NCBI GenBank assembly: GCA_021827495.1
Contig: JAKAVN010000001.1
Location: forward strand, 9,954 to 73,953
Length of the DNA: 64,000 nt
Direction of reading: 5' to 3'
From: Deltaproteobacteria bacterium
Lineage (GTDB): Bacteria > Desulfobacterota > Binatia > Binatales > Binataceae
Shown here: positions 1 to 64,000 of the stretch, one piece after another
Layout of the letters: every line of letters begins with the position of its first letter
Numbering within the stretch: the stretch's first letter is position 1
Notes under the pieces: generated by a model
Databases searched by the model: none
What the model was told of the DNA's origin: nothing
What the model saw: only the letters and a program-made list of their open reading frames with translations
Position numbers and translations under genes: made by a program

Positions 1-1187
1 CGCCCGTTGAGGATCAGATGGTTGTTGCGCTCCTGGAGCGTCATCGAGTCGATGATCGCCTGGATGCGGACCAGCTCGCGCTTGGCCTGTTCGGAGTCGG
101 CCTGCCCGGCGATCTTCTTGAGCCCCGGAATCATCCCCAACAACTCGCCCAACGAGCCCATCTTGCGCAGCGTGCGCAGTTGCTCGGCAAAGTCGGTGAT
201 GGTGAATTCGTTTTTCTTGAACTTGCGCTCGAGTTCCTTGGCCTTGGCCTGATCGTAATTCTGTTGCGCCTTTTCGATCAGGCTCAGCACGTCGCCCATC
301 CCGAGAATGCGCGAGGCCAGGCGGTCGGGATGGAAAACCTCGAGCGCCGCCAGCTTCTCCCCGGTTCCGGCGAACAGGATCGGCGCGCCGGTGACCGCAC
401 GCACCGAGAGCGCCGCGCCGCCCCGTGCGTCGCTGTCGAGCTTGGTCAGGATCAGGCCCGAAATGGTCAGCCGCTCATGAAAGCCCTGCGCGACGTTGAC
501 CGCGTCCTGGCCGGTCATCGCGTCGGCAACCAGCAGGATGTGATGGGGTTGGACGGCGGCGCGCAGGCGCCCCAGCTCGTCCATCAGATCCTCGTCGATC
601 TGCAGCCGCCCGGCGGTGTCGAAGATGATCGCGTCGTAGCCGGCGGTCTCGCTGCGCGCCAGCGCGCGGCTGGCGATCTCGATCGGGTCCTCGGTCTCGC
701 GCGTCTCCAGCACCGGCACGCCGATTTGCCCGCCGAGCACGCGCAACTGCTCCATCGCGGCCGGCCGCCGGACGTCGGTCGAGACCAGCAGCGGATGGCG
801 CTTGCGCTCCTCCTTGAGCAGGCGCGCCAGCTTCGCCGCCGACGTCGTTTTGCCCGAGCCCTGCAGCCCGACCAGCAGGATCTTGACCGGCGGCTTGACC
901 TTGAGGTCCAGCTCGCGGGCGCTGCCCCCCATCATTTCGCGCAGCTCGACCGCGACGAAGCGGATGAAGTGCTGCTCGGGCGTCAGCGAAGCCAGTACTT
1001 CCTGGCCGAGCGCCTTGTGCTTGACGTGCTCGATGAAGTCGCGCACGACCCGCAGATTGACGTCGGCTTCGAGCAGCGCGAGACGGACCTCGCGCAGCGC
1101 CTCTTCGATATTGCGCTCGGTGACCCGGCCTTGGCCCTTGAGCCTTTTGAAAACGCCTTCGAGGCGGTCGCTTAGCGTGTCAAACAT
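1..1187 (-). CDS. ffh: Signal recognition particle protein Ffh (SRP54); C-terminal part runs off the window
   Basis: Reverse-strand translation from ATG (rc of 1185-1187) gives MFDTLSDRLEGVFKRLKGQGRVTERNIEEALREV... It carries the GTPase motifs (GLQGSGKTT, DTAGR, TKLD) and the M-domain; no stop before the window edge. Confidence 0.9.
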   Translation of the reverse strand, partial: MFDTLSDRLEGVFKRLKGQGRVTERNIEEALREVRLALLEADVNLRVVRDFIEHVKHKALGQEVLASLTPEQHFIRFVAVELREMMGGSARELDLKVKPPVKILLVGLQGSGKTTSAAKLARLLKEERKRHPLLVSTDVRRPAAMEQLRVLGGQIGVPVLETRETEDPIEIASRALARSETAGYDAIIFDTAGRLQIDEDLMDELGRLRAAVQPHHILLVADAMTGQDAVNVAQGFHERLTISGLILTKLDSDARGGAALSVRAVTGAPILFAGTGEKLAALEVFHPDRLASRILGMGDVLSLIEKAQQNYDQAKAKELERKFKKNEFTITDFAEQLRTLRKMGSLGELLGMIPGLKKIAGQADSEQAKRELVRIQAIIDSMTLQERNNHLILNG

Positions 1188-1390
1188 GGAGAAAAATGAC
1201 GAGGTGCCGTTGGCGGAGTTGGATTCGTGGCGACTGTTGGATCCAGACAGAGGAAGTTAAGCCACCGGCCCGGTTAAGTCAACGAAAGCGCCAAAAACGC
1301 AGCTTCGCGCGGACTTTTATAGCGCGGACCGACTGAACATCGCGTCCGTGGCTAGGCCGGCCGAGCAGGCGCTGGCGGCCGGTGACCGGC

Positions 1391-3379
1391 TCAGTTGGCC
1401 TGCTCCCAGTTGCTGCCGCCGTCGAAAGTGCTGTAGGTCACGCCGCCGGCGGTAAAGATGGTGGCCACGTCCTTGCTGGCGGCGGTGATTCCGACCACGT
1501 CGGCAGTAGTGGGCGATTTAACCTGCTCCCAGTGCACGCCGTCGATGGTCAGCAGGATGGCGCCGCGGCGGCCGACCGCCCAGCATACCGTGTCCGACGG
1601 CGCCATGCCGGCCAGCAGATCGGCCCGTACGCCAGTGGGTTGCGGCGTCCAGATCCTGCGATCACTGGTGCGATAAATTACTCCGGAATTCTGGAGCGAC
1701 CAGTAAACCGAATGGTCCGCCGGCGAGACCAGGATCGAGCGCGGCGGAACCGGTATGCCGGGTGCGATCGCCACGACGGCGGGCACACTTGGAACGGGGC
1801 TGGCCGCCATCGCGATCGCGTTAGTGGCACCGGAAGGGGCTGCGGGCGGTGCGATAGCGCGGGCTCCGCCGCCGGCGGCCGGGCCGGCCGCGCCGCGCCG
1901 CGCTTGGAGCGCGCCGGCGGCTATCTGCTGACGCATCGGAACCGCTGCCTCCGACCGGCGAACGGTTGTGACGGACGAAGCCATAGCGGGTTTCGGTTGC
2001 GCCTGGTCCAACCGCCGCTTCAGATTCGCGTCTCGGCGCGCCCGCGCGGCCTCCAGCGCGATTTCCGCCTTCAGCTTCTTTTCCGCGAGTTGCGCTTGCC
2101 GCTGCGCCCTGGACGGCGGCGCTGTCGCGCCGGCGCTCGCGCCTGCTGCGCTAGCGCTCCCTGACTTGCCAGAGCGCCTGCCGGTCGCGATTTCCGATGT
2201 CTTAGCTGGCGCTTGGGCCAGCGTCCCTCGTTGGAATTGTTCCAGGTGCGGCGGCGGTGCTGCCAGTGCGGCAACTTCCTGTTCCTTTTGCTTGACCGCG
2301 CCCAGTGTCGCACGCGCCGTGGCCCGCGCGGCGGCCCCGGAAACCGGCGCTGCGGCCGCTGAGGTCGCGGCTGGCGCAGCGGATGAGCCCCCCGCGACAG
2401 CTCCAGCAGCCCCGGCGGCGGCGATCGCCGCCGTGGCGTTCTTCGATGCGATCGGGGCTGCGCCGGCCGGTGTTGCGGGCGTTGCGGCCGATGGCATTGT
2501 GGCTGGGGCCGCCGGAGTTGCCGCCGTCACCGGCGTGGCAGCCAGCGCGCCCAATGCGGCGGCCGCCTGAGCGGCGTTCGCGGCGGCAGCCTCCGCATTT
2601 TGCGCGGTATCCGATGGCGCTATCGGTGGGGCTGCGGCCAGCGAGGGAAGGGCGGCTTCAGCGGGCGCATTCGCCGATCCAGCCGCGGCCTCACCGGTTG
2701 ACGGCGGCGCAACCGCAGCCGGAGATGCGACGGACGCGCTACGCATCGGCGCGCCTGCAGCGGCAGCCGCCTTGGCCGGCGCCCTGCGCGCAGCAGGCGC
2801 AGCAGACATCAGCGGCCGGTTGTCGTTGAGCGCCAACTCGGCCGCGCGCGAAGATTTATGCGTCTTGCGATGGTGATGCAGCGGCGCCGCGCGCACGGCG
2901 GCCACCTTTTCGCGCTCGCGCGCGAGCCTGCCTTGGGACACATGCAGGCCCGCGACGACGGCGACGGCGATCATCGCGGCCGCCGCCGCACTTGTCCCGG
3001 CGATGCGCCATACGGGCCTGATTTCGAACCAGCGCTCGCGGATGCCGGCGGACTCCGCCGCCGCCCTGCGCGCGGCCGCGGCCGCGAAGCCGCCCGCCTC
3101 GGAGGCGGCGTCGACCATCGGCGCCGCGTGCAGCAGCGCCGCGAGCGTGCCCTGGCATCGCGCGCACTGGGAGAAATGCGTCTCGAGGCGGGCGCGCTCG
3201 ACCCGGTTAAGCGCGTATTCGTAATAGGACGCGATCAGGTCGGGCGAAGGACACTGGGCCTCCTCGGAGGCGGCCGGTTGGTCGCCGCCGGGAATGCGCG
3301 ATGCGTCAAGCGCTAGCTTGACCGCGCTCGCGAAACGGTCCTCAAAATCATCGAGCGCCAAGCCGGGTCTCCCTGTCAT
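1391..3379 (-). CDS. Membrane-spanning zinc-finger (ZAS-type) anti-sigma factor with a long Ala/Pro-rich linker and a C-terminal BNR/Asp-box (Ycf48-like) sensor domain
   Basis: N-terminus has an HxxxCxxC motif (HFSQCARCQ). One TM follows (AAAAAMIAVAVVAGLHV), then ~400 aa of Ala/Pro/Ser low complexity. C-terminus has Asp-box-like blades (TFDGGSNWEQ). It lies 42 nt downstream of the ECF sigma gene on the same strand. Confidence 0.65.
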   Translation of the reverse strand: MTGRPGLALDDFEDRFASAVKLALDASRIPGGDQPAASEEAQCPSPDLIASYYEYALNRVERARLETHFSQCARCQGTLAALLHAAPMVDAASEAGGFAAAAARRAAAESAGIRERWFEIRPVWRIAGTSAAAAAMIAVAVVAGLHVSQGRLAREREKVAAVRAAPLHHHRKTHKSSRAAELALNDNRPLMSAAPAARRAPAKAAAAAGAPMRSASVASPAAVAPPSTGEAAAGSANAPAEAALPSLAAAPPIAPSDTAQNAEAAAANAAQAAAALGALAATPVTAATPAAPATMPSAATPATPAGAAPIASKNATAAIAAAGAAGAVAGGSSAAPAATSAAAAPVSGAAARATARATLGAVKQKEQEVAALAAPPPHLEQFQRGTLAQAPAKTSEIATGRRSGKSGSASAAGASAGATAPPSRAQRQAQLAEKKLKAEIALEAARARRDANLKRRLDQAQPKPAMASSVTTVRRSEAAVPMRQQIAAGALQARRGAAGPAAGGGARAIAPPAAPSGATNAIAMAASPVPSVPAVVAIAPGIPVPPRSILVSPADHSVYWSLQNSGVIYRTSDRRIWTPQPTGVRADLLAGMAPSDTVCWAVGRRGAILLTIDGVHWEQVKSPTTADVVGITAASKDVATIFTAGGVTYSTFDGGSNWEQAN

Positions 3380-3421
3380 TGGAACGGGTCAACTGCCAAA
3401 ACGTGCGCTTTGCGGGCGATT

Positions 3422-4285
3422 TCACTTCGACTCCGAAAGTGCGCGCCTCAGGTCGAACGGCCATTGCTCAGCCGCGTAATCATAGCACAGCCGGATCTGC
3501 TCCTCGCTCAAATGTTGCTCGCGGCGCAGCCAGCGCTCGACCCGGCGCTTGAGTTCGCCGCGGGTCTGCTGCAACCTGCGCGACACGCTGGAGGGATGCT
3601 CGCTGAGCAGCCGGGCGATCTCTCGTAGCGTGAGGTTTTCCAGATAGTAGTAACCCAAGCGCAACCGGTCGCACGGCTCGAGCGCCCCGAGCGCCTCGGT
3701 CAGCGCCGTGCTGAGTGCGGCCACGTAGCGAAGGCGATCGGGGTCGGACGGATCTCCCTCCGTCGCAGGTTCGGTTGGACAGCTCTCCAGCGGCTTAGTC
3801 CGTGCGGCCGCGCGTGTCAAGTCAACGAAGCGCTGCGCGAGCACCGCGTGCAGCCAGGTCCCAAGCGAACTGCGTCCGCCGTAATAGCCGAGCAGCGAGC
3901 GCCGTTCGCCCGCGCGCGTGTCCATCCCGTAAAGGTCCGCCCACAGCGAATCCGCGAGCTCGCGCGCGCCAACCTCGTCGTGCGTCAGCGTCCGCGCCGC
4001 GGCGTAGAGCAGGGGCCGGTACTTTTCGATGAAGCCCTCCCAAACCCGCTCGTTGCCCTGTGTGCAGGCGAGCGCCAGCACCAGGTCGTCGGCGTGCAGC
4101 TTGTCGAGGTATTCTTCGATCGCCGCCGGCGTGGCCTCCGCGCTCCACGCGCGCACGCTGCGATGCAGTGCCGTGCCGAGGTCGGCCGGAGTGAGGCCGA
4201 AGCCGTCGGCCTTGCCGCGCCGATGCAGGCGCACGATCGCCGGCGCGTGCGAGATCAGGAATTCGGCTAATGGGTCGGCCGGCAT
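3422..4285 (-). CDS. RNA polymerase sigma factor, ECF (sigma-70 family) subfamily
   Basis: Region-2 and region-4 motifs (LTLREIARLLSEHPSSVSRRLQQTRGELKRRV) are present; it is co-oriented with the downstream anti-sigma gene. Confidence 0.8.
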   Translation of the reverse strand: MPADPLAEFLISHAPAIVRLHRRGKADGFGLTPADLGTALHRSVRAWSAEATPAAIEEYLDKLHADDLVLALACTQGNERVWEGFIEKYRPLLYAAARTLTHDEVGARELADSLWADLYGMDTRAGERRSLLGYYGGRSSLGTWLHAVLAQRFVDLTRAAARTKPLESCPTEPATEGDPSDPDRLRYVAALSTALTEALGALEPCDRLRLGYYYLENLTLREIARLLSEHPSSVSRRLQQTRGELKRRVERWLRREQHLSEEQIRLCYDYAAEQWPFDLRRALSESK

Positions 4286-4339
4286 GATGGGCCGCTGCCG
4301 CAGGACGCTCCCTCGGCGTGTCGCGGCAATCTATGCAGG

Positions 4340-4371
4340 TATAGCGAAAAGAGGCAGCTATAGCGAAAAAG
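4340..4371. promoter_or_regulatory. Two direct repeats TATAGCGAAAA(A)G separated by 7 nt, located ~55-85 nt upstream of the ECF sigma start codon (gene on minus strand)
   Basis: Read directly: ggTATAGCGAAAAGaggcagcTATAGCGAAAAAGtcgagg. Its position fits an operator or promoter element of the sigma/anti-sigma operon. Confidence 0.3.
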
Positions 4372-4564
4372 TCGAGGGCTGTGGTCAGCATGCGCGCAGT
4401 CGGTGCCAGGTCTTGCGAATCGCCAAGCACGCAAAAGGGGGTGGGGTGAGAGGTCAAGCCCGGATTGGGTGTGGGCCCACAAAATTCCCCACAGGCGTGC
4501 CCCGAGCTAACGCCCACCATGAATTAGAAGGGTGAGAACCGGCCTAATTTTGGAGGATTTTCGG

Positions 4565-4641
4565 TTGGTCGGGGCGGCCGGATTTGAACCGGCGACCACA
4601 CGCACCCCAAGCGTGTGCGCTACCAGGCTGCGCCACGCCCC
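4565..4641 (-). tRNA. tRNA-Pro (anticodon GGG)
   Basis: The reverse complement folds as a cloverleaf: acceptor CGGGGCG, D-arm GCGC-AGCCTGGTA-GCGC, anticodon stem CACGC/GCGTG with loop TTGGGGT (GGG), T-arm GCCGG-TTCAAAT-CCGGC, and a genomically encoded CCA. Confidence 0.85.
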
Positions 4642-4906
4642 GACCCGAAGACTATCTAACGGCGCCCGTCCCTACGATGCCCGACGGCGCGCGCGCCGCT
4701 AGGTGAACGCCACGCCAGTATAATTGCGTGCAAGTCAAAATACAGCCGCGCACGGCGCAGACGCGCGCCGCGCGTGGTTGCCACGCTCACCGTGGCCTGC
4801 GGCGCGAACGTGATACACGCACACGCCGCGACTGCGGCACGAGCGCCGCGGCGCGTGTGTGACGCCGCGTGCGGGTGACGCACGCCCACATGGGGCGCGC
4901 GGCGCG

Positions 4907-5659
4907 CTAGGCTTTTTTCTTCGCCGCCACGCGCGGGCGCCATTGCACGAACGAGCGCATGTCGATCGAGAACGTCCACGCGCCGCGCGGCTGATTGATC
5001 AGATGCACGATCTCGCTGCAAATCGCCGAGGGCGGCACGAAATGCGACGGGTCGGCCTCGGGCGCCGCCTCGCGCACGCGCGGGCTATCCACGGCGCCGT
5101 CGACGTCGAGGGTCGCCGAATGGATGCCCAGGTGCATGTACTCGTAGGCGAGCGACTCCGCGATCGCGCGCTGCGCCACCTTCGAGGCGGTGTAGGCCGA
5201 GTACAAAGCCGGCCCGCCGCGGGTCTCCGACCCCAGCACGAAGATGACCGTCCCGCCGCCGCGTGCCGCCATCTTGCCCACCACGGCCTGCGTGCAGAAG
5301 AACGGCCCGTAAGTGTTGACCTTGAGTTGAAAGTCGAAGTCCTCCTCGGTGATCTCCTCGAAGCGCTTGCGCAGGTAGGCGCCGGCGTTGTTGATCAACA
5401 CCGCGATCGGTCCCAGCTCGCGCTCGACCGCCGCGACCGCCGCCAGCACCTGCTCGCGCTTGGAGACGTCCGTCGGCGTCACCAGCGCCTTGCCGCCGGC
5501 CTTGACGATAAGCTCGGCGGTCTCTTCGAGCTGCGACTTGGTGCGCGCGATGAGTCCGCAGGCGTAGCCCTCGCGGGCTAGGCGCTGCGCGATGTCGCGT
5601 CCGATTCCCCGTCCCGCACCGGTAACCAATGCAACCTTGGGTTCTGACATGCGACGCAT
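4907..5659 (-). CDS. Short-chain dehydrogenase/reductase (SDR) family oxidoreductase
   Basis: TGAGRGIGRDIA Rossmann motif, NNAG motif and a YxxxK catalytic region (YTASK). The start is placed at the internal Met (MRRMSEPKVALVTGAG); the ORF-track start at 5782 adds an implausible 41-aa leader. Confidence 0.8.
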   Translation of the reverse strand: MRRMSEPKVALVTGAGRGIGRDIAQRLAREGYACGLIARTKSQLEETAELIVKAGGKALVTPTDVSKREQVLAAVAAVERELGPIAVLINNAGAYLRKRFEEITEEDFDFQLKVNTYGPFFCTQAVVGKMAARGGGTVIFVLGSETRGGPALYSAYTASKVAQRAIAESLAYEYMHLGIHSATLDVDGAVDSPRVREAAPEADPSHFVPPSAICSEIVHLINQPRGAWTFSIDMRSFVQWRPRVAAKKKA

Positions 5660-5881
5660 CTTAGCCGAGCCGCCTACCGGCTGAAAACCCGCGGCGCGAA
5701 TAAATCGCGCGCGGGAACCGTCACTCATCACAGTGAGGTCGGCTATCAGGAGCGAGGTGATCGCGGCCACCCGTGGCCGCACGAGGCACGGAGCCGCGCC
5801 GGAAGTTGCGCCACGGCTTGGCGATTTGCTGGAGTGGGTGATACCTTTAATTCATGATCTTGGGGGTCGCCAGGTGACGGT

Positions 5882-6649
5882 ATGAAGTTTCAGAGCGCAT
5901 GGCATGGGCGAGGGTTTGCGTCCACATCATCAATCGCGGCCGGAAGCTTCGCCCTGATGTTGGCGGCTGTCATGGCCGGCACGGCGTGCGCCCAGGATAC
6001 CAGCCGTGGCGGCTCGGACTGGGAGCTGGTCGCCCGCGTCCTGGTCCTTCCGCCGGTGTATCGGCCGGGTGTCGCGGCCAACGCGCCGCCCGATGGTTGC
6101 GCCGCGGATTGCACGAATCCGAGTGACTCCGGCGGCGCTGAATCACCGACCGCCGTCGCGGGCACGGCGGACGATCCCACGGATGCAAGTGTGGCGGTGG
6201 ACGGTTCAGCGCCTGATGGATCGGGCTCGCAAGAGCAGCAGACCGCCGCAGCCGGCGACGCTCAGCAGGACGCTGATAGCCTCGATAGCTCCGTCGGATC
6301 CGCCCAGGAGTACCAGGATCAGCAACAGATGGCGGCGCAGGAGCTTGGCTCGGCCGGAATTATCCAGGTGCCGGCCACTGTTATAGGGCCATCCGCGTGG
6401 CCCTATTATGCGATCGGCACTTACGCTCCAGCCGGTCCGATATACTTTCCCGGGCGCGCTTTTCCATCGTCCCCGGCGTGGATGCCGCCGCCGATGCCGA
6501 GAGTCGTGCCGCGCCCGTCGATTGTTCCCCACTCGATCCCGCGAACCATCGGAGGTTTCTCCGGAGGCTTCCCCGGGGGCTTTCCCGGGAGGGGTCAGGA
6601 GAGCTTTGCCCCCATGTCGGGATTCCACGGCGGATTTGGCCACAGGTAG
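5882..6649 (+). CDS. Hypothetical secreted low-complexity (Gly/Pro/Asp/Gln-rich) protein
   Basis: It is the only long ORF in the 5.8-6.7 kb gap. It has a signal-peptide-like stretch (SIAAGSFALMLAAVMAGTACAQD) and GGFPGGFPG repeats at the C-terminus. No recognisable domain. Confidence 0.4.
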   Translation: MKFQSAWHGRGFASTSSIAAGSFALMLAAVMAGTACAQDTSRGGSDWELVARVLVLPPVYRPGVAANAPPDGCAADCTNPSDSGGAESPTAVAGTADDPTDASVAVDGSAPDGSGSQEQQTAAAGDAQQDADSLDSSVGSAQEYQDQQQMAAQELGSAGIIQVPATVIGPSAWPYYAIGTYAPAGPIYFPGRAFPSSPAWMPPPMPRVVPRPSIVPHSIPRTIGGFSGGFPGGFPGRGQESFAPMSGFHGGFGHR

Positions 6650-6713
6650 GCAACCGCGCCAAATAACTCTTGTTTACTGGTGAAACCGCAAGACCATCCA
6701 TGATGATAGCGCC

Positions 6714-7519
<806 letters not shown>

Positions 7520-7523
<4 letters not shown>

Positions 7524-8401
7524 TGGCAAGGCCGCAGCGGGTCGTCACTGATTCGATGATCGGGCTCAAGCTGCCCGACTTCGTGCGCCACTCCGATCGC
7601 GTGGCCACCGTGCTGGGCTATAACCCGGGCCCGTTCACCGGCCCGGGCACCAATACCTACATCGTCGGCGCGGGGCGCCGGCCGTTACTGCTCGACACCG
7701 GCGCCGGTGTGCCGCTATACGAGGAGTTGTTGCCGCACGCGCTTAGGGAAGTCAGTTCCAGCCGCGAGCTGGAGTGCGTCGTATGCACCCACGCGCACCC
7801 CGATCATATCGGCGGCGTGCGCCAGGTCCGTCGCCGCTTCGGTGAGCTGGCAGTGCTCAAGAAGCCGTGGCCGGGCAAGGACGAAGTCGCCGATGCGCCG
7901 ATCCGCGCGATCGACGACGGCGCGGTGGTCAGAGCCGAGGGCGCGACACTGCGCGCGATTTACACGCCGGGCCATGCCCCCGACCATCTTTGCTATTATC
8001 TCGAAGAGGAGAAGGCGCTGTTTACCGGCGACCTGGTGCTGGGGGCCGGAACCACCGTGATTCCTGACGACGCCGGCGACCTCGGGCAGTACATGGTTTC
8101 CCTGCACCGCCTTTTGGAACTCGATTTGGCGCTGATTTACCCGGCGCACGGCCCGGTGATCCGCAACCCGCGGCAGAAGATCGAGGAGTACATCGCGCAT
8201 CGCGAACTGCGCGAGCGCCAAGTGCTCGACGCGCTCGGCGGCGGTCCGCCGCTCGAGCCGATGCAGATCGTCAAGAAGATTTACCTCGACGTGCCCGAGT
8301 ATCTGCACGCCGCCGCCGCCAATTCGGTACGCGCGCATCTGAAGAAGCTTCGAAACGAGGGGCGCGTGGTGGAGCATGACAGCCGCTGGAGTCTCAACTA
8401 G
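7520..8401 (+). CDS. MBL-fold metallo-hydrolase (LACTB2-like)
   Basis: HAHPDHIGG metal-binding motif and a later TPGHAPDH. The ATGA start overlaps the coaX stop. Confidence 0.8.
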
Positions 8402-9422
8402 CCGGCCGCGCCCGCCGCTGGCCCGCCGCGCCGCGATCTGCTCGGCGTTCGCGGCGGGGCTCGCGCTGTGTGCGATGAGCCCGGCGTTTGCTCAGGACGG
8501 GCCTCCGGTCGGCCCGTCCGCCACGGTCGGCGCCTTGGGCGCGGCGCCGACCGCGGCCGCCGACGAGGAGGCGGCCGCGCTGCTGGTCGCCGCACCGGTG
8601 CCGCCATCGGCTGCTTCGGCCACCCCGACTCCGTCGGCGTCGGCTGGCGCCTCGGCACCCAGCGGCGGAAGCACGACTATTCTCATCAACGACGGTCCGC
8701 CGGGTTCGACGCCTTCCGGATGGTCTCCGGTTGCGGCGGGCGCGTCCGCATCCGGCGGGCCCGAGGAAGCTCCCGCGCCGGCGGCAGCCGATGCGCCGGT
8801 GGTTGAAGAGCGGCGGGAAGATCCCGGCGAAGCTCCGCCGGGAACCACCATCATTCCCTCCGCCGCGCAGCAGCAGGCGGCCCCACCCGGAACAGGGGTT
8901 CCTGGCGATAACCCGCAGGTCGTCAACTATGAAGCGAACCAGCAGATGCCGCTCAATGAGCCGCAGCTTCACAGTCTGCAGGAGTTCATGAACGAGGGCG
9001 TCAACGCCTCGCCGCTGGGTGTCGAATTGGAGGAGGGCGCGCGGCGGGGGAAAAACGGCCGCGAGGTCGACGGCCTGCTGGTCGTCGCGCTGGAGCCCGG
9101 AGGGCCGGCCGAGCGGGCGGGTGTACAGGCCGGCCATCGCGCCGCCCACGACGTGCTCGAGGGCGCGGCGGTGGCGGCTTCGCTGGTGTTTCCGCCGGCG
9201 GTTCTGGCCGTGCCGGTGATCGAAACCATTCAGCTTGGTGAGAACTACGACCTGATCATCGGAGTCGACGGCAACCGGGTCACCAACTTCATGGATTTCC
9301 AGGACCAGTTGCGCGAGGCGCAGCCGGGCGAGACCGTCTACCTCAACATCCTGCGCAGCGGCCAGCGTCTCCAGGTGCCGGTGGAGATGCCGCCGCCGGA
9401 CGCCGGGCAGCTATATCCATAG
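8376..9422 (+). CDS. Secreted PDZ-domain protein with a long Ala/Pro/Ser-rich N-terminal region
   Basis: Signal-peptide-like N-terminus (AICSAFAAGLALCAMSPAFAQD) and a C-terminal PDZ-like segment (LLVVALEPGGPAERAGVQAGH...IIGVDGNRVTNFMDFQ). Confidence 0.55.
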   Translation: MTAAGVSTSRPRPPLARRAAICSAFAAGLALCAMSPAFAQDGPPVGPSATVGALGAAPTAAADEEAAALLVAAPVPPSAASATPTPSASAGASAPSGGSTTILINDGPPGSTPSGWSPVAAGASASGGPEEAPAPAAADAPVVEERREDPGEAPPGTTIIPSAAQQQAAPPGTGVPGDNPQVVNYEANQQMPLNEPQLHSLQEFMNEGVNASPLGVELEEGARRGKNGREVDGLLVVALEPGGPAERAGVQAGHRAAHDVLEGAAVAASLVFPPAVLAVPVIETIQLGENYDLIIGVDGNRVTNFMDFQDQLREAQPGETVYLNILRSGQRLQVPVEMPPPDAGQLYP

Positions 9423-9677
9423 AATTTCACCGATTGGTCTTTACTCCGGCAAGACATCGTACTAATAGATCGCATTCCGTCGAGGCGCAGACCCGGCGAG
9501 ACACATCGATGAGGTAGCGGATACTCCGGAAACGGAGAAATTGCTGACATAGGCTTGGGCTAGCGCCTGGATCCTGAAGACAGGACCGGGACCCCGAAAG
9601 TGGCTTGAGCGCTCTTCGCGAGCACGTTCGATGCGGGGTTGCCGGTATAGGGTTGCTCCGCATTTTTGTTTGCCTGA

Positions 9678-9797
9678 AGGCTGCGGAAAAACCCGGCGAA
9701 AGACGATTTCGGCGAAGAGTAAGCATCACTGTAACCACGAGAGTGCGTCTTGGGTCAGTGCTGTCAGGAGTCGAAAACACTTTGTCCGCAACCTGCT
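9678..9797. repeat. Copy A of a ~120-bp repeated structured element with terminal inverted repeats (CTGCGGAAAAAC...TTTGTCCGCAACCTG), immediately 5' of panB
   Basis: ~84% identical to copy B at 50141-50266. The first 41 nt are near-identical (GCGGAAAAACCCGGCGAAAGACGATTTCGGCGAAGAGTA). There is an internal hairpin CGAAA-gacga-TTTCG, and the ends are complementary. Confidence 0.7.
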
Positions 9798-9812
9798 GAT
9801 CGAGGGCATACG

Positions 9813-10643
9813 ATGAACAAAGACAAGGTTCGCATTACCGATCTTGCCACGATGAAGGCGGAAGGCCGGCCGATCGCGATGCTGACGGCCTACGATTTTC
9901 CGTTCGCGCGGATCTTCGACCAGGCCGGCATCGACGTGCTGCTGGTCGGCGACAGTCTCGGTATGGTCGTGCAGGGTGCGGACAGCACGCTTGCCGTCAC
10001 CGTCGACGAGGTGCTGTACCACACTCGGATGGTGGCGCGGGCGCGCCGGCGCGCGCTGCTGGTGGCGGACATGCCGTTTCTCTCATATCAGGTGAGCGCG
10101 GAGAATGCGGTTCTGAACGCCGGCAGAATGCTCAAGGAGGGCGGTGCCGAGGCGGTCAAGCTGGAAGGCGGAATCTTGATCGCCGATACGGTGCACAAGC
10201 TGGTTGGCTTCGACATTCCGGTAATGGGCCATATCGGGCTGACACCCCAGTCGATCCATCGGATGGGTGGGCATCGCGTCCAGGGACGGCGCGCCGGCCA
10301 CGGTCCGGGATGCCGAGAGCGCTTGCTGGAGGATGCGGCGGCGCTGGAGGCGGCGGGGGCGTTTGCGATCGTGCTGGAAGGGATTCCGGCCGAGCTGGCC
10401 GGGGAAATTACCGCGCGCTCGGGCGTGCCCACGATCGGGATCGGCGCTGGCCCTTCGTGCGACGGCCAAGTGCTGGTGATGCACGACATGCTGGGGCTCA
10501 GCGAATCCTTCATGCCGCGCTTCGCCAAGCCCTACGCGCGTCTGTGGCATGACGCCGGCGCGGCCACCGCGGCCTACGTACGCGAGGTGCGCGAGCGCGC
10601 CTTTCCCGCCCCGGAACATTGTTACCGCATGAGGGAGGCCTGA
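9813..10643 (+). CDS. panB: 3-methyl-2-oxobutanoate hydroxymethyltransferase
   Basis: MNKDKVRITDLATMKAEGRPIAMLTAYDFPFARIFDQAGIDVLLVGDSLGMV... is a characteristic PanB sequence. The ORF-track start at 9750 would add 21 unlikely residues. Confidence 0.9.
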   Translation: MNKDKVRITDLATMKAEGRPIAMLTAYDFPFARIFDQAGIDVLLVGDSLGMVVQGADSTLAVTVDEVLYHTRMVARARRRALLVADMPFLSYQVSAENAVLNAGRMLKEGGAEAVKLEGGILIADTVHKLVGFDIPVMGHIGLTPQSIHRMGGHRVQGRRAGHGPGCRERLLEDAAALEAAGAFAIVLEGIPAELAGEITARSGVPTIGIGAGPSCDGQVLVMHDMLGLSESFMPRFAKPYARLWHDAGAATAAYVREVRERAFPAPEHCYRMREA

Positions 10644-10646
10644 ACG

Positions 10647-11504
10647 TTGAAAATCATAACGACTCCAGCGGAAATGCAATGCCGCTCCGACGCGATACGC
10701 CGCGCCGGCAAGCGCATCGCCTTCGTGCCCACGATGGGCTTCCTGCACGAGGGGCATCTCAGCCTGATGCGCGAAGGCAGGCGGCGCGCCGAGGTCGTGG
10801 TGGCCTCGATTTTCGTCAACCCTACGCAGTTCGGCCCCAACGAAGATTTCGGCCGCTACCCGCGCGCCTTCGAGCGCGACTGCGCGCTGATGCAAGAGGT
10901 GCCGGTTGATATCGTTTTTGCCCCGGCGCCGGAGGCGATGTATCCGGCGGGCGCGCAGACCTGGGTCGAGGTGGCGGAGATCACCAAGGGGCTCTGCGGC
11001 GCGCATCGCCCGGGCCACTTCCGCGGCGTCACCACGGTGGTCGCCAAGCTGTTCAACATCGTCAAGCCGCACTACGCGATATTCGGCGAGAAGGACTTTC
11101 AGCAGTTGCGCGCGATCCAGCGGATGGTCAAGGATCTCAACTTCGACCTCGAGATCGTGCCGATGCCGACCGTGCGCGAGTCCGACGGGCTCGCGCTGAG
11201 CTCGCGCAACGCCTACCTTTCGGCCGCCGAGCGCGAGCGCGCGCTCAGCCTCAGCCGCGCGCTGGAAGCCGCGCGCCGCGAATTTGCCGCCGGCGCCCGC
11301 GACCCGCGCGCGCTGGTGCGCGCGGCCTGCGCGGTGCTCAGCGCGACGCCTGAAATCCGCCTCGAGTACATCGAGGCGGTCGACTCCGAGTCGCTGGCGT
11401 CGATCGCGCGTGTCGAACGGCCGGTGGTGGTCGCGATCGCGACCCACGTCGGCAAGACGCGGCTCATCGACAACGCGGTCTTCACTCCACCGCCGCCGGG
11501 ATAA
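10647..11504 (+). CDS. panC: Pantoate--beta-alanine ligase
   Basis: FVPTMGFLHEGHLSLMR (HIGH-type) motif. It is adjacent to panB. It has a TTG start with a GAGGGAGG RBS 8 nt upstream. Confidence 0.9.
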   Translation: MKIITTPAEMQCRSDAIRRAGKRIAFVPTMGFLHEGHLSLMREGRRRAEVVVASIFVNPTQFGPNEDFGRYPRAFERDCALMQEVPVDIVFAPAPEAMYPAGAQTWVEVAEITKGLCGAHRPGHFRGVTTVVAKLFNIVKPHYAIFGEKDFQQLRAIQRMVKDLNFDLEIVPMPTVRESDGLALSSRNAYLSAAERERALSLSRALEAARREFAAGARDPRALVRAACAVLSATPEIRLEYIEAVDSESLASIARVERPVVVAIATHVGKTRLIDNAVFTPPPPG

Positions 11505-11576
11505 GCCCAGCGCGCGGCGTGCGCGCCCCGTGCGCGCGAGGCGCGGTGCCGCTGCGGGCCGGGGCGCAATGCCGCT

Positions 11577-12869
11577 CTAGCGGAAGTCCTGGCCGAGGCC
11601 GCCAGGCGTCGAGTACTTCTTGAGATCGTGGAACTTCTTGGGCACCTGCTGGTTGATGTAGGCTCCATGCCCGGCGCGGTCAATGCTGCCATAGAAAGTG
11701 GCGTGATGGCTCTGGAGGTCCCAGAAAATGTCGATCTGGGTGCCACTGAAGTCCTGCACGCCGAGCCCCGGCACCGCCCGCGCCATCGGCAGCACCGCGA
11801 AGCTCTTCCACAACTTCAGCCGCGTGTCGTAGAGGTCCTCCCACAGCGGCACGTAACTGTTCTTGTCGGCGTAGATGATGCGCTTGCCGAAGCAGTAGCC
11901 GGCGGTGAGCGACGGCACTCTGCGCACGTCGATGGCGTAAACGTCACGCAGTTCCCATGTGCCCCACGACGGCTTGGGCCATCCGAGCGGCATCGTGTAC
12001 TGCTCGGGGAATTTGCCGGCGTTGCCGTTGTAATTGATGAGCGCGAGAATCCTGCGCTCGCCGAGCAACTGCGAGGTGAACTCGGTGATGTTGCCGTCGA
12101 AGCCGTAGCGCAGGTCGTCGCGCGTCATGTCGCTTTTGCCCTGCAGGCAGCGCACGGCCCCGTTGAGTTGCGACGTGCGGCGCAGCGAAGGGATGAACTC
12201 GTAGACGTCCTGCGGGCGGGTGAGGTCCGAGTAGATGATGGTCAGATGCGCGCTGTACTTGGCCTCTTCGGGCTCCTCGACCATGCTCCATGCGGTGTAG
12301 TCCATGTCGCCCGCCCCCGGCGTGACCATCGGATATCCGGGATCGACGATGTGCTTGAGCGCGCGGTCGACGAAAATGTCGCGGCCGCAGGAGATGTTGC
12401 CGAACGGGTTCATGGCGCAGTCGGAACTGATGTTGGCCGGCGTCGACACGACCAGATGGGGCATGTAGCGGAACCACAGGTCGGCCAGGATCTCCCATCC
12501 GGCGTGCGTCCCGGCGGGATGGGGAAACGGAATGCCGGCGGTGTAGCCGGCCAGGTTGAAACTGCCGTTGGGCAGCGGCAACATCCTGACCTGCGCCGAA
12601 TATTTCTCGGTCGCGTCTAGGTAGGGCTTGGGCAGCGGATGGTTGCGGGTGGGGCCGACGACGATCTGAGCGTCAGCGGGCATCTTCCATGGATACTGGC
12701 CGGAAAACAGCGCGGCCATGCTGTCGGGCATGAACTGCTGATAGCTATGCCAGTTCTGCGTGGTGATCACGGTGCCGGGCGGAATCGGCGCGTCGGCTGC
12801 GAACACCACCGGCACAATCGCCACGGACATAAGGAGAGCGATCAAGGCAATTCTACGTACCAGAGCCAT
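11577..12869 (-). CDS. Secreted hypothetical protein (DUF1329-like?)
   Basis: Clean 430-aa ORF with an N-terminal signal peptide (MALVRRIALIALLMSVAIVPVVFAADAP). It is aromatic-rich; the family assignment is tentative. Confidence 0.55.
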   Translation of the reverse strand: MALVRRIALIALLMSVAIVPVVFAADAPIPPGTVITTQNWHSYQQFMPDSMAALFSGQYPWKMPADAQIVVGPTRNHPLPKPYLDATEKYSAQVRMLPLPNGSFNLAGYTAGIPFPHPAGTHAGWEILADLWFRYMPHLVVSTPANISSDCAMNPFGNISCGRDIFVDRALKHIVDPGYPMVTPGAGDMDYTAWSMVEEPEEAKYSAHLTIIYSDLTRPQDVYEFIPSLRRTSQLNGAVRCLQGKSDMTRDDLRYGFDGNITEFTSQLLGERRILALINYNGNAGKFPEQYTMPLGWPKPSWGTWELRDVYAIDVRRVPSLTAGYCFGKRIIYADKNSYVPLWEDLYDTRLKLWKSFAVLPMARAVPGLGVQDFSGTQIDIFWDLQSHHATFYGSIDRAGHGAYINQQVPKKFHDLKKYSTPGGLGQDFR

Positions 12870-13131
12870 CGTTCAATCCTTTCGGCCCTTAGCACAGGGC
12901 CGCGTGCTCTCCCTTGAAAGCAGATAAGGCACAGCCGGATCAAGGGAAAAGCAAATGATTGCTCAGCCTGAACAGACGAATATCGTATGCGCAGGCGCTT
13001 TGTGAAACGGCAGCATCGTGGAGTGTGCGCTTGACCGGGGCGAAATGGCCCGCCGCAAAAGCGCGGGGCGGGAGCGGGCCACCGGCCCGTTACCGCCCCG
13101 TGGGCGCCACGAACTCGCCGCGCGGGGCGGC

Positions 13132-14457
13132 TCAGTAGTAGTCGACCGGATCGATCTGGCGCTTGGCGCCGTACCAGAACAGCATGTTCTCGGTCAGCCC
13201 TTGCCAGGTGAACTTGCCCGGCGGCATCAGCAGGCGCTTGAACATCGACTTGAACGAGTAGAACTCCTTGGTGCAGCGCCACACGCCCTCTTCGACCTGC
13301 TGCGGCGAGAGCTTGTTGGGCACGAACATGCAGCGGAAGTTGTTGGTGTACATGTCGGCGTCGGGGATGATGACGCGGCCCTCCTGCTCGAGCTTCGTGC
13401 GCATCGGCGTGCCCCTGCGCGGCGTGACCGTGTTGAAGAACGCTTCGGGCGCCTTGACCTCGTGCAGGAAGGCGAGGGTGTCGTCGAAGATCTGCGGCTG
13501 GTCTTCTTCGAGGCCGAACAGGAAGTTGAGCGAGTAATAAATCCCGTAGTGCTCCAGTCGCTTGAGCAGCTTCTTGTAGTCCTTGGCGTGGTTCTGAATC
13601 TTGCTCATCGACAGCAGGCTGTCCTGGCTGATCGATTCGACGCCGATGTTGACGTGGAACACGCCCGCCTTGGCCGCCAGCTCGAGCAGGTCCTCGTCAT
13701 GGTTGGAGTTGATGGTCCACAGGCAGGAGAAGCGGATGTTGAGCGGGATCAGCGCGCGGAACAGCTCGCGCGCGAACTTGTGCTTGCCGGTGATTTGGTC
13801 GTCGATGAACTGGAAGCGGCGGAAGCCGGTGACCTCGATGACCTGCTTGATTTCCTCGATGATGTCCTCAATCGGGCGGGTGCGATAGCTGCCATCATAG
13901 AAGACCGGGATTTCGCAAAACGAGCAGCGGTACGGGCATCCACGGCTCGCCTGCACGGGCATCGCCTTGAACAGGTAACGGTTGAGCTTGAGCAGCTCGT
14001 GGCGCGGGCGCGGCAGGTTCTTCAGATCGTGCAGCTTGGCGGACTTGTAAGTGCGCTTGAGCTTGCCGTCCTGCCAGTCGCGCAGCAGCGGCTCCCATAC
14101 CAGGTCGGCCTCGCCCTGGACCACCGCGTCGGCGTGCTTGAGCGCCTCCTCGGTCTGGAGCGTGGCATGGAACCCGCCCATCACCACCGGGATGCCGCGC
14201 TTGCGGAACTCGTCGCCGAGCTGGTAGGCGCGCAGCGAGGCGCCGATGGTGGTGGTCATTCCGACCAGGTCCCAGCCGGCGTCGAAATCGATCTCCTCCA
14301 GCCGCTCGTCGCACAGCGTCACGTCGAAGTCGGGCGGCGTCAACCCCGCCAGCAGCGGGATCATCAAACCCATGATGAGCCGCCAACGCGTCTTATGAGG
14401 CGTGCCGTCCAGATGGATCGTCGTCGGTTGGATCAGCAGGATCCGCGGTTTCTTCAC
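13132..14457 (-). CDS. B12-binding domain radical SAM protein (probable methyltransferase class B)
   Basis: N-terminal cobalamin-binding-like domain (PRILLIQP...) and a CxxxCxxC radical SAM cluster motif (GCPYRCSFCEI). The likely start is GTG at 14457 with a GGGAGG RBS; the ATG at 14538 would overlap the upstream gene by 58 nt. Confidence 0.8.
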   Translation of the reverse strand: MKKPRILLIQPTTIHLDGTPHKTRWRLIMGLMIPLLAGLTPPDFDVTLCDERLEEIDFDAGWDLVGMTTTIGASLRAYQLGDEFRKRGIPVVMGGFHATLQTEEALKHADAVVQGEADLVWEPLLRDWQDGKLKRTYKSAKLHDLKNLPRPRHELLKLNRYLFKAMPVQASRGCPYRCSFCEIPVFYDGSYRTRPIEDIIEEIKQVIEVTGFRRFQFIDDQITGKHKFARELFRALIPLNIRFSCLWTINSNHDEDLLELAAKAGVFHVNIGVESISQDSLLSMSKIQNHAKDYKKLLKRLEHYGIYYSLNFLFGLEEDQPQIFDDTLAFLHEVKAPEAFFNTVTPRRGTPMRTKLEQEGRVIIPDADMYTNNFRCMFVPNKLSPQQVEEGVWRCTKEFYSFKSMFKRLLMPPGKFTWQGLTENMLFWYGAKRQIDPVDYY

Positions 14458-14480
14458 ACTGCCTCCCGGCGGCGCCGCGC

Positions 14481-15644
14481 TTAGGCGGGCCGCTCTTGAA
14501 TCCCGTTCCGCCCGTGCCCCTTCGCGGTCATCCACCACAGCACCAAGGCAAAGACGTAAGTGCCAAAGGCCGTTCCCCAGGCGAAATAGTAAACCCTGTC
14601 GAACAGCGCCAGCACGACCAGCAGGTAGGCGAAGTCACGGCCGCTCACCCGCTCAACCTGCGCGATAAACCGCTCGGTCTGTTCGCCGTTGACGCGAGTC
14701 GCACGCCAGGTCGTGAGCGCACACAGTCCAAAACCAACCAACAGAATGGCGAGCAGGTAGATGTAGGCCCGGCTGCTGCTCGCCCGATAGCATCCGGCCA
14801 TGATGCCGGCGAAGAGCGCGACATGCACCAGGTTGTCGGTGAAAACGTCCAGCCGCGCGCCCCATCGCGACTCAGCCATCTTGAGCCGCGCCAGCTCGCC
14901 GTCGACGCCATCGAGGGTCACCGAGACCAGGAACATCAGGGCGGCGGCCAGGCGCGGCCAATAGCCCGCAAAGCTGAACAGCCACGCGCTCAGCAATCCC
15001 AGCGCGGTATTGACGAGCGTCACCTGGTTGGGTGTGATCGCGGTGCGTGCGAGGCGATAGCTGATTCGCCACGACAGCCGCCGGTCCACCCAGCGCGCCA
15101 TCAGCGCGTCCTTGTCGGCGCTCTCGCGGCGCAGCTCGCGCGCCAGCCTGAGTTCGGCCTCGCGCACATCCTCGGCCCGTCCGTCGAGCGCAAAGGGCAA
15201 CTGGCCGCTTGGCGCGAGCCGCGTTGCCGGGCCGCCGGAGCCATCGAGCAGGCGGCCGAGTGGTCCCGCCGCGACGCTGCCGCGGCGCGCGAGGTCGGTG
15301 CTCTCGACGCTGACGACCCCGCCGGGCCGTGCGGCATGGCTATCGAGCAGGCCGCGCAACTGCGAGGCCGCCAGCACCAGGTTGCCCCTAAACGCGACAC
15401 AGGGCGCGTCGGCCGGCATCTGTTCGAGGACCTGGGCAAACGAGCCGACGAAGTTCACCTCGGGATGGTCGCGGAACGAGCCCAACGAGGCGCGCAGGCC
15501 GCCGCGCTCGGCCTCGCTCGCCTCGATAAAGAACCGCTTCACTCCCGCGCGTTGGCAAATAAGCATCAGGCGCTCGATCAGTGATCGCCCGAAGATCGTG
15601 TTGCCCGCACGGCCCGAAGTGTTGATTAGCGCTGTGTCAACCAA
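14481..15644 (-). CDS. IPCT/DIPPS-like bifunctional protein: N-terminal nucleotidyltransferase-like domain fused to a CDP-alcohol phosphatidyltransferase domain
   Basis: C-terminal half has the CDP-OH transferase motif DGxxAR...G...D...D (LDGVDGELARLKMAESRWGARLDVFTDNLVHV) and multiple TMs. The linker (RWVDRRLSWRISYRLARTAITPNQVTL) resembles archaeal IPCT/DIPPS. The N-terminal ALINTSGRAGNT aligns to the GxGTRL signature but is degenerate. The TTG start is uncertain. Confidence 0.7.
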   Translation of the reverse strand: MVDTALINTSGRAGNTIFGRSLIERLMLICQRAGVKRFFIEASEAERGGLRASLGSFRDHPEVNFVGSFAQVLEQMPADAPCVAFRGNLVLAASQLRGLLDSHAARPGGVVSVESTDLARRGSVAAGPLGRLLDGSGGPATRLAPSGQLPFALDGRAEDVREAELRLARELRRESADKDALMARWVDRRLSWRISYRLARTAITPNQVTLVNTALGLLSAWLFSFAGYWPRLAAALMFLVSVTLDGVDGELARLKMAESRWGARLDVFTDNLVHVALFAGIMAGCYRASSSRAYIYLLAILLVGFGLCALTTWRATRVNGEQTERFIAQVERVSGRDFAYLLVVLALFDRVYYFAWGTAFGTYVFALVLWWMTAKGHGRNGIQERPA

Positions 15645-15646
15645 GG

Positions 15647-15670
15647 AAAGCCTTATTGAATAAAGGCTTT
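15647..15670. promoter_or_regulatory. Palindrome AAAGCCTT-N8-AAGGCTTT in the AT-rich divergent promoter region between the IPCT/DIPPS-like gene and the HAD gene
   Basis: An 8-bp perfect inverted repeat read directly. The surrounding 15645-15782 is ~45% GC against ~67% for the window. Confidence 0.3.
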
Positions 15671-15782
15671 TAGACTAATCGCAGGGCGGAGTCAATGTAC
15701 TGACCGTGCGGTTTGTCTACCTGTTCGTCGACCCTCCATCCCCGCCTGTTCATAACACTTAACTTTTTCGTAACTCCGCTCG

Positions 15783-16592
15783 TTGAGTACTTTGCCATCT
15801 TATTTGTGGAGGCACATAGCGAGGGCTGCTAGACTGGCGCCTGTGGCCAGTCCTGCGCGAGCGATCTTATTCGACTTCGGCGGCACACTCGACCATCCAC
15901 ACCATTGGCTGGACCGTTTCGTGCGCCATTACCGTGCGGCAGGCATGCAGCTCAGCCGTAGCGAGCTGGACGCCGCCTATTCGCACGCGACCCGCACCGC
16001 TTACGAGGCCGGCGAAGAAGTCCATCGCCACAATCTGCACGAGCTTATTCGTTATTTGGTCGCCCATCAGTTCAACTATCTCCATCGCCACGGCCCCGAC
16101 AACGTGCGCGAGCATCTCGCGGGCCTCGGCGACCAGCGCCATCGCTTGGCCGAGCGCATTACCGCCGGCTTCGCCGAGGAGTCGGCCCAAGGACTGGCAC
16201 GCAGCCGCGCGCTCCTCAAGGAACTGTCCCGCGATTTCAAGCTCGGCGTGGTCTCCAACTTTTATGGCAACCTGCAGGTCGTCCTGTTCGAGGCCGGCAT
16301 CCGCGAGTTGCTCCAGGTCGCGATCGACTCCAAGCACCTGCGCGTCTTCAAACCCGACGAGCGGATCTTCACCGCCGCGCTCAAGGTGCTTGACCTGCCG
16401 CACAACCAGGTGGCGATGGTGGGGGACTCGCTGCACAAGGATTGCGCACCCGCGCGCAAGCTCGGCATGCGTTCGATCTGGCTGCGCGGGCATCACGCCG
16501 GACCCGGCGAGCATCCGCAGGCGCGCGCGGCGGCCGCGCTCGCCGACCATACGATCGATTCGCTCGATGAGTTGAAGGAACTCACATGGTAG
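15783..16592 (+). CDS. HAD-superfamily hydrolase (motif I variant DFGGT)
   Basis: ILFDFGGTL motif I, the VVSNF motif II region and a KPDERIF...GDS motif III/IV region. Confidence 0.7.
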   Translation: MSTLPSYLWRHIARAARLAPVASPARAILFDFGGTLDHPHHWLDRFVRHYRAAGMQLSRSELDAAYSHATRTAYEAGEEVHRHNLHELIRYLVAHQFNYLHRHGPDNVREHLAGLGDQRHRLAERITAGFAEESAQGLARSRALLKELSRDFKLGVVSNFYGNLQVVLFEAGIRELLQVAIDSKHLRVFKPDERIFTAALKVLDLPHNQVAMVGDSLHKDCAPARKLGMRSIWLRGHHAGPGEHPQARAAAALADHTIDSLDELKELTW

Positions 16593-17335
16593 ACGGGCTC
16601 CGCGGCGCGATTATCGCGGCCGGCCGGGGCGAGCGCCTGCGCGGCGCGGTGGCTGATCTTCCCAAGCCGCTGGTCGAGCTCGGCGGCGAGCCGATGCTTG
16701 TGCGACAGGCGCGGATAATGCGTGAGGCGGGTGCGGAGACCGTCGTGGCGCTGGTCAATTCCGAGACTGCGAGGCTCATCGCGAGCCGCGCGGTCCGGAT
16801 TGCGTCGTGGATCAAACTCCGGGTGCGCGATACGCCGAGTTCGATGGAATCACTGCTTAGCTTGGGCGAAGACCTGCGCGGCGCCGGGCATTTTCTGCTC
16901 GCCACGGTCGACGCGGTGGTCGAGGCGGCTGAGCTGCGCCGTTTCGCCGGGCGCGCGCTGGAGCTGGCCGGCGGCGCCCCTCCACGCTTCGACGGCGCGC
17001 TCGCGGTGGTGCGATGGCGCGGCGACCAGCGGCCGCTGTTCGCCGAGATCAGGCCGGACGGCGCGATCGCCGCGCTCGGCGGGCGGCCGAGCGCGATGGT
17101 CACGGCGGGCTTCTATTGGCTGCCCGCGGCGATTTTCGATTTGGCCTCGCGGGCGCGCGCCGCGCACCTTGACGCGATGCGCAAGCTGCTCGCGATGGCG
17201 GTCGCAAGCGGGATGCGGCTCGGGGCGATCGAACTCGAGGCGACGATCGACGTCGATGAGTCGGCCGACTTGGCCGCCGCGCGCGCGCTGGTCGCCGGAG
17301 CGCCGCCGCGCAGCCCGGGCGGGGGCGGTAAGTGA
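16586..17335 (+). CDS. Nucleotidyltransferase (MobA-like/sugar-phosphate NTP-transferase family)
   Basis: AIIAAGRGERL (GxGxRL) signature followed by KPLVELGG. It overlaps the HAD stop. Confidence 0.7.
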   Translation: MVDGLRGAIIAAGRGERLRGAVADLPKPLVELGGEPMLVRQARIMREAGAETVVALVNSETARLIASRAVRIASWIKLRVRDTPSSMESLLSLGEDLRGAGHFLLATVDAVVEAAELRRFAGRALELAGGAPPRFDGALAVVRWRGDQRPLFAEIRPDGAIAALGGRPSAMVTAGFYWLPAAIFDLASRARAAHLDAMRKLLAMAVASGMRLGAIELEATIDVDESADLAAARALVAGAPPRSPGGGGK

Positions 17336-18171
17336 AGATGCGTGTGCTGGGGATTTACCGCGAGACCGAGTTTTCTCCGGGCAAGGTCGCGCACGATGCC
17401 GCAATCCTCGACGCGGTGCTGGCTGAGCTCAAGCGCCATGGCGCGGAGGTCTCGGTCATCAGCGCCGCACGCTTTGTCGGTGATGCGCCGGCCAGCGCGG
17501 ACCTGGTGCTCGCGATGTGCCAGGGTGAGCGCGCACTCGGCCGCCTGGTGGCGCTCGAGCAGCAGGGCGCGATCGCGGTCAACTCCGCGCTCGCGATTCG
17601 CAACTGCTACCGCGACCTCCTCTGCGCCGGCCTGATCCATGCCGGGGTTCCCGTTCCGGCCGGTGCGCTGGTCAGGACCGGCGCCCGCCCGCCGGACTTG
17701 ACCCCGCTCGGCGTGCTGGATCTTGACGCGCCGATGTTCATCAAGCGCGGCGACCTGCATGCACTTGCGCCCGACGACGTGCAGCGGGTAGAAAGCCGTG
17801 GCGCGCTGCGCGCGGCGCTGGCCCGGCTGGCGCAGCGCGCAGTGCCGGTAGCCTACGTGCAGCAGGCGGTCGACGGCAGGGTGGTGAAGTTTTACGGCGT
17901 CAGCGGCGGCGAGTACTTTACCGCGCTGGCCGAAGAAGGATCGATATCCGAGCGCGTGCAGTTCGACTTGGCCCGGAGCGCCGCGGCTGCGGCCGCCACG
18001 CTGGGCCTCGAGGCGTGGGGTGGCGATGCGGTAATCGATGGCGAGCGGTTTATGATCATTGATTTCAACGACTGGCCCAGCTTTAGCCGGGTGCGCGAGA
18101 GCGCCGCCCGCGCGATCGCGCGGCGCTGCCTGATGCTCGCGCGCCGGCCGCGCCAAGGCTCTGAGTTATAG
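17332..18171 (+). CDS. ATP-grasp domain protein
   Basis: Size and motif pattern (FIKRGD..., VVKFYGV, a C-terminal IIDFNDWPS-like Mg/ATP region) are consistent with the ATP-grasp fold. Function is not assignable. Confidence 0.5.
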   Translation: MKMRVLGIYRETEFSPGKVAHDAAILDAVLAELKRHGAEVSVISAARFVGDAPASADLVLAMCQGERALGRLVALEQQGAIAVNSALAIRNCYRDLLCAGLIHAGVPVPAGALVRTGARPPDLTPLGVLDLDAPMFIKRGDLHALAPDDVQRVESRGALRAALARLAQRAVPVAYVQQAVDGRVVKFYGVSGGEYFTALAEEGSISERVQFDLARSAAAAAATLGLEAWGGDAVIDGERFMIIDFNDWPSFSRVRESAARAIARRCLMLARRPRQGSEL

Positions 18172-18201
18172 TTTTCCAGGAGGGCCCACGCAGGCCGCAG
18201 C

Positions 18202-19704
18202 ATGAGCAAACCGCACCCGCCGGCGCTTAGGACAGCCGGCGAATTGAAGATCACCAACGGATCCGGAACCGCGAACGGACCAGCTATTTCCAAAGGGCCC
18301 GCGCCCGCCAATGGGGCTGTCACCGCGAGTGAACCGCGGCCTCCTGGCATGCCCGGCCTCCAGCCCAACATCACCACTGCGGTTCCCGGGCCAAAGTCGC
18401 GCGCGCTGTTCGCTGAGGAGCAGAGCCATATCGCGCCGGGCCGCCAGCGTATCTCGCTGCTCGCCAGCCTCGCCTTCGATCATGGCGAGGGCGCCACGCT
18501 GACTGACGTTGATGGCAACGTGTTCGTCGACTTCTTCGCCGGCGTCGGGGTCGCGAGCCTCGGCCACGCGCATCCGGCTCTCGTGCGGGCGCTCGCGCAC
18601 CAAGCCTCGCGGCTCATCGTGGGCACCTTCGCCACGCCCGAGCGCGCGGAGGCCTTCCGGCTGCTCGGCGAAGCCGCGCCCGCGGGCCTTGAGCGTGCGC
18701 ATCTGTACAGCGGCGGCGCGGAGGCGGTCGAGGCGGCGCTCAGGCTCGCGCGCTCGAAAACCAAGCGCCACGAGGTGCTGAGCTTCTGGGGCGGCTTCCA
18801 CGGCAAGACCGGCGGTGTGATTGGGCTCATCGGCGACGAATCCAAGCAGGGCTACGGCCCGTTGCCGGGCGGCCAGTACATGGTGCCGTACGCCGACTGC
18901 TACCGCTGCCCATTCAAAATGGAATATCCGCGGTGCGGGATGTACTGCGTCGATTTCGCGCGCCAGCAGCTCAAGCGCAGCTCCGCAGGCGCGCTTGCGG
19001 CCGTGGTGGCCGAGCCGATGCAGGGAACGGCGGGCAACGTGATTCCGCCCGACGATTATCTTCCCGCGGTCCAGCAAGTCGCGCGCGAGCACGGCGCAAT
19101 GCTCATCGCGGACGAAATGATCACCGGCTTCGGCCGCACCGGGCGCATGTGGGGAATCGAGCACAGCGGCGTCGCACCCGACATCATGACGGTCGGCAAG
19201 GGGATGGGCTCGGGCTTTCCGGTCTCCGGCGTGCTGCTCAGCGAGGAACTGGGACGGAGCGAGCCCTTTGGCAAACCCAGTGCGTCGTCGTCGAGCTACG
19301 GCGGTAATCCGCTGGCCGCAGTCGCGGTCGCCGAGACGCTGCGCACGATCAAGCGCGAAGGGCTGGTCGAAAATTCGGCCGCCGTCGGCGCGTTTTTGCT
19401 CGAGCGCCTGATGCGTCTGCGGGAGAAATACGAATTCGTCGGCGACGTGCGCGGCAAGGGGCTGCTGATCGGCGTCGACCTGGTGCGCGATCGCAAGAGC
19501 AGAGAGATGCTCGGCCGTTCGATAACCGAGGCCATCTTCAAGGAGGCGCTCAAGCGCGGCCTGTTGGTGATGGGTTATTTTCCGCGCATGCGGATCAATC
19601 CACCGCTGGTCATCACGCGCGAGCAGGCCGCGGCGGGTGCGGAAATTCTCGACGAGGTCTTCGCCCACGTCCGCGACCATCTCGACTGGCGCAACGCCCC
19701 GTAG
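18202..19704 (+). CDS. Class-III (omega/GSA-type) PLP-dependent aminotransferase with a ~70-aa low-complexity N-terminal extension
   Basis: GHAHPALV, the FWGGFHGKT glycine-rich region, DEMITGFGRTG, and the pyridoxal lysine in MTVGKGMGSG. Confidence 0.8.
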   Translation: MSKPHPPALRTAGELKITNGSGTANGPAISKGPAPANGAVTASEPRPPGMPGLQPNITTAVPGPKSRALFAEEQSHIAPGRQRISLLASLAFDHGEGATLTDVDGNVFVDFFAGVGVASLGHAHPALVRALAHQASRLIVGTFATPERAEAFRLLGEAAPAGLERAHLYSGGAEAVEAALRLARSKTKRHEVLSFWGGFHGKTGGVIGLIGDESKQGYGPLPGGQYMVPYADCYRCPFKMEYPRCGMYCVDFARQQLKRSSAGALAAVVAEPMQGTAGNVIPPDDYLPAVQQVAREHGAMLIADEMITGFGRTGRMWGIEHSGVAPDIMTVGKGMGSGFPVSGVLLSEELGRSEPFGKPSASSSSYGGNPLAAVAVAETLRTIKREGLVENSAAVGAFLLERLMRLREKYEFVGDVRGKGLLIGVDLVRDRKSREMLGRSITEAIFKEALKRGLLVMGYFPRMRINPPLVITREQAAAGAEILDEVFAHVRDHLDWRNAP

Positions 19705-19761
19705 GCCGGGCGAATAGAGCGGCGCGCCGCCGAAACGGGGGGCGCATGGAAAGAATCGGCA

Positions 19762-20238
19762 ATGGCTGGAGCTGGCGGAAATCGGGGACTGTTCTGCGAC
19801 TTGGCCGGCACGTTGGTGAAAATGGATGAGACCCGCCAGCTTGCGCTCGGCCCCGACGGAAGAATCGTAGTCGAGCTGCTGCCCGGTGTGGCCGAGAGGC
19901 TCCGCCCGATACGCGATCATCTAATCTTCGTCGTCACCAACCAGGCCGGGATAGCGCGCGGGCGGCTGCGCCTGGAACAGGTCGAAGCGGCGATCGCCGA
20001 GGTCGCCCACCAGCTCGGCGACATCCTGACTGGATGGCGGATTTGTCCGCACGACGACGCCGACCGATGCGCATGCCGCAAGCCCAGGGGCGGGATGCTG
20101 ACCGAGCTGGGCGCGGCCTACGGCGTGGATATGGCGGGATCGACCATGGTCGGTGATCAGGAAATCGACGCCGCGGCGGCGCGCGCGGCGGGCGTCGGCC
20201 GTTTCATCTGGGCGCACGACTTCTTCGGCTGGCAATGA
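19762..20238 (+). CDS. HAD-IIIA family hydrolase (GmhB / histidinol-phosphatase-like), motif I variant DLAGT
   Basis: LFCDLAGTL motif I, VVTNQ motif II and a CxH...CxCRKP zinc motif (CPHDDADRCACRKPRGGML) typical of GmhB-type enzymes. Confidence 0.65.
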   Translation: MAGAGGNRGLFCDLAGTLVKMDETRQLALGPDGRIVVELLPGVAERLRPIRDHLIFVVTNQAGIARGRLRLEQVEAAIAEVAHQLGDILTGWRICPHDDADRCACRKPRGGMLTELGAAYGVDMAGSTMVGDQEIDAAAARAAGVGRFIWAHDFFGWQ

Positions 20239-20451
20239 GCCGCGCTGGCGCAACGTGACACGCGCGACGCGGTTTCCGGCCGACGGTTTATCTTCGGCCT
20301 CGGCGCGGGATGGCTGCGCGAGGAGGCCAAGGTGCGCGGCGTCGGCTTTGCGCATCGGTGGGCGCAGACGGTTGAGTTCGCAGGCGCGATTGGCGAGCTG
20401 TGGCGCAAGCCTCAACGGGAATCGGCGCGGCTCGCCGCGCTGGCCGTGTAA
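20239..20451 (+). pseudogene. Remnant of a luciferase-like monooxygenase (LLM, F420/flavin-dependent oxidoreductase) gene
   Basis: In frame after the HAD stop with no start codon: ...RRFIFGLGAGWLREEAKVRGVGFAHRWAQTVEFAGAIGELWRKPQRESARLAALAV*. The FIFGLGAGW...EE...LW pattern matches the C-terminal third of LLM proteins, but the ORF ends ~80 aa early. Confidence 0.35.
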
Positions 20452-20504
20452 CACGGTTGCCGGCGGGTTTCGGCGTTCGCGCAGGATCGCCCTTTGATCG
20501 TACA

Positions 20505-21029
20505 ATGAGCTTCAAGCCTCGAGCCCAGGACATAATAGGCGCCGTTGCGCTGATGTTCGCCTCCATCCTGACGGGCCTGGTGCTCAATCACTTCAGCTCG
20601 AGTCCGCTGGCGCTCGCCTATCGGTCGCCCGAGCAGCGGCTTCAGACCGAGCTGGCGGAACTCGTCGCGGGGCCGCCGCTGCAGTCGTTTCCGGTCGCCA
20701 CGATCGGTCTCGATGAATTTCGCCGGATGGCCGAGGCCAAAACCGCCGTCATCTTCGACGCGCGCGCTTCCGTCTACTACCGGCAGGGCCATGTGCCGGG
20801 CGCGCTGAATCTGTCGCGCGAGGACTTTGGCCAGGACTACCTGCGCCTGCGGGCGGCGCTGGAGAAGGACAAGAACAGTCCGATCGTGGTCTACTGCTCG
20901 GGCGGAACCTGCCACGACAGCAAGATGGTCGCCCAGGCGTTGACCAGCCTGGGGTTCACGCGGGTGCGAATTTTTCCGGGGGGATGGGAGGCGTGGTCGG
21001 CGGCCGGGCTGCCGGCGCAGCGCGGCTGA
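20505..21029 (+). CDS. Membrane-anchored rhodanese-domain sulfurtransferase
   Basis: N-terminal TM (IIGAVALMFASILTGLVL) and the rhodanese active-site loop CSGGTCHDS. The start is placed at MSFKPRAQD. Confidence 0.7.
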   Translation: MSFKPRAQDIIGAVALMFASILTGLVLNHFSSSPLALAYRSPEQRLQTELAELVAGPPLQSFPVATIGLDEFRRMAEAKTAVIFDARASVYYRQGHVPGALNLSREDFGQDYLRLRAALEKDKNSPIVVYCSGGTCHDSKMVAQALTSLGFTRVRIFPGGWEAWSAAGLPAQRG

Positions 21030-21033
21030 AGCG

Positions 21034-21498
21034 ATGAGTGCCGGTTCAATCCTGGAGCGGCGTTGGCTTCAACTGGGCCTCGGGCTGATTGTCGGAGGCG
21101 CGTTCGTCTATGCCGGCTGGGTCGGTTTCTCGGACGCGCGGCAACTCGCCGACAGCGTCGCATCGCTCCGCATCCTGCCCACGAGGCTGGTCGATCCATT
21201 TGCGCTCAGCCTGCCGATGTTCGAGATCCTCGCGGGAGTGTTGACGGTCGCGGGGCCGCTGCGGCGCTCGGCCGCGCTCGGCCTGGGTGTTATGACGGTG
21301 ATCTTCTGCGCCGCCATCGCGTCGGCGCTGGCGCGCGGGCTCGTCATCGACTGCGGATGCTTCGGTGCGAACATCCCGTCGCGCGCGCGGATGTGGCTCG
21401 ACTTGGGCCGTGACGTGCTGCTCCTGATGGGCGTGCTGATCGTCTACCGGCCATCGGGCAATCACTGGCCCGGCGTGCCGCGTGATCCGCGACAATGA
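21034..21498 (+). CDS. MauE/DoxX-family membrane protein
   Basis: Four TMs and the conserved DCGCFG motif. It is adjacent to the rhodanese gene. Confidence 0.65.
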   Translation: MSAGSILERRWLQLGLGLIVGGAFVYAGWVGFSDARQLADSVASLRILPTRLVDPFALSLPMFEILAGVLTVAGPLRRSAALGLGVMTVIFCAAIASALARGLVIDCGCFGANIPSRARMWLDLGRDVLLLMGVLIVYRPSGNHWPGVPRDPRQ

Positions 21499-22133
21499 CG
21501 GGCGGAACCTGACTGGAAGCCGGCAGTAAGGGCTGCGCGGCTGGCAGGGCTCGGATGAAGCTGGCGATGAAGACGGGCGACAAGCGAGGCGACCATGCCC
21601 GATGCTGCCTACGCCAGCTATTTCACGCCGCCGCCGAGCGAACTGGTCACTGTCAGCACCATCCGGAAGTTCGCGGACACGACCGGCGCGCCGGCCGCTT
21701 GGCAACGGCAATCCAACGGTGGAGCGCGGCCACTATTTCGATGCGCCGGGGCAACGCGGCAGATAGTTCCCGGACTCAACGCAGGGATCGATTCGTACTA
21801 CAAAAAGGCGCGCGACTTGATCGACGAGGGCCAGTTCGGGCCGGCGCTTCGCCCGCAGGGGATGCGGCGTGGTTGCGCCCGGTAGCCAATGCCTGCTCCA
21901 GCCCGGCCGAGCGAGAAATACAGGGGCGTTTGCTTAGCGGAACTTTTCTGATTTACTGGATACCCGGACTATCGCCGGGATTGAGTGGGGCGTGAAATGG
22001 CGGACCCGCCGGGAAAGCCGGTTCGCGATGCACGCCCTTGAATTTAAGCCATCCGCCATCGTCTTAAACTCATAATCTTGCTGTGTACGACCGGGCGGAA
22101 ATATGAACCCTGGCATCTCCAGGAGGAGACTGA

Positions 22134-23744
22134 ATGGTTAAGAAGATCGCCGCGGTATCCTGCGGCGTACTCTTGGGTATCGTAATCGCCTTCGCGCGTG
22201 CCGGGGCCTTTCCGTTCTGGAGTTCCAGCGCGCAGCAGGAGCAGTCCAAGCCCCGGCCAGTTCCTCCCGAAAGGACCGCCCAGGCGGCGCCAAATCACCA
22301 GCCGGCGCCGGCCAACCAGCCCGAACCCAACGAAATCAGCATTCCAATCCATTCCTTCGCGCCGTTGGTCAAGCGGGTGATGCCGTCGGTGGTCAACGTG
22401 AGCGTGGTGCAGGAAGTCAAGAGCGGAATGCCGTTCGGCGGATCCGGCGATCAGGGTGGCCCAGGTGACTCGCCTGAGGGACCGGAGGGACCCGGAGGGC
22501 CGGGCGATCAGGGCCCGAACGGGCCGTTTGGCCAGCAGCAGAACCCGTTCGATCAGTTCCGCCGCTTCTTCGGCCAGATTCCCCATCAATACAAGCAGCA
22601 CGGGCTTGGCTCGGGCGTGATCGTCTCGCCCGACGGCTACATCCTCACCAACTATCACGTGGTCGGACACGCCGACGAGATTCACGTGCGGCTGCTCGAC
22701 AAGCGCGAGTTCACCGCCAAGGTCGTCGGCAAGGATGCCAAGACCGACCTTGCGCTGATCAAGATCAAGATTGACACCAAGCAGCCGCTCCCGGTGGCAA
22801 CGCTGGGCGATTCCAACGCGGCGGAGGTCGGCGACTGGGTAGTCGCGATCGGCAGCCCGTTCGGCTTCAACTCGACCGTCACCGCCGGGATCATCAGCGC
22901 CAAGGGGCGCGCGCTCGGCGGCAACTACGACGATTTCATCCAGACTGACGCATCGATCAACCCCGGCAACTCGGGGGGGCCGTTGTTCAACACCAAGGGC
23001 CAGGTGATCGGCATCAATACGGCCATCTACAGCAGCACCGGCAGCAACGCCGGCATCGGCTTCGCGATTCCGATCGACATCGCCAAGCAGGTGATGGAGC
23101 AGCTCAAGGAGCACGGCAAGGTAGTGCGCGGATGGCTGGGAGTCGAGATCCAGGAAGTCACGCCTGACCTCGCCCAATCCTTCAACCTGCCCAAGCCCGA
23201 GGGCGCGCTGGTGGCCAACGTCGAGAAGGACGGCCCGGCGCTGAAGGCCGGCATTTTGCGCGGCGACATCGTCATGAAGTTCAACGGCACGCCGGTGCAG
23301 GACGAGCATCAGCTCCCCGAACTCGTTGCGCAGACGCCGATCGGCCAGACCGTGCCGATCGAAGTGATCCGCAACGGCAAGCGCCTCACGCTCCAGGCCA
23401 AGGTCGGCGAGCTCAAGGACGAGCAGCTCGCCAGCGCCAAGGGCGAGGCGCCGGGCTCCAACTGGGGCCTCCAAGTGCAGTCCATCACGCCCGAAATTGC
23501 CAACCAGCTCAACCTCAACAGCACCAAGGGCGTCGTGGTCCGCGGCGTGCAACCCGACAGCGCGGCGGCTGACGCGGGAATTCAGCAGGGCGACGTGGTG
23601 CTCGAGGTCAACCATGCGAAGGTCAACACGGTGGGCGATTTCCTGTCGGCCGCCAAGCAGGCCAAGAAGGACAAGAAGTCGGCCCTGCTCCTGGTGCAGC
23701 GCGGCAACGCCACGATGTACACGGTTATCAAACCGCAGGGTTGA
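22134..23744 (+). CDS. degP: Periplasmic serine endoprotease DegP/HtrA (Do family) with two PDZ domains
   Basis: Signal peptide, catalytic triad context (HVVGHAD, DLALIKI, GNSGGPL), two PDZ segments and an AGGAGGAG RBS. Confidence 0.9.
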   Translation: MVKKIAAVSCGVLLGIVIAFARAGAFPFWSSSAQQEQSKPRPVPPERTAQAAPNHQPAPANQPEPNEISIPIHSFAPLVKRVMPSVVNVSVVQEVKSGMPFGGSGDQGGPGDSPEGPEGPGGPGDQGPNGPFGQQQNPFDQFRRFFGQIPHQYKQHGLGSGVIVSPDGYILTNYHVVGHADEIHVRLLDKREFTAKVVGKDAKTDLALIKIKIDTKQPLPVATLGDSNAAEVGDWVVAIGSPFGFNSTVTAGIISAKGRALGGNYDDFIQTDASINPGNSGGPLFNTKGQVIGINTAIYSSTGSNAGIGFAIPIDIAKQVMEQLKEHGKVVRGWLGVEIQEVTPDLAQSFNLPKPEGALVANVEKDGPALKAGILRGDIVMKFNGTPVQDEHQLPELVAQTPIGQTVPIEVIRNGKRLTLQAKVGELKDEQLASAKGEAPGSNWGLQVQSITPEIANQLNLNSTKGVVVRGVQPDSAAADAGIQQGDVVLEVNHAKVNTVGDFLSAAKQAKKDKKSALLLVQRGNATMYTVIKPQG

Positions 23745-23977
23745 GCCACGGCACCGGCAGCCTTGCGCGGCAAGCACGCGGCGGGCGGGTATCCCTCAAA
23801 CGGGGGGAGCCGCCCGCCGCGTGTCGTTTATGGCCCGGGGCGGCGGCCGGGGAGGCGGTTCTATTTGGCGTCGTGGTGCGATAGGATTTCGGCGCAACGC
23901 TTTCTCACGGGCAAGGTATCCGGCGCGCGGCGGCGGATGGAGTGGATGCGGGGCCTGACGGTTCGCGCGGGGTTTCG

Positions 23978-24244
23978 ATGGCAAAGCGGCGGCGGCGGCG
24001 CGGCAAACGCAAGCGTCCCAGCCTGATTCTGATCGCGGCGCTGATGGTGCTCGCGGCCGGCTTCATTACGCGGCGCGTGCTGGCGCCGCGTGCGATGCGT
24101 TTCCTGACGCATCGCTCCGCGCCAGCGCCGGAGCATACAGCGATCGGCCAACCGCAGCCGGCCGCGCGCGGCGCGGGCGAAAATCTGACCGATTCCGACC
24201 GCCGCGCGCTCGATGAGGTCGTGCGGCAAAGGAGCGGCAGGTAG
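23978..24244 (+). CDS. Hypothetical small membrane-anchored protein
   Basis: MAKRRRRRGKRKRPSLILIAALMVLAAGFI: a poly-Arg N-terminus plus one TM. Its stop abuts the next gene. Confidence 0.35.
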   Translation: MAKRRRRRGKRKRPSLILIAALMVLAAGFITRRVLAPRAMRFLTHRSAPAPEHTAIGQPQPAARGAGENLTDSDRRALDEVVRQRSGR

Positions 24245-24254
24245 GCGGACTCAG

Positions 24255-25091
24255 ATGGCATCGTGGCTTCAGCTCAGCGACGACGTCGGCCTCAAGGTCG
24301 AACTGGAGCGCCCGCCGGCGCGGGTCGTCTCGCTGGTGCCGAGCTGGACGCAGACCCTGTTTGCGCTCGGCGCGGGCGAGATGGTCGTCGGGGCGACGCG
24401 CTTTTGCGTCGAGCCACCACAGGCGCTCGCCGCCGTCCCCAAGGTCGGCGGCACCAAAAACCCCAGCTTGCGCGAGATTGCGAAGCTGAAGCCCGATCTC
24501 GTGATCGCCAACGCCGAGGAAAACCGCCGTGAGGACATCGAGCGCCTGCGCGGGCAGGCTATTCCGGTGTTCACGACTTACCCGCGTACCGTGCCGGGCG
24601 CGGTCGAGTCGATCCTGCGGATCGGCCGCGCGATCGATCGCGAGCCGCAGGCGGCCGCGCTCGCGCGCGAAATCACGCTCTCGGTGAGCGGAATCGAAGC
24701 CGGGCTCGGGGTCTGGAGCAAGCTGCGGCTGCGGGTCTTCTGCCCGGTCTGGAAAAAGCCCTGGATGACCTTCAACGGCGATACCTACGCCCATGACGTG
24801 CTGCGCATGATGGGCTTTAACAACGTCTATGCCGCGGCGGGCGAGCGCTACCCGCGCACCACGATCGAAGAAGCGATTGAGCATCGCCCCGATATCGTAC
24901 TGCTGCCTGACGAGCCCTACGAATTCGACCAGTGCGACGTCGAAGAGATTAAGGCGATGCTGCCGCCGGCGCTGGGCCGCCGCGTGCTGCTGGTCAGCGG
25001 CCGCGACCTGCACTGGTACGGCGTTCACATGGTCGAAGGGTTGCGCGCGCTCAACGAGCGGCTCTCAAGGCTGCGGGCGGCGGTGATCTGA
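24255..25091 (+). CDS. Cobalamin/iron-siderophore-type (BtuF/TroA-like) substrate-binding protein, apparently without a signal peptide
   Basis: VVSLVPSWTQTLFALGAGEMVVG and LKPDLVIANAEE motifs of helical-backbone binding proteins. The N-terminus MASWLQLSDD is not signal-like. Confidence 0.6.
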   Translation: MASWLQLSDDVGLKVELERPPARVVSLVPSWTQTLFALGAGEMVVGATRFCVEPPQALAAVPKVGGTKNPSLREIAKLKPDLVIANAEENRREDIERLRGQAIPVFTTYPRTVPGAVESILRIGRAIDREPQAAALAREITLSVSGIEAGLGVWSKLRLRVFCPVWKKPWMTFNGDTYAHDVLRMMGFNNVYAAAGERYPRTTIEEAIEHRPDIVLLPDEPYEFDQCDVEEIKAMLPPALGRRVLLVSGRDLHWYGVHMVEGLRALNERLSRLRAAVI

Positions 25092-25281
25092 GCTCCGCCG
25101 GGCGGTTGCGGGCCGCGGCGCCGAGGCGACCCGTCCGGGGGCGTTTGCACGCGGGGACGCAAACGATTTAAAGAAAGTACGTCATCCATTATTGGAATAA
25201 CCCGCGCCGTGGAGCCGGCGCCGCGCGCGGAGCGGGCAAATTGCGCGGACGCCGCTGAAAAAAAGGAGAGACTGCAAGTTC

Positions 25282-26487
25282 ATGGCTTCAATCGCACCGC
25301 TTAGCGGGATCAAAGTTGTCGATCTCACCAAGCTCGCTCCCGGACCGCATTGCACAATGATCCTTGGCGACCTTGGCGCCGACATCATCAAGGTCGAGGA
25401 ACCCGGCGCGCCCACCGGCCGGCGCGCCGAGCAGGCCGCCGCCGCGGGCAAGACGCAGCGGCGCGGAACCGGGCTGGGCCTGCACAACGCGCTTGGGCGT
25501 AACAAGAAATCGATCGGACTTAATCTCAAGAGCGGGCCGGGACGCGAAATTTTCTTGCGCATGACGCAGCGCGCCGACGTGGTGGTCGAGGAGTTCCGCC
25601 CCGGCGTCGCCAAGCGGCTGGGGATCGACTACCCGATGCTGTCGGCGCGCAATCCGCGGCTGGTGTATTGCGCGGTGACTGGCTTCGGCCAGACCGGACC
25701 GTACCGCGACTACGTCGGTCACGACCTCAACTACATAGCGCAGGGCGGCGCGCTCTCGATGATTGGGCGCAAGGACCAGCCGCCGACGATTCCGCAGAAC
25801 CTGCTCGCCGATTACGCGGGCGGCGGCATGCATGCGGCGATCGGAGTGCTCGCCGCACTGCTCGCGCGCCATCAGACCGGCCGCGGACAGTACGTGGATA
25901 TCGCGATGCTGGACGGGACGATGCTGCTGATCGCGCAGGCGCTCTCGAACCACTTCGGCAAGGGCTGGATTCCCCGCCGCGGCGCAACCACGCTCGACGG
26001 CTCGGCACCCTACTACAACCTGTACCTGACCAAGGACGAGAAATATATCACGATCGGCTCCGTGGAGCCGTGGTTCTACGCCAACCTGTGCCGCGCGCTC
26101 GGCGCCGAGGAATACATCCAGGACGAGTACAACAGCGCCCGCTTCGACGAGATCAAGGCGCGCTTCGCCGAAATCTTCAAGACCAAGACGCGCGAGGAGT
26201 GGTGGGAGATACTTACGCGCAACGACATCTGCGTGGGCCGGATGCTGACGCTCGACGAACTTGAGCACGACCCGCAAATCCGCGCGCGCAACATGATCGT
26301 CGAGGTCGAGGCGCCAACCGGCGAGAAGGTCAAGCAGGTCGGCATTTCGGTCAAGCTCTCCGAGACGCCCGGCTCGATCCGCTCGCTGGCGCCCAGGCTC
26401 GGCCAGCATACCGATGAAATCCTGGCCGATTTGGGCTACGGCCAGCACGACATCGAGCGCTGGCGCTCCGAAGGCGCGATCCGGTAG
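25282..26487 (+). CDS. CoA-transferase family III (CaiB/BaiF) protein
   Basis: GIKVVDLT...[20 protein letters not shown]-terminus and a conserved Asp-containing core (VVEEFRPG). It carries an unusual ~45-aa Arg/Ala/Gly-rich insertion after IKVEEPG. Confidence 0.8.
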
Positions 26488-26633
26488 GCGAACCCCCGGT
26501 AGGCGAACCATAGACTGGAGCATAAGCTGGCCGGTGCATCGGCCGACGCTCATGTGCGGAGTGCCGGCGCTTTGCGGACGCGGAGTTGGCCCGCTGGCGC
26601 GGACTGGCTGGTTAAGGGTCGAGGAAAGTGGCG

Positions 26634-27965
26634 ATGGCCGAGTTACCCGAGTTACCATTGACCTTCATTCGCGGACCCTACGAGCCCCTGCTGATCGACC
26701 ATGCCGAGGGCGCCTGGCTCTATACCGCCGACGGCAGGAAAATCCTTGACGCGGCCGCCGGCGCGGTGGTGACCAATATCGGCCAGGGCCGCGAGGAAAT
26801 CGCGCAACTGGCCGCCAACGAGATGCGCCGCGCCAACTACGTCGTCCCGATCTGGTCGACGCCGCAGCGCCAGCGGCTGGTCAAGCGGCTCGCGCGATGG
26901 ACCGCACCGGGCCTCACCCGGTTCTTCTTCACCTCGGGCGGTTCGGAGGCGGTCGAAGCGGCGCTCAAGTTCGCGCTGATGTATCACAAGGTCCACGGCC
27001 GCCCGCGGCGCACGAAAATCATCGCGCGCGAGGCCTCCTATCACGGCAACACCATCGCGGCGCTGTCGGCCGGCGGCAGCCTGCGCCGCGCCGACTACGA
27101 ACAGGTGCTGTTGGATTGGCCGAAAATCAAACCGTCGTATTGTTACCGCTGTCCGTGGGGCAAGACTTACCCCGGATGCGATATCGATTGCGCCAATGCG
27201 CTCGAGCAAGAGATCAACCGCCACGGCGAGGATTCGATCGCACTGTTTATCGCCGAGCCGATGATGGGCTCGGCAGGCGGCGCGGTACCGCCGGTCAAGG
27301 AGTACTGGCCGCGGCTGGCGGAAATCTGCCAGCGCCACGGCGTGCTGCTGATCGCCGACGAAGTGATGACCGGCTTCGGCCGCACCGGCCGGCGTTTCGC
27401 CGTCGACCATTGGAATGTCATCCCCGACATCCTGATCGGCGGCAAGGGGCTGACCGGCGGCTACCTGCCGATGGGGATGATCGCGGTTAAGGAGCGGCTG
27501 GTCGAGCAGTGCGAAGAGCAGGGCGCCGAGTTCATGTTCTACACCTACAGCGCGCATCCGACCGCCTGCGCGGTGGCCGACCGCGTGCTCGAGATCATGG
27601 AGCGCGAGCATCTGGTCGAGCGCGCGGCCGAGATGGGCGCGCGGCTCGGGGCGCAGCTCAAGGAGGAGCTAGCGGGCCATCCGATGGCCGGCGACATCCG
27701 CGGCGCCGGAATGTTCTGGGGCGTCGAGCTGGTGCGCGATCGCGCCTCGCGCGCGCCGTATCCGCCGGCGCTGAAGGTTGCGAGCAGGGTGGTCGCGGCG
27801 GGACTCAAGCGCGATCTGTTCGTCTATCCGGCGAGCGGGATGGCGCGGCCGGGCGGCGATGCGGTGATGGTCACGCCACCGTTCGTGATCGGCAATGACG
27901 AGATCGAATACCTCGTGAGCCGGCTGCGCGCCACGCTCGACGACGTCCATCCGAATCTGCAGTAG
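26634..27965 (+). CDS. Class-III PLP-dependent aminotransferase
   Basis: FFTSGGSEAVEAALK, DEVMTGFGRTG and the pyridoxal lysine in GGKGLTGG. ATG at 26634 has a better RBS spacing than GTG at 26628. Confidence 0.8.
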   Translation: MAELPELPLTFIRGPYEPLLIDHAEGAWLYTADGRKILDAAAGAVVTNIGQGREEIAQLAANEMRRANYVVPIWSTPQRQRLVKRLARWTAPGLTRFFFTSGGSEAVEAALKFALMYHKVHGRPRRTKIIAREASYHGNTIAALSAGGSLRRADYEQVLLDWPKIKPSYCYRCPWGKTYPGCDIDCANALEQEINRHGEDSIALFIAEPMMGSAGGAVPPVKEYWPRLAEICQRHGVLLIADEVMTGFGRTGRRFAVDHWNVIPDILIGGKGLTGGYLPMGMIAVKERLVEQCEEQGAEFMFYTYSAHPTACAVADRVLEIMEREHLVERAAEMGARLGAQLKEELAGHPMAGDIRGAGMFWGVELVRDRASRAPYPPALKVASRVVAAGLKRDLFVYPASGMARPGGDAVMVTPPFVIGNDEIEYLVSRLRATLDDVHPNLQ

Positions 27966-28129
27966 AGCCGGCAGTTGCTTCACGGCTGATTACGAATCTC
28001 GCATTTGCTTGCGGCCAGCCTCTTGCGGCTGTGCCTGCTTTCCATTGGATTATAGGGCGGGTTCCGGGCGCGCCGCTTGTACGGACGGACGCGCAGCGGT
28101 CAGGGCCGTGGACGGCCCAAGGAGACGTT

Positions 28130-28999
28130 ATGGCGGATATCATCGGTCCCACGTCAAATTATTTTTATTCTCAGCGGCTGAAGCTCCATTACGTCGACTG
28201 GGGCAACGCGGACAAACCGATGGCGATCATGCTCCATGGCGGCCGCGACCATTGCCGCAACTGGGACTGGGTCGCGTTCGAGTTGCGCCAACACTTCCAC
28301 CTGGTCGCGCCCGATCTGCGCGGGCACGGCGACTCCGACTGGGCGATCGGCGGCAGCTACGCGATGATCGACCATGTGGTCGACTTGAACCAGCTCATGA
28401 ACGCGATCGCGGCCGGGCCGGTCACGCTCATCGGCCACTCGCTGGGCGCGGGCGTTGCGCTGCAGGCGGCCGGGGTCTTTCCCGGCGCGGTCAAGGCGCT
28501 GGTCGCGATTGAAGGATTGGGGCCGCCCTCCGCGATGCTGCGCGAGACGCCGGCCTACGAGCGGATGGAGAACTGGGTGGGCGACATGCGCGCGCTCGCC
28601 CAGCGCAAGCCGCGCGAGTACCCGAACCTCGAGGAGGCGCTGGAGCGGATGCGCGCCGCCAACTTGCATCTCAGCCCCGCGCAGGCGCGCCATCTGACCG
28701 TCCACGGCGTGCGGCGCAACGAAAACGGCACCTACTCGTGGAAGTTCGACAACTACACGCGCGCCCATTCGCCCTATCTGTTCAACCTCAAGGACGCGAC
28801 CGAAATCTGGAGCCGCATTCGCTGCCCCACGCTGCTGGTGCGCGGCGACGAGTCGTGGGCTGGCGACTGGGAGCGCGACGGACGTCTGGACTCCTTCCAC
28901 ACCGCCGAGCTGGTGACGATTCGCAACGCCGGCCACTGGGTCCATCACGACCAGCTCGCGGAGTTTCTCGCCGTCGTGCGCCGCTTTCTGGGTGTGTAG
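28130..28999 (+). CDS. Alpha/beta-fold hydrolase
   Basis: HGG...GHGDS motif and the nucleophile elbow GHSLGAG. AAGGAG RBS before the ATG at 28130. Confidence 0.75.
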   Translation: MADIIGPTSNYFYSQRLKLHYVDWGNADKPMAIMLHGGRDHCRNWDWVAFELRQHFHLVAPDLRGHGDSDWAIGGSYAMIDHVVDLNQLMNAIAAGPVTLIGHSLGAGVALQAAGVFPGAVKALVAIEGLGPPSAMLRETPAYERMENWVGDMRALAQRKPREYPNLEEALERMRAANLHLSPAQARHLTVHGVRRNENGTYSWKFDNYTRAHSPYLFNLKDATEIWSRIRCPTLLVRGDESWAGDWERDGRLDSFHTAELVTIRNAGHWVHHDQLAEFLAVVRRFLGV

Positions 29000-29065
29000 C
29001 GCGGTTCGGCGGGCATTGGGATTGCGCGGGGCGGTTGCGGGGACGACGAGCAGGGAAGCTGGCTG

Positions 29066-31072
29066 ATGCGAACGATGCGGCCACTGGCGCTGCGCACTGA
29101 CGAGTTCAACTACGCGCTGCAAATCCTGCTCGCGGCAATGGTCGGCGTACTGGCCGCGCTCGGCAATCTGGGCTTCAGCGCGTTCATCAAATTCTTCACC
29201 TGGGTCTTTCTCAAGCTTGAATGGGGCGCGCTTGGAATCGCGCACGGCGGCCTCCGGCTTGGCCTGGTGCCGGTGGTCCTGCTGACCGGCGGCGCCGGCA
29301 TGATCCTGCTCGACTGGCTATTTCCGGGCGACGTGCTCGGCTACGGCTTCCCGAATTTTCTCGAGATGGTGAATCTCGGCAGCGCGCGCATCAAGCGCCG
29401 CTGGATCGTGCTCAAGGCGCTGGGCGCGGCGCTGTCGCTCGGCTGCGGCGCCTCGGTCGGACGCGAGGGCCCGATCGCGCAAATCGGCGGCGCGATTGGC
29501 TCGGCGGTCGCGCAACTGCGCCGCCTGCCGGCCGACCGCGCCAAGGTCCTGGTTGCGGCCGGCGCGGGCGCCGGCATCGCCACCACCTTCAACGCCCCGG
29601 TCGGCGGCGTGCTGTTCGCGCAGGAGATCGTCCTGCTCGGCGAGACCGAGCTCACCAACCTGACGCTGCTGCTGGTCTCGACCGTGAGCGCGGTGGTCTT
29701 TTCGCGCGCGATTACCGGCAACGCCGCCGTCTTCCAGGCCCCGTTTTTCGTGCTGCGCAGTTACTGGGAGCTTTTGTCTTACGCCTTGATGGGCGCGTTG
29801 ATGGGCGCGCTGAGCGCCGCGTACATACATTTCTTTCATGCTACCGCGAAGGCCTTCCGCGCGCTGAAGGCGCCACAGTGGGCGCGGCTCGCGCTGGGCC
29901 TGCTGGTGGTCGGCCTGGTCGCGATCCCGCTGCCGCGGAACCTGTCCGACGGCTACCCGGTGATCAATCTCGCGATGGAAGGGCGTTTCGCGCTCGGGAC
30001 GACGCTTGCGCTGACCGCAGCCAAGTTCTTCACCTCCAGCGTGTCGCTCGGATGCGGCGCGCCGGGCGGGGTGTTCGGCCCGACCTTCTTCATCGGGACC
30101 ATGGCGGGGGCGACCTTCCAGCGCACGATGGCTTCGGTGGTGCCGCGGATCACCGGCCCGCGCGGATCGTACGCGCTGGTTGGATTGGGCACGTTCCTCG
30201 GCGGCGTGACGCACGCGCCGCTGACTGCAATTTTTCTGCTGCTCGACATGACCCAGAACTACCAGGTCGCGCTGCCCGCGATGATCGCGGTGGTGGTGGC
30301 GCTGGTGGTGGCGCGCGCGCTCGAGCACGAGTCGATCGACACCTATCGCCTCGCGCGCGAGGGCAAGACGCTCGAAATTGGCAGGGAGCGCCTGGTGCTG
30401 ACGCAGATTCCGGTCGAGAGCGTGATGACGCACGAGCCCGCGGCCGTGCGCTCCAGCGCCACGCTCGCACAGGTTCTGCAAGCGGCCGGTGATACCGCGC
30501 AAACCACGCTCCCGGTGGTCGATGACCACGGCGGCCTGGTCGGCCTTATCGTGACGCACGACCTAGTCGCGATGCTGAGCAGCCAGGCTGACGTGGCGGG
30601 CTTGGTCAACGCCTACGACCTCTGCCGGCGCAACTGCCCGATGGTGAGCAGCGGCTCCAGCCTCGACGAAGCCGTGCAGTTGATGGGGTCCGAGGACCTC
30701 GAGGAATTGCCGGTGGTGGAGAAACATCGCCTGGTCGGCATCGTCGCGCGCAAGGAGATCGCGCAGGTGCTGAACCGGATGACGGTGTCGCTCTCGACGC
30801 TCGCCAATACCGGCACCAGCATTTTCTGGGCGACCGGCTACCGCCTGATGCGCATCACCGTGCCCGAGACGGCGCGCGGCAAGACCATGATCGAGCTTGC
30901 GCCGCGCGCGCGTTTCGGCGTGAGCGTGCTCGCAGTGCAAAATGCAGCCGAGGAAGCTAACGGCTTCGTCCCAATCACGCCCGACCGCAAGCTCAATCAG
31001 GGCGATACGATCATGGCCGCGGGCCGCCCGCCCGATCTCCGCCGCTTCGTGCGCGAATTGGAAGGGTCGTAA
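29066..31072 (+). CDS. ClC-family voltage-gated chloride channel with C-terminal CBS pair and TrkA-C-like domain
   Basis: GREGP selectivity motif (GREGPIAQIGG), GxFxP motif (GVFGPTFF), many TMs and a cytosolic CBS/TrkA-C tail. Confidence 0.8.
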   Translation: MRTMRPLALRTDEFNYALQILLAAMVGVLAALGNLGFSAFIKFFTWVFLKLEWGALGIAHGGLRLGLVPVVLLTGGAGMILLDWLFPGDVLGYGFPNFLEMVNLGSARIKRRWIVLKALGAALSLGCGASVGREGPIAQIGGAIGSAVAQLRRLPADRAKVLVAAGAGAGIATTFNAPVGGVLFAQEIVLLGETELTNLTLLLVSTVSAVVFSRAITGNAAVFQAPFFVLRSYWELLSYALMGALMGALSAAYIHFFHATAKAFRALKAPQWARLALGLLVVGLVAIPLPRNLSDGYPVINLAMEGRFALGTTLALTAAKFFTSSVSLGCGAPGGVFGPTFFIGTMAGATFQRTMASVVPRITGPRGSYALVGLGTFLGGVTHAPLTAIFLLLDMTQNYQVALPAMIAVVVALVVARALEHESIDTYRLAREGKTLEIGRERLVLTQIPVESVMTHEPAAVRSSATLAQVLQAAGDTAQTTLPVVDDHGGLVGLIVTHDLVAMLSSQADVAGLVNAYDLCRRNCPMVSSGSSLDEAVQLMGSEDLEELPVVEKHRLVGIVARKEIAQVLNRMTVSLSTLANTGTSIFWATGYRLMRITVPETARGKTMIELAPRARFGVSVLAVQNAAEEANGFVPITPDRKLNQGDTIMAAGRPPDLRRFVRELEGS

Positions 31073-31074
31073 GC

Positions 31075-31371
31075 CTAGGAACTGGCCGCGCCACCTCTGC
31101 TTTGCTTCTCGATCTCCTTCATCTCATTGACCTTGTCGAGAATGTGGAAAGACTGCACCGCTGATGCCAGCTCCGCCTCCGAGAGCTTGTCCAATATTGA
31201 GGATATCTGGCGCTGCTCCGGCGCGAGCGTGAGTTGGAGCGTCAGGTCCTTGAGAACGGTAGACAGATGGTAGGCCACGGCAGGCTGAGAAACTCCCGAT
31301 ACTGCGGAGGAGACGCTGCTTATCAGGTCCAGCAGCTTTCGCTTCACGGCTTCTTCCTGTTCGGTACTCAT
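31075..31371 (-). CDS. Small HTH (ArsR-like winged-helix) putative transcriptional regulator
   Basis: GVSQPAVAYHLSTVLKD resembles the ArsR/SmtB recognition helix (G-SQ-AVSHHL-VL). Local GC is ~55% against ~67% for the window. Confidence 0.4.
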   Translation of the reverse strand: MSTEQEEAVKRKLLDLISSVSSAVSGVSQPAVAYHLSTVLKDLTLQLTLAPEQRQISSILDKLSEAELASAVQSFHILDKVNEMKEIEKQSRGGAASS

Positions 31372-31376
31372 TGCTT

Positions 31377-31760
31377 TTAATCCTTCACGCTGGTCAGGTT
31401 GCGGATCGCTTCGTCGGTCTGCGTCTTGGTCGACTCTCCGTAGCGGCGACCAACCTCCTGCGTTAGTAGTCTCGCCCCTCCAATTCCTGATAGTAGCGCG
31501 CCTGCTAGAGTGCGCAAATCGAGCTTTGCAACTCCCGCCAGGTCAACGGCTCCGAGCGGGCCGTAAAATATCGCCATGATAACTGCGGTGACTCCGCCGA
31601 CCAGGGCATTTCCAGGGAAACCTGGCCGCCAAATGCGCTGACCATTCACCAAGCGATCCATCTGAGGCATCAAGAAACCGCCGTCGGAAAGATAGGCATT
31701 GAGAAGCCCGCCGACGAGACCCATGACGAAGAGCAAAAGAATGACCTGATAGGACCGCAT
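31377..31760 (-). CDS. Hypothetical small membrane protein
   Basis: MRSYQVILLLFVMGLVGGLLNAYL plus a second TM (GGVTAVIMAIFYGPLG). Low-GC segment; start chosen at the internal Met. Confidence 0.4.
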   Translation of the reverse strand: MRSYQVILLLFVMGLVGGLLNAYLSDGGFLMPQMDRLVNGQRIWRPGFPGNALVGGVTAVIMAIFYGPLGAVDLAGVAKLDLRTLAGALLSGIGGARLLTQEVGRRYGESTKTQTDEAIRNLTSVKD

Positions 31761-31812
31761 TTTGTCTCCCCCACAGTTTGCGCCCAGCCACTTTAAGCCC
31801 AGGCGAGGCCGT

Positions 31813-32487
31813 TTAGCTATTGGCGGATGGGGCGGGCGCGGCGTCGAAGCGCAAGGGGCGGACGCGGCCAGCGCGCAGTTCGGCGCATAGCCCCTCGATA
31901 TCGCTGACCTGGCGCTCGAGCTCGGTCGCACAGGTCAGAAACCATTTCGGGCTCACGAAATGCGCGTCGCTGCCGCCGACCCCGGCGAGGCCCAGCTTCT
32001 CCATCGCGGTCAGCGCCGCTGCGTTCTCGCGCGGCGAGTTCTGCCCGTTGAGCGCCTCGATCACGCCCAGCGCCGAGCCGTGGCGCGCGAGCAGATCGTC
32101 CAGTTGCGGGCCAAAGCCCGAATCGCGGAAAGGATGCGCCGGGATCGCGATTCCGCCCTCGCCGTGGATCACTTCGATCAGCGCCTCGCTCTTGAGCATC
32201 CGCGCACTCAGGTCGAAGCGGCGAAGCACTTCGCGCGTCACGCCGAAGAGCAGCAGATGGCCGAGGTTGGTGTCGGCCTCGATGCCCTTGAACACCATCA
32301 CGCCGAACCGTTCCGCCAGCTCGGCGTAATGCCGGTCGAGCTCCGGATCGGCCGGGAACAGGCGATGCTCGGTGAAGCAGAGCGCGTCGAGGCGGCGCGG
32401 CCCGCGCGCGGCGGCCTCGAGATACTGCTCGGGCGTGATGTTGGAGTCGGAAGAGAGCAGCGTATGGACGTGCAGGTCGATGAGCAT
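31813..32487 (-). CDS. PHP-domain (polymerase/histidinol-phosphatase family) metal-dependent phosphoesterase
   Basis: MLIDLHVHT start with downstream His/Asp metal ligands (FTEH, IPAHPF, GGSDAH). The ORF-track start at 32769 would read through the tandem repeat, so the start is placed at 32487. Confidence 0.7.
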   Translation of the reverse strand: MLIDLHVHTLLSSDSNITPEQYLEAAARGPRRLDALCFTEHRLFPADPELDRHYAELAERFGVMVFKGIEADTNLGHLLLFGVTREVLRRFDLSARMLKSEALIEVIHGEGGIAIPAHPFRDSGFGPQLDDLLARHGSALGVIEALNGQNSPRENAAALTAMEKLGLAGVGGSDAHFVSPKWFLTCATELERQVSDIEGLCAELRAGRVRPLRFDAAPAPSANS

Positions 32488-32540
32488 AACGCAACGATTC
32501 TCACATTTGCCGGCGCGGCTTGGAAAGCCGCTGCGCGATC

Positions 32541-32635
32541 TTCGCGCCGCCCGTTTCGCGCCGCCCGTTTCGCGCCGCCCGTTTCGCGCCGCCCGTTTCG
32601 CGCCGCCCGTTTCGCGCCGCCCGTTTCGCGCCGCC
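32541..32635. repeat. Perfect 14-bp tandem repeat (TTCGCGCCGCCCGT) x 6 plus a partial seventh copy, intergenic
   Basis: Read directly at 32541-32624 as six identical units; the seventh diverges after 11 nt. It lies between the kinase stop (32649) and the PHP start (32487). Confidence 0.9.
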
Positions 32636-32648
32636 GGCGCGGGCGTTA

Positions 32649-34271
32649 CTATGGGCCGGCCGGAGAGTCGCGCACGCGGAGGCTGTTGTTGAAGGAAACC
32701 ACGCCTGCAACGCTCTGCGCGAGCAGCAGCACGGCCGCATTGTCGGCCGCACTTGGCACCGTGCCCCACAGTTGCATCGTGTCGCCCACCATCCGGAAGT
32801 GCACCGAATCGTAGCCGCTCGCGTCGAGCGCGGCGCGAAAAGCCTCCAGCCGTGCGGCGAGGAACTGCGAAGGTCCGGGCGGGGAGCCAGGCGCGGGGGC
32901 CTCGGGCGCCACGTCAGGCGCCGGCACGTCAGACGCCGGCGCGCTGGCGCGGCTCGCGTCGGGCGGGTTGCCGCCGGTGACGTTCAGGCACGCCTTCACG
33001 GCCGCGAAGGCGAGTACGAAGATGAGCATCAGCACCAGGATGGGGCGACGCGCGCCATGCGTGCGATGGTAGAGCCGTGCGCGGCGCGGCGGCACGTGCG
33101 GCCGCGTCTGGGTCGATGGCGGCACCGAGAGCACCACGGTCTCGGCTTCGTGATCGGCCGCAACATCAGCGTTGCCGGGCGCGAGGCTCACCTCCGCGCC
33201 GCAAAAGGAACAGAAGCGCGAGTCGGAGGGAATCGGGCGTTCGCATTTCGGGCAGTCGATGTCCGCTGCCGCACTGAGCAGGGTTGGCGCGGACGGCGAC
33301 GCGGGTTGCGGCGCGCGAGCGCTCCCCAGCGGCAAGCGAAGCTGCGAGCGCGCGGGGCTGGACGCCGCGTGTGGTAGCGCCGTTGATTGCGATGCTCCGG
33401 CCGCTAACGGATATGCCCCGCTGTCTGTGTGGTTGGCCGACGGTGGCGCCGCCGCGGCCGCCGGAGCGGCGCTGTCGCGAATCTCCTCCAGCCGGCGCTT
33501 GAACTCCGCCGCGCTCGGCACCCGGCGCTCGACGTCGTAGGCGAGCGCGCCGTCGACCAGCGCCGCCAGCGCGGGCGCGGCGCCGGGGCATAGCGTGGCG
33601 AGCGGCGGAAAGCTGAACGGCGCTTCGTTGGCCGGGTCGCGCCCGCTTAGCGCGTGATGCATCGTCGCACCGAGCGCGTAGAGGTCCGAGCGCAGTTCGA
33701 CCTTCCCGCGGTACTGCTCGGGCGGCGCGTAGCCCTGAGTGCCGATCATGGTCGCGTTCTGCTCCGGCTGGAAATGGCGCGCGATGCCGAAGTCGATGAG
33801 CTTGGCCTGCCCGTTGGCGATCAGCATCACGTTGGATGGCTTGAGGTCGCGGTAGATGACCGGCGGCTGAAGACCATGCAGGTAGGCGAGGGTGTCGAGG
33901 ATTTGCAGCGCGATGTCGATGACGCGCGTCTCGGCGAGCCGTCCGCCCGCGCGCTTCATCTCCTCCTCGAGCGTCGCGCCGTCGATGTATTCCATCACCA
34001 GGTAGTGATGGTTTTGTTCGCTGAAGCGGTCGAACACGCGGGGGATGTGCTCGTTGCTCAGCCGCGCCAGCATGTCAGCCTCGCGCTGGAAGGCGTCGAC
34101 CGCCTGGCGCTGCGCGTCGGGGTTGGTGAAGTTGTCGATCACCTCGGCCAGCGCGCAGCGGCGCGCCGCCAGGCGCAGGTCTTCGGCCAGGTAGACCAGC
34201 TTCATCCCGCCGCCGCCGAGCGGCTTTACGACACGGTAGCGGCCGCCGACTATGGTGTTTGGCGCAATCAT
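32649..34271 (-). CDS. Ser/Thr protein kinase with zinc-ribbon, transmembrane segment and C-terminal BON domain
   Basis: Hanks kinase motifs: GGGGMKLVY, VIYRDLKPSN, DFG, APE. A CPKCERPIPSDSRFCSFCG zinc ribbon and a TM (ILVLMLIFVLAFAAV) follow. C-terminus is BON-like (VHFRMVGDTMQLWGTV...AGVVSFNNSLRV). Confidence 0.8.
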   Translation of the reverse strand: MIAPNTIVGGRYRVVKPLGGGGMKLVYLAEDLRLAARRCALAEVIDNFTNPDAQRQAVDAFQREADMLARLSNEHIPRVFDRFSEQNHHYLVMEYIDGATLEEEMKRAGGRLAETRVIDIALQILDTLAYLHGLQPPVIYRDLKPSNVMLIANGQAKLIDFGIARHFQPEQNATMIGTQGYAPPEQYRGKVELRSDLYALGATMHHALSGRDPANEAPFSFPPLATLCPGAAPALAALVDGALAYDVERRVPSAAEFKRRLEEIRDSAAPAAAAAPPSANHTDSGAYPLAAGASQSTALPHAASSPARSQLRLPLGSARAPQPASPSAPTLLSAAADIDCPKCERPIPSDSRFCSFCGAEVSLAPGNADVAADHEAETVVLSVPPSTQTRPHVPPRRARLYHRTHGARRPILVLMLIFVLAFAAVKACLNVTGGNPPDASRASAPASDVPAPDVAPEAPAPGSPPGPSQFLAARLEAFRAALDASGYDSVHFRMVGDTMQLWGTVPSAADNAAVLLLAQSVAGVVSFNNSLRVRDSPAGP

Positions 34272-34288
34272 CGCGGAGGTCGCGGTAA

Positions 34289-34666
34289 TTACTGCGGCCG
34301 CGGCCCTGCCGTCAACGCCTGGGAGGCGCGCATCCCGCGCCGCTCGGCGTCTAGGGTAGCGGCGCGCGCCGCCGACACCGCGCAGACCAAATGAATCAGC
34401 ACGCCCAGCGAGGACGAAGTGCCATAGGCGAACAGCACTGCGAAAAACCAGCCGATCGCGCGCCCGGTGCGTCCGGCGTAGAAATGGCCCAGCCCCGGCA
34501 TCACGCTCAGCGCGAAGGCGACCACTGCGGGCGCATTCAGCTCGGCGAGCCATCCCGAACCGCCCAGCCGGGCGCCGCACTCCTTGCAAAAAACGGCCTC
34601 GGCGACCATCACCGGCTGGCCGCATTGCGAACAGAAGCGCGCGCGTGTCGCGCCGGTGTCAGCCAT
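34289..34666 (-). CDS. Small zinc-ribbon membrane protein
   Basis: CSQCGQ...CKECG zinc ribbon followed by two TMs. It overlaps the upstream FHA gene by 8 nt. Confidence 0.5.
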   Translation of the reverse strand: MADTGATRARFCSQCGQPVMVAEAVFCKECGARLGGSGWLAELNAPAVVAFALSVMPGLGHFYAGRTGRAIGWFFAVLFAYGTSSSLGVLIHLVCAVSAARAATLDAERRGMRASQALTAGPRPQ

Positions 34667-35948
34667 GGAACACAAACGGCGCGTCGCCCAGGCGCACGTC
34701 GTCGCCGTTGGCGAGCGGGCGCGTACCGTCGATCCGTTGGCCGCCGACGAAGGTGCCGTTCTGGCTGGCCAGGTCGCGCAGCGCGAAACCGCCGTCCTGC
34801 GGCACGATGCTCGCGTGATGGCGCGAGACCGAGGCGTCGGCGATCACGATGTCATTGTCGATCGCGCGGCCCAAGGTCGTCGGCGCTTTTGGGCGCAACT
34901 CGTAGCGGCGCCCGTTAACGTCGACCAGGCACGGCGTCGCCATCCGTCCGACGTGCGGCGGCACCGCGGCTCGCGGCGGCGCGGAGGTCGGCGCGCCATC
35001 CTGGCGGACGATGGCCGGACGCGGCCCGGCGCCGGCGCGCTTGAGATGAAAGCTCAATTCATAGCCGGCGATCTTGATCCGGTCGCCCTCGCTCAGCTCG
35101 GCGGTTTCGATCCGGTTACCGTTCAAGAATACGCCCTGCTGCACGGCGAGATTTTTCAGCACGTAGCTGTTGCCGTGGCGCTCGATAACCGCATGGCGCG
35201 GCTGCACGCCGGGATCGCCGAACAGCCCGACCACGTTTTCCTCGGCGCGCCCGAGCGTCGCCACCGAACGATCGATGTTGAAGCTGCGCCCGCGCAGCCG
35301 CCCGGCCTCGACGTTGAGCCAGGCGCTCTTGGTCAGCTCCTGCACCAGCCCGATCAGCAGCCCGATCATCAGGCCGACGACGCTCAGCCCAATCAGGCGT
35401 GAGACCAGGCCGCCGCCCGTCAGCACGTTGAGCGGATCGAAGGCGAGCCCGCCGATGAAGCCGCCGACCCATCCCCCAATGCCGCCCTTGAGGATGTTGC
35501 GTAGCGAGAAGCTCGCAAGCCCGACGCCCGCGCCCGCCATCAGACCCATCAGCGTCCAGCTCGCCGTGCGGGCCGCCATGAGGTAGGCGATCGAGACGGG
35601 CTGCACACCGAATCCGACGTACGCCAGGATTTTTGAGAAGACGACGTTGGAATAGTAGACAGCCGGAATCCCGAGCGCGAAGCAGATCAGGAAGCCGCGC
35701 AGGAGGCGGCGCTTGGCGAGCGGCGTGACCTCGAGACGCTTGCCCTCCGCGGCCAGGATCAGTCCGCCGATCGCGCCCAGCAGCAGCGCCATCGAGAGGG
35801 TCCCGCTCCACAGCATCCAAGGAGTCTGCGGCTCGGTAAGGGTCCGGTTGTGGTTGACCAGTTCGACCGGGAGCCATCCGATCGCGCCGCCGGCGAGGCC
35901 AGCCAGCGCCTTGAAGGCAAGTTCGCGCCGGTCGATCTCATCGTTCAT
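34659..35948 (-). CDS. Polytopic membrane protein with two C-terminal FHA (forkhead-associated) domains
   Basis: ~6 TMs in the N-terminal 230 aa. Two FHA-like modules follow: ...TLGRAEENVVGL...VLKNLAVQQGVFLNGNRI and ...TLGRAIDNDIVIAD...SRHHASI...LRDLASQNGTFVGGQRI. Confidence 0.7.
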   Translation of the reverse strand: MNDEIDRRELAFKALAGLAGGAIGWLPVELVNHNRTLTEPQTPWMLWSGTLSMALLLGAIGGLILAAEGKRLEVTPLAKRRLLRGFLICFALGIPAVYYSNVVFSKILAYVGFGVQPVSIAYLMAARTASWTLMGLMAGAGVGLASFSLRNILKGGIGGWVGGFIGGLAFDPLNVLTGGGLVSRLIGLSVVGLMIGLLIGLVQELTKSAWLNVEAGRLRGRSFNIDRSVATLGRAEENVVGLFGDPGVQPRHAVIERHGNSYVLKNLAVQQGVFLNGNRIETAELSEGDRIKIAGYELSFHLKRAGAGPRPAIVRQDGAPTSAPPRAAVPPHVGRMATPCLVDVNGRRYELRPKAPTTLGRAIDNDIVIADASVSRHHASIVPQDGGFALRDLASQNGTFVGGQRIDGTRPLANGDDVRLGDAPFVFHG

Positions 35949-36178
35949 CGCGGCGCTCCTCGATCAGGATTTGGCGCAAGGTTTTTTGACAGAGGATTCG
36001 GCATAGGCTTGGCGCGGTGCCGCGGCTGACGGCATTGATCAGTATAATAACCCGGCCTGCGGATGCGGCAAACGTCGGGCGAAGCCTTGGCGTCGCGGGC
36101 GCGCGCGGGTTGCCCCCTTCGGCGCAAACAGTGCATGATTCGCTGTTGCAGGAAGGCGTTAATCACCAGGAGGTCGCG

Positions 36179-37417
36179 ATGGCGGAGAAGACCCTTGTAC
36201 CCGAGACATTCGGACCGCTTCAGGGGGTCAAAATTATTTCGAACGGCACCTTGGTCGCGCAGCCCTTCGCCGCCGCGCTGGCCGCCGACATGGGCGCCGA
36301 AGTCATCCAGGTCGAGCGCCCCGGCGTGGGCGATGTGGGATGGCGCAACGTCGGCATCCGCCTCAAGACGCGCGACGGTAAGGGCGAGACCGCGACCAAC
36401 TGGGTACAGGAGCGGCGCAACGTCTTCTGCATCTCGCTCGATCTTACCAAGCCGCGCGGGCGCGAGCTGTTCCTGCGCCTGGTCGAGCGCGCCGATATCT
36501 GGATGGAAAGCTCGAAGGCCGGTACCTATCCGAGATGGGGCCTCGACGACGCCGCGGTATGGAAGGTCAATCCGAAGCTGGTGATTGCCCACGTCAGCTC
36601 CTACGGCTTGTATGGCCATCCCGACTACATCGGGCGCACCTCGTACGACATCGTGGGCCAGGCCTTTGGCGGCATCATGCAGCAGACCGGCTTTCCCGAG
36701 ACGCCGCCCGTGCGCGCCGCACCGTGGACGGGCGACTACCTCACGGCGCTGTTCACGCTGTGGTCGTCGCTGGCGGGGCTGACCTACGCGCGCAGCTTTG
36801 GCAAGGGCCAGGCGATCGACATCGCACAGTACGAGGCGATCCATCGCACGCTCGGCGGCACGATGGTCGAGTACTTCCAGCAGGGACTGGTGCGCCAGCG
36901 CTCGGGCAACAAGGCGCAGGGTTTCCAGCCGCTGGACAGCTTCGAGGCCAGCGACGGATGGGTGGTGCTGGGCGCGATCGGCGAGGTCTATGACCGCGTC
37001 GTGCGCGCGATCGGGCTGGACCCGGCCGATCCGAAGTGGCAAAAGGCGCGGCTCGAGATCGAGTCGATGGAGGGGATCGAGTTCGATGCGCTGCTGCGCG
37101 GATGGATCAACGAGCGGACCGCCGATGAAGTCGTGCGGCACATGAACCGGCACAACGTCGCCTGCAGCCGGATCATGTCGAGCAAGGAGATGGCGGAGAA
37201 CGAGCAGTACAAGGCGCGCGAAATGCACGTCGAATGGACCGACGAGCAGGCCGGCAGGGTCAAGGGCATCGGGATAGTGCCGAAGTTCTCGGCCACGCCG
37301 GGCAAGGTCTTCCGCGGCGCGGCCGGAGTCGGCCACGACAACGAGCGGGTCTATGGCGGGCTGCTGGGGCTTAAGCCGGCGGAGATCGAGGGGCTTAAAC
37401 GCGACAAGATAATCTAG
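36179..37417 (+). CDS. CoA-transferase family III (CaiB/BaiF) protein
   Basis: GVKIISNGTLVAQPFAAALAADMGAEVIQVE N-terminus. CAGGAGG RBS before the ATG at 36179. Confidence 0.8.
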   Translation: MAEKTLVPETFGPLQGVKIISNGTLVAQPFAAALAADMGAEVIQVERPGVGDVGWRNVGIRLKTRDGKGETATNWVQERRNVFCISLDLTKPRGRELFLRLVERADIWMESSKAGTYPRWGLDDAAVWKVNPKLVIAHVSSYGLYGHPDYIGRTSYDIVGQAFGGIMQQTGFPETPPVRAAPWTGDYLTALFTLWSSLAGLTYARSFGKGQAIDIAQYEAIHRTLGGTMVEYFQQGLVRQRSGNKAQGFQPLDSFEASDGWVVLGAIGEVYDRVVRAIGLDPADPKWQKARLEIESMEGIEFDALLRGWINERTADEVVRHMNRHNVACSRIMSSKEMAENEQYKAREMHVEWTDEQAGRVKGIGIVPKFSATPGKVFRGAAGVGHDNERVYGGLLGLKPAEIEGLKRDKII

Positions 37418-37569
37418 TTCGCTGACCGGCGCGCGCGCCGGCGACAATCGTGTCGCGAGTCGCCTGCGGCCCCAGGTGGCGGATCGCGATTCCGTACTTC
37501 ATCGTCGAACCCCCGCGTTCGCCGCCAGGCGCCGGATTCCGTTCGCCATCCAACGACTTGACGGTTCAG

Positions 37570-39240
37570 CTATTTAACTGCTTTGAGTTTGCGCCGCCCG
37601 TGGCGGCCCGAGACCAGCCGCCGCGCGGCCTCGCCGAGCGTCCCCGCGCGATGCGATCGGCTGTACTGCTCCAGGGTTAGGCCGTGCGCCGCTTCCAGAG
37701 CGACCGACAGCGCTGCAAGCACGCATACTTCGGCAAGCACGCTGATGCGCGGCGCGAGGCCGAGCACGCCGCCTTCCTGCTGGACCGGCACCTTGATCAC
37801 GAGGTCGGCGAGGTGCGAAAGCTCGGAAGCCGGGTTGCCGGTCACCGCGATGAGCTGGGCGCCATGCTCCTTGATTGCCGCGGTGGCCTCGCACAGCTCG
37901 CGCGTGTTGCCGCTGTTGGAGATCGCGATGACGACGTCCCTGGGATCGACCTGGCCGAGACTGCCGTGCAGGGTTTCAGTCGCGTGCAGGAAGGTCGCTT
38001 GCGTGCCGATCGAACACAGCAGACTCGCCGCGTAGCGCGCGACGTGCTCCGGCTTGCCGACCCCGGTCAGGTGGACGCGGCCGCCGCGCGCTTCGGCGGT
38101 GCGAATCATGTCGACCGCGGCGCGAATCTGGTCGAGATCGATTTCGCGCCGCAGCGTCCCAAGCTCGCTCAGGCACAGTTCCAGGAAGCGGTTGACCTCG
38201 CGCGAGGGATCCAGTGGTCCGTTCACCTCGGGTGGCGGCGCGAGGTCCGGCAGCGCCTGATCGGGCAGCGCACCGCGGAACAGCGCGAGCACCGCACCGC
38301 GCACCGCGAATCCAGGGGGAAACGCGCCCAACTGTCCCACGCATACCGCGCCTGCGGCGTTGGCCAGCGTCCCGATGGCGCGCCACGGCAGGCCCCACCG
38401 GAGCCCCGCGAGCATCCCGCCCAGAAAAGCATCGCCGGCGCCGGTTGTGTCGACCACTTTGACCTGGAACGCAGGCAGCTTGAGCGCCGTATCGCGCGCC
38501 GCGATCGCGCATCCCCGCTCGCCGTCGGTCACAACCACGGCCTGGCTCTGGTAGCGCGCGCGCATCAGCTCCGCGAGCCTAAGCGTATCGCGTCCCGCGC
38601 CCATCAACGCGCGCGCCGCGGGACGGGCCGGCTTGAGAATCGTCGCCAGCCGCAGCGCGCGCTCGAGTTCGGCGCGCGTGCCGAGCATCGGACAGGCATC
38701 GGCGGGTGGCAGATCGACGTCGAGCACGCTCGGAATCGAATTGGCCCGCGCGAACAGCAGCAGGGCGATCACGGTGCGCAGCGGGAGCTGCGAAATTTCG
38801 CTCGAGACCATCCAGGCGTGGCGGATGAAGCCTGCGTGGCGGCGGCGAATCTCGCCGGGCGCAAGCTCGGCGGTGGCGCCGCGCGCCATGTAGATCGCAC
38901 GGCCGCCGCCCGCGTCGACGAAGACCTTGGCAAACGAGCTGGCCGAACCGTCGGTGGTGAGATGATGCCGTATCCCGAGCTGTTCGATCCCGCGGCGCAG
39001 AAACTCGCCGTGGCGGTCAGCGCCAATTTTGCCGAACACCCCGGCCTCGAGCCCCAGCACGCGCGCCCATCCGAGATGGTTGAGCACCAAGCCGCCGACC
39101 GCCGCGCGCTCCATCCGGCCGTCGCCGTGATGGGCGTCGAGCGCGACTTTCTGCTCGGCGCGGACGAACTTCGGCGTGCGGTAGAACAAGTCCACCACCA
39201 TGCTGCCGCAGCCGGCGACGTCGAGGTTTGCTTCAGCCAT
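37570..39240 (-). CDS. Fusion protein: PfkB-family carbohydrate kinase (N-terminal) + SIS sugar-phosphate isomerase/binding domain (C-terminal)
   Basis: N-terminal ribokinase-fold motifs (GCGSMVVDLF, DTTGAGDAFLGGMLAGL). C-terminal SIS motifs (VHLTGVGKPEHVARYAASLL, AISNSGNT). Confidence 0.75.
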   Translation of the reverse strand: MAEANLDVAGCGSMVVDLFYRTPKFVRAEQKVALDAHHGDGRMERAAVGGLVLNHLGWARVLGLEAGVFGKIGADRHGEFLRRGIEQLGIRHHLTTDGSASSFAKVFVDAGGGRAIYMARGATAELAPGEIRRRHAGFIRHAWMVSSEISQLPLRTVIALLLFARANSIPSVLDVDLPPADACPMLGTRAELERALRLATILKPARPAARALMGAGRDTLRLAELMRARYQSQAVVVTDGERGCAIAARDTALKLPAFQVKVVDTTGAGDAFLGGMLAGLRWGLPWRAIGTLANAAGAVCVGQLGAFPPGFAVRGAVLALFRGALPDQALPDLAPPPEVNGPLDPSREVNRFLELCLSELGTLRREIDLDQIRAAVDMIRTAEARGGRVHLTGVGKPEHVARYAASLLCSIGTQATFLHATETLHGSLGQVDPRDVVIAISNSGNTRELCEATAAIKEHGAQLIAVTGNPASELSHLADLVIKVPVQQEGGVLGLAPRISVLAEVCVLAALSVALEAAHGLTLEQYSRSHRAGTLGEAARRLVSGRHGRRKLKAVK

Positions 39241-40417
39241 CCTTAAGCGCGCGCCGCGTCTGCGGGCGCTCCGCGTCGAGTTCGCTCAGCCATCCGGGCT
39301 CGAGCGTGGCCGCCGCGCGCCGGCGCAGATCCTTGAAGCGGCGGGCAAACTCGCGCCGCTCGGCGCCGCTGAGCGCGGGGGTTCCCGGCGCAAGCGCTTC
39401 GCTCCGGCATACGCCCATCTCGGCCAGCGCCGCTTTGAGGCAGGCGAGGGTGGGGCGGAAGCTGTGGCCGGCGCGGCTGAATTCGCACGCGGCGCGGAAC
39501 TCCTCGAGCACCTGGGCGTAGCGATGCATCAGGGCGGGATCGCCGTTGCGGCACACCCGCAGCGCGCGCTGCCACTCGCGCGGCATCGCGTTGCTGGGTC
39601 CGGCGACGATTCCGTAGGGCAGCGAATCGCGGGTCCAGTAGCGGTTCCAGTAATGCCGCGTCCAGCCGCGCGCGCCCGCGGGCGGCGCGAACAGATCGAA
39701 AATCAGATATGGGTCACCGGCGTAAATCGCGAAATCGCCGTGGCGGTTGAAGTGCGCCGCCGCGCGCGTGTAGTTGCCGAGCACCGCTTTGCCGGCGGTG
39801 ACTTTGACCCCGCGCACGTAATCCATCCGGCTCATCTGCTTGATGTCGCGCGTGTGCATGTGCGGCGCGCGGCCGGGCGCGGCGATCTCGGCGTTGTCGT
39901 AGAGGAAGACCGGGATGCGCCGCTGGCAGCGCTCGAACAGCGCGTCGATCTCGCGGTTGACGAAACCGACCGGATCGTCCGAGTCGCGAATCGACAGCGG
40001 TGCGACCACCACCGCCGCGGCCTTCAGCTCCAGCGCATACTCGAGATTCTCCAGCGTCTCGGCGCGCGTATGCCCGGTGATGCCGACCCAGGCCTCGACC
40101 GCCACGCCGGCGGCGTTGATGCGGCGGCATTCGTCGACCACCACGCGCGCGATTTGCTGGCGGCGCGGATTGTCCAGCTTGTCCCATTCGCCGGTGGTGC
40201 CGGCGGCGAAAATGATGTTGGCGCCGTGGCCGCGCTGCACTGCCCAGCGCACGACCGCGCGCTGCTCGTCCTCGAGCACCGCTCCCGTGCGATCGAGAAT
40301 GGTGACGACGGGCGTCGACAGCCCCGCGTTAGGCACGTAGCGCTGAACTTCCTGCGCGCCCGCGCGCCGCGCCCCCAGCCGCTGTCCAACAAGCTTGAGT
40401 GGTGTCGAATCTGTCAT
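39233..40417 (-). CDS. DapA/NAL-family (dihydrodipicolinate synthase-like) class I aldolase
   Basis: IFAAGTTGEWDKLD motif region and a Schiff-base lysine context (VRGVKVTAG). It overlaps the downstream PfkB-SIS start. Confidence 0.65.
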   Translation of the reverse strand: MTDSTPLKLVGQRLGARRAGAQEVQRYVPNAGLSTPVVTILDRTGAVLEDEQRAVVRWAVQRGHGANIIFAAGTTGEWDKLDNPRRQQIARVVVDECRRINAAGVAVEAWVGITGHTRAETLENLEYALELKAAAVVVAPLSIRDSDDPVGFVNREIDALFERCQRRIPVFLYDNAEIAAPGRAPHMHTRDIKQMSRMDYVRGVKVTAGKAVLGNYTRAAAHFNRHGDFAIYAGDPYLIFDLFAPPAGARGWTRHYWNRYWTRDSLPYGIVAGPSNAMPREWQRALRVCRNGDPALMHRYAQVLEEFRAACEFSRAGHSFRPTLACLKAALAEMGVCRSEALAPGTPALSGAERREFARRFKDLRRRAAATLEPGWLSELDAERPQTRRALKDG

Positions 40418-40482
40418 CGCGCCTCGCAGCCGAAAGGGCGGTTCAACAAAAATTCCTCAATAAAAATCCGCTTGGCCCGGGA

Positions 40483-41274
40483 TCACAGAATCCCCAGGCC
40501 AACCCGCGTGATGAACGTATGTTTGCCCTCCCGGTCCACACTATATTTGCTAAGCTGGGCTTCAATACGCAACCGGTAATGGCCATCCTTGGCCAGCGCG
40601 CCGGTGGGCAGGTTGTTGGCCCACAAGGACTTTTTGCAGGCGGCGATCACGAGGTCATCGACCGCGGCGAGTCCGGAATGCTGCTGGTAAATAAGCTCCT
40701 TTAGCTGGCCCTTGTGGTTGAGGATGGCGGTCACGATCACGGGCTTGAGCTCGTCCGGCAACTGCATCGTTACGATCGGCTCCTGGTTCTCCAACTTGAC
40801 CATCGCTTTGAGCATCTGCGTGAGGATCATGTCCACGAAGCCGGGATACTCGGCCGCCTTGGCATTGAGCAGCCGCTCCTGGGCGTGCGGGATCGGGGTC
40901 TCGGTGTAGCGCGAGGATTCGGGATGGTTCAGGAACAGCCGGCGCAGCGTTGAGGGCGTGTCGTCCCCGAGGGCGTGCGCGCCCATCGAGAGGGCCTCAC
41001 CCCGGGGCGGGGTGGCTTTCAGCACCTGCGCGGCGTTGTTGAGCGAGGCGGCGTCGGCATTTTGGGATGAAAGCTGCGAGAGATCCGTGATGACGTGCGG
41101 TGAGCCGGGAGCGGCGGGCGGCGACGGCGGAGCGACCGTCGTCGGGGTTTGCCAGGAGCATCCGGCGGCCATCGTCAGCGCGAGAACTGCCGCGCTCAGC
41201 GTAGCCGCCGCGCTCGTCATCGCCGCGCGCACCCCGGCGGGGAGCCGGGCCATCAAACCGTGTTGCATTGCCAT
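40483..41274 (-). CDS. Hypothetical lipoprotein
   Basis: Lipobox LTMAAGC after a signal peptide. The C-terminal half has lower GC (~52%) and no recognisable domain. Confidence 0.5.
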   Translation of the reverse strand: MAMQHGLMARLPAGVRAAMTSAAATLSAAVLALTMAAGCSWQTPTTVAPPSPPAAPGSPHVITDLSQLSSQNADAASLNNAAQVLKATPPRGEALSMGAHALGDDTPSTLRRLFLNHPESSRYTETPIPHAQERLLNAKAAEYPGFVDMILTQMLKAMVKLENQEPIVTMQLPDELKPVIVTAILNHKGQLKELIYQQHSGLAAVDDLVIAACKKSLWANNLPTGALAKDGHYRLRIEAQLSKYSVDREGKHTFITRVGLGIL

Positions 41275-41533
41275 CCTGATGGAGAAATCTCGTGATGCCA
41301 CACGCGGCGCAATCGCGCGCCGCAAGCGCACGATTGTAATACCGAACCGCCGCCGCGGACAATTGCCCCGTGCGCGCCCCCTTACCTCGTGCGAGGCGCG
41401 GGCCGGGGGCGGCACATGACAAACCGGCGGTGCGTGATTATCTTAGGCGCAGGTTAATCGGGGGGCGGCCCGCTGCGGGTGAATTGAGTGGCTCGCCGCC
41501 CGATGGTATACTCCCACGCACATAAGGAAGGAC

Positions 41534-41734
41534 ATGAAACCCGCGATTCATCCCGAATACCATCGCTGCGTAGTCACCTGCGCGTGCGGCAACACGTTCG
41601 AGACGCGCTCGACGGTGGATCAACTGCAAGTCGAGGTTTGCTCGAAGTGCCACCCCTTCTATACCGGCACGCAACGGCTGGTCGACACGGCCGGCCGGAT
41701 CGAGCGCTTCAATCGCAAGTACGGTCGTCAGTAG
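41534..41734 (+). CDS. rpmE: 50S ribosomal protein L31
   Basis: [27 protein letters not shown]...[10 protein letters not shown] is canonical zinc-ribbon L31. AAGGAAGG RBS. Confidence 0.9.
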
Positions 41735-41887
41735 CATAGCAACTCCCGCTGCCCGCGGCGCATCACGATGCGTCCGGGCGGGCGGGGGATCGGTCTTGAT
41801 GGCGCGGCTGGCCCGATACCTGGTAGCCGCGCTAAATTTTTGCCCCGTGCGACGCTGAAGCCTGGCGCCGCCACGACGCAGGTGCCG

Positions 41888-42949
41888 ATGCTCGACAAGC
41901 TCAAAGGAATCGAAGAGCGCTTCAGCGAACTGGAGCGGCGCATCAGCGACCCGGCGGTAATCGCCAACAACCGCGAATATGCCCAGCTCGCCCGCGAGCG
42001 TTCCTCGCTCCAGGAGGTGATCGGCGCCATCCGCGAGTATCGCCGCGTCCTTAACGACATCGCCGAGCATCGCGCGCTGCTCGAGGGCGACGACGAGGAT
42101 CTGCGCGAGCTGGCCAAGGGCGAGCTGCCGGCGCTGCAAAAGCGCCAAGCCGAGCTGGAAGAGCGGATCAGGACGCTGATCACGCCGCGCGACCCCAATG
42201 ACGACCGCAACGTCCTGCTCGAAATTCGCGCCGGCACCGGCGGCGGGGAAGCCTCGCTCTTCGCCGGCGAACTGTTCCGGATGTACACGCGCTACGCCGA
42301 GCGCCATCGATGGAAGGTCGAGGCGCTGAGCCTCAGCTCGACCGGGCTTGGCGGTATCAAGGAAGTGATCGCGCTCATCGCCGGCCACGGCGCCTACAGC
42401 CGGCTCAAGTTCGAGGGCGGAGTACATCGCGTCCAGCGCGTGCCCGCCACCGAAGGCTCGGGCCGCATCCATACCTCGGCCGTGACGGTCGCCGTGATGC
42501 CCGAGGCCGACGAGGTCGAGGTCAATATCAACGAGGAGAAAGACCTGCGCATCGACGTGATGCGTGCTTCGGGGCCGGGCGGCCAGAGCGTCAACACCAC
42601 CGACTCGGCCGTGCGTATCACCCACCTTCCCACCGGCATGGTGATCGTCTGCCGCGACGAAAAATCGCAGCACAAGAACAAGGCGCGGGCGCTCAAGATT
42701 CTGCGCGCGCGCCTGCTCGAACGGGCGCAAGCCGAGCAGGAAGCCAAAATCGCCGCCACGCGCCGCTCGATGGTCGGCACCGGCGATCGCTCCGAGCGCA
42801 TCCGTACCTATAACTTTCCGCAGTCCCGCGTTACTGACCATCGCGTCAACCTGACGCTCCATCAGCTCGACCAGGTGCTCGACGGCGCGATCGATCCGAT
42901 TATCGACGCGCTCGCCACCCGCGAGCAGGCCGAGGCGCTGAGCGCGTAA
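41888..42949 (+). CDS. prfA: Peptide chain release factor 1
   Basis: [17 protein letters not shown]-terminus, the PxT-region context and the GGQ motif (SGPGGQSVN). Confidence 0.9.
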
Positions 42950-42954
42950 CGCGG

Positions 42955-43854
42955 ATGAATCCCGAAACCATCGCGAGGCGACGGGCGGGCGAAGGCGCAG
43001 CCGCGGCGGCGGCGGTTGCGGCTGCGGTGCGGCGCCTTGCGCGGGCCGGCGCCGCGAGCGCGCGGCTCGACGCCGAGTTGCTGATGGCCGCGGCGGCGCA
43101 CACCTCGCGCGCGGCGTTGGTCGCCGGGTCCGCGCGGGTCGATCAACCGGCGCTCGAGCGCTTCGAACGGATGCTCGCGCGGCGCGAGGCCCGCGAGCCG
43201 CTCGCCTATATCGTTGGCCAGCGCGAGTTCTTTTCGCTCGACTTCGCGGTCTGCCCCGGCGTACTCATCCCGCGTCCCGAGACCGAGACCGTGGTCGAGG
43301 CCGCCCTGGATTTCCTCAATGCGCGCTCGAGCGCGACGGTCCTCGACCTCGGCACCGGCTCGGGCGCGATCGCGATCGCGATCGCCAAAAGCGCGCCGGC
43401 GGCGCGCATCGTCGCATCGGACATATCTAAAGTGTCGCTTGAAGTCGCGATGGGCAACGCGCGGCGCCATCGATGCGTCGACCGGATCGTCTTTCTTGAG
43501 AGCGATTGCTTCGCCGCGCTGGAGAAAGGCTGGGACGGTTCGCCATTCGACCTCATCGTTGCCAATCCGCCCTACATCGCCGAGACTGGGTTCGCCACGC
43601 TGGAGCCCGAGGTGCGCGACTTCGAACCGCGTATCGCGCTCGCGGGTGGGCGTGACGGAATGGATTTCTATCGCACGATCTCGAGGGGGCTTGCGCGATG
43701 GCTCAGGCGCGGTGGTGAAGTGATGCTTGAGGTTGGCGCAGGGCAGGCGGATGCAGTCGAGGGGATGATGCGCGCGGCCGGATGCGCCGCGGGCGCGCGG
43801 GTGCGCGATCTGGCGGGGGTCGAGCGCGTGGTGCGGATGCGGCGCGCGCTTTAG
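42955..43854 (+). CDS. prmC: Release-factor glutamine N5-methyltransferase (HemK/PrmC)
   Basis: NPPY motif (IVANPPYIA) and the SAM-binding motif DLGTGSGAIA. It lies immediately downstream of prfA. Confidence 0.85.
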   Translation: MNPETIARRRAGEGAAAAAAVAAAVRRLARAGAASARLDAELLMAAAAHTSRAALVAGSARVDQPALERFERMLARREAREPLAYIVGQREFFSLDFAVCPGVLIPRPETETVVEAALDFLNARSSATVLDLGTGSGAIAIAIAKSAPAARIVASDISKVSLEVAMGNARRHRCVDRIVFLESDCFAALEKGWDGSPFDLIVANPPYIAETGFATLEPEVRDFEPRIALAGGRDGMDFYRTISRGLARWLRRGGEVMLEVGAGQADAVEGMMRAAGCAAGARVRDLAGVERVVRMRRAL

Positions 43855-43939
43855 TCGCGCGTTTTAGTGTGGATAAGAGCGGGGAAACGCGGGCGGTCGG
43901 GAGGACGATCCGGCGCGCGGCGGGAATCTACAGCTTCAA

Positions 43940-46530
<2,591 letters not shown>

Positions 46531-46534
46531 AGAA

Positions 46535-47650
<1,116 letters not shown>

Positions 47651-47799
47651 GAGCCTTTCTCCAGATACGAGGGGCCGCGCTGACCGCGATTCAATGCGGA
47701 CGCCGCCGCCGCCTCCGTTGGCGCCAATGGGCCAGCGTGATCGGCGCGAAGCCATTCGTGCTATAACCGCTGCCGTTGGTTCGCGAGGAGGAGGAATCG

Positions 47800-48039
47800 A
47801 TGCCGCGCAAGCTACGGCTGGTCAAGGGCGCTGCGGAGCGCGCCGCGCTGGTCTACGGGATGCGAATCTTTGCCCACAACGACGTGGCGGCCGTCGAGGA
47901 CGCACAGGTGCGGCTCAACGACGGCAGCAGCGGGCGGGTCACGATGCACTTCATCGAGGGCACGCGCGCGCAGATTCGCCGCCAGCTCATGCAGAGCATC
48001 GATGCCTTTTTCGAACTGCTCGGCGACGAGGAACGCTAG
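47800..48039 (+). CDS. Hypothetical small protein
   Basis: Strong AGGAGGAGG RBS 5 nt before the ATG at 47800 (MPRKLRLVKGAAERAALVYG...). No recognisable domain. Confidence 0.4.
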   Translation: MPRKLRLVKGAAERAALVYGMRIFAHNDVAAVEDAQVRLNDGSSGRVTMHFIEGTRAQIRRQLMQSIDAFFELLGDEER

Positions 48040-48119
48040 CGCGGCGCGGACCCACAGCCGGATCGGGAAGCAGAGATCATTAGCAACAAGAACCGCCAAG
48101 GGAAAGAGAGAGGTAAGCG

Positions 48120-48899
48120 ATGGAGCTCAAGTTCATTAAGTACGAGAAGCGCGGCCACGTGGCCTATATCACGCTCAACCGCCCCGAGGTGATGAACGCA
48201 CTGCATCCGCCATGCCATCCGGAGATGGGCCAGATTTGGGACGACTTTGTGGGCGATAAGCAGTTGTGGGTTGCGATCCTCACCGGGGCCGGCGAGCGCG
48301 CGTTTTCCGCAGGCAACGATCTTAAGTGGACCGCCGAACATCGCGGCGAGACCTTGGATATGGGCAAGCACGGTTTCGCCGGCATCACCTCACGTTTCGA
48401 CATTACCAAGCCGATCATCGCCGCGGTCAACGGCTTCGCGCTGGGCGGCGGATGCGAGATCGCGCTCGCCTGCGACATCATCGTCGCCGCCGACCACGCG
48501 CGCCTGGGACTGCCCGAGCCGCGGGTCGGCCTGATGGCGGGCGCCGGCGGCGTCCATCGCTTGCCGCGCCACATCCCGCTCAAGATCGCGATGGGCATGA
48601 TCCTGACCGGCAAGCACCTCAGCGCCCAGGAGGCCCATCGATGGGGCCTCGTGAACGAGGTCGTTCCGCTGAAAGACCTGATGGCGGCGGCTGAGCGATG
48701 GGCCGGGGAAATCATGGAATGCTCGCCGGTGTCGGTGCAGGCGAGCAAGGAAGCCGCGATGCGGGGGCTCGAGATGCCGCTGGAGAAGGCCTGCGCGCAC
48801 AGCTTCCCCGCGACTACGAAATTGTGGCAATCGAAGGACGTGATCGAAGGACCGCTCGCGTTTGCACAGAAGCGCAAGCCGCAGTGGAAGGGCGAGTAG
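48120..48899 (+). CDS. Enoyl-CoA hydratase/isomerase (crotonase) family protein
   Basis: AFSAGNDLK and GGGCEIALACD crotonase signatures. Confidence 0.85.
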   Translation: MELKFIKYEKRGHVAYITLNRPEVMNALHPPCHPEMGQIWDDFVGDKQLWVAILTGAGERAFSAGNDLKWTAEHRGETLDMGKHGFAGITSRFDITKPIIAAVNGFALGGGCEIALACDIIVAADHARLGLPEPRVGLMAGAGGVHRLPRHIPLKIAMGMILTGKHLSAQEAHRWGLVNEVVPLKDLMAAAERWAGEIMECSPVSVQASKEAAMRGLEMPLEKACAHSFPATTKLWQSKDVIEGPLAFAQKRKPQWKGE

Positions 48900-48946
48900 C
48901 GCGTGCGCGGCCGCGGCGGCTATAAGTGCGGCGGGGAGATCGAACG

Positions 48947-49360
48947 ATGGATCCGCTTTCGGTTCTCGAAGAGAAAAAAATGCCGTTCGCCGAGCTGCTC
49001 GGCATACGAATTCTGAGCGCCGCGCCGGAGCGCGTCACCGCCGAGATGGCCGTGCGCGACAACCTCTGCACGGTTCCTGCGGTGCTGCATGGCGGAGCGC
49101 TGATGGCGCTGGCCGACTCGCTCGGCGCCTATGTGACGCTGCTCAACCTTGCCGCGGGCGCGAGCACCACCACCATCGAGTCGAAAACTAATTTTCTCGC
49201 GTCCGCTCCCGCCGGCACGACCGTCACCGGCGAGTGCGCGGCGGTGCATCGCGGCCGCCGCACGATGGTCTGGCAGACGCGGATCACCAACGCCCAGGGC
49301 AAACTGCTCGCGATCGTGACGCAGACTCAGATGGTGCTCGAGGCGCCCGCGCGCGGTTGA
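48947..49360 (+). CDS. PaaI/YbgC-type hotdog-fold thioesterase
   Basis: HGGALMALADS motif typical of PaaI-family thioesterases. ~138 aa. It lies downstream of the crotonase gene. Confidence 0.75.
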   Translation: MDPLSVLEEKKMPFAELLGIRILSAAPERVTAEMAVRDNLCTVPAVLHGGALMALADSLGAYVTLLNLAAGASTTTIESKTNFLASAPAGTTVTGECAAVHRGRRTMVWQTRITNAQGKLLAIVTQTQMVLEAPARG

Positions 49361-49417
49361 CCTCGGCGCGGCGGAAAGACTGTGATGGTCCATTCCACCC
49401 AGAGGAGCATCCGCCGG

Positions 49418-49894
49418 ATGATGACCCGTCGTGAGCTGATGAAAGCGATGGGCCGATCGGCCGCCGTCGCCGCGCAACTGTTCGCCGCGCTGGCGCTGGC
49501 CCAGGCCGCCGAGGGCGGTGGGCAGCAGGAGGGCAAAGTCATCTCGGGCCCGGGAGCGTCGGACAAGGGCGTCACGGTGCGCGCGATCCTGCAGCACGAT
49601 TTGCCCGACGTGCCGGGCAAGCAGCTCAGCGTGGTGACGGTCGATTTCGCGCCGGGAGCCGCTTCTTCGGCGCATCGCCATCCCGGCTCGGTCGTCGCCT
49701 ATGTGCTGGAGGGCGCGGTGGTGAGCGAGGTCGATCCGGGCAAGCCTGCCACCTATAAGGCCGGGCAGTCGTGGTACGAACTGCCGATGCACACGCATCG
49801 CATCGCGCGCAACGCGAGCAAGCGCCGCCCGGCGAAAATCCTCGCGGTCCTCATCTCGGAGAAGGGCCAGGAACTGGTGCTGCCGCCGGTTTAG
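49418..49894 (+). CDS. Secreted cupin-domain protein (Tat-type signal)
   Basis: Tat-like motif TRRELMKAMGRSAAVAA and the cupin motif G(X)5HxH (AHRHPGSVVAYVLEG) with a later H (MHTHR). The start could also be 49382. Confidence 0.65.
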   Translation: MMTRRELMKAMGRSAAVAAQLFAALALAQAAEGGGQQEGKVISGPGASDKGVTVRAILQHDLPDVPGKQLSVVTVDFAPGAASSAHRHPGSVVAYVLEGAVVSEVDPGKPATYKAGQSWYELPMHTHRIARNASKRRPAKILAVLISEKGQELVLPPV

Positions 49895-50140
49895 CTTCGG
49901 CGGAGGGCGAAGGCGAAGCGGCGTCGGCTGCCGGGTCGAGCCCGGCGAGCGCCGTGCGCGGGAAAACCATCAGTAGGAGATTTTATCTTTCGGGCGAGTG
50001 TTTGCCCGCGTGATACGCCAGCGGATAGGGATAGAAGACCTGCGCGGCCTGCGGGCCGTACTTCGCGATGGCCGCGCGGACGGCTCTGCGGCCGCCGGCC
50101 TCAGCGCTCACGCGACCATCCGCTGGCAGGTTCTCCTCTT

Positions 50141-50266
50141 TAGCAGGTTGCGGAAAAACCCGGCGAAAGACGATTTCGGCGAAGAGTACGCATTACTACG
50201 ATCACGAGAGTGAGTGTTGGATTAATGTTGTCCGGGGTCAAAAACACTTTTTCCGCAACCTGTTAG
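50141..50266. repeat. Copy B of the ~120-bp repeated structured element (terminal inverted repeats TAGCAGGTTGCGGAAAAAC...TTTTTCCGCAACCTGTTA)
   Basis: Aligns over ~116 nt with copy A at 9678-9797 (~84% identity). The 15-bp ends are exact reverse complements. It sits between convergent genes. Confidence 0.7.
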
Positions 50267-50784
50267 AACAGCGGACAGTTGCTTGGATCGGCTCCGTCTT
50301 TACAATACGTGTGAGTGAGAGGTCCGCCCAGCGAAGTGCATACACCATTTGCGTTATCACACAGAGTAGGATTGGTATAGCTAATTGAAAGCAACACGAC
50401 GTCCCCGTCCGCCGGACACGTCCCTCCCTGCGGCGGGTCGAAGTCGTAGGATTGCTGAATTACTCCCCGCCTGGATGCTGTCAACTCAAACGGTCCGTTT
50501 ACGTGTCCGGGTCCACTGTACGTTTGGGTGGCCATGATAGCACCTGCCGCAAGACAGCCAATGGTCACAGTGACTTCTCCGGTCACGGAGTAGTCGACTG
50601 TACTATAAGGAGGCAGCCCGGATTCGCGCCACGAATAGTATAAGTCACCGATTTCGTGGGGCACGGACCGTGCAAAGTTGACTTGGGCGCGGGTCAAATC
50701 GAACTGCGCAGCCCGTGCGCCGCAGCAGATCAACATGAGTAGTGTACTGGCGCAAGCAACAGCCCCAAGCCGAACAAATTTCAT
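50263..50784 (-). CDS. Hypothetical secreted Cys-rich protein (low-GC gene)
   Basis: Signal peptide MKFVRLGAVACASTLLMLICCGARA. Ten Cys residues in the predicted product. GC is ~52% against ~67% for the window. Confidence 0.5.
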   Translation of the reverse strand: MKFVRLGAVACASTLLMLICCGARAAQFDLTRAQVNFARSVPHEIGDLYYSWRESGLPPYSTVDYSVTGEVTVTIGCLAAGAIMATQTYSGPGHVNGPFELTASRRGVIQQSYDFDPPQGGTCPADGDVVLLSISYTNPTLCDNANGVCTSLGGPLTHTYCKDGADPSNCPLF

Positions 50785-51429
50785 AGGCGTCTTCCGGCCC
50801 CGTCTCCGAACGATTGACGTTGCAAGAACGCAAGGGGCGTGCCGATGCAGGAGGATTGCTGGCCGCGCATGTCCTGGCAATGACGTGGGGACAGGTTTGC
50901 GCAGGTTTGCGCGAAGGGACGTTTACGGATCGAGAGTGCCCGTAAAGGCGCGGTCAGAATGGAAGTGATCATGGCGGCGAAAGCGGCAGAATGCGGGCGC
51001 ACGCAAACCGATTAGCCGGCGGATGTGACAAAAAGTTGGCGCAGCAGTACCGCCATCACTCCGGCCGCGCGCGTGACCGGCCACATCAGCAGCGCCGCGC
51101 CGGGAATCGTCGTCGACCAGGCCAGCGTGCATCCGGCCGTCGCTCACGCGGCCTTGGTGAACAGCGGGTCGAGCCGATGCGAGCGCGCGTGGGATCTGTG
51201 GATCGCCGGCGGCGCCGAAGCCGAGACGGAGGTGAGAAAAGCCGCCAAGCAGCGGAATCCCGAGAAAAGCGAAAGACGCGATGGCGTAGATGGCGAGCGC
51301 TGCGGCGGGCTCGGCAGGCCGGCCCGGCGGGGTTGCGCTGCGCGCTGGCGGCGTCATCGGCGGCCGAGGATGGCCCTCTCTCGTGTGCTTACGCGATAAA
51401 CCCCGTTTCCCTGAGTCATTGCAGGGCTG

Positions 51430-51870
51430 CTACTTCTTTGCCTTGAGCGGGTCGGCGAACTCGGTGGTGAAGCCGCCGGCCTTGAGCGCCTCGACACAGC
51501 AGGCGACATCTTCTTCTATCGTGCCGCCGCTGGCGCCCACGGCGCCCAGAAAGTCTCCCTTCTCCACGATCGGCAGACCGCCCGCCACGATGCATATGCG
51601 TGAGTCGGTGTGCTGCAGGCCATAGCCAAAAGCCTCGGGCATCATGATCGGGCGCAGCATCGCGGTGGGCCGCTTGAACGCGATCGCGGTCCAAGCCTTC
51701 TTGATTGCGATATCGACGTTGGCGATCCGTCCGCCCTCGGGCCGCTCCAGGCCGCGTAGATGGCCGCCGAAATCCACGATCGCGATCGTGCTCGGCTTGC
51801 CCACCTCTTGGGCCTTGCGATTTGCCGCCTGTAGCATCTTGCGAATTTCTTCGAGTGTCACTTCACGCAT
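51430..51870 (-). CDS. GlcG/HbpS-like (DUF336) haem-binding/degrading-family protein
   Basis: ~146 aa with the GAVGASGG motif characteristic of GlcG-family proteins. Confidence 0.65.
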   Translation of the reverse strand: MREVTLEEIRKMLQAANRKAQEVGKPSTIAIVDFGGHLRGLERPEGGRIANVDIAIKKAWTAIAFKRPTAMLRPIMMPEAFGYGLQHTDSRICIVAGGLPIVEKGDFLGAVGASGGTIEEDVACCVEALKAGGFTTEFADPLKAKK

Positions 51871-52017
51871 CTATCTTCAACTCCTAACTTTATGATTGCG
51901 TAATCTACGTCGGCCTCGCCACCTCCACGACTGTGTCGGAGGTCGCCACGGCGACCGCTGGGACCCTGCGCTTCGCCAGTCAAGCTGGGATCGTTTGGCG
52001 GGTTGTTCGACCGCCAG

Positions 52018-52995
52018 TCAAAAAGTGTAGCGCTTGCCGACTACCGAAGGGTCCACGACCGTCTCGCCGACTGCGTTGGCAAATGCCCTGACGGCGCGCC
52101 AGCCGGTGCAGTGCCCGGCGGCTATCGTGGACAGGTTGAACTCCTTCACGGCTTGCACCGTCTCCGGAATGATTTTTTCATTAGGGCCCGCGAGATGAAA
52201 CCCCCCAAGCACCGCATAGAGGGGGATGCCGGGAGCGCAGTCGCGGGCATGCTTCAACACGTTTACCACCCCGGCATGTGAGCATGCCGTGAACACCACT
52301 AGCCCCTTTCCGGCAACGTTTACCATCAAAAATCGCTCGTCGATCAACAGAGGGTCGGGCATCCAGTTCCCGGCCTCGGTCTTTTGGTAATGCGCGGGCA
52401 GCCCGTGCTCGAACGGCGTCACTCGCGGGATCTCACCGCTCAGGTAAAACATGCTATCGAGAAGGACTTGGGGCTCCCGGGTGCAGTTGACCTGTGCGCC
52501 ATGTGCGGTCAGAGCTTCGATACTCGGAACGTCTTTTATGGGGAGCATGCTGCCGTTGGGCAGTCGCCGTGCGCGCGCCCGGAACATCCCAAGATGAGCA
52601 TAATACGGAGTCGGACGGCCGCCGTTGCGGCTGCGGACGAGGTCGAGCGCTTTGAGCATTCCTCCTGCATGGTCCCAGTGCCCATGGGACAGCACGATGC
52701 TTTCGACCGTCCCCAAATCGACGCCAAGGCGCTTGGAGTTGCGCTCGAACGCATATTCTTCCGGTCCGGTGTCGAAAAGGACGGTGTGCCGGTGTGCGCC
52801 GCGAGTGGCCGTGATCAGGTGGGAGAGGCCATGGCAGGCGCAGCAAAGACAGTCACCGGACAGCTCCCGCATCCCGTGCCGCTCCAGAAAGGTGAACTCG
52901 GATTCCACGTGAGCGGGAATGGTCGAAAGGCTGTCGGTCGCATTATCGACCACGACGTGAATCTCGATCTTATCGATCGGCGCGATACCAGCCAT
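52018..52995 (-). CDS. MBL-fold metallo-hydrolase
   Basis: HGHWDH metal-binding motif and a downstream His/Asp/Cys ligand (TACSHAG). Confidence 0.8.
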   Translation of the reverse strand: MAGIAPIDKIEIHVVVDNATDSLSTIPAHVESEFTFLERHGMRELSGDCLCCACHGLSHLITATRGAHRHTVLFDTGPEEYAFERNSKRLGVDLGTVESIVLSHGHWDHAGGMLKALDLVRSRNGGRPTPYYAHLGMFRARARRLPNGSMLPIKDVPSIEALTAHGAQVNCTREPQVLLDSMFYLSGEIPRVTPFEHGLPAHYQKTEAGNWMPDPLLIDERFLMVNVAGKGLVVFTACSHAGVVNVLKHARDCAPGIPLYAVLGGFHLAGPNEKIIPETVQAVKEFNLSTIAAGHCTGWRAVRAFANAVGETVVDPSVVGKRYTF

Positions 52996-53057
52996 TGGAA
53001 TCTCGCTACCTTCCCGGTGCAGGTTTTTCGGCGCAAGGGCAAGACGCCATCACGGGT

Positions 53058-53951
53058 TCAATCTGTTTCGATCGGCAGCGAGCCGTCTCTAGCCCACTCG
53101 CCCATAGAACCATCATACAGGGTAAGGTGTTCATACCCGAGCTGATACAGCACAAATAAATCGACGGTGGCTGAAATCCCGCCGCCACAGTAGCAGATGA
53201 CGTTCTTGGAGGTTTCCACGCCGGCCGCACTGAACTTTGTGCTGGCGTCCGCCAATGGCACGAACGCCTTCGTGTTGCGATCTAGTAACTTCCCCGCCGG
53301 CACATTTACACTGCCAGGAATTCGCCTAGGGCGACCGTAGCGGCTGGGGCTGGTCCCGCGATGAAGCTCAGAGGGTAAAGCGTTGACGATGACGGTGTTG
53401 GTATCTGCGAGCGCAGCCCGCACCTGCTCCTTGCCAACGAACAGCCCGGGACGTGGCCGCGCAACGAAGGTAGCGGGGGGATACGCACAGGGCTCAGTAG
53501 AAACCGGGCGGCCTTCGGCATGCCATTTCTCCCAGCCGCCATCCAATATGGCCGCGTTGTCGAACCCAAACGCCCGCAGCATCCACCACACACGAGTCGC
53601 CCACATGATACCGTCGGCACTGTACAGGACGACGCGGGTGCCTTCTCCGACACCACAACGGGACATCACAGCAGCGAACTGGCCGGCGGACGGCAGCATG
53701 AAGCGCAGCTTCGTCGTATTGTCCGACAGTTCCCCCTGGAGATCGATAAACCCCGCGCCCGCAATATGCGCGGCGTCATAGTCCGCCTTACCGCTGACGA
53801 TGCGATAGGGGGCATCGGTGTCGGCCTGCGCAGGTAGGAGGTGCGTCGTACAATCAAAGATGCGTAGATTGGCGTCGCTGCGATGGGCCTCAAGCCAGTC
53901 AGTCTGCACGAGGGCATTAGGATCGTGATATGCGATTGTATTTTCGGCCAT
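53058..53951 (-). CDS. Two-domain rhodanese sulfurtransferase (3-mercaptopyruvate/thiosulfate sulfurtransferase-like)
   Basis: Tandem rhodanese domains. The active-site Cys loop CYCGGGISA is in domain 2. The start is placed at MAENTIAYHD. Confidence 0.8.
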   Translation of the reverse strand: MAENTIAYHDPNALVQTDWLEAHRSDANLRIFDCTTHLLPAQADTDAPYRIVSGKADYDAAHIAGAGFIDLQGELSDNTTKLRFMLPSAGQFAAVMSRCGVGEGTRVVLYSADGIMWATRVWWMLRAFGFDNAAILDGGWEKWHAEGRPVSTEPCAYPPATFVARPRPGLFVGKEQVRAALADTNTVIVNALPSELHRGTSPSRYGRPRRIPGSVNVPAGKLLDRNTKAFVPLADASTKFSAAGVETSKNVICYCGGGISATVDLFVLYQLGYEHLTLYDGSMGEWARDGSLPIETD

Positions 53952-54123
53952 GTTTTGCCTGCACGGTTGGTCTTGCTTTGCAGTCTCTCTGGATCGCACT
54001 ACTGTGGAGTGGAGTCAAATCACAGCCGCTGTCTCCGTGCAATCACAACGGGGGTGTGAAACCAACCCTTGAAGTCCGTCGCCCAACGCACTTGATCTGT
54101 CGTCCCGAGCGCGGACGAGGTCT

Positions 54124-54528
54124 TCAAGGAGCGGGCGTCGGCGCCGTAAAGCCCAGCTTTTCGGCCGACTCGGGATAGAGCCACAAGGTCTTGCCCGATT
54201 GCGGACCGTCGAGGACGCGAACCTCGGTCATCCCCTTTTCGCTCGGACCAGCCGCTGCGACCAAGGTGCCCGCGGGCACCATCAGCAGGTTTCCGTGGTA
54301 AAAGAGCTTGCTCACTTCCATCGTCCCGAAGGCGTCGAGCGTGCGCAGCGCAGCGGCCCCTTCGGCGTAGGATTCCTTGCTGTCCGCCGCGACCGCTTCC
54401 TTCGCAAGGCGCCATTGCTTGCCCGTGACCGGCGGCGCGTCCGGGCCCTGCGCCGGTCCCGAAGACTTGCACGACACTATCAGGAGAGCGACGCAAACAG
54501 ACATGATGGCGGAGGTTGTTCTGTTCAC
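54124..54528 (-). CDS. Hypothetical lipoprotein
   Basis: Signal peptide plus lipobox LIVSC. 134 aa, no recognisable domain. Confidence 0.5.
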   Translation of the reverse strand: MNRTTSAIMSVCVALLIVSCKSSGPAQGPDAPPVTGKQWRLAKEAVAADSKESYAEGAAALRTLDAFGTMEVSKLFYHGNLLMVPAGTLVAAAGPSEKGMTEVRVLDGPQSGKTLWLYPESAEKLGFTAPTPAP

Positions 54529-54550
54529 GGGATCTTTTCGAAGCTCCTCT

Positions 54551-55450
54551 TCAGATGATCTTGTTGAGCGGGTACTCGATTATCCCGACCGCGCCGGCTT
54601 CGAGCAGCTTGGGAAACAACTCGCGCACGGTGTGTTCGGCGATCACGGTCTCGACCGCCAGCCATTCCTTGCCCTTGAGATTGGGCGAGGCATAGAGGTG
54701 CGAAACGGTTGGCGCGGTAATCGAGGGCAGCAGCGTGATCACCTTTTCCAGGTTCTCGCGGGCGACGTTCATCTTGATCCCGACCCGGTTTTCGGCGTCG
54801 AGTGCGCCGCGCAGCAGCATCCCAATCTGCCGAATCTTGGCCTGCTTCCATCCCACCGCCCACGCGATCGGGTTGGCCACCAGCACCGGGGTCGAGGTAA
54901 GCAGTTGCTCGACGATCCGCAGGCCGTTGGCGCGCAACGACGAGCCGGTCTCGGTGACCTCGACCACGGCGTCGACCAGGCCTTCGGCGGCCTTGGCCTC
55001 GGTGGCGCCCCAGGAAAATTCAACTTCGACTTTAATTTTGCGCTCGAGGAAGACCCGGCGCGTGAATTCGACCATCTCGGTCGCCACGCGCTTGCCGTCG
55101 AGGTCTTCCAGCCGGCGCACCGGCGAGGAGTCGGGAACGGCGAGCACCCAGCGCGTCGGCGCCAGCGAGACCTTGGAGTAGATGAAGCTTTCGACTTCGA
55201 CCAACTCGACCGCGTTCTCGACGATCCAATCGCTGCCGGTAATGCCGGCGTCGAGCGAGCCGTCGGCGATGTAGCGCGGCATCTCCTGCGGGCGGAGCAG
55301 ACGGCAGCTTAGGGTGGGGTCATCGACGCTCGGCATGTAGGAGCGCGCGCCGACCGACACGCGCCATCCCGACTTGCGCATCAGCTCGATGGTCTGGGCT
55401 TCGAGGCTGCCCTTGGGCAATCCGAATTTGAGTACGTTGTCAGCGGGCAT
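54551..55450 (-). CDS. hisG: ATP phosphoribosyltransferase (long form with C-terminal regulatory domain)
   Basis: LKFGLPKGSL N-terminus, the PRPP-binding region (EVTETGSSLRANGL) and a ~75-aa C-terminal domain. Confidence 0.85.
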   Translation of the reverse strand: MPADNVLKFGLPKGSLEAQTIELMRKSGWRVSVGARSYMPSVDDPTLSCRLLRPQEMPRYIADGSLDAGITGSDWIVENAVELVEVESFIYSKVSLAPTRWVLAVPDSSPVRRLEDLDGKRVATEMVEFTRRVFLERKIKVEVEFSWGATEAKAAEGLVDAVVEVTETGSSLRANGLRIVEQLLTSTPVLVANPIAWAVGWKQAKIRQIGMLLRGALDAENRVGIKMNVARENLEKVITLLPSITAPTVSHLYASPNLKGKEWLAVETVIAEHTVRELFPKLLEAGAVGIIEYPLNKII

Positions 55451-55510
55451 AATCGCTAGCGTCGTTTCCGTGTCGTGGCGTTATTGAACGTGAGACGGGT
55501 TGCGCGCGGC

Positions 55511-55948
55511 TCAGTGCGCGGGCTTGGGCTGATGGCCGTAACCGGGGCCGTACTTGGCGGGGTCGACCCGGCGCGTATCGACGATGTGCAAGGCGCCGTC
55601 GCGCCACACCCGGAAGAAGCACGATTCGTAGCCCTCGTGGCAGGCGGCGCGGTCGCCGTGCTGCTCGACCGAGAGCAGGATGGTGTCGTTGTCGCAGTCG
55701 ATGCGGATCTCGTGCACGGTCTGGTAGTTGCCAGACTCTTCGCCCTTGCGCCACAGGCGGTTGCGCGAGCGCGAGAAGTAGCAGGCGTGGCCGGTCTTGA
55801 GCGTTTCCTCGAAGGCCTCGCGGTTCATGTAAGCGACCATCAGGAGGCGGCCGCTTTGGTGGTCCTGGGTGACGACCGGGACCACGCCGCCGCTTTTCTC
55901 GAAATCGATCTGTGACGCTGCCTGCTGCGATGCCGACTGGGTTTCCAT
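55511..55948 (-). CDS. hisI: Phosphoribosyl-AMP cyclohydrolase
   Basis: [18 protein letters not shown]...[16 protein letters not shown]...CHEG matches HisI. It is immediately downstream of hisG. Confidence 0.8.
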
Positions 55949-56202
55949 CCGCGTGAGCCGGCCCCCGGCGCCGGCAAACTCCTTTTGTGAATCCGAAAGT
56001 ATCAATTAAAGTCCGGCCGGTTTCAATGCCGGCGCCACCGCGGAGAGGGGGGCGGTTTCAAAACCGGGCGGCGCATGTATAGAGTCGCTGGGGGGATGGT
56101 CAAGGATCGCCGCGTGCGCCACGTGGCCGCCAGCGCGGCGTGAAGGCCAGACCGGGGAGCGGCGAATGGATTGGCGCCGGCCCGCAGAGAAGCGATTGGC
56201 AG

Positions 56203-57081
56203 ATGGGCGATAATCGGATGAGGCTCCGCCGGCCAATAAGAGGCGCGCTGGCCGCGGCGTTGGCGCTGCTGGCCGCGGCGGCCTGCGCTTGCCGCCATAG
56301 CGCGCAAGCGCCCGTACGGCCAAAGCCCGCCTTCGTGCCATTCAACTTTCAGATCGCGGTGGGCGCCGACCATTACAATATCGAGGGCTTCATCGCGCAT
56401 CCCGGCGACCCCGGCCGCATGCCCGCGCTGCTCGTGCTGACGGCGGGCGAGGGCAACGCGCGCCGCTGTATCGAACAGAGCACCGGGCTGGTCGCACTCG
56501 GCATGCTGGAGGCCTGCATCAGCATCCCCGGCTACGGCAAGTCGTCGGGGCCGAGCCGTTTCGTCGGGCCGCAGGCGGTCGAGGCGGCGCATCGCGCGGT
56601 CGACCTGCTGGCGGCGCGGCCGGACGTCGCCCCGGACCGCATCGCAGTCTGGGGATTGTCGGACGGGGCGGTGGCGGCGGGGTTGCTGATGGACAGTGAC
56701 CCGCGGCTGCACGCGGTGATTTTACAGTCGGGCTTTTACGACACGCTCAAGATGTGGCCCGAGGCGCCGCTGCGTGAGAAGGTCACCATCCTGCGCCAGG
56801 TGTGGCCGAGCCATCGCGTGCTGGCCGAGCGCAGCGTGATCGCGCATCTGCCGCCCAAGCTCGCTTGCAACGTGCTCATCCTGCACGGCGAGCACGACAA
56901 GGAGATGCCGGTGCAGCAGGCCAAACGGCTGGCCCACGAGCTCCAGCGGCGGGGGGCCAAGGTTGAGACGCGCTTTTTCGACGACGGCCACGACCTCGGC
57001 GGCAAGGTCGACGGGCCGCTCAAGGAATTCCTGCGTCAAAACTTGATCGCTGCGGCGCCACGCACGCCGGGGCCGCCGTGA
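56203..57081 (+). CDS. Secreted alpha/beta hydrolase (dienelactone hydrolase/S9 peptidase-like)
   Basis: Signal peptide (LAAALALLAAAACAC), nucleophile elbow GLSDGA and a C-terminal HGEHD...H region. The start is uncertain (56203 or 56218). Confidence 0.7.
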   Translation: MGDNRMRLRRPIRGALAAALALLAAAACACRHSAQAPVRPKPAFVPFNFQIAVGADHYNIEGFIAHPGDPGRMPALLVLTAGEGNARRCIEQSTGLVALGMLEACISIPGYGKSSGPSRFVGPQAVEAAHRAVDLLAARPDVAPDRIAVWGLSDGAVAAGLLMDSDPRLHAVILQSGFYDTLKMWPEAPLREKVTILRQVWPSHRVLAERSVIAHLPPKLACNVLILHGEHDKEMPVQQAKRLAHELQRRGAKVETRFFDDGHDLGGKVDGPLKEFLRQNLIAAAPRTPGPP

Positions 57082-57332
57082 GGCGGCAAATCGTATCGTC
57101 TGATCGCGTTGGCGCAGGTGCCCGTTGGAGCCGCAGGCCGCACGGCACAAGAGCCTAGCAGCGTGTTGAGAAACTGCTCAATCTCGCGATCAGACGTGGG
57201 TCCATTCTCAACACCCTGTTAGGGACTTTCCACATCTGCCCATCATGAAGCCTGGAGCCTTTACACCTCAACTTGACCGCGCGTGCTCTCTAACTTTGAC
57301 GGCGTTCGCTATTCTGGCTATCTTATAGCCAG

Positions 57333-57644
57333 ATGCGGTATGAGATCGTCCTTGCCCCGGAAGCGGCCGAGGCCTACCAAGCTTTGCCGGCCTTTCCGCG
57401 CGCCCAAGTGCGGGACGCTCTCGAACGGCACCTGCGACACCAGCCAACCCTGGTGAACAAGAGCCGGATCAAGCGTTTGCGGGGCTTGAGCCAGCCGCGA
57501 TACCGGCTCCGGGTTGGGAAGGTTAGAGTTTTCTATGACGTCACCACCGAAACCGTCGAAGTTCTCGCCATCGTTAAGAAAGCCGAGGCTGCGCGCTGGC
57601 TCGCCCGGCACGGAACGCCCGATGCGCCGGGTGGCGCTGGCTGA
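57333..57644 (+). CDS. Type II toxin-antitoxin system RelE/ParE-family toxin
   Basis: ...KRLRGLSQPRYRLRVGKVRVFYDVTTETVEVLAIVKK... matches the RelE/ParE core (R-x-Y-R-x-R-x-G-x-Y-R-x-x-Y). Confidence 0.8.
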   Translation: MRYEIVLAPEAAEAYQALPAFPRAQVRDALERHLRHQPTLVNKSRIKRLRGLSQPRYRLRVGKVRVFYDVTTETVEVLAIVKKAEAARWLARHGTPDAPGGAG

Positions 57645-57867
57645 AGTCAAGGACGACCTGTCGCGATTTCTGCGCCTCGCCGAGTCCGAGGAGATTGTGA
57701 TCACGCGCCACGGAAAGCCGGCCGGCGTGCTCATTGGGTTTGAAACCGAGGAAGACTGGTTCGACTATCGCCTGGAACACCATCCCGAGTTTTTGCGCCG
57801 GGTGGCCAAGGCGCGCGACGCGTTGAGGACCGGCCGCGGGGTTCGACTGGAAGACTTGCCGCGGTAA
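57622..57867 (+). CDS. Type II antitoxin, Phd/YefM-like
   Basis: MRRVALAEVKDDLSRFLRLAESEEIVITRHGKPAGVLIGFETEEDW is a Phd/YefM-type N-terminal fold. It overlaps the toxin 3' end by 23 nt in another frame. Confidence 0.65.
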   Translation: MRRVALAEVKDDLSRFLRLAESEEIVITRHGKPAGVLIGFETEEDWFDYRLEHHPEFLRRVAKARDALRTGRGVRLEDLPR

Positions 57868-57900
57868 GGCGGATGCCAGGCCTCGATTCCGATACGCGGG

Positions 57901-58830
57901 CTACTCCACGGCGTTCGGGGCCGCCGTCGCAGCGGCGCGCCGGCGCGCGACTTCGAACAGCGCGACCGCCGCCGCCACCGCGACGTTGAGCGACCCGACT
58001 TTGCCGTACATCGGGATTCGCACCACGAAGTCGGCATTCTTCTTGACGATCTCGCGCACGCCGCGCCCCTCGGAACCGACCACCAGCGCGAGGCGGCGCG
58101 TCGTATCCAGCTCGTAGATTTCGAGCGCACCCTGGGGCGCGAGCGCCGCGATCCAGTAGCCGGCCTGCTTGAGCTCTTCCATCGCGCGCGCGACGTTGCC
58201 GCATAGCGCAATCTTAAGATGCACCCAGGCGCCCGCCGACGCCTTTATCGCCGCCGGCGTAATCGCCGCCGTGCGGTCGCGGGCCAGCACGACCGTGCCG
58301 ACTCCCGCGCCCTCGGCCGAGCGCAACAGCGCGCCCAGGTTGCGCGGGTCGGTCACGCCGTCGACCAGCAGCAGCGGGTCGGGCTTCGCCGCCACGACTT
58401 CTTCGAACGGCGCGTAACTGTATTCGCGAATCAGGGCGACCACGCCCTGATGGCGCGACTCCGCGCCCGCGATCCGCGCCAGCGCCGCCGCCTCGGCCGC
58501 CACCACATGGCCGCCGGCGGCGCGCACGCATCCGATATCGCCGGCGAAGCGCGCCTCGAGCCCGGCGCGCACGTATAGCGTGCGTACCGCGCCGGGGGCG
58601 GCGGCGATAAGCTCATGCACCGGCTCGGCGCCGAAGACCAGGTCGCGCGCCGCCGCTTCCGGCGCACGCGTCAGCGGCGCGCGAAGCGGCGGCGCCTGGG
58701 CTGGCGCCGCCGCCGGCGCCACGAGCGGCGAAGCCTGTGGCCGCGGGGCGCCGGGTGGCAGTATGCGGCGGCGATGCTTCATCGCCGCCGATAATAGTCC
58801 AGCGCAACGCGCGGCGACACTGCGGGTCAC
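57901..58830 (-). CDS. rlmB: 23S rRNA (guanosine-2'-O)-methyltransferase RlmB (SpoU/TrmH family) with N-terminal extension
   Basis: SpoU motifs (LVDGVTDPRNLGALLRSAEGAG, VVGSEGRGV, GSLNVAVAA). The start is uncertain (58830 or 58782). Confidence 0.75.
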   Translation of the reverse strand: MTRSVAARCAGLLSAAMKHRRRILPPGAPRPQASPLVAPAAAPAQAPPLRAPLTRAPEAAARDLVFGAEPVHELIAAAPGAVRTLYVRAGLEARFAGDIGCVRAAGGHVVAAEAAALARIAGAESRHQGVVALIREYSYAPFEEVVAAKPDPLLLVDGVTDPRNLGALLRSAEGAGVGTVVLARDRTAAITPAAIKASAGAWVHLKIALCGNVARAMEELKQAGYWIAALAPQGALEIYELDTTRRLALVVGSEGRGVREIVKKNADFVVRIPMYGKVGSLNVAVAAAVALFEVARRRAAATAAPNAVE

Positions 58831-59016
58831 CGCGCGCGCTCTTCAAGGCTGCGCCCCAACCGCGGTCCGCAATCAACCCGCTCGCCGTCATCCTCCCGAT
58901 CGCCAAAGATATCTCCGCCGATCGTCAAAGATATCTCCGCGCGTTTGCTTGCCCGCCGCATCCGTCTACACTTATCAGCGTATTACGTTTGCGCCCGCGC
59001 GCGGGCGCGCCCAGCG

Positions 59017-60192
59017 ATGCTCAAGCTGCGAACCATCGACCGCTATGTCGCCGCCGAGGTCATCGGACCGTTCGTGATGGGCGTCGGACTGCTAACCTTC
59101 GCGCTGGTGACCGGCAAGCTGCTCAAGCTCACGGAGATGGTGGTCAATCACGGCGTCGGCCTCGGCCAGGTGATGGGCCTCATCGGCTACATCATGCCCG
59201 CCTTTCTCGAACTGACGTTTCCGATGGCGGTGCTGCTCGGCGTGCTGCTCGGCTTCGGGCGGATGTCGAGCGACCGCGAGCTTATCGCCGCGCGCGCCTG
59301 CGGCATCAGCCTGTACCAGCTCGCGCTACCGGTGATAGCGGTGGCGCTGGTGGTCTACGCGCTGGCCAGCTGGTTCGCGTTTTCGGTCCGACCGTGGGCC
59401 AATTCCAATCTCCAGGCCGAGATCTACCGGCTCACCCGCACGCGCTCGAGCGCCGGGCTCAAGGAGAAAATCTTCGACAGCAGCTTTCCCGGCCTGGTGC
59501 TCTACGTCGACCACATCTCGCACAGCAACAGCGCCTTGCAAGGCGTGCTGATTTCCGACGCGCGCAGCAACCAGCAGCAGAACACGATCATCGCGCAGCG
59601 CGGGATCATCCTGCCCGACGAGAACAACCACACCATCACACTGCGCCTGTTCGACGGATCGGTCTTCGGCGTCGACCCTTCCAGCCATAGCAGCCACATC
59701 ACCAGCTTCCGCATCTACGATCTCAACGTCGAGCCGCAAACCGGACTGGCCGACGAGGGCCACGCGCCCGAGGAGATGCCCTACGGGGAACTGAAGGGAG
59801 TAATCGCCAAGGCGCGCGCGGCGCACAAGCCGGACTATCTGGCGGAGGCCGAGATGGCGGGCAAGTACACGGTGCCGCTGGCGACGCTGCTGTTCGCCCT
59901 GATCGGCGTGCCGCTGGGACTCAAGCCCGCGCGCGGCGGCCAATCGGAGCGTTTCGGTGTCGCGATCGCGCTGTTCTTCCTATACTACATGCTGATGCGG
60001 ATGGGACGGACGCTGGCCGAGCGGGGGATGCTCAACGCGCTGTTCGCGATGGCGATTCCCGACCTGGTGTTCCTGGGGCTCGCGCTATGGATGTTCTACC
60101 GCAGCGCCAATGACCGCACCGACCAGGGCCGCGGCCCGGGCGATATCCTCTGGGACCTCATCGAGCACTTTGGCCGCAAGGGGGCCGCATGA
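59017..60192 (+). CDS. lptF: LPS export ABC transporter permease LptF (YjgP/YjgQ family)
   Basis: MLKLRTIDRYVAAEVIGPF N-terminus typical of LptF/LptG, with 6 TMs and a periplasmic insert. Confidence 0.8.
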   Translation: MLKLRTIDRYVAAEVIGPFVMGVGLLTFALVTGKLLKLTEMVVNHGVGLGQVMGLIGYIMPAFLELTFPMAVLLGVLLGFGRMSSDRELIAARACGISLYQLALPVIAVALVVYALASWFAFSVRPWANSNLQAEIYRLTRTRSSAGLKEKIFDSSFPGLVLYVDHISHSNSALQGVLISDARSNQQQNTIIAQRGIILPDENNHTITLRLFDGSVFGVDPSSHSSHITSFRIYDLNVEPQTGLADEGHAPEEMPYGELKGVIAKARAAHKPDYLAEAEMAGKYTVPLATLLFALIGVPLGLKPARGGQSERFGVAIALFFLYYMLMRMGRTLAERGMLNALFAMAIPDLVFLGLALWMFYRSANDRTDQGRGPGDILWDLIEHFGRKGAA

Positions 60193-61289
60193 AACTGCGC
60201 CCGCGGCTCTCGCCCACGCTCGACCGTTTCCTCGGCGGCCATTTTCTCGGCCCGTTCCTGGTCTGTCTGGCGGCCTTCACCGCGGCGTACCTGCTGGGCG
60301 ACATCTTCGACCGCTTCGACGACCTGATGCGCTACGGCGGCTTCGGCCTGCTGGGCCTGGAGTACTTCGCGCTGAAGCTCCCGCTGATCGTTTCGCAATT
60401 GCTTCCGGTCGCCTCGCTGGCCGGCGTGTTGCTCGGCTTCGCGCTGCTCAACCGTACCGGCGAGGTGCTGGCCTGCCAGCAACTCGGTATCAGCCGCTTC
60501 GAGATGGCGGTGCCGGTGCTGCTGTTGGCGGCGCTGATTTCGCTCGCCGACTTCGCGATCAGCGAGACGGTGGTGCCGATCGCCACCCGCGAGGCCCAGC
60601 ATCTTTATCAGGTCGAACTGCAGCGCCGGAAAATCTACGGCATCTTCTTCAACCGCCGCATCTGGGTGCGCGTAACCGACGGCTTCATGAGCGCCGACGA
60701 CTATGACGGCCACAAAAAGATGCTCCACGGCGTGACGCTCTACCGCGTCGGCCACAACTACCTGCTGACCTCGGTGGAGAACGCCCCGGAGGCGGCGTGG
60801 AACGGGCGGCAATGGCGGCCCATCGGTCTCACGGCGTTCAAACTGCTGCCCGGCGGCAAGGTTGCTCCGACCGCTCCCGGCCCGTTCCGCATCGACGTCA
60901 ACCCGGCCGACTTCAGCCTGCTGCGGATGGATCCCGACGAATTCAGCCTGTGGCAGCTCGATTCGTATATCGAGAGCCTGCGCAGCAAGGGGCTCGACCC
61001 GGGAGGCTATTTCGTCGACCGCGACCTCAAGTACGCCATGCCGCTGGCCTGCCTGATCATGGCGGCGCTCGGCCTGGCACTGAGCCTCGACCCGTTGCCG
61101 CGCAGCCTCAGCGTCGGGCGCAGCTTCACGCTGGCGATCGCGATCGGGTTTGGCTATTGGCTGATGTTCGGCCTGACCTCGTCGCTGGGCCGTTCGGGCC
61201 TGCTGGCCGCATGGCCCGCCGCCTGGATTCCCAACATCACGTTCACCATCCTGGCCACCTCGCTCTTCCTCTTCGGTGAGGAACGCTGA
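60189..61289 (+). CDS. lptG: LPS export ABC transporter permease LptG
   Basis: LDRFLGGHFLGPFL N-terminus and YjgP/YjgQ topology. ATGA overlap with lptF. Confidence 0.8.
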   Translation: MKLRPRLSPTLDRFLGGHFLGPFLVCLAAFTAAYLLGDIFDRFDDLMRYGGFGLLGLEYFALKLPLIVSQLLPVASLAGVLLGFALLNRTGEVLACQQLGISRFEMAVPVLLLAALISLADFAISETVVPIATREAQHLYQVELQRRKIYGIFFNRRIWVRVTDGFMSADDYDGHKKMLHGVTLYRVGHNYLLTSVENAPEAAWNGRQWRPIGLTAFKLLPGGKVAPTAPGPFRIDVNPADFSLLRMDPDEFSLWQLDSYIESLRSKGLDPGGYFVDRDLKYAMPLACLIMAALGLALSLDPLPRSLSVGRSFTLAIAIGFGYWLMFGLTSSLGRSGLLAAWPAAWIPNITFTILATSLFLFGEER

Positions 61290-61780
61290 TGCCGGCGGAT
61301 TCGCTACAGCCGCTGGAGATGGCCGCGGTGCGCGACTTTCTGACCTTCGCGCGCATCGGGCACCTGGCGACCGCCGACACCGCGGGCGTCCCGCACAACG
61401 TGCCGCTGTGCTTCTGGTTCGACGGCGCGCGCTTCTACTTCGCGATTGACGAGAAACCCAAGCGCGGAAGCGTGATGGCGCTGCGCCGGATGCGCAACAT
61501 CGCGGCCAACCCCAACGTCGCCCTGATCGTCGACCATTACGAAGAGCACTGGCACAGCCTCGCCTACGTGCTGGTGCACGGGCGCGCCAGCGTGGTCGAG
61601 GAGCGCGAGGAGTACCTGCTCGCGCTGCGCAGCCTGCGCGACAAGTATTCGCAGTACCGCGCGATGGCGCTGAGCATCGAGAACAACCCCGTCGTGCGCA
61701 TCGACCCCATCCGCGTCCATGTCTGGGGCGAGCGCTTCAAGCCCACGCCGGGAGCCGCGGCGCGGCCCCCATCCACGTAG
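61289..61780 (+). CDS. Pyridoxamine 5'-phosphate oxidase-family (FMN/F420-binding split-barrel) protein
   Basis: ARIGHLATADTAGVPHNVPLCFWFDG...IVDHYEE pattern of the PNPOx-like split barrel. Confidence 0.65.
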   Translation: MPADSLQPLEMAAVRDFLTFARIGHLATADTAGVPHNVPLCFWFDGARFYFAIDEKPKRGSVMALRRMRNIAANPNVALIVDHYEEHWHSLAYVLVHGRASVVEEREEYLLALRSLRDKYSQYRAMALSIENNPVVRIDPIRVHVWGERFKPTPGAAARPPST

Positions 61781-61791
61781 CGCGGCGCCGG

Positions 61792-62976
61792 ATGCGACGG
61801 CTGGAGGAAATCGCCCGCGCGCTCGCCGACTCCTCGCTTGACGGCTGGCTGTTCTACGATTTCCGCCACAGTGACCCGCTCGCCTACCGCATCCTGGGCC
61901 TCCCAAGCGAAGGCATAACGACCCGGCGATGGTTCTGCTACGTACCGGCTCATGGCGCGCCGCGCGCCGTGGTCTCGGCGGTCGAAGCGGAGCGCCTGGC
62001 GGAACTGGGGGTCGAGACGGTGGTGTACCGCTCGGCCGAGGGGATGCTCTCGGCGCTCGGCGGCATGCTGGCCGGCGCGCGGCGCATCGCGATGAACTAC
62101 TCGCCCCAATGCGCGATTCCCTACGTCGCGCGCGTCGATGCCGGCACTGTGGAAATCGTCCGCGCGCTCGGCCTCAAAGTCGTATCGGCCGCCGATCTGA
62201 TCCAGCGCTTCGAGGCGCGGCTTGAGCCCGCGCAACTTCAGAGCCATCGGCGCGCGGCCGCGCTGGTGCGCCGCGTGGTCGACGAGACTTTCGGCGAAAT
62301 CGCGCGCGCCATCGAGTCGGGAGCGCCGATCAGCGAATACTCGGCGCAGCAATTCGTGCTCGCGCGCTTCGCCGCGCATGGCCTGATGGCCGACGACCCG
62401 CCGATCGTGGCGGTCAACGCCGATGCCGCGCGGCCGCACTTCACGCCCGCGCCCGCCGCCGATACGCCGATCCGGCGCGGCGACCTGGTGCTGCTCGACC
62501 TCTGGGCCAAGGAGCCCGGCGCCGACAGCATCTATGCGGACCTGACCTGGATGGCTTACGCGGGCGCGCGGGTGCCCGAGGAATACGCGCGCGTTTTCGC
62601 GATCGTGGCCGAGGCGCGCGACGCCGCGGCCGATTTCATCCGCGCCCGCGTGGCCGCCGGGCAGGCAGTCCGCGGCGAGGAAGCCGACCGCGCCGCGCGC
62701 GGCGTGATCGAACGCGCCGGCTTCAGCCGGCAGTTCGTCCATCGCACCGGCCATTCGATCGGCCGCGAGGTCCACGGCGCCGGCGCCAACCTCGACTCGC
62801 TCGAAACCCACGACCATCGCACGCTCATCGATCGCTCCTGCTTCTCGGTCGAGCCGGGAATTTACCTGCCGGGACGCTTCGGCGTGCGCAGCGAACTCGA
62901 CATGACGATCCAAGACGGCTGCGCCGAAGTGAGCGCCGCGCCGGCACAACGCGAAATCGCCGCGCTGCTGAAATAG
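61792..62976 (+). CDS. M24-family metallopeptidase (Xaa-Pro aminopeptidase-like)
   Basis: Pita-bread-fold metal ligands (DLVLLDLWA, HRTGHSIGREVHG, SVEPGIY, ELDMTI). Confidence 0.8.
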   Translation: MRRLEEIARALADSSLDGWLFYDFRHSDPLAYRILGLPSEGITTRRWFCYVPAHGAPRAVVSAVEAERLAELGVETVVYRSAEGMLSALGGMLAGARRIAMNYSPQCAIPYVARVDAGTVEIVRALGLKVVSAADLIQRFEARLEPAQLQSHRRAAALVRRVVDETFGEIARAIESGAPISEYSAQQFVLARFAAHGLMADDPPIVAVNADAARPHFTPAPAADTPIRRGDLVLLDLWAKEPGADSIYADLTWMAYAGARVPEEYARVFAIVAEARDAAADFIRARVAAGQAVRGEEADRAARGVIERAGFSRQFVHRTGHSIGREVHGAGANLDSLETHDHRTLIDRSCFSVEPGIYLPGRFGVRSELDMTIQDGCAEVSAAPAQREIAALLK

Positions 62977-63186
62977 TGGGGCATTTTAAATCTCAACGCG
63001 ACCGACCACCCGTGAAAGGCATTTTCAGGGGCCAATGGTCGTGTGCTTCTTACCCCTCGCCCAATTGTCTTGGGGAGGAGGGCAGAAGCGCTGGGCGCCC
63101 CAAGGCTGGTGGGGTGCGCGCTGGTCGTGGATAATTCCATCGCACGCGCCATGCAACAACCCGCGGATTCGAACAATGGCTGCCGG

Positions 63187-63873
63187 ATGATTCGGGCAAT
63201 TATCTTCGACCTCGACGGCACCCTGGCCGACACCGAGCCGCTCCACTTCGAAGCCTTCGCGCGCGTCCTGCGCGGCGAGGGAATCGAACTGGACCGCGCG
63301 CAATACTTCAGCCGGCTAATCGGCTTCGACGATCGCGACTGCTTCGCCACCGTGCTGCGCGAAAGCGGCCGCGGCGTGGCCAGCGGCTCGCTCGCCGCGC
63401 TCATCGCACGCAAGGCCGCCGTCTACCAGGAGTTGATCGCCGGCCGCGACGTGACCTTTCCCGGCGCCGCCGACTTCGTGCGGCGATGCGCCCGGCGCTT
63501 CCCGCTGATCGTGGCGACCGGCACGCTGCGCGTCGAGGCCGAACTCATCCTCAACCGCGCCGGCGTGCGCGAGCTTTTCGTCGACATCATCGCGGCCGAG
63601 GACGTCGAGCACGGCAAGCCCGCGCCAGAGGGTTTCGAAAAGGCGCTGGGGCGGCTGGGCTTTTTGCTGCGCCTGCGCCCGCCGTTGGAACCGGCCGAAT
63701 GCCTCGTGATAGAGGACACCGTGGCGGGCATCGAGGCGGCGCGCCGGGCTGGGATGCGGGTGCTGGCGCTATGTCATAGCGGCCGCCCCGAAGAGCTCAA
63801 AGGGGCGGAAATCGTGCGCAATTCGCTGGCCGAGACCGATCTGGACGAACTCCTGCGCGAATTTTCTCGATAA
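63187..63873 (+). CDS. HAD-superfamily hydrolase (beta-phosphoglucomutase-like subfamily IA)
   Basis: Canonical motif I IIFDLDGTL, motif II TGTLR, and motif III/IV K...EDTVAGIEAARRAG. The start could be 63151. Confidence 0.7.
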   Translation: MIRAIIFDLDGTLADTEPLHFEAFARVLRGEGIELDRAQYFSRLIGFDDRDCFATVLRESGRGVASGSLAALIARKAAVYQELIAGRDVTFPGAADFVRRCARRFPLIVATGTLRVEAELILNRAGVRELFVDIIAAEDVEHGKPAPEGFEKALGRLGFLLRLRPPLEPAECLVIEDTVAGIEAARRAGMRVLALCHSGRPEELKGAEIVRNSLAETDLDELLREFSR

Positions 63874-64000
63874 GAAGCTTTATATATCATTGAAGATATT
63901 TAGTGGTCTTTAAGATGTTTTAACTCTTGCTTCTCTTGGCGCGGCGGCTAGACTATTGTGCATACCGCCGCCTGCCAAGGCAAAGCCTGGCGAAGAGGCG

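Follow-up and report, generated by a model that had tools for sequence, protein, structure and literature searches.

The repeat of about 120 bp that lies in the 5' leader of panB is, with a probability of roughly 90%, an IS5-associated bacterial MITE, representing a new member of a well-known type of element. The window, which is the whole stretch of 64,000 nucleotides of DNA that was analysed, contains two copies of it, copy A in front of panB and copy B at an unrelated site. The closest named homologues of the PanB protein belong to Candidatus Binataceae in the phylum Binatota. A first-pass annotation of the window had left three readings for the repeat: it could be a cis-regulatory RNA such as the pan motif, it could be a gene for a small RNA, or it could be mobile and MITE-like. 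The last reading was upheld, since terminal inverted repeats, target-site duplications, an empty site, the interruption of a gene and an IS of the IS5 family with the same ends and the same target were all observed. The two RNA readings were not supported.

Two Copies of a Short Repeat in the Window

Copies A and B had been described as about 84% identical, and this was confirmed by the alignment, with 18 differences over 119 aligned positions (85% identity). None of the differences falls in positions 16-45, and 14 are found in positions 46-95. The near-invariance reported before for the 5' segment was thereby also borne out: the first ~45 nt are common to both copies, and a 39-nt core, GCGGAAAAACCCGGCGAAAGACGATTTCGGCGAAGAGTA, is exact in both and has exactly two occurrences, with 0 expected from 100 shuffles. 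The internal hairpin CGAAA-GACGA-TTTCG was located within this segment (Table 1). Comparison of the copies showed that the ends and the subterminal 5' region are conserved and that the interior of the element is variable. The repeat is crossed only by ORFs of 35-40 aa, which run into the flanks, and contains no transposase gene.

For both copies, the sequence likeness breaks off sharply at each end, which indicates that no larger duplicated segment extends beyond the repeat. The first-pass annotation had considered that the similarity might belong to a larger duplicated segment; the flanks were found to be unrelated right up to the ends of the element. A search of the window with nhmmer, using a profile from five copies, identified no additional one. 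That the two copies are left over from a segmental duplication, or are alike by chance, is favoured by nothing beyond their presence. This explanation is refuted by the unrelated flanks, and the exact 39-nt match and the existence of more copies on other contigs, each in different surroundings, also speak against it, leaving it practically no probability.

The ends of the repeat had been described as exact reverse complements. This is correct for copy B, in which CAGGTTGCGGAAAAA and TTTTTCCGCAACCTG form an exact 15-nt inverted repeat, but not for copy A, in which the ends (A)AGGCTGCGGAAAAA and TTTGTCCGCAACCTG contain three mismatches and the terminal C is absent. For the copies on other contigs described below, 15/15 positions are complementary in L006, L033 and L022, as in copy B, and the inverted repeats are decayed in L045, as in copy A. 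The long closing stem proposed for the element likewise stood for one copy and not for the other. The predicted fold of copy B was more stable than that of shuffled sequence (z -4.0, either strand), but the fold of copy A was no better than shuffles (z -1.3), because its inverted repeats are decayed.

Paralogous copies of a gene for a small RNA could account for the invariant 45-nt 5' segment and for the stable fold of copy B. The stability, however, stems from the inverted repeats and is the same whichever strand is folded, and the orientation relative to the neighbouring genes is inconsistent. Scans for sigma-70 promoters and for terminators identified no consensus in either copy, and no Rfam family was found. 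Moreover, target-site duplications are present and one copy interrupts an ORF, so that a small RNA gene is considered very improbable.

Copy B abuts the stop codon of a minus-strand ORF at 50263-50880, which begins like a signal peptide (MKFVRLGAVACASTLLMLICC...) and has no match in Pfam. The surroundings of this ORF (50200-50900) have a lower G+C content of 47-60%, compared to 66%. Other repeated sequences in the window are a tandem array at 32527-32652, consisting of about eight copies of the 14-bp unit TTCGCGCCGCCCGT, and several direct-repeat segments of 75-86% identity at ~18700-19500 and ~26900-27750, with an offset of ~8.24 kb. The latter suggest two paralogous genes; an Aminotran_3 gene is listed at the ~18700-19500 site in the contig table.

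Table 1: Features of the repeat, its flanks, the panB leader and the partner IS. Positions refer to the window unless a contig label is given.
Feature	Position	Strand	Remarks
Upstream hairpin, same architecture (two bulged A)	9476..9501	+	Conserved in relatives; Rfam blind to it
Pan-like hairpin, two bulged A	9565..9592	+	Rfam RF01749, 19.2 bits (gathering threshold 36.2); outside the element
Terminator-like hairpin GCGGGG...CTCCGC + T5	9633..9667	+	Conserved; repeat 7 nt downstream of T run
Left target-site duplication, copy A	9674..9677	.	CTGA; relatives have a single CGA/CCGA here
Repeat (probable MITE), copy A	9678..9795	+	118 nt, 5'-terminal C missing; in panB 5' leader
5' terminal inverted repeat, copy A	9678..9691	+	AGGCTGCGGAAAAA, decayed
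Subterminal hairpin CGAAA-GACGA-TTTCG	9697..9711	+	Within the invariant 5' 45 nt
3' terminal inverted repeat, copy A	9781..9795	+	TTTGTCCGCAACCTG, 1 mismatch
Right target-site duplication, copy A	9796..9799	.	CTGA
Shine-Dalgarno-like GAGGG of panB	9802..9806	+	7 nt downstream of the element, ATG at 9813; conserved in relatives
Left target-site duplication, copy B	50140..50143	.	TTAG
Repeat (probable MITE), copy B	50144..50262 (start 50144/50145)	+	119 nt, intact; abuts the stop codon of minus-strand ORF 50263-50880
5' terminal inverted repeat, copy B	50144..50158	+	CAGGTTGCGGAAAAA, identical to IRL of the L221 IS
3' terminal inverted repeat, copy B	50248..50262	+	TTTTTCCGCAACCTG
Right target-site duplication, copy B	50263..50266	.	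TTAG; includes, as TTA, the TAA stop of the minus-strand ORF
Complete IS	L221 2916-4226		1311 bp; metagenome contig; IRL CAGGTTGCGGAAAAA, IRR CAGGCTGCGGAAAAA, CTAA/CTAA duplication

An Empty Site in Related panB Leaders

For comparison, the PDZ-panB intergenic regions of eight Binataceae-like relatives were used, with PanB proteins that are 78-93% identical. In all eight, the leader is colinear with the one in the window, from a promoter-like box through the ribosome-binding site, and is devoid of exactly the element. This shows that an empty site exists at the locus of copy A. The filled site in the window reads ...TTTGC CTGA-(element)-CTGA TCGAGGGCAT, and the empty site in the relative L093 reads ...CCGCGC CGA TCGAGGGCAC. 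The insertion point lies 7 nt after the T run of the terminator-like hairpin and 7 nt before the GAGGG sequence. The distance between copy A and the ATG of panB at 9813, first given as 15 nt, was corrected to 17 nt.

Further Copies and Target-Site Duplications

Copies in other genomes were searched for with exact patterns, which miss diverged copies. A 20-base pattern was used on 185,579 species genomes and identified one true further copy (L006), in addition to two chance matches. For metagenomes, a 19-base core pattern was used on 241 million records; here, 83 loci were obtained, of which only three are true copies (L033, L045 and L022). Their identity to copy B is 92-94%, and they are located on contigs with a G+C content of 52-57%, compared to 66% for the window. 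No match was identified in PLSDB by BLAST with the element. As judged from the exact-pattern scans, the MITE family is rare.

The first-pass annotation had proposed a check for target-site duplications, and the outcome was positive. Perfect direct repeats of 4 bp flank all four copies with intact ends, namely TTAG for copy B, CTAA for L006, CTAG for L033 and CTAA for L022. All four fit YTAR, which was reported as the target-duplication motif of IS5 (PMC5009759). The duplication of copy A, CTGA, is off this motif, and its reading presumes the loss of the 5'-terminal C. At two insertions, a stop codon is provided by the target: copy B lies on the TAA of ORF 50263-50880, and the L022 copy on the TAG of an ORF at 10-339. 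The flanks of all copies are mutually unrelated.

A Third Copy Splits hsdR in the Same MAG

Over 119 nt, the L006 copy agrees with copy B at every position (100% identity). It is located at 3622-3740 (corresponding to L228 3882-3999, and also present in L231), within a type I restriction-modification operon, where it splits hsdR. When the element and one CTAA were excised in silico, the truncated HsdR ORF of 658 aa was converted into an uninterrupted ORF of 815 aa. From this reconstruction, hsdR is a defence gene predicted to be inactivated by the MITE. The same split hsdR locus was identified on contig DAHVIR010000089 of GCA_027321845.1, the MAG which also holds the contig of the window, so that this genome has at least three copies. 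The panB contig itself is identical in GCA_027321845.1 and GCA_027403275.1. Since the hsdR copy does not differ from copy B, both are considered recent, and their identity suggests recent movement of the element.

The L006 record, GCA_021827255.1 (L006/L231), is titled "Acidobacteria bacterium YP4.bin65". A transfer across phyla, considered on the basis of the 100% identical copy in this MAG, was rejected, as the same locus is present in the MAG of the window. The title of the record is no evidence for a spread across phyla, because the closest named relatives of the neighbouring gene are from Binataceae. An LLM oxidoreductase encoded on the L006/L231 contig is closest to Candidatus Binataceae proteins, and the MAG of the window contains an identical contig. 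Probably, the label of GCA_021827255.1 is loose or the contig was mis-binned. On a further contig (L229 1-141; k141_45957, ERZ27237313), the element bridges the hsdR-side flank and the right flank of copy B (ttagaaca). This junction is either an assembly ambiguity at the 119-nt identical repeat or a real recombination between the two copies.

A Probable IS5-Family Partner with the Same Ends

For identification of a partner IS, viral contigs were scanned with YTAR combined with the inverted repeat, and two hits were obtained, L210 and L116. With the 15-nt inverted repeat by itself, more than 120 matches were obtained in viral contigs; these are located inside phage genes and were rejected as chance. 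Pairs of inverted repeats at a distance of 0.8-3 kb (L101, L208, L123 and others) were also rejected as ISs, as unrelated ORFs are located between them.

L116 carries a left IS end at 14662-14783 and runs off the contig after the start of an ORF (MRGKDEQQLDVF). A protein query was built from 12 residues of L116 extended by a consensus, and only the database proteins and contigs returned by it count as evidence. Many proteins with exactly the N-terminus of L116 and the Pfam domain DUF772 were obtained. A complete IS was identified on the metagenome contig L221 (Table 1), with the same end picture as L116. Its IRL is identical to that of the MITE, and its IRR differs at one position. The IS contains two ORFs, orfA with DUF772 and orfB with DDE_Tnp_1, which are split by a one-base frameshift, a base being missing at a G run (CTCGATGGGACATT). 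When the frameshift was repaired, the resulting transposase of 362 aa matched NF033581 (NCBIfam, IS5 family) end to end with 284.8 bits, compared to a cut-off of 140. On the IS1182 model it scored 211.7 bits, which is under the cut-off of 270. Scored separately, as called, the two ORFs reached 98 and 133 bits.

The copies of the partner IS that were examined carry the frameshift, and the split frame may reflect a programmed frameshift or a lineage that is inactive and widespread. The same orfA of 155 aa is present in many database entries. In L223-L227, the IS is present without its left end. When the interior of the IS was sought in viral contigs, only L116 was found again, and no copy of the partner IS was identified in the window or in the ~100 kb of the MAG that were read.

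The likeness between the MITE and the L221 IS is confined to the ends of 15-16 nt, which shows that the MITE did not arise from this IS by simple deletion. A second MITE was identified in L210, an IMG/VR contig, at 2749-2857. It comprises 109 nt and has the same ends, a CTAG duplication and an unrelated interior. This suggests that several MITE families may use the same transposase. With four MITE copies, the L210 MITE, the L221 IS and the one-sided flanks of L116 and L223 taken together, seven of the eight readable flanks are CTAA, CTAG or TTAG; the exception is the CTGA of copy A.

The Native panB Leader and the Pan Motif

The pan RNAs are described as stems with two conserved bulged A residues, occurring mostly in tandem upstream of panB or panC (PMC2864571). 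The first-pass annotation had placed the repeat at the position of this motif. A pan RNA or another riboswitch-like leader RNA of panB would be in agreement with the location directly 5' of panB and with the hairpins contained in the repeat. However, the proposed search with covariance models, including the pan motif, gave no match in either copy, neither at gathering nor at permissive thresholds; the search was also run on the whole window and on the relatives. The only match to RF01749 is located outside the repeat, at 9565-9592. The bulged-A stem which defines pan RNAs (PMC2864571) is absent from the predicted folds of the element. Further, only copy A is located upstream of panB, while neither copy B nor the hsdR copy is beside pantothenate genes, and the relatives retain the pan-like hairpins without having the repeat. 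The empty sites and the contexts of the other copies refute this reading, which is regarded as extremely improbable.

The positional intuition of the first-pass annotation was nevertheless close, as the pan-like hairpin is present in the same leader, ~85 nt upstream of the repeat. The match covers the second hairpin of the pan model, with both bulged A residues included. The panB leader (9441-9670) is strongly conserved in the eight Binataceae-like loci and contains a promoter-like CTTTAC...TAATAG and a middle hairpin at 9517-9546. The upstream and the terminator-like hairpin are conserved in 8/8 relatives, the latter not being flagged by a simple terminator scan. Overall, 98% of the leader hairpin pairs are intact in the relatives. 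Six changes affect one side of a pair only and none is compensatory, so that the structure of the leader is compatible with the data but unproven. Since bulged-A stems in tandem upstream of panB/panC fit the published description of pan RNAs, the native panB leader is probably a diverged pan-type attenuator below the Rfam threshold.

Proposed Mobilisation and the Role of Copy A

The element is non-coding. Its movement probably depends on a DDE transposase supplied in trans by an IS of the IS5 family that has the same 15-bp ends. We infer that the transposase of this IS family is the mobilising enzyme. By analogy with IS5, the transposase would bind to both ends and excise or copy the element, which would then be inserted at a 4-bp target of the YTAR type that is duplicated on either side. 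The conserved 45-nt subterminal segment may help in the binding of the transposase. Copy A is an older insertion, now decayed in part, which separates the terminator-like hairpin of the panBC leader from the ribosome-binding site of panB. With copy A at this position, a panBC mRNA formed by read-through would carry ~122 extra nt in its 5' UTR. Arguments against the MITE reading are the rarity of the family in the exact-pattern scans, the confinement of the likeness with the IS to the ends, the CTGA duplication of copy A, the frameshift in the IS copies and the absence of the partner IS from the window and the ~100 kb of the MAG that were read, so that a resident source of transposase is only putative.

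Most simply, copy A in the panB 5' UTR is a tolerated passenger. It is unlikely, though compatible with a MITE origin, that copy A was exapted as a cis-regulatory part of the panBC leader, with an influence on translation, on mRNA stability or on the uncoupling from the pan-like attenuator. Its location downstream of the terminator-like hairpin and upstream of the Shine-Dalgarno sequence, its fixation in 5/5 near-identical contigs carrying this panB and the strong conservation of the leader around it would be in agreement with such a role, as would the weakened inverted repeats, which reduce the long closing stem. However, all eight relatives, with PanB proteins of 78-93% identity, do without the element, and no promoter-like or terminator-like site was found in it. 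When the element was folded along with the ribosome-binding site, the stability did not exceed that of shuffles (z +0.29), and the same element also occurs within hsdR and downstream of an unrelated gene. There is only a slim chance that a co-opted copy A changes the control of pantothenate synthesis in this Binataceae lineage, either as a structured spacer of ~122 nt between attenuator and ribosome-binding site or by its 45-nt segment as a protein- or RNA-binding module.

Comparison to Known Elements

The 4-bp target duplication of the YTAR type is shared with IS5 of E. coli and its family (PMC5009759). The transposase of the partner matches NF033581 over its full length and combines DUF772 and DDE_Tnp_1, as in InsH-type transposases, and the partner IS, with 1311 bp, is within the size range of IS5 (1195 bp). 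Unlike IS5, the element in the window is without a transposase, and the frame of the partner IS is split at a G run. The ends of the MITE, CAGGTTGCGGAAAAA, and of IS5, GGAAGGTGCGAATAAG, are only loosely alike (about 10/15 with a gap), which is a lead and not evidence.

MITEs with ends of the IS5-family type have been described before, namely BrickBuilt, MITE293 and MITE700 in Porphyromonas gingivalis and ATR in Neisseria (PMC4596501). Like the repeat, they are short and non-coding, have ends identical or near-identical to those of IS5-family members with nothing else in common with the IS, and are dispersed in intergenic regions (PMC4596501). They differ from the repeat in sequence, in inverted repeats and in the host phylum, which is Binatota here. 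For BrickBuilt, the duplications are irregular, whereas regular 4-bp YTAR duplications were identified here. In comparison to these families, the copy number is low, with at least three copies in the genome.

In the pan motif RF01749, the similarity is one of location, in the 5' leaders of panB/panC operons (PMC2864571), and the sub-threshold pan-like hairpin is found in the same leader as copy A. The repeat differs by having no similarity to the model and no bulged-A stem and by its absence from the orthologous leaders.

Some resemblance is also seen with the Correia elements (CREE/NEMIS) of Neisseria. These are MITEs of 100-150 bp which are often located in 5' leaders, where they form a long inverted-repeat stem in the mRNA. 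They differ from the repeat in the duplication of TA, in inverted repeats of 26 bp and in the presence of copies in hundreds. A further difference lies in the promoters, IHF sites and processing by RNase III that are documented for Correia elements.

Conclusions

If the co-option of copy A were true, this MITE family would resemble Correia elements in carrying a functional module that is portable. For the discovery of RNA motifs, there is a practical lesson in that a repeat with predicted structure which adjoins a biosynthetic gene can turn out to be a transposon, with the real leader RNA lying beside it. Since the element marks the end of the native panB leader, the sub-threshold pan-like leader of Binatia becomes easier to delimit. 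The repeat most probably provides a clean example of a recently active MITE together with its IS5-family partner in the uncultured phylum Binatota. In one genome, an insertion predicted to knock out a restriction-enzyme gene is present together with an insertion inside a probable regulatory leader for vitamin B5.

Follow-up and report, generated by a model that had tools for sequence, protein, structure and literature searches.

What do the genes at positions 13132-20409 of the window (the whole 64-kb stretch of DNA analysed here) make, and do its two divergently transcribed halves serve a single purpose? The sequence-only reading had described a seven-gene cluster around a CDP-alcohol transferase, followed by a decayed oxidoreductase, as a pathway not yet described. 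All seven genes were found and are intact, the remnant is also real, and no description of such a cluster was found in the literature searched.

Gene content

The minus strand carries a class-B (B12-binding-type) radical SAM (rSAM) enzyme of 441 aa as called (13132..14457), with a DUF4070-like C-terminus and the cluster motif CPYRCSFC, and a CDP-alcohol phosphotransferase (CAPT; 14481..15644) with six TM helices, which is fused to an N-terminal degenerate cytidylyltransferase-like domain in the architecture of AF2299 and IPCT-DIPPS. The plus strand begins with a HAD-IA family protein having an atypical motif I (~15843..16592, the start lying somewhere in 15783-15843). A stand-alone NTP-transferase of the MobA-like or sugar-1-P nucleotidylyltransferase type (16586..17335) overlaps the HAD-IA stop codon, and its own stop codon is overlapped by an orphan ATP-grasp enzyme (17332..18171). 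These are followed by a class-III (omega-type) PLP aminotransferase with a low-complexity N-terminal extension of about 50 aa (18202..19704), a HAD-IIIA protein resembling GmhB and histidinol-phosphatase (19762..20238), and the remnant of an F420-type luciferase-like (LLM) oxidoreductase, a decayed internal fragment of 53 residues (20251..20409).

Conservation of the cluster

Genes for HAD-IA, NTP-transferase, ATP-grasp and aminotransferase adjoin the CAPT gene at 42 of 54 distinct Binataceae loci with enough flanking sequence. The rSAM gene is present in 41 of these core clusters, HAD-IIIA in 38, LLM in 26 and a Gfo/Idh/MocA dehydrogenase (GFO) in 21; since the Binataceae loci are related by descent, such counts overstate the number of independent observations. 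HAD-IIIA is a Binataceae-specific addition, with none outside that family. A single-strand operon of the same genes occurs in MAGs of Syntrophobacteraceae and Desulfarculales (L017, L020, L023), in the cultured Syntrophobacter fumaroxidans MPOB (CP000478.1, 3606835-3627647) and Desulfoferrobacter suflitae, and in L083-L085; the layout, divergent on two strands in Binataceae, is thus rearranged into one operon in the Desulfobacterota. The sequence-only reading had allowed that its genes might prove unrelated and not co-localised elsewhere, but they occur together across two phyla.

Natural fusions link HAD-IA, NTP-transferase, ATP-grasp and CAPT into one pathway. Six representative proteins join NTP_transf_3 to ATP-grasp; P0460 joins HAD, NTP-transferase and ATP-grasp, its HAD being the cluster HAD-IA at 37% identity; and in P0485 an ATP-grasp part precedes the entire CAPT fusion (31% identity across residues 16-384; E 4e-37).

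The CDP-alcohol phosphotransferase

The CAPT matches Pfam CDP-OH_P_transf over residues 203-335 (47.4 bits), and its phosphotransferase motif DGxxDGxxAR..G..D..D is intact and invariant among aligned homologues (n=13). The GxGxR and PK motifs are absent from its N-domain in all 13 of these homologues. Taken alone, the N-domain of the AF2 model matches KdsB, CobY, RmlA and MurU in Foldseek, and the CAPT gene always has near it a separate gene for an NTP-transferase whose motifs are intact. Judged by its motifs, the N-domain is a degenerate pseudo-enzyme, not an IPCT. The IPCT/DIPPS-like fusion that had been proposed therefore stands as to shape and architecture, while its N-terminal half is cytidylyltransferase-like by fold only, the catalytic motifs being missing. 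Neither a true IPCT/DIPPS (equivalog 81.5 bits, cut-off 580; N-domain without GxGxR and PK) nor PgsA (23.8 bits, cut-off 109) or PssA (28 bits, cut-off 107) is acceptable as an identity for the protein, so that a standard phospholipid synthase, the outcome against which the fusion had been set, is rejected. The next-best NCBIfam matches are the PIP-synthase and archaetidylinositol-phosphate-synthase models.

The top PDB sequence matches are AF2299 (E 1e-16) and IPCT-DIPPS 4mnd (E 9e-12), and the AF2 model of the full protein (pLDDT 78.6) has 4mnd and 4o6m as top Foldseek matches. The first of these structures, Archaeoglobus fulgidus IPCT/DIPPS (AF0263, PDB 4mnd), likewise has a six-TM CAPT that carries a cytosolic domain of cytidylyltransferase fold, but in the cluster catalysis would be delegated to the separate NTP-transferase. 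AF2299 (PDB 4o6m/4o6n/4q7c) shares the two-domain layout and a similar degenerate stretch in the N-domain; it is, however, archaeal, has no known partner genes and is only about 18-19% identical to the cluster CAPT in structural alignments. The literature disagrees on lipid handling by AF2299, leaving its physiological role unsettled (PMC4634129 versus PMC8633023).

The plus-strand enzymes

HAD-IA matches Pfam Hydrolase (60.6 bits) and HAD_2 (57.8 bits). Its motif I, (I/L)LFD-F-G-GTLD, has no Asp+2 general acid and is kept in all orthologues, including that of S. fumaroxidans; the gene callers' start (15921) truncates this conserved motif away. HAD-IIIA matches TIGR01662 (68.5 bits, over the 44.6 cut-off) and falls under the cut-off of the GmhB model PRK08942 (82 versus 178 bits). 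Its conserved motif I, D-L-(A/G/V)-GTL, likewise has no Asp+2 and, since this is the general acid of HAD phosphatases, the phosphatase label is uncertain for both proteins.

The NTP-transferase (NTP_transf_3, 42.9 bits) is canonical, as had been claimed: GxGxR and PK are both kept in AAGRGERLR...PKPL, which aligns to MurU, ManC, HddC, IPCT and LicC. No counterpart of the ATP-grasp family was found in Pfam or NCBIfam, and its fold does not tell a ligase from a kinase. The aminotransferase is firmly placed in Aminotran_3 (322.4 bits, E 4.6e-96) and reaches no NCBIfam equivalog cut-off; in the PDB it is matched best by class-III enzymes of the GABA-AT-like and racemase-like kinds, and its identity is 72-89% across Binataceae and 56% to S. 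fumaroxidans.

The radical SAM enzyme

The rSAM protein matches Pfam Radical_SAM (66.8 bits) and, weakly, the B12-binding model (29.3 bits, under the 32.1 cut-off); many NCBIfam class-B rSAM models match it too, the best being BchE (99.6 bits), PhpK (88.1) and HpnJ (78.8); these three and HpnR (48.5) all stay far under their cut-offs. The methylase models PhpK and HpnR thus fit no better than the non-methylase BchE and HpnJ, and the C-methylated product that had been suggested is unsupported. Nor do the rSAM and CAPT genes overlap at this locus, where translational coupling had been proposed: 23 nt separate the two, including a GGGAGG ribosome-binding site ahead of a GTG start, and a 4-nt overlap is seen in a relative. 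Identity of the rSAM protein across Binataceae loci is 85-97%, while that of the adjoining genes there is 42-78%.

Hopanoid and lipid-handling neighbours in relatives

No hopanoid gene is present in the window itself, so that a link to hopanoids rests on the relatives. In S. fumaroxidans the gene immediately before HAD-IA encodes HpnJ (738.5 bits, cut-off 577.6), and copies with 68-77% identity occupy the same slot in L082, L083 and L085. That slot is taken in L023 by a homologue of the window rSAM (42% identity); the window rSAM is only 24-27% identical to HpnJ. The gene order in L084 is IspH-HpnH-HAD-NTP-ATPgrasp-AT3-GFO-CAPT-HpnL-like-OEP-HpnN-like-HpnM-like, its HpnH scoring 532 bits against a cut-off of 225. 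Among Binataceae, tblastn of the 21 kb fetched per locus revealed HpnH homologues at 12 loci, in 11 of which the gene is on the side of GFO; two were scored with the HpnH model and reached 381 and 391 bits. HpnH is followed by FPP synthase in L054, and in L057 a TetR-HpnH-prenyl-synthase module is shifted to the opposite side, where it adjoins a true HpnR (820.9 bits, cut-off 650). HpnI and HpnK, the suppliers of HpnJ in the established hopanoid route, are absent from all loci examined.

The recurrent lipid-handling neighbours are LPG_synthase_TM/HpnL-like, MMPL/HpnN-like, MlaC/HpnM-like, MlaE/ABC, OEP and YhdP proteins. LPG_synthase_TM directly adjoins the CAPT at nine loci (L003, L006, L017, L020, L023, L070, L080, L084, L085). 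The HpnL-, HpnN- and HpnM-like proteins fall under the curated cut-offs (114 versus 196, 533 versus 752 and 72 versus 160 bits) and may transport another lipid. Besides these three parallels, the class-III aminotransferase recalls HpnO and the B12-rSAM with DUF4070 recalls HpnJ, whereas CAPT, NTP-transferase, ATP-grasp, GFO and HAD do not belong to the known hpn set; a 2025 microsynteny survey makes no mention of them (PMC12324291).

Proposed pathway

The seven genes very probably constitute one biosynthetic pathway, neither two unrelated operons nor the di-myo-inositol-phosphate (DIP) pathway. Its product is likely to be a membrane lipid rather than a solute, and the chances that it is tied to hopanoids are close to even. 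We favour, with a probability of roughly 0.45, a hopanoid-associated pathway in which the phosphate of an amino-polyol or amino sugar is activated with CDP and transferred, because HpnH, HpnJ, HpnR and the HpnL-, HpnN- and HpnM-like genes head or flank the cluster in relatives. One candidate product is a composite bacteriohopanepolyol whose new head group contains N and P; another is a lipid whose synthesis and trafficking accompany those of hopanoids. To our knowledge no phosphorus-containing bacteriohopanepolyol has been described, a point against this reading. An uncharacterised cluster conserved in soil Binataceae and in cultured Syntrophobacter would probably make an amine-bearing, phosphate-linked lipid head group.

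The exact order of steps is doubtful, the following being one possible scheme. A polyol or sugar phosphate would be oxidised by the GFO of relatives and, in Binataceae, also by the F420-type LLM, both of which were lost at the window locus; the class-III aminotransferase would then aminate the oxidised product. ATP-grasp and HAD might next act as kinase and phosphatase, shifting the phosphate in the way known from NDP-heptose synthesis, or ATP-grasp might make an amide. The NTP-transferase would activate the product to a CDP-alcohol, from which the CAPT would pass the phospho-alcohol, at the membrane, to the hydroxyl of an acceptor, and the B12-type rSAM, in the gene-order slot held by HpnJ in Syntrophobacter, may finally remodel the head group. 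According to Clarke et al. 2015 (PMC4634129), the acceptors of CDP-alcohol phosphotransferases with six TM helices are soluble, and neither AF2299 nor DIPPS processes lipids. Transfer from CDP-X to a lipid hydroxyl agrees less well with this than would a soluble product or a CDP-donor that is itself lipidic, which counts against the reading we favour.

Alternative explanations

A conventional glycerophospholipid whose new head group bears an amine, with no tie to hopanoids, is less likely. It would arise either from CDP-X and diacylglycerol in a Kennedy-like manner or, as with PIP synthase, from CDP-diacylglycerol and X-phosphate followed by dephosphorylation by HAD, and an MprF-like flippase would expose the cationic lipid. 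The first route has been proposed, itself unconfirmed, for the alternative inositol-lipid cluster of Bacteroides vulgatus (Heaver et al. 2022, PMC9246714), which by its description shares NTP-transferase, CAPT, HAD and an LPG_synthase_TM neighbour with ours; that cluster is, however, anchored by myo-inositol-1-phosphate synthase (MIPS) and has no aminotransferase, ATP-grasp, GFO, radical SAM or hopanoid genes. The nine loci with LPG_synthase_TM beside the CAPT, the general phospholipid transport genes MlaE, MlaC and YhdP, the next-best CAPT models and the window's own version without any nearby hopanoid gene all agree with a glycerophospholipid. Such a product does not explain the bona fide HpnH, HpnJ and HpnR that two phyla have within the cluster or next to it, CAPTs that act on lipid acceptors generally possess additional TM helices (PMC4634129), and a CDP-diacylglycerol donor gives the conserved, sometimes fused NTP-transferase no obvious role.

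Less probable still is a soluble polyol-phosphodiester, which the sequence-only reading had envisaged beside a polar head group, similar to DIP or diglycerol phosphate and containing an aminated or otherwise modified alcohol instead of inositol. The NTP-transferase would then stand in for IPCT and the CAPT for DIPPS, with a HAD as the last enzyme, a phosphatase, following the logic of DIP synthesis (nucleotidyltransferase, CAPT, phosphatase); AF2299 and IPCT-DIPPS as closest structures, neither of them a lipid-processing enzyme according to PMC4634129, and the soluble acceptors that the same paper gives for six-TM enzymes, speak for it. Against it are the IPCT/DIPPS equivalog score, the mesophilic soil or syntrophic hosts, the recurrent lipid flippase-like, lipid-transport and hopanoid neighbours with true HpnH, HpnJ and HpnR among them, and a possible role of AF2299 itself in PI-phosphate synthesis (PMC8633023). 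Also against it, and noted by that reading, gene calls spanning about 45 kb of the window include no MIPS gene and neither do the relatives' annotated loci, and aminotransferase, ATP-grasp, GFO and B12-rSAM are additions to the DIP pathway.

An NDP-activated amino sugar destined for an envelope glycan (LPS, capsule or S-layer) is an improbable product of the plus-strand genes; the CAPT would then be only loosely connected. A kinase, GmhB-like phosphatase, nucleotidyltransferase, dehydrogenase and transaminase would act in succession, as in NDP-heptose and UDP-diamino-sugar pathways. Among the enzymes aligned to it, the NTP-transferase fits best those for sugar-1-phosphates (MurU, ManC and HddC), GFO and aminotransferase are a classic amino-sugar pair, and the distance from the cluster to a PfkB-SIS fusion (GmhA/HldE-like) is 3 kb in L086 and 17 kb in the window. 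The HAD+NTP+ATP-grasp fusion, together with the GmhB-like HAD-IIIA, also recalls the trio of kinase (HldE/HddA), GmhB and nucleotidyltransferase (HddC/HldE) in the NDP-heptose module. The putative kinase of the cluster is, however, an ATP-grasp rather than a PfkB or GHMP enzyme, no SIS isomerase lies in the cluster, and both HADs are without Asp+2. No version has a conserved glycosyltransferase, the CAPT, as end user, is in every version and even fused to ATP-grasp, and HAD-IIIA and the PfkB-SIS fusion are restricted to Binataceae.

Two unrelated operons adjacent by chance, as the opposite strands in Binataceae and the indeed unrelated Rhodanese, MauE and DUF1329 genes adjoining the cluster there might suggest, are scarcely credible, being contradicted by the tight single-strand Desulfobacterota operons and by fusions, notably ATP-grasp+CAPT, that span the supposed boundary.

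The LLM remnant and the control region

In tblastn the 53 residues of the remnant are 55% identical to residues 97-149 of the 285-aa LLM of L008 (E 2e-15), confirming the decayed oxidoreductase noticed earlier; the intact LLM matches TIGR03619 (250 bits, cut-off 166.9). The remnant marks a lost LLM-GFO(-TetR-HpnH) extension still present in relatives: no homologue of GFO or HpnH was found anywhere in the 64-kb window, and none of LLM beyond the remnant.

The two strands diverge from an AT-rich control region (15645..15842), in which the low GC content and the palindrome of the earlier reading were both found. The intergenic segment 15645-15782 has 48.6% GC, compared with 66.4% for the window. 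The palindrome (15647-15670) has 8-bp arms; the hairpin has a predicted folding energy of -16.7 kcal/mol (z = -2.2), and the AAGG Shine-Dalgarno sequence that serves the CAPT gene lies within it. This block is kept in the 10 closest loci and not in more distant Binataceae. The sequence TTGACT, 17 nt, TAAAAG is a candidate promoter for the minus-strand genes.

Organization and conservation of the gene cluster

Seven genes, all intact, make up the cluster (13132-20238) in the ORF listing and profile searches, as the sequence-only reading had described it. Two lie on the minus strand: a CDP-alcohol phosphotransferase fusion (CAPT; 14481-15644, 387 aa) and a class-B B12-type radical SAM enzyme (rSAM; 13132-14457, 441 aa). 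They are operonic and non-overlapping in the window, with a 23-nt spacer that carries a GGGAGG ribosome-binding site; in a relative the two genes share a 4-nt overlap. The plus strand encodes a HAD-IA protein, an NTP-transferase with the canonical AAGRGERLR...PKPL, a 279-aa ATP-grasp protein without a match in Pfam or NCBIfam, a class-III aminotransferase (E 4.6e-96), and a HAD-IIIA protein. Stop and start codons overlap at the HAD-IA/NTP-transferase and NTP-transferase/ATP-grasp junctions, and public gene calls begin HAD-IA at 15921, thereby removing motif I. The window matches contig DAHVIR010000070 of a Binataceae MAG (GCA_027321845.1), and homologues carry the name Candidatus Binataceae.

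A scan of one genome per species gave 72 loci; tblastn of the window proteins against these showed 54 distinct loci with enough flank. HAD-IA, NTP-transferase, ATP-grasp and aminotransferase genes stand beside the CAPT in 42 of these 54, accompanied by rSAM in 41, HAD-IIIA in 38, an intact F420-type luciferase-like oxidoreductase (LLM) in 26, and a Gfo/Idh/MocA dehydrogenase (GFO) in 21. Outside the Binataceae the genes form one-strand operons, found in Syntrophobacteraceae (loci L017 and L020), Desulfarculales (L023), L083-L085, Syntrophobacter fumaroxidans MPOB (CP000478.1, 3606835-3627647), and Desulfoferrobacter suflitae. These always include GFO and usually an LPG_synthase_TM (HpnL-like) gene beside the CAPT; sulfotransferase, O-methyltransferase, small radical SAM, MMPL, OEP, MlaC, MlaE/ABC and YhdP genes are variable extras. 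Such recurrence disposes of the possibility, raised in the sequence-only reading, that the genes are nowhere else conserved as neighbours.

Natural gene fusions join the same functions. Six fusions of NTP_transf_3 and ATP-grasp occur among the best matches to the ATP-grasp profile. One representative protein (P0460) is HAD+NTP_transf_3+ATP-grasp, its HAD part being 37% identical to the window HAD-IA with the common motif AILFDFGGTLD...WLDRF; in another (P0485) an ATP-grasp domain precedes a region homologous to the entire CAPT fusion (31% identity, residues 16-384, E 4e-37). At the level of sequence, the fusions and the cross-phylum synteny settle that both divergent operons belong together and exclude two unrelated operons. 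The cluster is thus predicted to be one conserved pathway around an IPCT/DIPPS-shaped CAPT; in this respect the original interpretation was sound, while its idea of a solute analogous to di-myo-inositol-phosphate (DIP) is weak.

The window version is reduced, LLM, GFO and anything beyond having been lost by deletion, since the one-strand versions of relatives keep GFO and further genes, and an LLM remnant remains. This remnant (20251-20409), correctly recognized as decayed from the sequence alone, is a 53-residue internal fragment with 55% identity to residues 97-149 of the relatives' intact LLM. Rhodanese and MauE/DoxX genes (20400-21498, plus strand) replace the LLM-GFO extension, and a DUF1329 gene (11577-12869, minus strand) is inserted between rSAM and panC. 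All three are absent from these positions in the 54 loci with flank, so the locus has been locally rearranged in this lineage and these genes are not cluster members.

The CDP-alcohol phosphotransferase

The CAPT scores 47.4 bits on PF01066 (cut-off 22) and carries the superfamily motif D(x)2DG(x)2AR(x)8G(x)3D(x)3D on a polytopic membrane domain. The signature DGxxDGxxAR..G..D..D is invariant, and the homologue alignment places the invariant residues at D245, G246, D248, G249, A252, R253, G262, D266 and D270. An AF2 model (pLDDT 78.6) combines six TM helices with an alpha/beta domain in the cytosol; its top Foldseek matches are 4mnd and AF2299, followed by PIP synthases. AF2299 (Foldseek E 7.5e-11, TM 0.57-0.66) is also the best PDB match by sequence (phmmer E 1e-16), ahead of the IPCT-DIPPS 4mnd. 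The two-domain layout and this nearest likeness in sequence and structure make the protein an AF2299-type CAPT, a family that to our knowledge has neither a curated model nor a defined function.

Searched alone with Foldseek, the N-domain matches the cytidylyltransferases KdsB, CobY, RmlA and MurU. The consensus of 13 homologues is ALIxxPxRAxxxIFGRxLLERL, and both GxGxR(L/M) and the PK lysine are absent from all 13. The domain is therefore predicted to be a pseudo-cytidylyltransferase, its fold kept and its catalytic motifs gone, which would account for the constant presence of a separate, intact NTP-transferase gene in the neighbourhood. A bifunctional IPCT/DIPPS would require a competent N-terminal cytidylyltransferase, and on its equivalog model NF041135 the CAPT obtains 81.5 bits against a cut-off of 580, over residues 157-352 only. 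No myo-inositol-1-phosphate synthase was seen among the gene calls of the cluster region or of the window between 25 and 45 kb, nor in the relatives' annotated loci. On the NF041135 score, the degenerate N-domain and the fact that no such synthase was seen near the cluster, we reject the standard DIP pathway.

A standard PgsA or PssA with an unrelated N-terminus, the other refutation envisaged in the sequence-only reading, is likewise rejected by the scores on pgsA (23.8 bits, cut-off 109.1) and pssA (28.0 bits, cut-off 107), and by the structural neighbours AF2299 and DIPPS. Scores on the PIP synthase equivalogs are also far under cut-off; the acceptor-binding arginines of PIP synthase are unmappable onto the CAPT, alignments past TM4 being too weak.

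Several genomes have two CAPT-fusion paralogues within the cluster or close to it: S. fumaroxidans (L080; 13579-14868 on the plus and 17536-18768 on the minus strand), L083, L085, L061, L068, L069 and L073. In S. fumaroxidans the orthologue of the window CAPT is a 410-aa gene on the opposite strand, and the in-operon copy (429 aa) is a variant with the last motif Asp displaced. Bare pairs of CAPT and LPG_synthase_TM without the other cluster genes were observed at L003, L006, L039 and L070; neighbours of the pair at L003 (4191-14010) are a PGM/PMM phosphomutase, a HAD, a histidine phosphatase and a DUF294-like protein of 892 aa, and the pair at L006 (8757-12439) adjoins a sulfotransferase. These loci are not a clean paralogue group, as a rough NJ tree puts their CAPTs among those of full clusters.

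Soluble enzymes and the radical SAM protein

Motif I of HAD-IA (15843-15880) reads D-F-G-GTL in all orthologues checked, including that of S. fumaroxidans, and motif I of HAD-IIIA (19798-19815) reads D-L-(A/G/V)-GTL in all orthologues checked (D-L-A-GTL in the window). Neither fits the phosphatase motif DxDx(T/V), in which Asp+2 is the general acid/base, and the other HAD motifs are present. Because this Asp is missing in every orthologue, the chemistry of both proteins is uncertain. The ATP-grasp protein shows the three-domain fold of its superfamily, including the conserved Lys and, for metal binding, the motif D/E-x-N; its family profile matches 333 representative clusters (50% identity, E<=1e-30) among 1.84 billion representatives.

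The best models for the rSAM are BchE, PhpK, ApyD and HpnJ, every score being far under the cut-off (BchE 99.6 bits against 481; PhpK 88.1 against 600; HpnJ 78.8 against 577.6; HpnR 48.5 against 650). The low scores on the methylase models PhpK and HpnR make the proposal of a C-methylated product weak. The rSAM shares 24-27% identity with HpnJ of S. fumaroxidans. Across Binataceae loci (orthologues in L007-L077) it is 85-97% identical, compared with 42-78% for adjacent genes, 50-83% for the CAPT and 64-91% for panC, and in distant loci (panC 64-73%) it still reaches 85-93%. Its fourfold-degenerate sites are only slightly more alike than those of the neighbouring genes, with a GC3 of 0.916. Since synonymous sites are about as diverged as those of the neighbours, the conservation points to very strong purifying selection; the fourfold-site divergence and GC3 argue recent horizontal transfer out.

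Linkage to hopanoid genes in relatives

As geochemical biomarkers, hopanoids and their polar side chains are of major importance, and we know of several hopanoid biosynthetic steps and many environmental composite bacteriohopanepolyols (BHPs) without assigned genes or source organisms. Linkage of the cluster to genes of C35-hopanoid synthesis, invisible from the window alone, is the strongest lead that the sequence comparisons offer. The operon at L084 reads IspH-HpnH-HAD-NTP-ATPgrasp-AT3-GFO-CAPT-HpnL-like-OEP-MMPL-MlaC, AT3 being the class-III aminotransferase; its HpnH scores 532 bits (cut-off 225), and the best models for MMPL and MlaC are HpnN and HpnM, respectively, but under their cut-offs. 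In S. fumaroxidans a bona fide HpnJ (738.5 bits, cut-off 577.6) directly precedes HAD-IA, and copies 68-77% identical to it occupy the same place in D. suflitae (L082), L083 and L085. At L023 a 42% homologue of the rSAM takes the position that HpnJ has in Syntrophobacter.

Within the fetched 21 kb, tblastn revealed an HpnH homologue in 12 Binataceae loci, on the GFO side in 11 of the 12. Two of these proteins were tested against the model (381 and 391 bits); both follow a TetR gene. At L054 HpnH is followed by FPP synthase. At L057 the TetR-HpnH-prenyl-synthase module has shifted to the opposite flank, where its neighbour is a true HpnR (820.9 bits, cut-off 650) that directly follows a window-type rSAM. 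Physical linkage to bona fide hopanoid genes is seen in relatives, through HpnH (L084 and the 12 Binataceae loci), HpnJ (L080, L082, L083, L085) and HpnR (L057); tblastn found no HpnH in the 64-kb window. No shc was seen in the fetched loci, and the loci examined contain neither HpnI nor HpnK, the enzymes that supply HpnJ in the established route.

A description of this cluster was not found in the literature searched: no paper there links hopanoids with a CDP-alcohol transferase or combines the gene families of the cluster, and nothing relevant emerged on lipids of Binatia and S. fumaroxidans, on aminopentanetetrol or on inosamine lipids. A 2025 microsynteny survey of hopanoid loci (PMC12324291) lists HpnL and HpnM as of unknown function and leaves CAPT, NTP-transferase and ATP-grasp unmentioned.

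Proposed pathway

From the enzyme families, their conservation, the fusions and the genomic context we infer the following steps. The GFO (or LLM) dehydrogenase and the omega-type aminotransferase would generate an amino-polyol or amino-sugar phosphate, which ATP-grasp and HAD proteins may process before the NTP-transferase converts it to a CDP-alcohol; the CAPT would move the phospho-alcohol at the membrane, and the B12-type rSAM or HpnJ might then remodel the head group. We give a chance of roughly one in four to a route to composite BHPs without HpnI and HpnK, in which a CDP-activated aminated sugar or cyclitol phosphate would be joined by the AF2299-type CAPT, and HpnJ, or the hyper-conserved HpnJ-like rSAM of the Binataceae, would carry out the remodelling.

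Clarke et al. (PMC4634129) state that six-TM CAPTs take soluble acceptors and that AF2299 and DIPPS process no lipids; AF2299 has also been suggested to act in PI-phosphate synthesis (PMC8633023). A lipidic CDP-donor analogous to CDP-diacylglycerol, if paired with a soluble acceptor, would obey the six-TM rule, as would a lipid acceptor reacting via a head-group hydroxyl. For the NTP-transferase/CAPT/HAD cluster of Bacteroides vulgatus, which also neighbours an LPG-synthase-like gene, Heaver et al. (PMC9246714) proposed a Kennedy-like reaction of CDP-inositol with diacylglycerol.

An ordinary glycerophospholipid bearing a cationic head group is a possible, if doubtful, product; were the hopanoid link co-regulation only, the cluster would specify a new bacterial phospholipid head group instead. 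A soluble DIP-like phosphodiester would suit the IPCT/DIPPS shape of the CAPT and is improbable in view of the lipid and hopanoid genes nearby. An NDP-amino-sugar destined for a glycan is the least probable product, because a conserved glycosyltransferase is absent and an ATP-grasp+CAPT fusion exists.

The composite-BHP route, if true, would yield the first known hopanoid head group (N- and P-containing) attached through a phosphodiester, would supply the first physiological roles for AF2299-like CAPTs and the orphan ATP-grasp family, and would point to the uncultured Binataceae, abundant in soil, as the source of a BHP class so far unrecognised. A module built around the CAPT and integrated with hpn genes, in Binatia as in Syntrophobacteria, would give the hopanoid pathway another branch. 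The cluster offers a testable context for AF2299-like pseudo-cytidylyltransferase CAPTs, an ATP-grasp family absent from Pfam and a strongly conserved B12-type rSAM, and its presence in the cultured S. fumaroxidans MPOB and D. suflitae opens the question to experiment now.

Other genes, RNA and the intergenic region

A second class-III aminotransferase (about 26628-27965, plus strand, about 443-445 aa) lies some 7 kb downstream of the cluster, flanked by CoA-transferase and alpha/beta-hydrolase genes. A PfkB-kinase/SIS-isomerase fusion (556 aa, a GmhA/HldE-like domain pair) and a DHDPS-like protein (394 aa) are encoded at 37570-40417 on the minus strand, adjoining the L31 and RF-1 genes. The same block at L086 (15713-18611) is only 3 kb from the GmhB-like HAD-IIIA of the cluster, which may point to a sugar-phosphate feeder route in this family.

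Rfam and ARAGORN searches of the 64-kb window detected no riboswitch or other known RNA near the rSAM or the cluster, the sole match being a tRNA-Pro (GGG) at 4566-4642 on the minus strand. The region between CAPT and HAD-IA is 48.6% GC, compared with 66.4% window-wide, and contains a promoter-like TTGACT-17-TAAAAG. The palindrome noted there in the sequence-only reading is real, with 8-bp arms, and lies over the CAPT Shine-Dalgarno. In the 5' leader of the CAPT (15645-15700) it forms a hairpin (15647-15670; fold -16.7 kcal/mol, z = -2.2), AAAGCCTT-N8-AAGGCTTT, that pairs with the AAGG Shine-Dalgarno 6 nt 5' of the TTG start. The intergenic block including this hairpin is kept in the ten closest loci only, where clear covariation is absent; the hairpin may act in translational control or serve as an operator.

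Follow-up and report, generated by a model that had tools for sequence, protein, structure and literature searches.

A Binataceae radical SAM gene of a possibly hopanoid-associated family and its co-transcribed candidate pathway for hopanoid head groups

Gene organisation of the locus

We analysed a 64-kb stretch of DNA (64,000 nucleotides, hereafter the window) from the genome of a soil bacterium, Candidatus Binataceae, in which a radical SAM gene that we call rSAM-W is surrounded by the housekeeping genes panB, panC, coaX and ffh. This gene shares the minus strand with an upstream CDP-alcohol phosphotransferase gene, from which a plus-strand operon diverges, giving the following features.

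13132-14457, minus strand: radical SAM gene rSAM-W (441 aa), identified by Pfam, NCBIfam, alignments, an AF2 model and public gene calls
14458-14480, minus strand: 23-nt spacer with the Shine-Dalgarno site GGGAGG (14467-14462), read from the sequence and from stop/start distances in 75 related loci
14481-15644, minus strand: IPCT/DIPPS-like CDP-alcohol phosphotransferase gene (387 aa), identified by Pfam, NCBIfam, motif and an AF2 model
15645-15782, no strand: divergent intergenic region, presumed to carry the promoters of both operons, from the ORF map
15783-16592, plus strand: HAD-IA phosphatase gene, a conserved partner, identified by Pfam and NCBIfam
16586-17335, plus strand: NTP_transf_3 nucleotidyltransferase gene (249 aa; PF12804, 42.9 bits), candidate for the cytidylyltransferase that makes the CDP-alcohol
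17332-18171, plus strand: ATP-grasp-like gene (279 aa), identified with an orthologue profile
18202-19704, plus strand: class-III aminotransferase gene (500 aa; Pfam Aminotran_3, 322 bits)
19762-20238, plus strand: small HAD-IIIA-like phosphatase gene (158 aa; Pfam), fifth gene of the plus-strand operon

The rSAM-W reading frame begins with the GTG at 14457-14455, separated by a 4-nt spacer from GGGAGG. This start, which the original prediction had chosen together with its Shine-Dalgarno site, is supported because 50 homologues (433-447 aa) start their alignment at exactly this GTG and because public assemblies call the same product: the identical 441-aa protein is annotated in GCA_027321845.1 and GCA_027403275.1, and the former also carries the identical 387-aa transferase neighbour. 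The longer, 468-codon frame (13132-14538), with a 58-nt overlap into the upstream gene, was ruled out by the same alignment and gene calls, and long antisense frames (for instance 13018-14484 on the plus strand) were taken as high-GC artefacts from GC3.

rSAM-W lies 23 nt downstream of the transferase, which stops at the TAA at 14483-14481, and no promoter-like or terminator-like site was found between the two genes on the minus strand. In the closest relatives (loci L007-L013) the transferase frame is eight codons longer and its TGA overlaps the start of the radical SAM gene, forming a GTGA overlap; in the window the transferase ends at a premature TAA, and the spacer represents the relatives' last eight codons, with the in-frame TGA at 14456-14454. 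At L032, the two genes are joined by an ATGA stop/start overlap. The transferase lies directly upstream of the radical SAM gene, on the same strand, in 112 of the 119 Binatia-clade loci counted (those with enough upstream DNA), and the pair is again adjacent in a second clade (L091), next to an hpnN-like gene. Consistently with the predicted gene pair and operon link, the transferase and rSAM-W form a real two-gene operon that was ancestrally translationally coupled, and their coupling is more than chance.

Two further neighbours were set aside. The nucleotidyltransferase gene overlapping the radical SAM start in L135 belongs to the general sugar-phosphate nucleotidyltransferase family PF00483 and, lacking homology to the transferase fusion, was given no weight. 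The DUF1329 gene downstream of rSAM-W (11577-12869) is found at this site in no lineage other than that of the window and is therefore not part of the system.

On the plus strand, the HAD-IA phosphatase is called from a later start in public annotation (223 aa, L176) and has a median identity of 48% across loci; no consensus sigma-70 site was found in the intergenic region before it. The NTP_transf_3 protein weakly matches the IPCT part of IPCT/DIPPS. The ATP-grasp-like protein has no Pfam family, and a profile of eight orthologues gave weak matches to RimK (E 0.002) and to inositol-trisphosphate 5/6-kinase (E 0.008), with the L173 orthologue matching rimK_fam (E 5e-7); a ligase and a polyol-phosphate kinase are both conceivable. 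The best conserved partner is the class-III aminotransferase, which is 57% identical to the copy in a Syntrophobacterales cluster described below and presumably shares its enzyme class with HpnO, the hopanoid aminotransferase. The gene at the HAD-IIIA position in L032 has a histidinol-phosphatase/GmhB-type domain (98.5 bits, cut-off 84).

Domains, folds and family tests

The rSAM-W protein opens with a Rossmann-like domain that resembles B12-binding domains, continues with a radical SAM core and has a weakly DUF4070-like region at the C terminus. Its core matches PF04055 (Radical_SAM) at 67 bits (cut-off 29.5) and the cluster motif CxxxCxxC (C174, C178 and C181) is invariant in 51 aligned sequences, which together place it in the radical SAM superfamily. 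The Pfam B12-binding model (PF02310) covers no more than residues 51-119 and, at 29.5 bits, falls short of its gathering score (32.1). In the AF2 model (pLDDT 89.6), the Rossmann-like N-domain superposes on TsrM, TokK and OxsB, and best on AprD4; the overall architecture is common to the class-B enzymes TsrM, MgmA, CysS and TokK. No cobalamin riboswitch was found anywhere in the 64-kb window, which we treat as neutral evidence.

None of the curated NCBIfam equivalog models scored reached its cut-off for rSAM-W (HpnJ 79/578, HpnR 48.7/650, BchE 99.9/481, PhpK 88/600, AprD4 53.6/500; bits/cut-off), no methylase family model came near its own, and no HpnP model was among the matches. Judged by the models of HpnJ, HpnR, BchE, PhpK and AprD4, rSAM-W is predicted to represent an uncharacterised family. 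The class-B methyltransferase identity originally proposed was thus not borne out: with a B12 domain below threshold and, as nearest solved structure, AprD4, which is a dehydratase, neither cobalamin use nor methylation is established, and "cobalamin-dependent" would be a domain-level label for this protein rather than an observation.

In the transferase, an N-terminal domain of nucleotidyltransferase fold is followed by a membrane CDP-alcohol phosphotransferase domain. The latter matches CDP-OH_P_transf (PF01066) at 47 bits (cut-off 22) and has an intact motif (DGVDGELAR-x8-G-x3-D-x3-D; sequence DGVDGELARLKMAESRWGARLDVFTD), the catalytic pattern D-x2-D-G-x2-A-R-x8-G-x3-D-x3-D being kept in about 70 of 75 related transferase loci. 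By motif, PF01066 and fold, this protein is a member of the CDP-alcohol phosphotransferase family. The best PDB fold matches of its AF2 model (pLDDT 80.6) are 4mnd, AF2299 and PIP synthases, the entries matched being 4mnd, 4o6n and 5d91; 4mnd, the Archaeoglobus fulgidus IPCT-DIPPS, comes first, in agreement with the IPCT/DIPPS-like nature originally assigned to this neighbour. By NCBIfam, it is closest to IPCT/DIPPS (NF041135, 81.5 bits against 580, with only the transferase half aligning), archaetidylinositol-phosphate synthase (56 against 180) and PIP synthase (53 against 170), all far under the equivalog cut-offs; the first of these scores argues against membership of the bifunctional IPCT/DIPPS family. 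Despite its fold, the N-domain has no Pfam nucleotidyltransferase match and, by inspection, no G-x-G-x-R loop, and it looks inactive.

Distribution and conservation

The radical SAM protein is very strongly conserved, with a median identity to the window of 88% across Binatia, compared with 54% for the transferase, 75% for panB and 68% for panC; across phyla, the family keeps 52-58% identity and about 90 invariant residues. Binataceae sequences have been recovered from many soil and peat metagenomes. In homology searches, relatives of the transferase were confined to Binataceae-like and Syntrophobacteraceae-like sequences, and the radical SAM family was broader. Orthologues at 41-57% identity in Geotalea (WP_011937318 in G. 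uraniireducens Rf4), in a Desulfobacca-like clade and in other lineages have no CDP-alcohol transferase neighbour; the gene stands alone in Geotalea and the Desulfobacca-like clade (17 loci) and is monocistronic with variable neighbours in these and in L088 and L150. Moreover, Binataceae that have lost the transferase or carry a degraded one (L005/L078, L076, L081, L084, L151) keep the radical SAM protein at 83-85% identity. Since orthologues occur without the transferase, the radical SAM protein does not depend on it, contrary to the tie to a CDP-alcohol partner that had been proposed. An apparent neighbour family spanning eight loci in all-against-all clustering was spurious, being produced by ABC-ATPase and AMP-binding domains.

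Hopanoid gene neighbourhoods

Within the 64-kb window itself there is no hpn gene. Elsewhere, hopanoid markers adjoin the radical SAM gene in three of its five clades (scores below are bits/cut-off). In L160, shc (799/431), hpnA (488/368), hpnH (427/225), a PMT_2 glycosyltransferase gene, a rhomboid gene and the radical SAM gene lie on one strand. In L089, hpnN (887/752) is divergent from hpnM (184/160), which is followed by an MlaA-like gene and then the radical SAM gene; an hpnN/hpnM/mlaA-like transport trio has been proposed as hopanoid-specific (bioRxiv 10.1101/2025.07.29.667474). In L005, L076 and L084, shc, a polyprenyl synthase gene and hpnH are found within 2-8 kb, and a PMT_2-type membrane glycosyltransferase gene is one or two genes away in L087, L092, L160 and L169. 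Within 10-kb flanks of 64 Binatia-clade loci, hpnH was present in 20 and a Gfo/Idh/MocA gene in 27. Two of the five clades, as well as the Geotalea locus inside a third, had no hopanoid neighbour.

The partner cluster is also found beside hopanoid genes. In L032, genes for HAD, NTP_transf_3, ATP-grasp, aminotransferase, HAD-IIIA, F420-LLM oxidoreductase, Gfo/Idh/MocA and TetR proteins and hpnH (380/225) are contiguous on one strand; because the TetR gene separates hpnH from the cluster, this adjacency in Binataceae could be simple family-level synteny. In Syntrophobacterales, an orthologous partner cluster (35-57% identity) is headed by hpnJ (477 bits on a 333-aa fragment) and interleaved with hpnL-like and hpnN-like genes, to which L172 adds hpnI (328/310) and an hpnM-like gene; in L170-L173, none of the hpnN-like, hpnM-like and hpnL-like genes reaches the cut-off of its family. 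A 488-aa B12-type radical SAM protein encoded beside this cluster was considered as an rSAM-W orthologue and rejected, being 27% identical and identifiable as HpnJ, and was kept as context.

Placement beside hopanoid genes therefore recurs in independent lineages, both for the radical SAM gene (L160, L089, L091 and the 20 Binatia-clade loci) and for the partner cluster (L032, L170-L175). The original prediction had set its own reading against assignment to a subgroup whose substrate is known and unrelated, HpnP, a hopanoid methylase, being one example. One half of that contrary case fell away, rSAM-W being neither HpnR nor HpnJ, and the other half stands, in that the family and its partner cluster recur inside hopanoid loci.

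Discussion

Because the radical SAM family and the transferase cluster both occur again and again inside loci for hopanoid biosynthesis or transport, we infer that rSAM-W probably acts on a bacteriohopanepolyol. The gene neighbourhoods suggest that rSAM-W and the transferase may represent a so far undescribed extension of the hopanoid pathway rather than a methylation step on a CMP-linked intermediate like that of fosfomycin biosynthesis. Our preferred interpretation, to which we give an even chance, is that rSAM-W represents an uncharacterised radical SAM family associated with hopanoids, and that its gene is transcribed together with a candidate pathway for a hopanoid head group. The transferase would cooperate with the products of the divergent operon (a cytidylyltransferase, an ATP-grasp enzyme, a class-III aminotransferase and two phosphatases) in assembling an amino-polyol or cyclitol group linked through a phosphodiester, the cluster supplying one lineage-specific version of the head group. 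As for the radical SAM enzyme, it would tailor the bacteriohopanepolyol by radical chemistry that needs no oxygen, the polar side chain or the head group being the probable site. A tailoring step on the phosphodiester-linked head group is possible, since the transferase-radical SAM adjacency recurs in the second clade.

A bolder version of this proposal, which we consider doubtful, is that the IPCT/DIPPS-like transferase of Binataceae and of some Syntrophobacterales joins an amino-polyol or cyclitol head group to bacteriohopanepolyols through a phosphodiester. The product would be the first phospho-hopanoid, and the radical SAM protein would join HpnJ, HpnP and HpnR as a fourth radical SAM enzyme of this architecture that tailors hopanoids; its oxygen-independent change to the side chain or head group could be, for instance, an HpnJ-like rearrangement, an AprD4-like deoxygenation or a BchE-like hydroxylation. 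No phospho-linked hopanoid is known to have been described. This counts against our preferred interpretation as well, as do the lack of hpn genes in the window, the clades without hopanoid neighbours, the low scores of the hpnN-like, hpnM-like and hpnL-like genes and the possible synteny of hpnH in Binataceae. Our literature searches found no link between hopanoids and CDP-alcohols or a phospho-linkage, and nothing relevant on the orthologue accessions, on CDP-alcohol with radical SAM and lipid, or on hopanoid with Geobacter and B12-binding; for Binatota with radical SAM, they returned only biosynthetic gene clusters of Antarctic soil bacteria.

The housekeeping setting of the window raises the alternative that rSAM-W is a modification enzyme acting on protein, RNA or a cofactor, untied to either the transferase or hopanoids, with its adjacencies due to lineage synteny and operon hitch-hiking. 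Its conservation, above that of panB and panC, and its monocistronic occurrence with variable neighbours in several lineages are in line with such a role, which we nevertheless regard as unlikely: hopanoid genes directly adjoin the radical SAM gene in three separate clades, a PMT_2-type glycosyltransferase gene lies near it in four loci, and the envelope-lipid associations are too frequent for chance, by a rough, uncomputed estimate that only a few per cent of genes lie within 5 kb of an hpn gene.

The original prediction itself, that the enzyme would be a cobalamin-dependent class-B methyltransferase tailoring a CDP-activated or phosphodiester intermediate by analogy with Fom3 on cytidylyl-hydroxyethylphosphonate, now appears quite unlikely. 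It drew strength from the tight operon link with its ancestral GTGA overlap, from the adjacency in nearly all Binatia-clade loci and again in a separate clade, and from the architecture common to class-B enzymes; yet most orthologues outside Binatia have no CDP-alcohol transferase neighbour, the radical SAM gene persists where the transferase or its catalytic motif is lost, and the transferase has a narrower distribution than the radical SAM family. The sub-threshold B12 domain, a nearest solved relative that is a non-methylating dehydratase and methylase models that all score far below their cut-offs argue in the same direction, and no specific link to Fom3-type chemistry emerged, the PhpK P-methylase model being the nearest one compared.

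That the product of the cluster is a soluble compatible solute resembling di-inositol phosphate, or else an ordinary glycerophospholipid of the inositol type, with coincidental hopanoid genes and the radical SAM protein as a passenger, would fit the closest relatives of the transferase and the cytidylyltransferase and phosphatase logic of the IPCT/DIPPS and PIP synthase/phosphatase pathways, but is very improbable given transferase scores far below the equivalog cut-offs, no inositol-1-phosphate synthase gene seen in the cluster, an aminotransferase, an ATP-grasp enzyme and, in relatives, Gfo/Idh/MocA and F420 oxidoreductases that are foreign to those pathways, and the location of the cluster amid hpnJ, hpnI, hpnL-like and hpnN-like genes in a second phylum.

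Hopanoids and fossil hopanes are major biomarkers, and several side-chain modifications have no known enzymes. If our preferred interpretation is right, unassigned hopanoid structures would gain concrete candidate genes both from a conserved, multi-phylum, hopanoid-associated radical SAM family and from a head-group pathway built on a CDP-alcohol transferase, and CDP-alcohol chemistry would be extended from glycerolipids and solutes to triterpenoids. The family also calls for caution with domain-only annotation, being easily mislabelled as BchE, YgiQ or "B12-dependent methyltransferase"; automatic pipelines could write bchE for it.

Comparison with known systems

HpnJ (TIGR03471) forms the bacteriohopanetetrol cyclitol ether from a glucosaminyl derivative. 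It resembles rSAM-W in combining a B12-binding-like domain with a radical SAM core and in its hopanoid loci, and true HpnJ heads the Syntrophobacterales partner cluster; the two are, however, only 25-29% identical, and rSAM-W is a paralogous family. HpnR and HpnP, the hopanoid C-3 and C-2 methylases, are class-B radical SAM enzymes that share with rSAM-W the superfamily, the architecture, a weak DUF4070 tail and the link to hopanoids, but are longer (about 490-520 aa against 441 aa). A recent survey described unassigned "HpnP-like" proteins that carry the same domain trio.

The nearest solved relative of rSAM-W, by profile (E 4.5e-17) and by fold (TM 0.78 over the full length), is AprD4 (6fd2), which is similar in size but 20% identical and belongs to aminoglycoside clusters, not lipid loci. 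AprD4 is a radical SAM 1,2-diol dehydratase of apramycin biosynthesis and has an amino-sugar as substrate. BchE is the top NCBIfam match and has the same architecture, but its score is far under the cut-off and there are no bacteriochlorophyll genes nearby. Class-B methyltransferases of the Fom3/PhpK type share the general domain order, and the cytidylylated substrate of Fom3 parallels the CDP-alcohol context; however, no phosphonate genes such as PEP mutase were seen, and the PhpK score of rSAM-W is low (88 against 600).

The transferase, finally, matches IPCT/DIPPS of A. fulgidus (4mnd) and AF2299 in fold over its full length, with the same cytoplasmic nucleotidyltransferase fold joined to a six-helix CDP-alcohol transferase domain. 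It differs from IPCT/DIPPS in being 18% identical and in that the window has a separate NTP_transf_3 gene instead.

Junction and start codon of the radical SAM gene

The radical SAM gene lies on the minus strand, directly downstream of the gene for a CDP-alcohol phosphotransferase, in DNA of 66% G+C. Read full-length, its open reading frame (13132..14538, 468 codons) overlaps the upstream frame (14481..15644) by 58 nt. The junction, on the minus strand 5'->3', reads ...CCC GCC TAA gcgcggcgccgccGGGAGGcagtGTG AAG AAA CCG, with the following features:

14483-14481, minus strand: transferase stop TAA (sequence read)
14467-14462, minus strand: GGGAGG (sequence read)
14457, minus strand: radical SAM start GTG (sequence read and homologue alignment)

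The alignments of 50 homologues (433-447 aa) begin at this GTG and none begins further upstream; the resulting 441-aa product is called identically in two NCBI assemblies, one of which also has the identical 387-aa neighbour. The original prediction that the two genes overlap or abut, the GTG and its GGGAGG removing the 58-nt overlap, was thus borne out. The transferase frame of the closest relatives (radical SAM identity 94-97%) is 8 codons longer and its TGA overlaps the start codon as GTGA; the frame in the window (junction at 14454-14483) stops 8 codons short of the ancestral TGA, at a premature TAA that is a recent truncation relative to these loci and turns the overlap into a 23-nt spacer. 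The missing tail, ARRRREAV, would have formed a cytoplasmic C-terminus. Other relatives have ATGA-type stop/start overlaps or spacers of 10-65 nt. These overlaps and spacers, together with the homologue-supported GTG, indicate that the coupling is ancestral. On the minus strand, which carries both genes, the interval separating them has no promoter-like or terminator-like site, and hairpins follow the radical SAM stop.

Long open reading frames opposite real genes are common in the window (e.g. 13018-14484, plus strand, 488 aa, opposite the radical SAM gene); these lack the genic GC3 pattern and were rejected as high-G+C artefacts. Other features of the window were:

8376-9422: PDZ-domain protein with a signal-like start and a long, Ala/Pro/Ser-rich low-complexity N-terminal half
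11577-12869, minus strand: DUF1329 (LolA-like) gene just downstream of the radical SAM gene, equipped with a promoter-like site of its own; found at this position in no lineage but that of the window (also in the related loci L176 and L177)
25201-28999 and 35990-37417: two family-III CoA-transferase genes
26616-27965: second class-III aminotransferase gene, after the first CoA-transferase gene, with an alpha/beta hydrolase gene
32649-35963, minus strand: Ser/Thr protein kinase gene with a zinc ribbon and an adjoining gene for a two-FHA-domain protein
37570-41442, minus strand: in a row, a PfkB kinase-SIS fusion, a weak DHDPS-like protein and a 319-aa protein without a Pfam family

Domain architecture of the two proteins

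Consistently with the predicted IPCT/DIPPS-like identity of the transferase, it carries PF01066 with an intact catalytic motif, and its model (pLDDT 80.6) matched 4mnd, the structure of an IPCT-DIPPS, across both domains, followed by AF2299 and PIP synthases. Its N-domain, modelled as a nucleotidyltransferase fold, had no family match and no G-x-G-x-R loop.

The radical SAM protein matched PF04055 at 67 bits, with the cluster motif C174/C178/C181 and a weak C-terminal DUF4070 tail, and its B12-binding match was sub-threshold (29.5 bits vs 32.1). The best structural match to its AF2 model (pLDDT 89.6) was AprD4 (TM 0.78, 20% identity), followed by TsrM, MgmA, CysS, MiaB, TokK and OxsB, and a profile search against PDB sequences gave the same order. 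These domain matches and model comparisons point to a "class-B-like" architecture. The originally proposed cobalamin use and methylation stay putative; the B12-binding score is sub-threshold, and the nearest solved relative, AprD4, is a dehydratase. None of the NCBIfam equivalogs came near its cut-off (score/cut-off: BchE 100/481, PhpK 88/600, HpnJ 79/578, HpnR 49/650, AprD4 54/500). Public names for the family are "YgiQ (UPF0313)" or a generic "B12-binding radical SAM protein", with BchE as best curated match, an annotation that could make pipelines misreport bacteriochlorophyll genes in Binatia.

Conservation of the pair and its partner cluster

Among 119 Binatia-clade loci (the subset of 133 with enough upstream DNA), 112 have the transferase directly upstream of the radical SAM gene. 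About 10 kb of DNA was available upstream in 64 loci, and 55 of these have the transferase plus the partner genes of the window's divergent plus-strand operon (HAD-IA, NTP_transf_3, ATP-grasp-like and class-III aminotransferase). In the window, as in the Binatia-clade locus L032, the aminotransferase gene is followed by one for a small HAD-IIIA phosphatase. Median identities to the window were 88% for the radical SAM protein, 54% for the transferase, 77% for the aminotransferase, 48-61% for the HAD, NTP_transf_3 and ATP-grasp genes, 75% for panB and 68% for panC.

The radical SAM protein is kept at 83-85% identity in four loci without the transferase (L076, L081, L084, L151), and to the same degree in L005 and L078, where the middle third of the transferase and its motif are gone. 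Orthologues outside Binatia share 41-57% identity and are stand-alone genes in Geotalea uraniireducens, in a Desulfobacca-like clade of 17 loci and in other lineages. Since the gene persists where the transferase is absent, decayed or not adjacent, it cannot depend on this transferase for its function. The L005/L078 lineage of Binataceae amounts to a natural decay experiment: the transferase homologue is cut to 316 aa with no catalytic motif (L005 9061-10011; L078 has the same arrangement), the NTP_transf_3 and aminotransferase genes are gone, the radical SAM gene, at 84% identity, is intact, with shc and hpnH at a distance of 4-8 kb.

A housekeeping enzyme with no tie to the transferase or to the hopanoid neighbours described below would account for a gene that is so strongly conserved and so often monocistronic; we consider this explanation unlikely.

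Hopanoid genes beside the radical SAM family and the transferase cluster

Of the five clades of the radical SAM family, three show an association with hopanoid genes. One strand of L160 carries shc, hpnA, hpnH (all exceeding equivalog cut-offs), a PMT_2 glycosyltransferase gene, a rhomboid gene and the radical SAM gene. At L089, hpnN is divergent from hpnM, an MlaA-like gene and the radical SAM gene, with hpnN and hpnM again exceeding cut-offs; the hpnN/hpnM/MlaA-like trio has been proposed as a hopanoid transport route (bioRxiv 10.1101/2025.07.29.667474). The distance to shc, to a gene for a polyprenyl synthase and to hpnH is 2-8 kb in L005, L076 and L084. Genes for PMT_2 (ArnT-like, GT-C) membrane glycosyltransferases lie at most two genes from the radical SAM orthologue in four loci of two clades:

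L087 4382-6517: PMT_2 gene
L092 5661-7574: PMT_2 gene
L160 5377-7086: PMT_2 gene
L169 10445-12244: PMT_2 gene (a GT2 gene is also present)

In L091 the radical SAM gene follows a transferase fusion that shares 40% identity with the transferase of the window, and the pair adjoins an hpnN-like gene and a gene for a second radical SAM protein of 324 aa. This recurrence of the adjacency speaks for the original model, a Fom3-like methyltransferase tailoring a CMP-linked or phosphodiester intermediate; however, the radical SAM family is more widely distributed than the transferase and is not demonstrably a methylase, and we regard that model as improbable.

The transferase cluster is itself hopanoid-associated in two phyla. 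L032 runs on an unbroken strand from the partner operon through genes for F420-type and Gfo/Idh/MocA oxidoreductases and a TetR gene to hpnH, and 20 of the 64 Binatia-clade loci have hpnH inside the 10-kb flank. Searching with the L091 fusion returned homologues named as Syntrophobacteraceae, whose loci hold orthologues of all five partner genes (35-57% identity) in the order hpnJ, HAD, NTP_transf_3, ATP-grasp, aminotransferase, Gfo/Idh/MocA, second CDP-alcohol transferase and hpnL-like; hpnN-like genes lie alongside, joined in L172 by hpnI and by one hpnM-like gene. A true hpnJ (L173 20233-21236, Syntrophobacterales) is the first gene of an operon with the HAD, NTP_transf_3, ATP-grasp and aminotransferase orthologues. 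The 64-kb window holds no hpn gene; its own lineage has lost the part of the arrangement that carries hpnH. The second small radical SAM gene, which the window lacks, repeatedly accompanies the transferase fusion in non-Binatia clusters; its product (about 300-324 aa) is distantly PqqE/MoaA-like and matches no equivalog:

L091 3131-4105: second small radical SAM gene
L173 11410-12384: second small radical SAM gene
L172 10238-11140: second small radical SAM gene

Proposed function

The window combines the bicistronic transferase-radical SAM operon with a divergent operon for a candidate cytidylyltransferase, an ATP-grasp enzyme (weakly like RimK and inositol-phosphate kinase), a class-III aminotransferase and two phosphatases. 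The cytidylyltransferase would form a CDP-alcohol, from which the IPCT/DIPPS-like enzyme would transfer the phospho-alcohol to an acceptor; the product might be trimmed by a phosphatase, receive an amine through the aminotransferase (relatives add a Gfo/Idh/MocA oxidoreductase) and be phosphorylated or acylated by the ATP-grasp enzyme. The hopanoid gene context makes a bacteriohopanepolyol head group a plausible acceptor or end product; a DIP-like solute or ordinary inositol lipid is a very improbable product.

Assignment of the radical SAM enzyme to hopanoids, for which all evidence is comparative, we hold to be evenly balanced. Which genes adjoin it depends on the clade: two clades have CDP-alcohol transferases, two (L087/L092 and L160/L169) have PMT_2 glycosyltransferases, and the remaining settings have transport genes or the core genes shc/hpnH. 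This variation fits an enzyme that would work on a polar side chain or head group installed by differing transferases. It may instead change the hopanoid ring system. Methylation, an HpnJ-like rearrangement, an AprD4-like dehydration and a BchE-like hydroxylation are candidate reactions, each by itself far from an even prospect.

The literature searched described neither this radical SAM family nor a hopanoid-linked CDP-alcohol transferase cluster, and a recent survey mentioned only unassigned "HpnP-like" proteins with the same domain trio. On comparative evidence, we rate the locus as a putative hpn tailoring locus with new enzymes, in which the radical SAM protein would be paralogous to HpnJ and HpnR, both hopanoid radical SAM enzymes, and would act on a hopanoid; the class-III aminotransferase would belong to the same enzyme class as the hopanoid aminotransferase HpnO.

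Follow-up and report, generated by a model that had tools for sequence, protein, structure and literature searches.

The window, here the whole 64,000-nucleotide stretch of DNA that was analysed, carries a gene for a two-domain protein in which a predicted pseudo-nucleotidyltransferase domain precedes a CDP-alcohol phosphotransferase domain. A gene for a B12-binding radical-SAM enzyme follows on the same strand, and an operon diverges from the fusion gene across a short intergenic region (Table 1). The stop of the fusion gene and the start of the radical-SAM gene are 23 nt apart and, because of this gap and the GGGAGG that precedes its GTG, the two are probably co-transcribed; public gene calls likewise give a radical-SAM enzyme of 441 aa. 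The divergent operon opens with a HAD-IA hydrolase gene, for which public gene calls take a later start (223 aa), followed by a stand-alone nucleotidyltransferase gene whose stop is overlapped by 4 nt by the start of the ATP-grasp gene, and then by genes for an aminotransferase and a HAD-IIIA phosphatase.

Table 1. Position and basis of assignment of the features at the locus (window coordinates).
Feature	Coordinates	Strand	Basis and remarks
B12-binding radical-SAM enzyme, 441 aa	13132..14457	-	Pfam and NCBIfam; GTG start preceded by GGGAGG
Fusion gene	14481..15644	-	387-aa ORF, TTG start; predicted pseudo-nucleotidyltransferase domain, then CDP-alcohol phosphotransferase
Six-helix transmembrane CDP-alcohol phosphotransferase domain (aa 204-375)	14520..15035	-	PF01066 E 3.5e-12; AlphaFold2 model
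Catalytic motif D245-G-V-D248-G249-E-L-A252-R253-x8-G262-x3-D266-x3-D270	14835..14912	-	Read from sequence
Linker and juxtamembrane helices (aa 157-203)	15036..15176	-	Resembles DIPPS and AF2299 (HMM alignments)
N-terminal domain (aa 1-156)	15177..15644	-	Predicted nucleotidyltransferase fold; without G-x-G-x-R-L / P-K loop; N88 replaces metal-binding Asp
Divergent intergenic region	15645..15782	.	Hairpin, TTGACT, imperfect palindrome
HAD-IA hydrolase, first gene of divergent operon	15783..16592	+	PF00702, PF13419; conserved neighbour; start codon uncertain
Stand-alone canonical nucleotidyltransferase, 249 aa	16586..17335	+	PF12804 and PF00483 above cut-offs
ATP-grasp ligase-like protein, 279 aa	17332..18171	+	Foldseek on model; no Pfam match
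Class-III (omega) aminotransferase	18202..19704	+	PF00202 E 4.6e-96; conserved neighbour
HAD-IIIA phosphatase, GmhB / histidinol-phosphatase type	19762..20238	+	TIGR01662 68.5 bits vs cut-off 44.6

The hairpin said in the original prediction to abut the TTG start is present, with an 8 bp stem and an 8 nt loop at 15647-15670; it lies 2 nt ahead of the TTG, and its 3' arm includes an AAGG Shine-Dalgarno sequence. The intergenic region also contains TTGACT at 15690-15695 and an imperfect palindrome (GACAAACCGCACGGTCAG) at 15700-15717. Close orthologues retain all three elements, and the hairpin region folds at -16.7 kcal/mol (z -2.2). Changes in the 5' arm are uncompensated among close orthologues, giving no covariation support, and scans of the region found no Rfam match and no consensus promoter or terminator; for these reasons the hairpin is not called a regulatory RNA.

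Start codon and conserved gene neighbourhood

The fusion protein has 953 homologues in a protein search, the nearest named one belonging to Candidatus Binataceae. Its N-terminus had been regarded as uncertain, on the ground that the TTG sits directly after a hairpin, and a true start further downstream would have left no N-terminal domain at all. Comparison across about 80 related loci fixes the start position: nearly all have TTG, GTG, or ATG at the TTG's codon or one codon earlier (ATG in loci L062 and L076), with in-frame stops just 5' of this shared position. In the window, an in-frame TAG lies 11 codons 5' of the TTG with no start codon in between, the AAGG is placed 6 nt upstream of the TTG, and residues 5-26 are conserved family-wide, being among the most conserved of the N-terminal domain. 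The start codon is conserved and therefore no N-terminal sequence is missing from the fusion protein; on this comparative evidence the TTG start can be taken as real and secure. Some public gene calls begin at residue 16 or later. Such calls, the TTG start itself, and the abutting hairpin are the observations that an annotation artefact would account for, with translation beginning at M27 and the supposed domain an untranslated leader, or with the domain a decaying remnant. Set against them are the high conservation of residues 5-26, the start shared by nearly all loci, the placement of the Shine-Dalgarno sequence, and dN/dS values well below 1 (given below), and this explanation, refuted by comparison, retains virtually no credibility.

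The genes of the divergent operon accompany the fusion gene widely. About 70 of the 85 loci have at least one of the HAD, nucleotidyltransferase, ATP-grasp, and aminotransferase genes along with it, and about 55, all of sufficient length to reveal it, have the full set. Three gene orders of this set were seen, in Binataceae, Syntrophobacteraceae, and Desulfarculales. These loci usually also encode a B12 radical-SAM enzyme or a membrane protein of flippase-like type. Of the 85 loci, about 70 have the radical-SAM gene downstream of the fusion gene; its product is 83-96% identical across Binataceae-type loci, with lower values only in the broken L032 and in L021. The aminotransferase is 72-89% identical in Binataceae-type loci, falling to about 55% in L016, L019, and L027, and the HAD-IIIA phosphatase is a conserved neighbour in Binataceae. 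The nucleotidyltransferase is still linked to the fusion gene in L016 and L019, which lack the radical-SAM gene, while a paralogous group (L002, L005, L041, L072, and L079) is found without a nearby nucleotidyltransferase. Judged from these loci, the pairing is part of a conserved cluster of five to seven genes, and extends to more than one neighbour. Literature searches on this set of genes, and on Binatia in connection with CDP-alcohol, turned up no relevant work.

The 279-aa neighbour gives weak profile matches to ArgX, ITPK4, Ddl, and RimK. Its AlphaFold2 model (pLDDT 83.2) matches D-Ala-D-Ala ligases (Ddl) and LysX in Foldseek (E 3e-13 to 2e-11, TM 0.62-0.74), and is accordingly assigned a predicted ATP-grasp fold. 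Two other readings of the cluster were tried and rejected. No PEP mutase, the enzyme to be expected of a phosphonate pathway, was found in the cluster or the scanned window ORFs, nor was a squalene-hopene cyclase for a hopanoid pathway, and HpnL-like and HpnJ-like similarities were below cut-offs.

The two fused domains and the stand-alone nucleotidyltransferase

CDP-alcohol phosphotransferases produce the head groups of most phospholipids as well as several stress solutes. PF01066 is the only Pfam match of the fusion protein (aa 203-335; 47.4 bits vs a cut-off of 22). In the AlphaFold2 model (pLDDT 81.7, pTM 0.73), a juxtamembrane helix at aa 187-199 is followed by helices at 205-223, 228-255, 260-289, 293-319, 321-347, and 351-375, constituting a polytopic six-helix domain that superposes on the structures of AF2299, DIPPS, and PIP synthase. 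The C-terminal CDP-alcohol transferase motif that had been read from the sequence proved to be full and intact: DGVDGELAR..G..D..D at aa 245-270 is a complete D-x2-D-G-x2-A-R-x8-G-x3-D-x3-D, the eight signature residues of class I CDP-alcohol phosphotransferases are present, and D245, D248, G249, A252, R253, G262, D266, and D270 are invariant in alignment A1 (21 aligned homologues). By its sequence, the C-terminal domain is thus an intact CDP-alcohol phosphotransferase. The linker, for which the original prediction quoted aa 184-212 (RWVDRRLSWRISYRLARTAITPNQVTLVN), is DIPPS-like as proposed, with HMM alignments to AF2299 and to the IPCT/DIPPS enzyme AF0263 that begin at aa 147-168 and run on through aa 157-203.

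For the N-terminal domain, where aa 5-16 (ALINTSGRAGNT) had been quoted at the place of the expected G-x-G-T-R-L signature, an AlphaFold model had been suggested as a check; it recovers a nucleotidyltransferase fold, with alternating strand and helix elements and Foldseek matches to KdsB, CobY, IspD, and MurU at E about 1e-3. Sequence searches bear on the same assignment at lower levels. PF12804 has no match in the window's fusion protein even at E up to 10, and reaches 3 of 21 homologues with E-values of 7e-6 or weaker; in P0064 and P0079 it matches only from profile position 22 onward and scores 25.4 and 26.7 bits, so that the gathering cut-off of 27 is reached neither by the window protein nor by the two homologues checked. 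A weak hhalign match (E 0.059) places aa 16-108 on aa 31-129 of the stand-alone nucleotidyltransferase, and searched by sequence against solved structures the domain matches no nucleotidyltransferase, nor the N-domain of AF2299. The fold is therefore assigned from the predicted structure, the sub-threshold Pfam matches, and the weak hhalign alignment.

Residues were mapped by hhalign against the family of the stand-alone neighbour together with Pfam coordinates, which set aa 16 opposite the neighbour's aa 31 and N88 opposite its invariant D109. The absence of the signature from the fused domain is borne out, as none of 203 family members (83 and 120) has GxGxR[LMI]. The signature loop, the lysine of the P-K motif, and the metal-binding Asp are missing from the window protein and the family members examined, the Asp position being occupied by Asn (N88 in 81 of 83 sequences) or a variable residue. 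The possibility that the catalytic residues had been retained in shifted positions is thus answered by their family-wide loss, and the domain can be considered catalytically dead as a nucleotidyltransferase on the strength of the alignments. Its dN/dS in close orthologues is 0.18-0.28, comparable with 0.14-0.26 for the membrane domain. Among 1.84 billion proteins it occurs in 72 representative clusters and solely in fusion to PF01066 proteins, PF01066 being present in 9 of 9 full-length members scanned. It is therefore kept by purifying selection and functional in some way. The original prediction that the domain may be regulatory or inactive holds in its second part, while for the first the evidence reaches as far as a non-catalytic domain under purifying selection.

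Most likely it would cover the active site as a structural cap or serve there as a docking surface. A regulatory domain, gating the active site in the membrane in response to a bound nucleotide or phosphorylated metabolite, would also draw on purifying selection, as well as on the conserved or nearly conserved R12, R20, R25, R32, and R37, on the motifs FGRxLLERL and C30-x-R32-x-G34 where nucleotidyltransferases bind phosphates, on the conservation of N88, and on the fold's C-terminal ED..AE motif, kept in LPFALxGRPEDxxEAE. Contacts of the N-domain with the membrane domain or a partner protein explain this conservation equally well, however, and ligand sensing, which we regard as quite improbable, is in any case compatible with, rather than exclusive of, the explanation preferred below.

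The neighbouring stand-alone gene does encode an intact AAGRGERL, as had been predicted. This motif occupies aa 11-18 (16616-16639) and is followed by PKPL at aa 26-29 (16661-16672); the signature loop, lysine, and Asp are all in place, and PF12804 and PF00483 score 42.9 bits (cut-off 27) and 24.9 bits (cut-off 21.2), respectively. All 67 family members have A11, A12, G13, G15, R17, P26, K27, P28, L29, T107, and V108; L18 and D109 are kept in 66. The best full-length matches of the stand-alone enzyme are to sugar-1-phosphate nucleotidyltransferases such as AglF and MurU, all far below cut-offs.

A proposed division of labour

The reading we favour, with moderate confidence, is of an AF2299-type membrane phosphotransferase with a dead N-domain, its donor supplied in trans by the stand-alone nucleotidyltransferase, and an amine- or amide-bearing phosphodiester as product. 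The six-helix domain would transfer a phospho-alcohol from a CDP-activated alcohol to a second alcohol with release of CMP. The N-terminal 156 residues would be a shortened nucleotidyltransferase-fold domain no longer able to make the CDP-alcohol, a cytidylyltransferase step that would fall to the stand-alone enzyme of the divergent operon. The aminotransferase, the ATP-grasp ligase, the two HAD phosphatases, and the B12 radical-SAM enzyme may build or finish the amine- or amide-bearing phospho-alcohol, and the end product would be a polar head group or solute joined by a phosphodiester. Since the canonical nucleotidyltransferase is a conserved neighbour of the fusion, the work could plausibly be split between the two. 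The split system first suggested from the window sequence gains from this synteny and from the way in which the IPCT/DIPPS profile NF041135 is divided between two proteins, the IPCT half (positions 3-76) being matched by the N-terminus of the neighbour and the DIPPS half alone by the fusion; that the neighbour makes the donor for the fusion enzyme is what these observations suggest. Against the scheme stand the neighbour's best full-length matches, which are sugar-1-phosphate enzymes, the paralogous group without a nearby nucleotidyltransferase, the lack of a sequence match between the N-domain and solved nucleotidyltransferases, and the hint of a lipid product taken up below. The cluster probably yields an amino head group or solute in phosphodiester linkage.

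An extension of this scheme, possible and put forward tentatively, is that the dead N-domain docks the stand-alone nucleotidyltransferase in a channelling complex, and that the cluster of five to seven genes makes an undescribed amine or amide phosphodiester head group or solute. Docking of this kind would amount to a pseudoenzyme-enzyme complex; the neighbour is paralogue-like, and the cluster occurs in Binatia and related Desulfobacterota-type lineages.

A cytidylyl handle for a radical-SAM enzyme is known from fosfomycin biosynthesis. Such a handle is one example of another step in which the stand-alone nucleotidyltransferase could act if the fusion were instead a PIP-synthase-like lipid enzyme, in which case CDP-diacylglycerol would come from elsewhere, the cluster would build a phosphorylated amino-polyol as acceptor, and a HAD phosphatase would remove the phosphate. 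Six-helix CDP-alcohol phosphotransferases use soluble acceptors (PMC4634129), and the fusion has this architecture, with six helices and no extra C-terminal ones. Relatives of the fusion protein have LPG_synthase_TM (PF03706), a flippase-like domain, as a fused part or encoded in an adjacent gene, which suggests a membrane-anchored, lipid product; together with a soluble acceptor, a lipid product would imply CDP-diacylglycerol as the donor, which the neighbouring nucleotidyltransferase would not supply. The two HAD phosphatases fit this assignment, and the profiles of PIP synthase and archaetidylinositol-phosphate synthase are the next-best NCBIfam matches. Several observations nevertheless make it unlikely. 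PIP synthases (37 bits) are less similar in sequence than AF2299 and DIPPS (94 and 55 bits), both users of soluble CDP-alcohols, the nucleotidyltransferase stays linked even where the radical-SAM gene is lacking (L016 and L019), and the CDP-alcohol phosphotransferase is the only transferase of the Binataceae cluster able to consume an NDP-activated intermediate.

Binataceae are an uncultured lineage that is abundant in soil, and the conserved cluster could account for an unassigned polar lipid or solute in these bacteria. A selected, always-fused non-catalytic domain that is tied to an intact nucleotidyltransferase also provides a testable idea, namely that it serves as cap, dock, or gate.

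Comparison with known systems

MprF couples head-group synthesis with a flippase domain, and the occurrence of LPG_synthase_TM (HpnL-like) beside or fused to relatives of the fusion protein forms a parallel; unlike MprF-type systems, neither the window nor the Binataceae loci have an LPG_synthase_TM gene within 10 kb, and in these loci the downstream position is taken by the B12 radical-SAM gene. The PIP synthases PgsA1 and RsPIPS and archaetidylinositol-phosphate synthase share the six-helix CDP-alcohol phosphotransferase fold and are the next-best family matches. The donor of PIP synthases is CDP-diacylglycerol, so that a soluble nucleotidyltransferase is unnecessary. A phosphorylated product of the PIP-synthase type, later dephosphorylated, would fit the HAD phosphatases of the cluster. 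In contrast to the fusion, however, PIP synthases naturally lack an N-terminal domain, and their sequence similarity is lower; the solved PIP synthase chimeras borrowed the N-terminal domain of AF2299 (PMC4634129).

Bifunctional IPCT/DIPPS (AF0263, 4MND, NF041135) shares with the fusion the order of domains, the linker, the juxtamembrane helix, and the six-helix domain, and its logic is likewise that of a cytidylyltransferase feeding a CDP-alcohol phosphotransferase. The original prediction had given AF2299 as IPCT/DIPPS; that enzyme is AF0263 (PDB 4MND), and AF2299 is 4O6M. Both domains of the fusion model align in Foldseek to 4MND, the top match (E 6e-11), and to AF2299 (E 3e-10). This top match, the best NCBIfam name, and the same name given by JGI to homologue P0108 would be expected if the fusion were a true IPCT/DIPPS that makes di-myo-inositol phosphate with displaced catalytic residues. 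NF041135 scores only 81.5 bits against a cut-off of 580, though, and aligns over positions 207-395, the DIPPS half, alone; the N-domain has about 156 aa where the IPCT part of the profile has about 206 positions, and the signature loop, lysine, and Asp of an active cytidylyltransferase half are missing family-wide. Nor is an inositol-1-phosphate synthase gene found in the cluster or the scanned window ORFs (to about 45.2 kb). A genuine IPCT/DIPPS is hence very improbable and largely refuted. The preferred split arrangement differs from IPCT/DIPPS in that the cytidylyltransferase half of the fusion is dead and about 50 residues shorter, the active copy being a separate gene. The accompanying ATP-grasp, class-III aminotransferase, and B12 radical-SAM enzymes, to our knowledge, have no role in di-myo-inositol-phosphate synthesis.

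The best solved relative by sequence is AF2299 of Archaeoglobus fulgidus (PDB 4O6M), with E 1e-16 from the single sequence and 6.7e-26 from the family profile, compared with a weaker E 6e-14 for IPCT/DIPPS. AF2299 (4O6M, 4O6N, 4Q7C) has the same two-domain architecture, and the fusion model, with its predicted N-terminal nucleotidyltransferase fold and six-helix domain, aligns in Foldseek over 401-408 columns to 4O6N, 4O6M, 4Q7C, and the AF2299-domain chimera 5D91 (E 3e-10 to 2e-8). The active-site stretch is near-identical (GELARLKMAESRWGARLD in the fusion protein, GEIARLKFMESKYGAWLD in AF2299), and the AF2299 N-domain stretch shown in the alignments (VKNHEIYGEKLLGLTLRERIEKTLQRAGFD) is also without G-x-G-x-R. 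The N-domains themselves differ in having no significant sequence similarity: the N-domain profile found no AF2299 match in the PDB at E up to 10, and a direct comparison gave only an alignment of 33-36 residues with an i-Evalue above 2000. The AF2299 N-domain has been used mainly as a crystallisation aid. PMC4634129 and PMC8633023, the sources for our statements on AF2299, assign it no biological role. Af2299 and AfDIPP synthase both bear an N-terminal cytidylyltransferase-like domain (PMC4634129); AF2299 having already been published with such a domain, the fusion architecture is therefore known and not new. What sets the present family apart from AF2299 is that it is bacterial, occurring in Binataceae and some Desulfobacterota-type lineages, and that relatives found with the AF2299 membrane fragment are proteins of about 210 aa without an N-domain, unlike the fusion family.

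The fusion gene and its amino terminus

Every sequence string cited in the original prediction is found in the window, and the CDP-alcohol transferase motif that it placed in the carboxy-terminal domain of the fusion protein proves to be a full signature without variation across 21 aligned homologues. PF01066, at aa 203–335, is the sole Pfam match of the protein, and its N-terminal 156 residues gave no match in Pfam or NCBIfam profile searches. The top NCBIfam name is NF041135 (bifunctional IPCT/DIPPS), at 81.5 bits against a cut-off of 580; aa 157–352 align with profile positions 207–395 and no others, so that the linker and membrane half are DIPPS-like, as had been claimed for the linker, at which the alignment begins.

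The N-terminus had been held uncertain because the TTG start directly follows a hairpin, a doubt that comparison of related loci does not bear out. An in-frame TAG lies 11 codons 5' of the TTG with no start codon between, and TTG, GTG, or ATG occupies the equivalent codon or one earlier in nearly all of ~80 related loci (ATG in two, L062 and L076), usually with in-frame stops 1–35 codons upstream of the start. Residues 5–26 (ALI..P.RA...IFGRxLLERL) are some of the most conserved in the entire sequence, and an AAGG Shine-Dalgarno sequence stands 6 nt upstream of the TTG. Judged by conserved start codon, conserved residues, and AAGG, the N-terminus is real and has no space for a lost signature. 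At the otherwise syntenic locus L078 (MFD09286.bin.2.82), the fusion orthologue aligns from residue 142 only and stop codons interrupt its N-terminal part; frameshift, misassembly, and pseudogene formation are candidate causes.

The entire 100 nt upstream of the fusion gene is strongly conserved among close orthologues. An imperfect palindrome and TTGACT are almost invariant in ~12 orthologous loci while their flanks vary, and together they look like an operator and −35 box for the divergent operons. Substitutions in the hairpin 5' arm (L011, L013, L015) have no compensatory changes, and Rfam and consensus scans of the intergenic region gave no match. The hairpin region is treated as a putative conserved promoter/operator plus leader, and provides no evidence against the start codon.

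Features of the fusion gene, its neighbours, and related loci (window positions unless a locus is named)
Feature	Position	Strand	Detail
Fusion gene ORF	14481-15644	-	387 aa, TTG start
Catalytic motif D245-G-V-D248-G249-E-L-A252-R253-x8-G262-x3-D266-x3-D270	14835-14912	-	complete CDP-alcohol phosphotransferase signature
Stem-loop	15647-15670	intergenic	-16.7 kcal/mol, z -2.2; 3' arm contains Shine-Dalgarno
TTGACT	15690-15695	read on -	conserved upstream element
Imperfect palindrome GACAnACCGCACGGTCAG / GACAAACCGCACGGTCAG	15700-15717	read on -	followed by TTGACT
Radical-SAM gene	13132-14457	-	
Radical-SAM start	GTG at 14457	-	preceded by GGGAGG; 23 nt past fusion-gene stop
HAD hydrolase	15783-16592	+	
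Stand-alone nucleotidyltransferase	16586-17335	+	249 aa; PF12804 and PF00483 above cut-offs
panB and panC	9750-11504	+	
Second class-III aminotransferase	26628-27965	+	
Family-III CoA-transferases	25282-26487; 36017-37417		
LPG_synthase_TM / flippase-like genes	L002 11337-12344; L005 8954-9937; L016 11305-12447; L027 11414-12427		
GFO/IDH/MocA oxidoreductase	L027 17565-18632		
Fusion orthologue	L078 10001-11165		

A selected domain lacking the catalytic signature

An AlphaFold2 model of the fusion protein (built on 21 sequences; pLDDT 81.7, pTM 0.73) places alternating strands and helices at aa 1–156, after which come a long helical linker, one juxtamembrane helix, and the six helices of the membrane domain. 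Foldseek aligned more than 400 columns across both domains with PDB entries for IPCT-DIPPS (4MND, E 6e-11) and AF2299 (4O6N, 4O6M, 4Q7C; E 3e-10 to 2e-9), and also matched PIP-synthase chimeras bearing AF2299's domain. Modelling of the N-domain had been proposed as a check, and the domain alone appears nucleotidyltransferase-like, matching the cytidylyl- and guanylyltransferases KdsB, CobY, IspD, and MurU (E ~1e-3).

PF12804 does not match the window protein even at E up to 10 and is sub-threshold in three of 21 homologues; the two that were checked (25.4 and 26.7 bits, cut-off 27) cover profile positions 22–135 only. The unmatched first 21 positions include the G-x-G-x-R loop and lysine. Profile-profile alignment of the N-domain family with that of the stand-alone nucleotidyltransferase is weak (E 0.059) yet coherent, pairing aa 16–108 with aa 31–129 of the neighbour, IFGRSL with LGGEPM, and G87-N88 with V108-D109; because aa 16 stands opposite aa 31, the first 15 residues occupy the place of the 30 that bear AAGRGERL and PKPL in the neighbour. 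The degenerate signature of the original prediction extends to the whole family, since G-x-G-x-R-[LMI] is absent from the first 80 residues of all 83 locus-derived and 120 database members. The metal Asp position is Asn in 81 of the 83 (N, D, S, or A in the wider set), and the fold's ED..AE motif near the C-terminus is kept (LPFALxGRPEDxxEAE). From model and alignments we conclude that the N-domain is a nucleotidyltransferase fold in shortened form, stripped of its catalytic apparatus.

Rather than decaying, the N-domain remains under selection: among close orthologues (dS 0.49–1.0), dN/dS is 0.18–0.28 for the N-domain and 0.14–0.26 for the remainder of the protein. An N-domain-only search of 1.84 billion representative proteins yielded no more than 72 clusters (E up to 1e-3), with short fragments numerous among them, and PF01066 was present in all nine full-length proteins scanned. 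It is thus a module of narrow distribution, maintained by selection and obligatorily fused.

The conserved gene cluster

In the stand-alone nucleotidyltransferase, the AAGRGERL described as intact is canonical: A11, A12, G13, G15, R17, P26, K27, P28, L29, T107, and V108 are invariant among 67 family members, and L18 and D109 are present in 66. Its N-terminus aligns with positions 3–76, in the IPCT half of the IPCT/DIPPS profile, and as the fusion protein matches the DIPPS half, the profile is split over two genes.

All neighbour genes of relatives at 80 genomic loci were compared by tblastn. Around 55 loci have a B12-binding radical-SAM gene after the fusion gene and, facing it, a divergent operon for a HAD hydrolase, the nucleotidyltransferase, a 279-aa protein, a class-III aminotransferase, and a HAD-IIIA phosphatase; the remainder are mostly short contigs with part of this set. 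For the 279-aa protein, which Pfam does not recognise, structural matches of the model (pLDDT 83.2) to D-Ala-D-Ala ligases and LysX (E 3e-13 to 2e-11) establish an ATP-grasp ligase fold. In Syntrophobacteraceae (L016, L019), the HAD/nucleotidyltransferase/ATP-grasp/aminotransferase set lies upstream of the fusion gene and co-directional with it, and in Desulfarculales (L027) one operon runs from phosphotransferase, flippase-like protein, B12 radical-SAM, and HAD to nucleotidyltransferase, ATP-grasp, aminotransferase, and GFO/IDH/MocA oxidoreductase. That the linkage outlasts rearrangement in three lineages is good evidence for a shared function. Within the window, the gap before the radical-SAM start and overlaps of 7 nt (HAD/nucleotidyltransferase) and 4 nt (nucleotidyltransferase/ATP-grasp) indicate operons.

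Across Binataceae-type loci the radical-SAM protein is far better conserved (mostly 83–96% identity) than the phosphotransferase (50–83%) or the HAD and nucleotidyltransferase (43–86%); its top family matches, BchE, PhpK-type P-methyltransferase, and HpnJ, are all far under cut-offs. The HAD start is uncertain, public gene calls giving 215–257 aa; some begin past the FDFGGTLD motif-I region, which conservation nevertheless covers. Motif I has Gly, not Asp, at +2, a feature shared with the dehalogenase-type HAD branch. No equivalent of the L027 oxidoreductase adjoins the Binataceae cluster; the usual role of an oxidoreductase of this kind paired with an aminotransferase is to turn a secondary alcohol into an amine, for example when aminocyclitols or amino sugars are formed. 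The conserved cluster does not include a further class-III aminotransferase gene and a pair of family-III CoA-transferase genes that lie ~7–17 kb downstream. panB and panC lie directly past the radical-SAM gene, and in most Binataceae loci panC remains only a few kb from the cluster, probably plain synteny.

Members of a paralogous group (~430 aa) are extended at the C-terminus by an amphipathic segment, occur without the soluble-enzyme set, and adjoin an LPG_synthase_TM gene (L002, L005). Three representatives (P0205, P0221, P0244; 769–787 aa) fuse N-domain, phosphotransferase, and LPG_synthase_TM, with TIGR00374 ("flippase-like domain") above cut-off and HpnL-like at 113 bits against 196. 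Flippase-like gene and soluble set occur together in L016, L019, and L027; no flippase-like gene lies within 10 kb in the window or the Binataceae loci. Such fusion, adjacency, and co-occurrence suggest that, for some of the family at least, the product is membrane-anchored. Also encoded at L002 are a GT2 glycosyltransferase, an MMPL protein containing a sterol-sensing domain, and a sulfotransferase, and at L016 a sulfotransferase, an O-methyltransferase, and MlaE; with the flippase-like partner, this content hints at a lipid-modification system.

Proposed donor supply and the closest known systems

The window combines an intact phosphotransferase, a dead but selected N-domain, and an intact nucleotidyltransferase encoded separately within a conserved cluster. 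Taken as a whole, this is probably best explained, with some reserve, by donor supply in trans. The stand-alone nucleotidyltransferase would make a CDP-alcohol donor, the membrane domain would pass phospho-alcohol to an acceptor, and a HAD phosphatase would strip the remaining phosphate; removal of a leftover phosphate is a feature of DIPP, PGP, and PIP pathways. The aminotransferase and ATP-grasp ligase may introduce and then acylate an amine, the B12 radical-SAM enzyme may modify an intermediate, probably by methylation, and the N-domain may cap the active site or dock the soluble nucleotidyltransferase. The main argument for supply in trans is that the phosphotransferase is the only possible consumer of an NDP-activated intermediate in the Binataceae cluster. 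This speaks against a PIP-synthase-like enzyme using CDP-diacylglycerol, with the nucleotidyltransferase serving another role, which we consider unlikely. Six-helix CDP-alcohol phosphotransferases use soluble acceptors, lipid acceptors requiring extra helices (PMC4634129), and should the product be a lipid, to which the flippase link points, a soluble acceptor would call for that donor; this is the main argument against supply in trans.

The original observation is correct, well above chance, and its split-system interpretation right in core: degenerate N-domain, intact membrane enzyme, and canonical partner, here in conserved linkage. What fails is its filing under IPCT/DIPPS; AF2299 was also taken as IPCT/DIPPS, a designation that belongs to AF0263 (4MND). 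The best solved relative by sequence is the Archaeoglobus fulgidus enzyme AF2299 (4O6M; E 1e-16 with a single sequence, 6.7e-26 with the family profile), which at 94 bits outscores AF0263 (55 bits) and PIP synthases (37 bits); the fusion protein belongs to the AF2299 type and not to IPCT/DIPPS. Af2299 and AfDIPP synthase each bear a cytidylyltransferase-like domain at the N-terminus (PMC4634129). The donor pocket of Af2299 is small and hydrophilic and binds CDP-glycerol (PMC4634129), and its function is termed only "probable" (PMC8633023). The bacterial family itself, the demonstration that a dead domain is selected and obligatorily fused, and the conserved multi-gene cluster around the fusion gene are new. 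The two-domain architecture is not, being already known from the solved structure of AF2299, although the N-domains of the two proteins lack significant sequence similarity.
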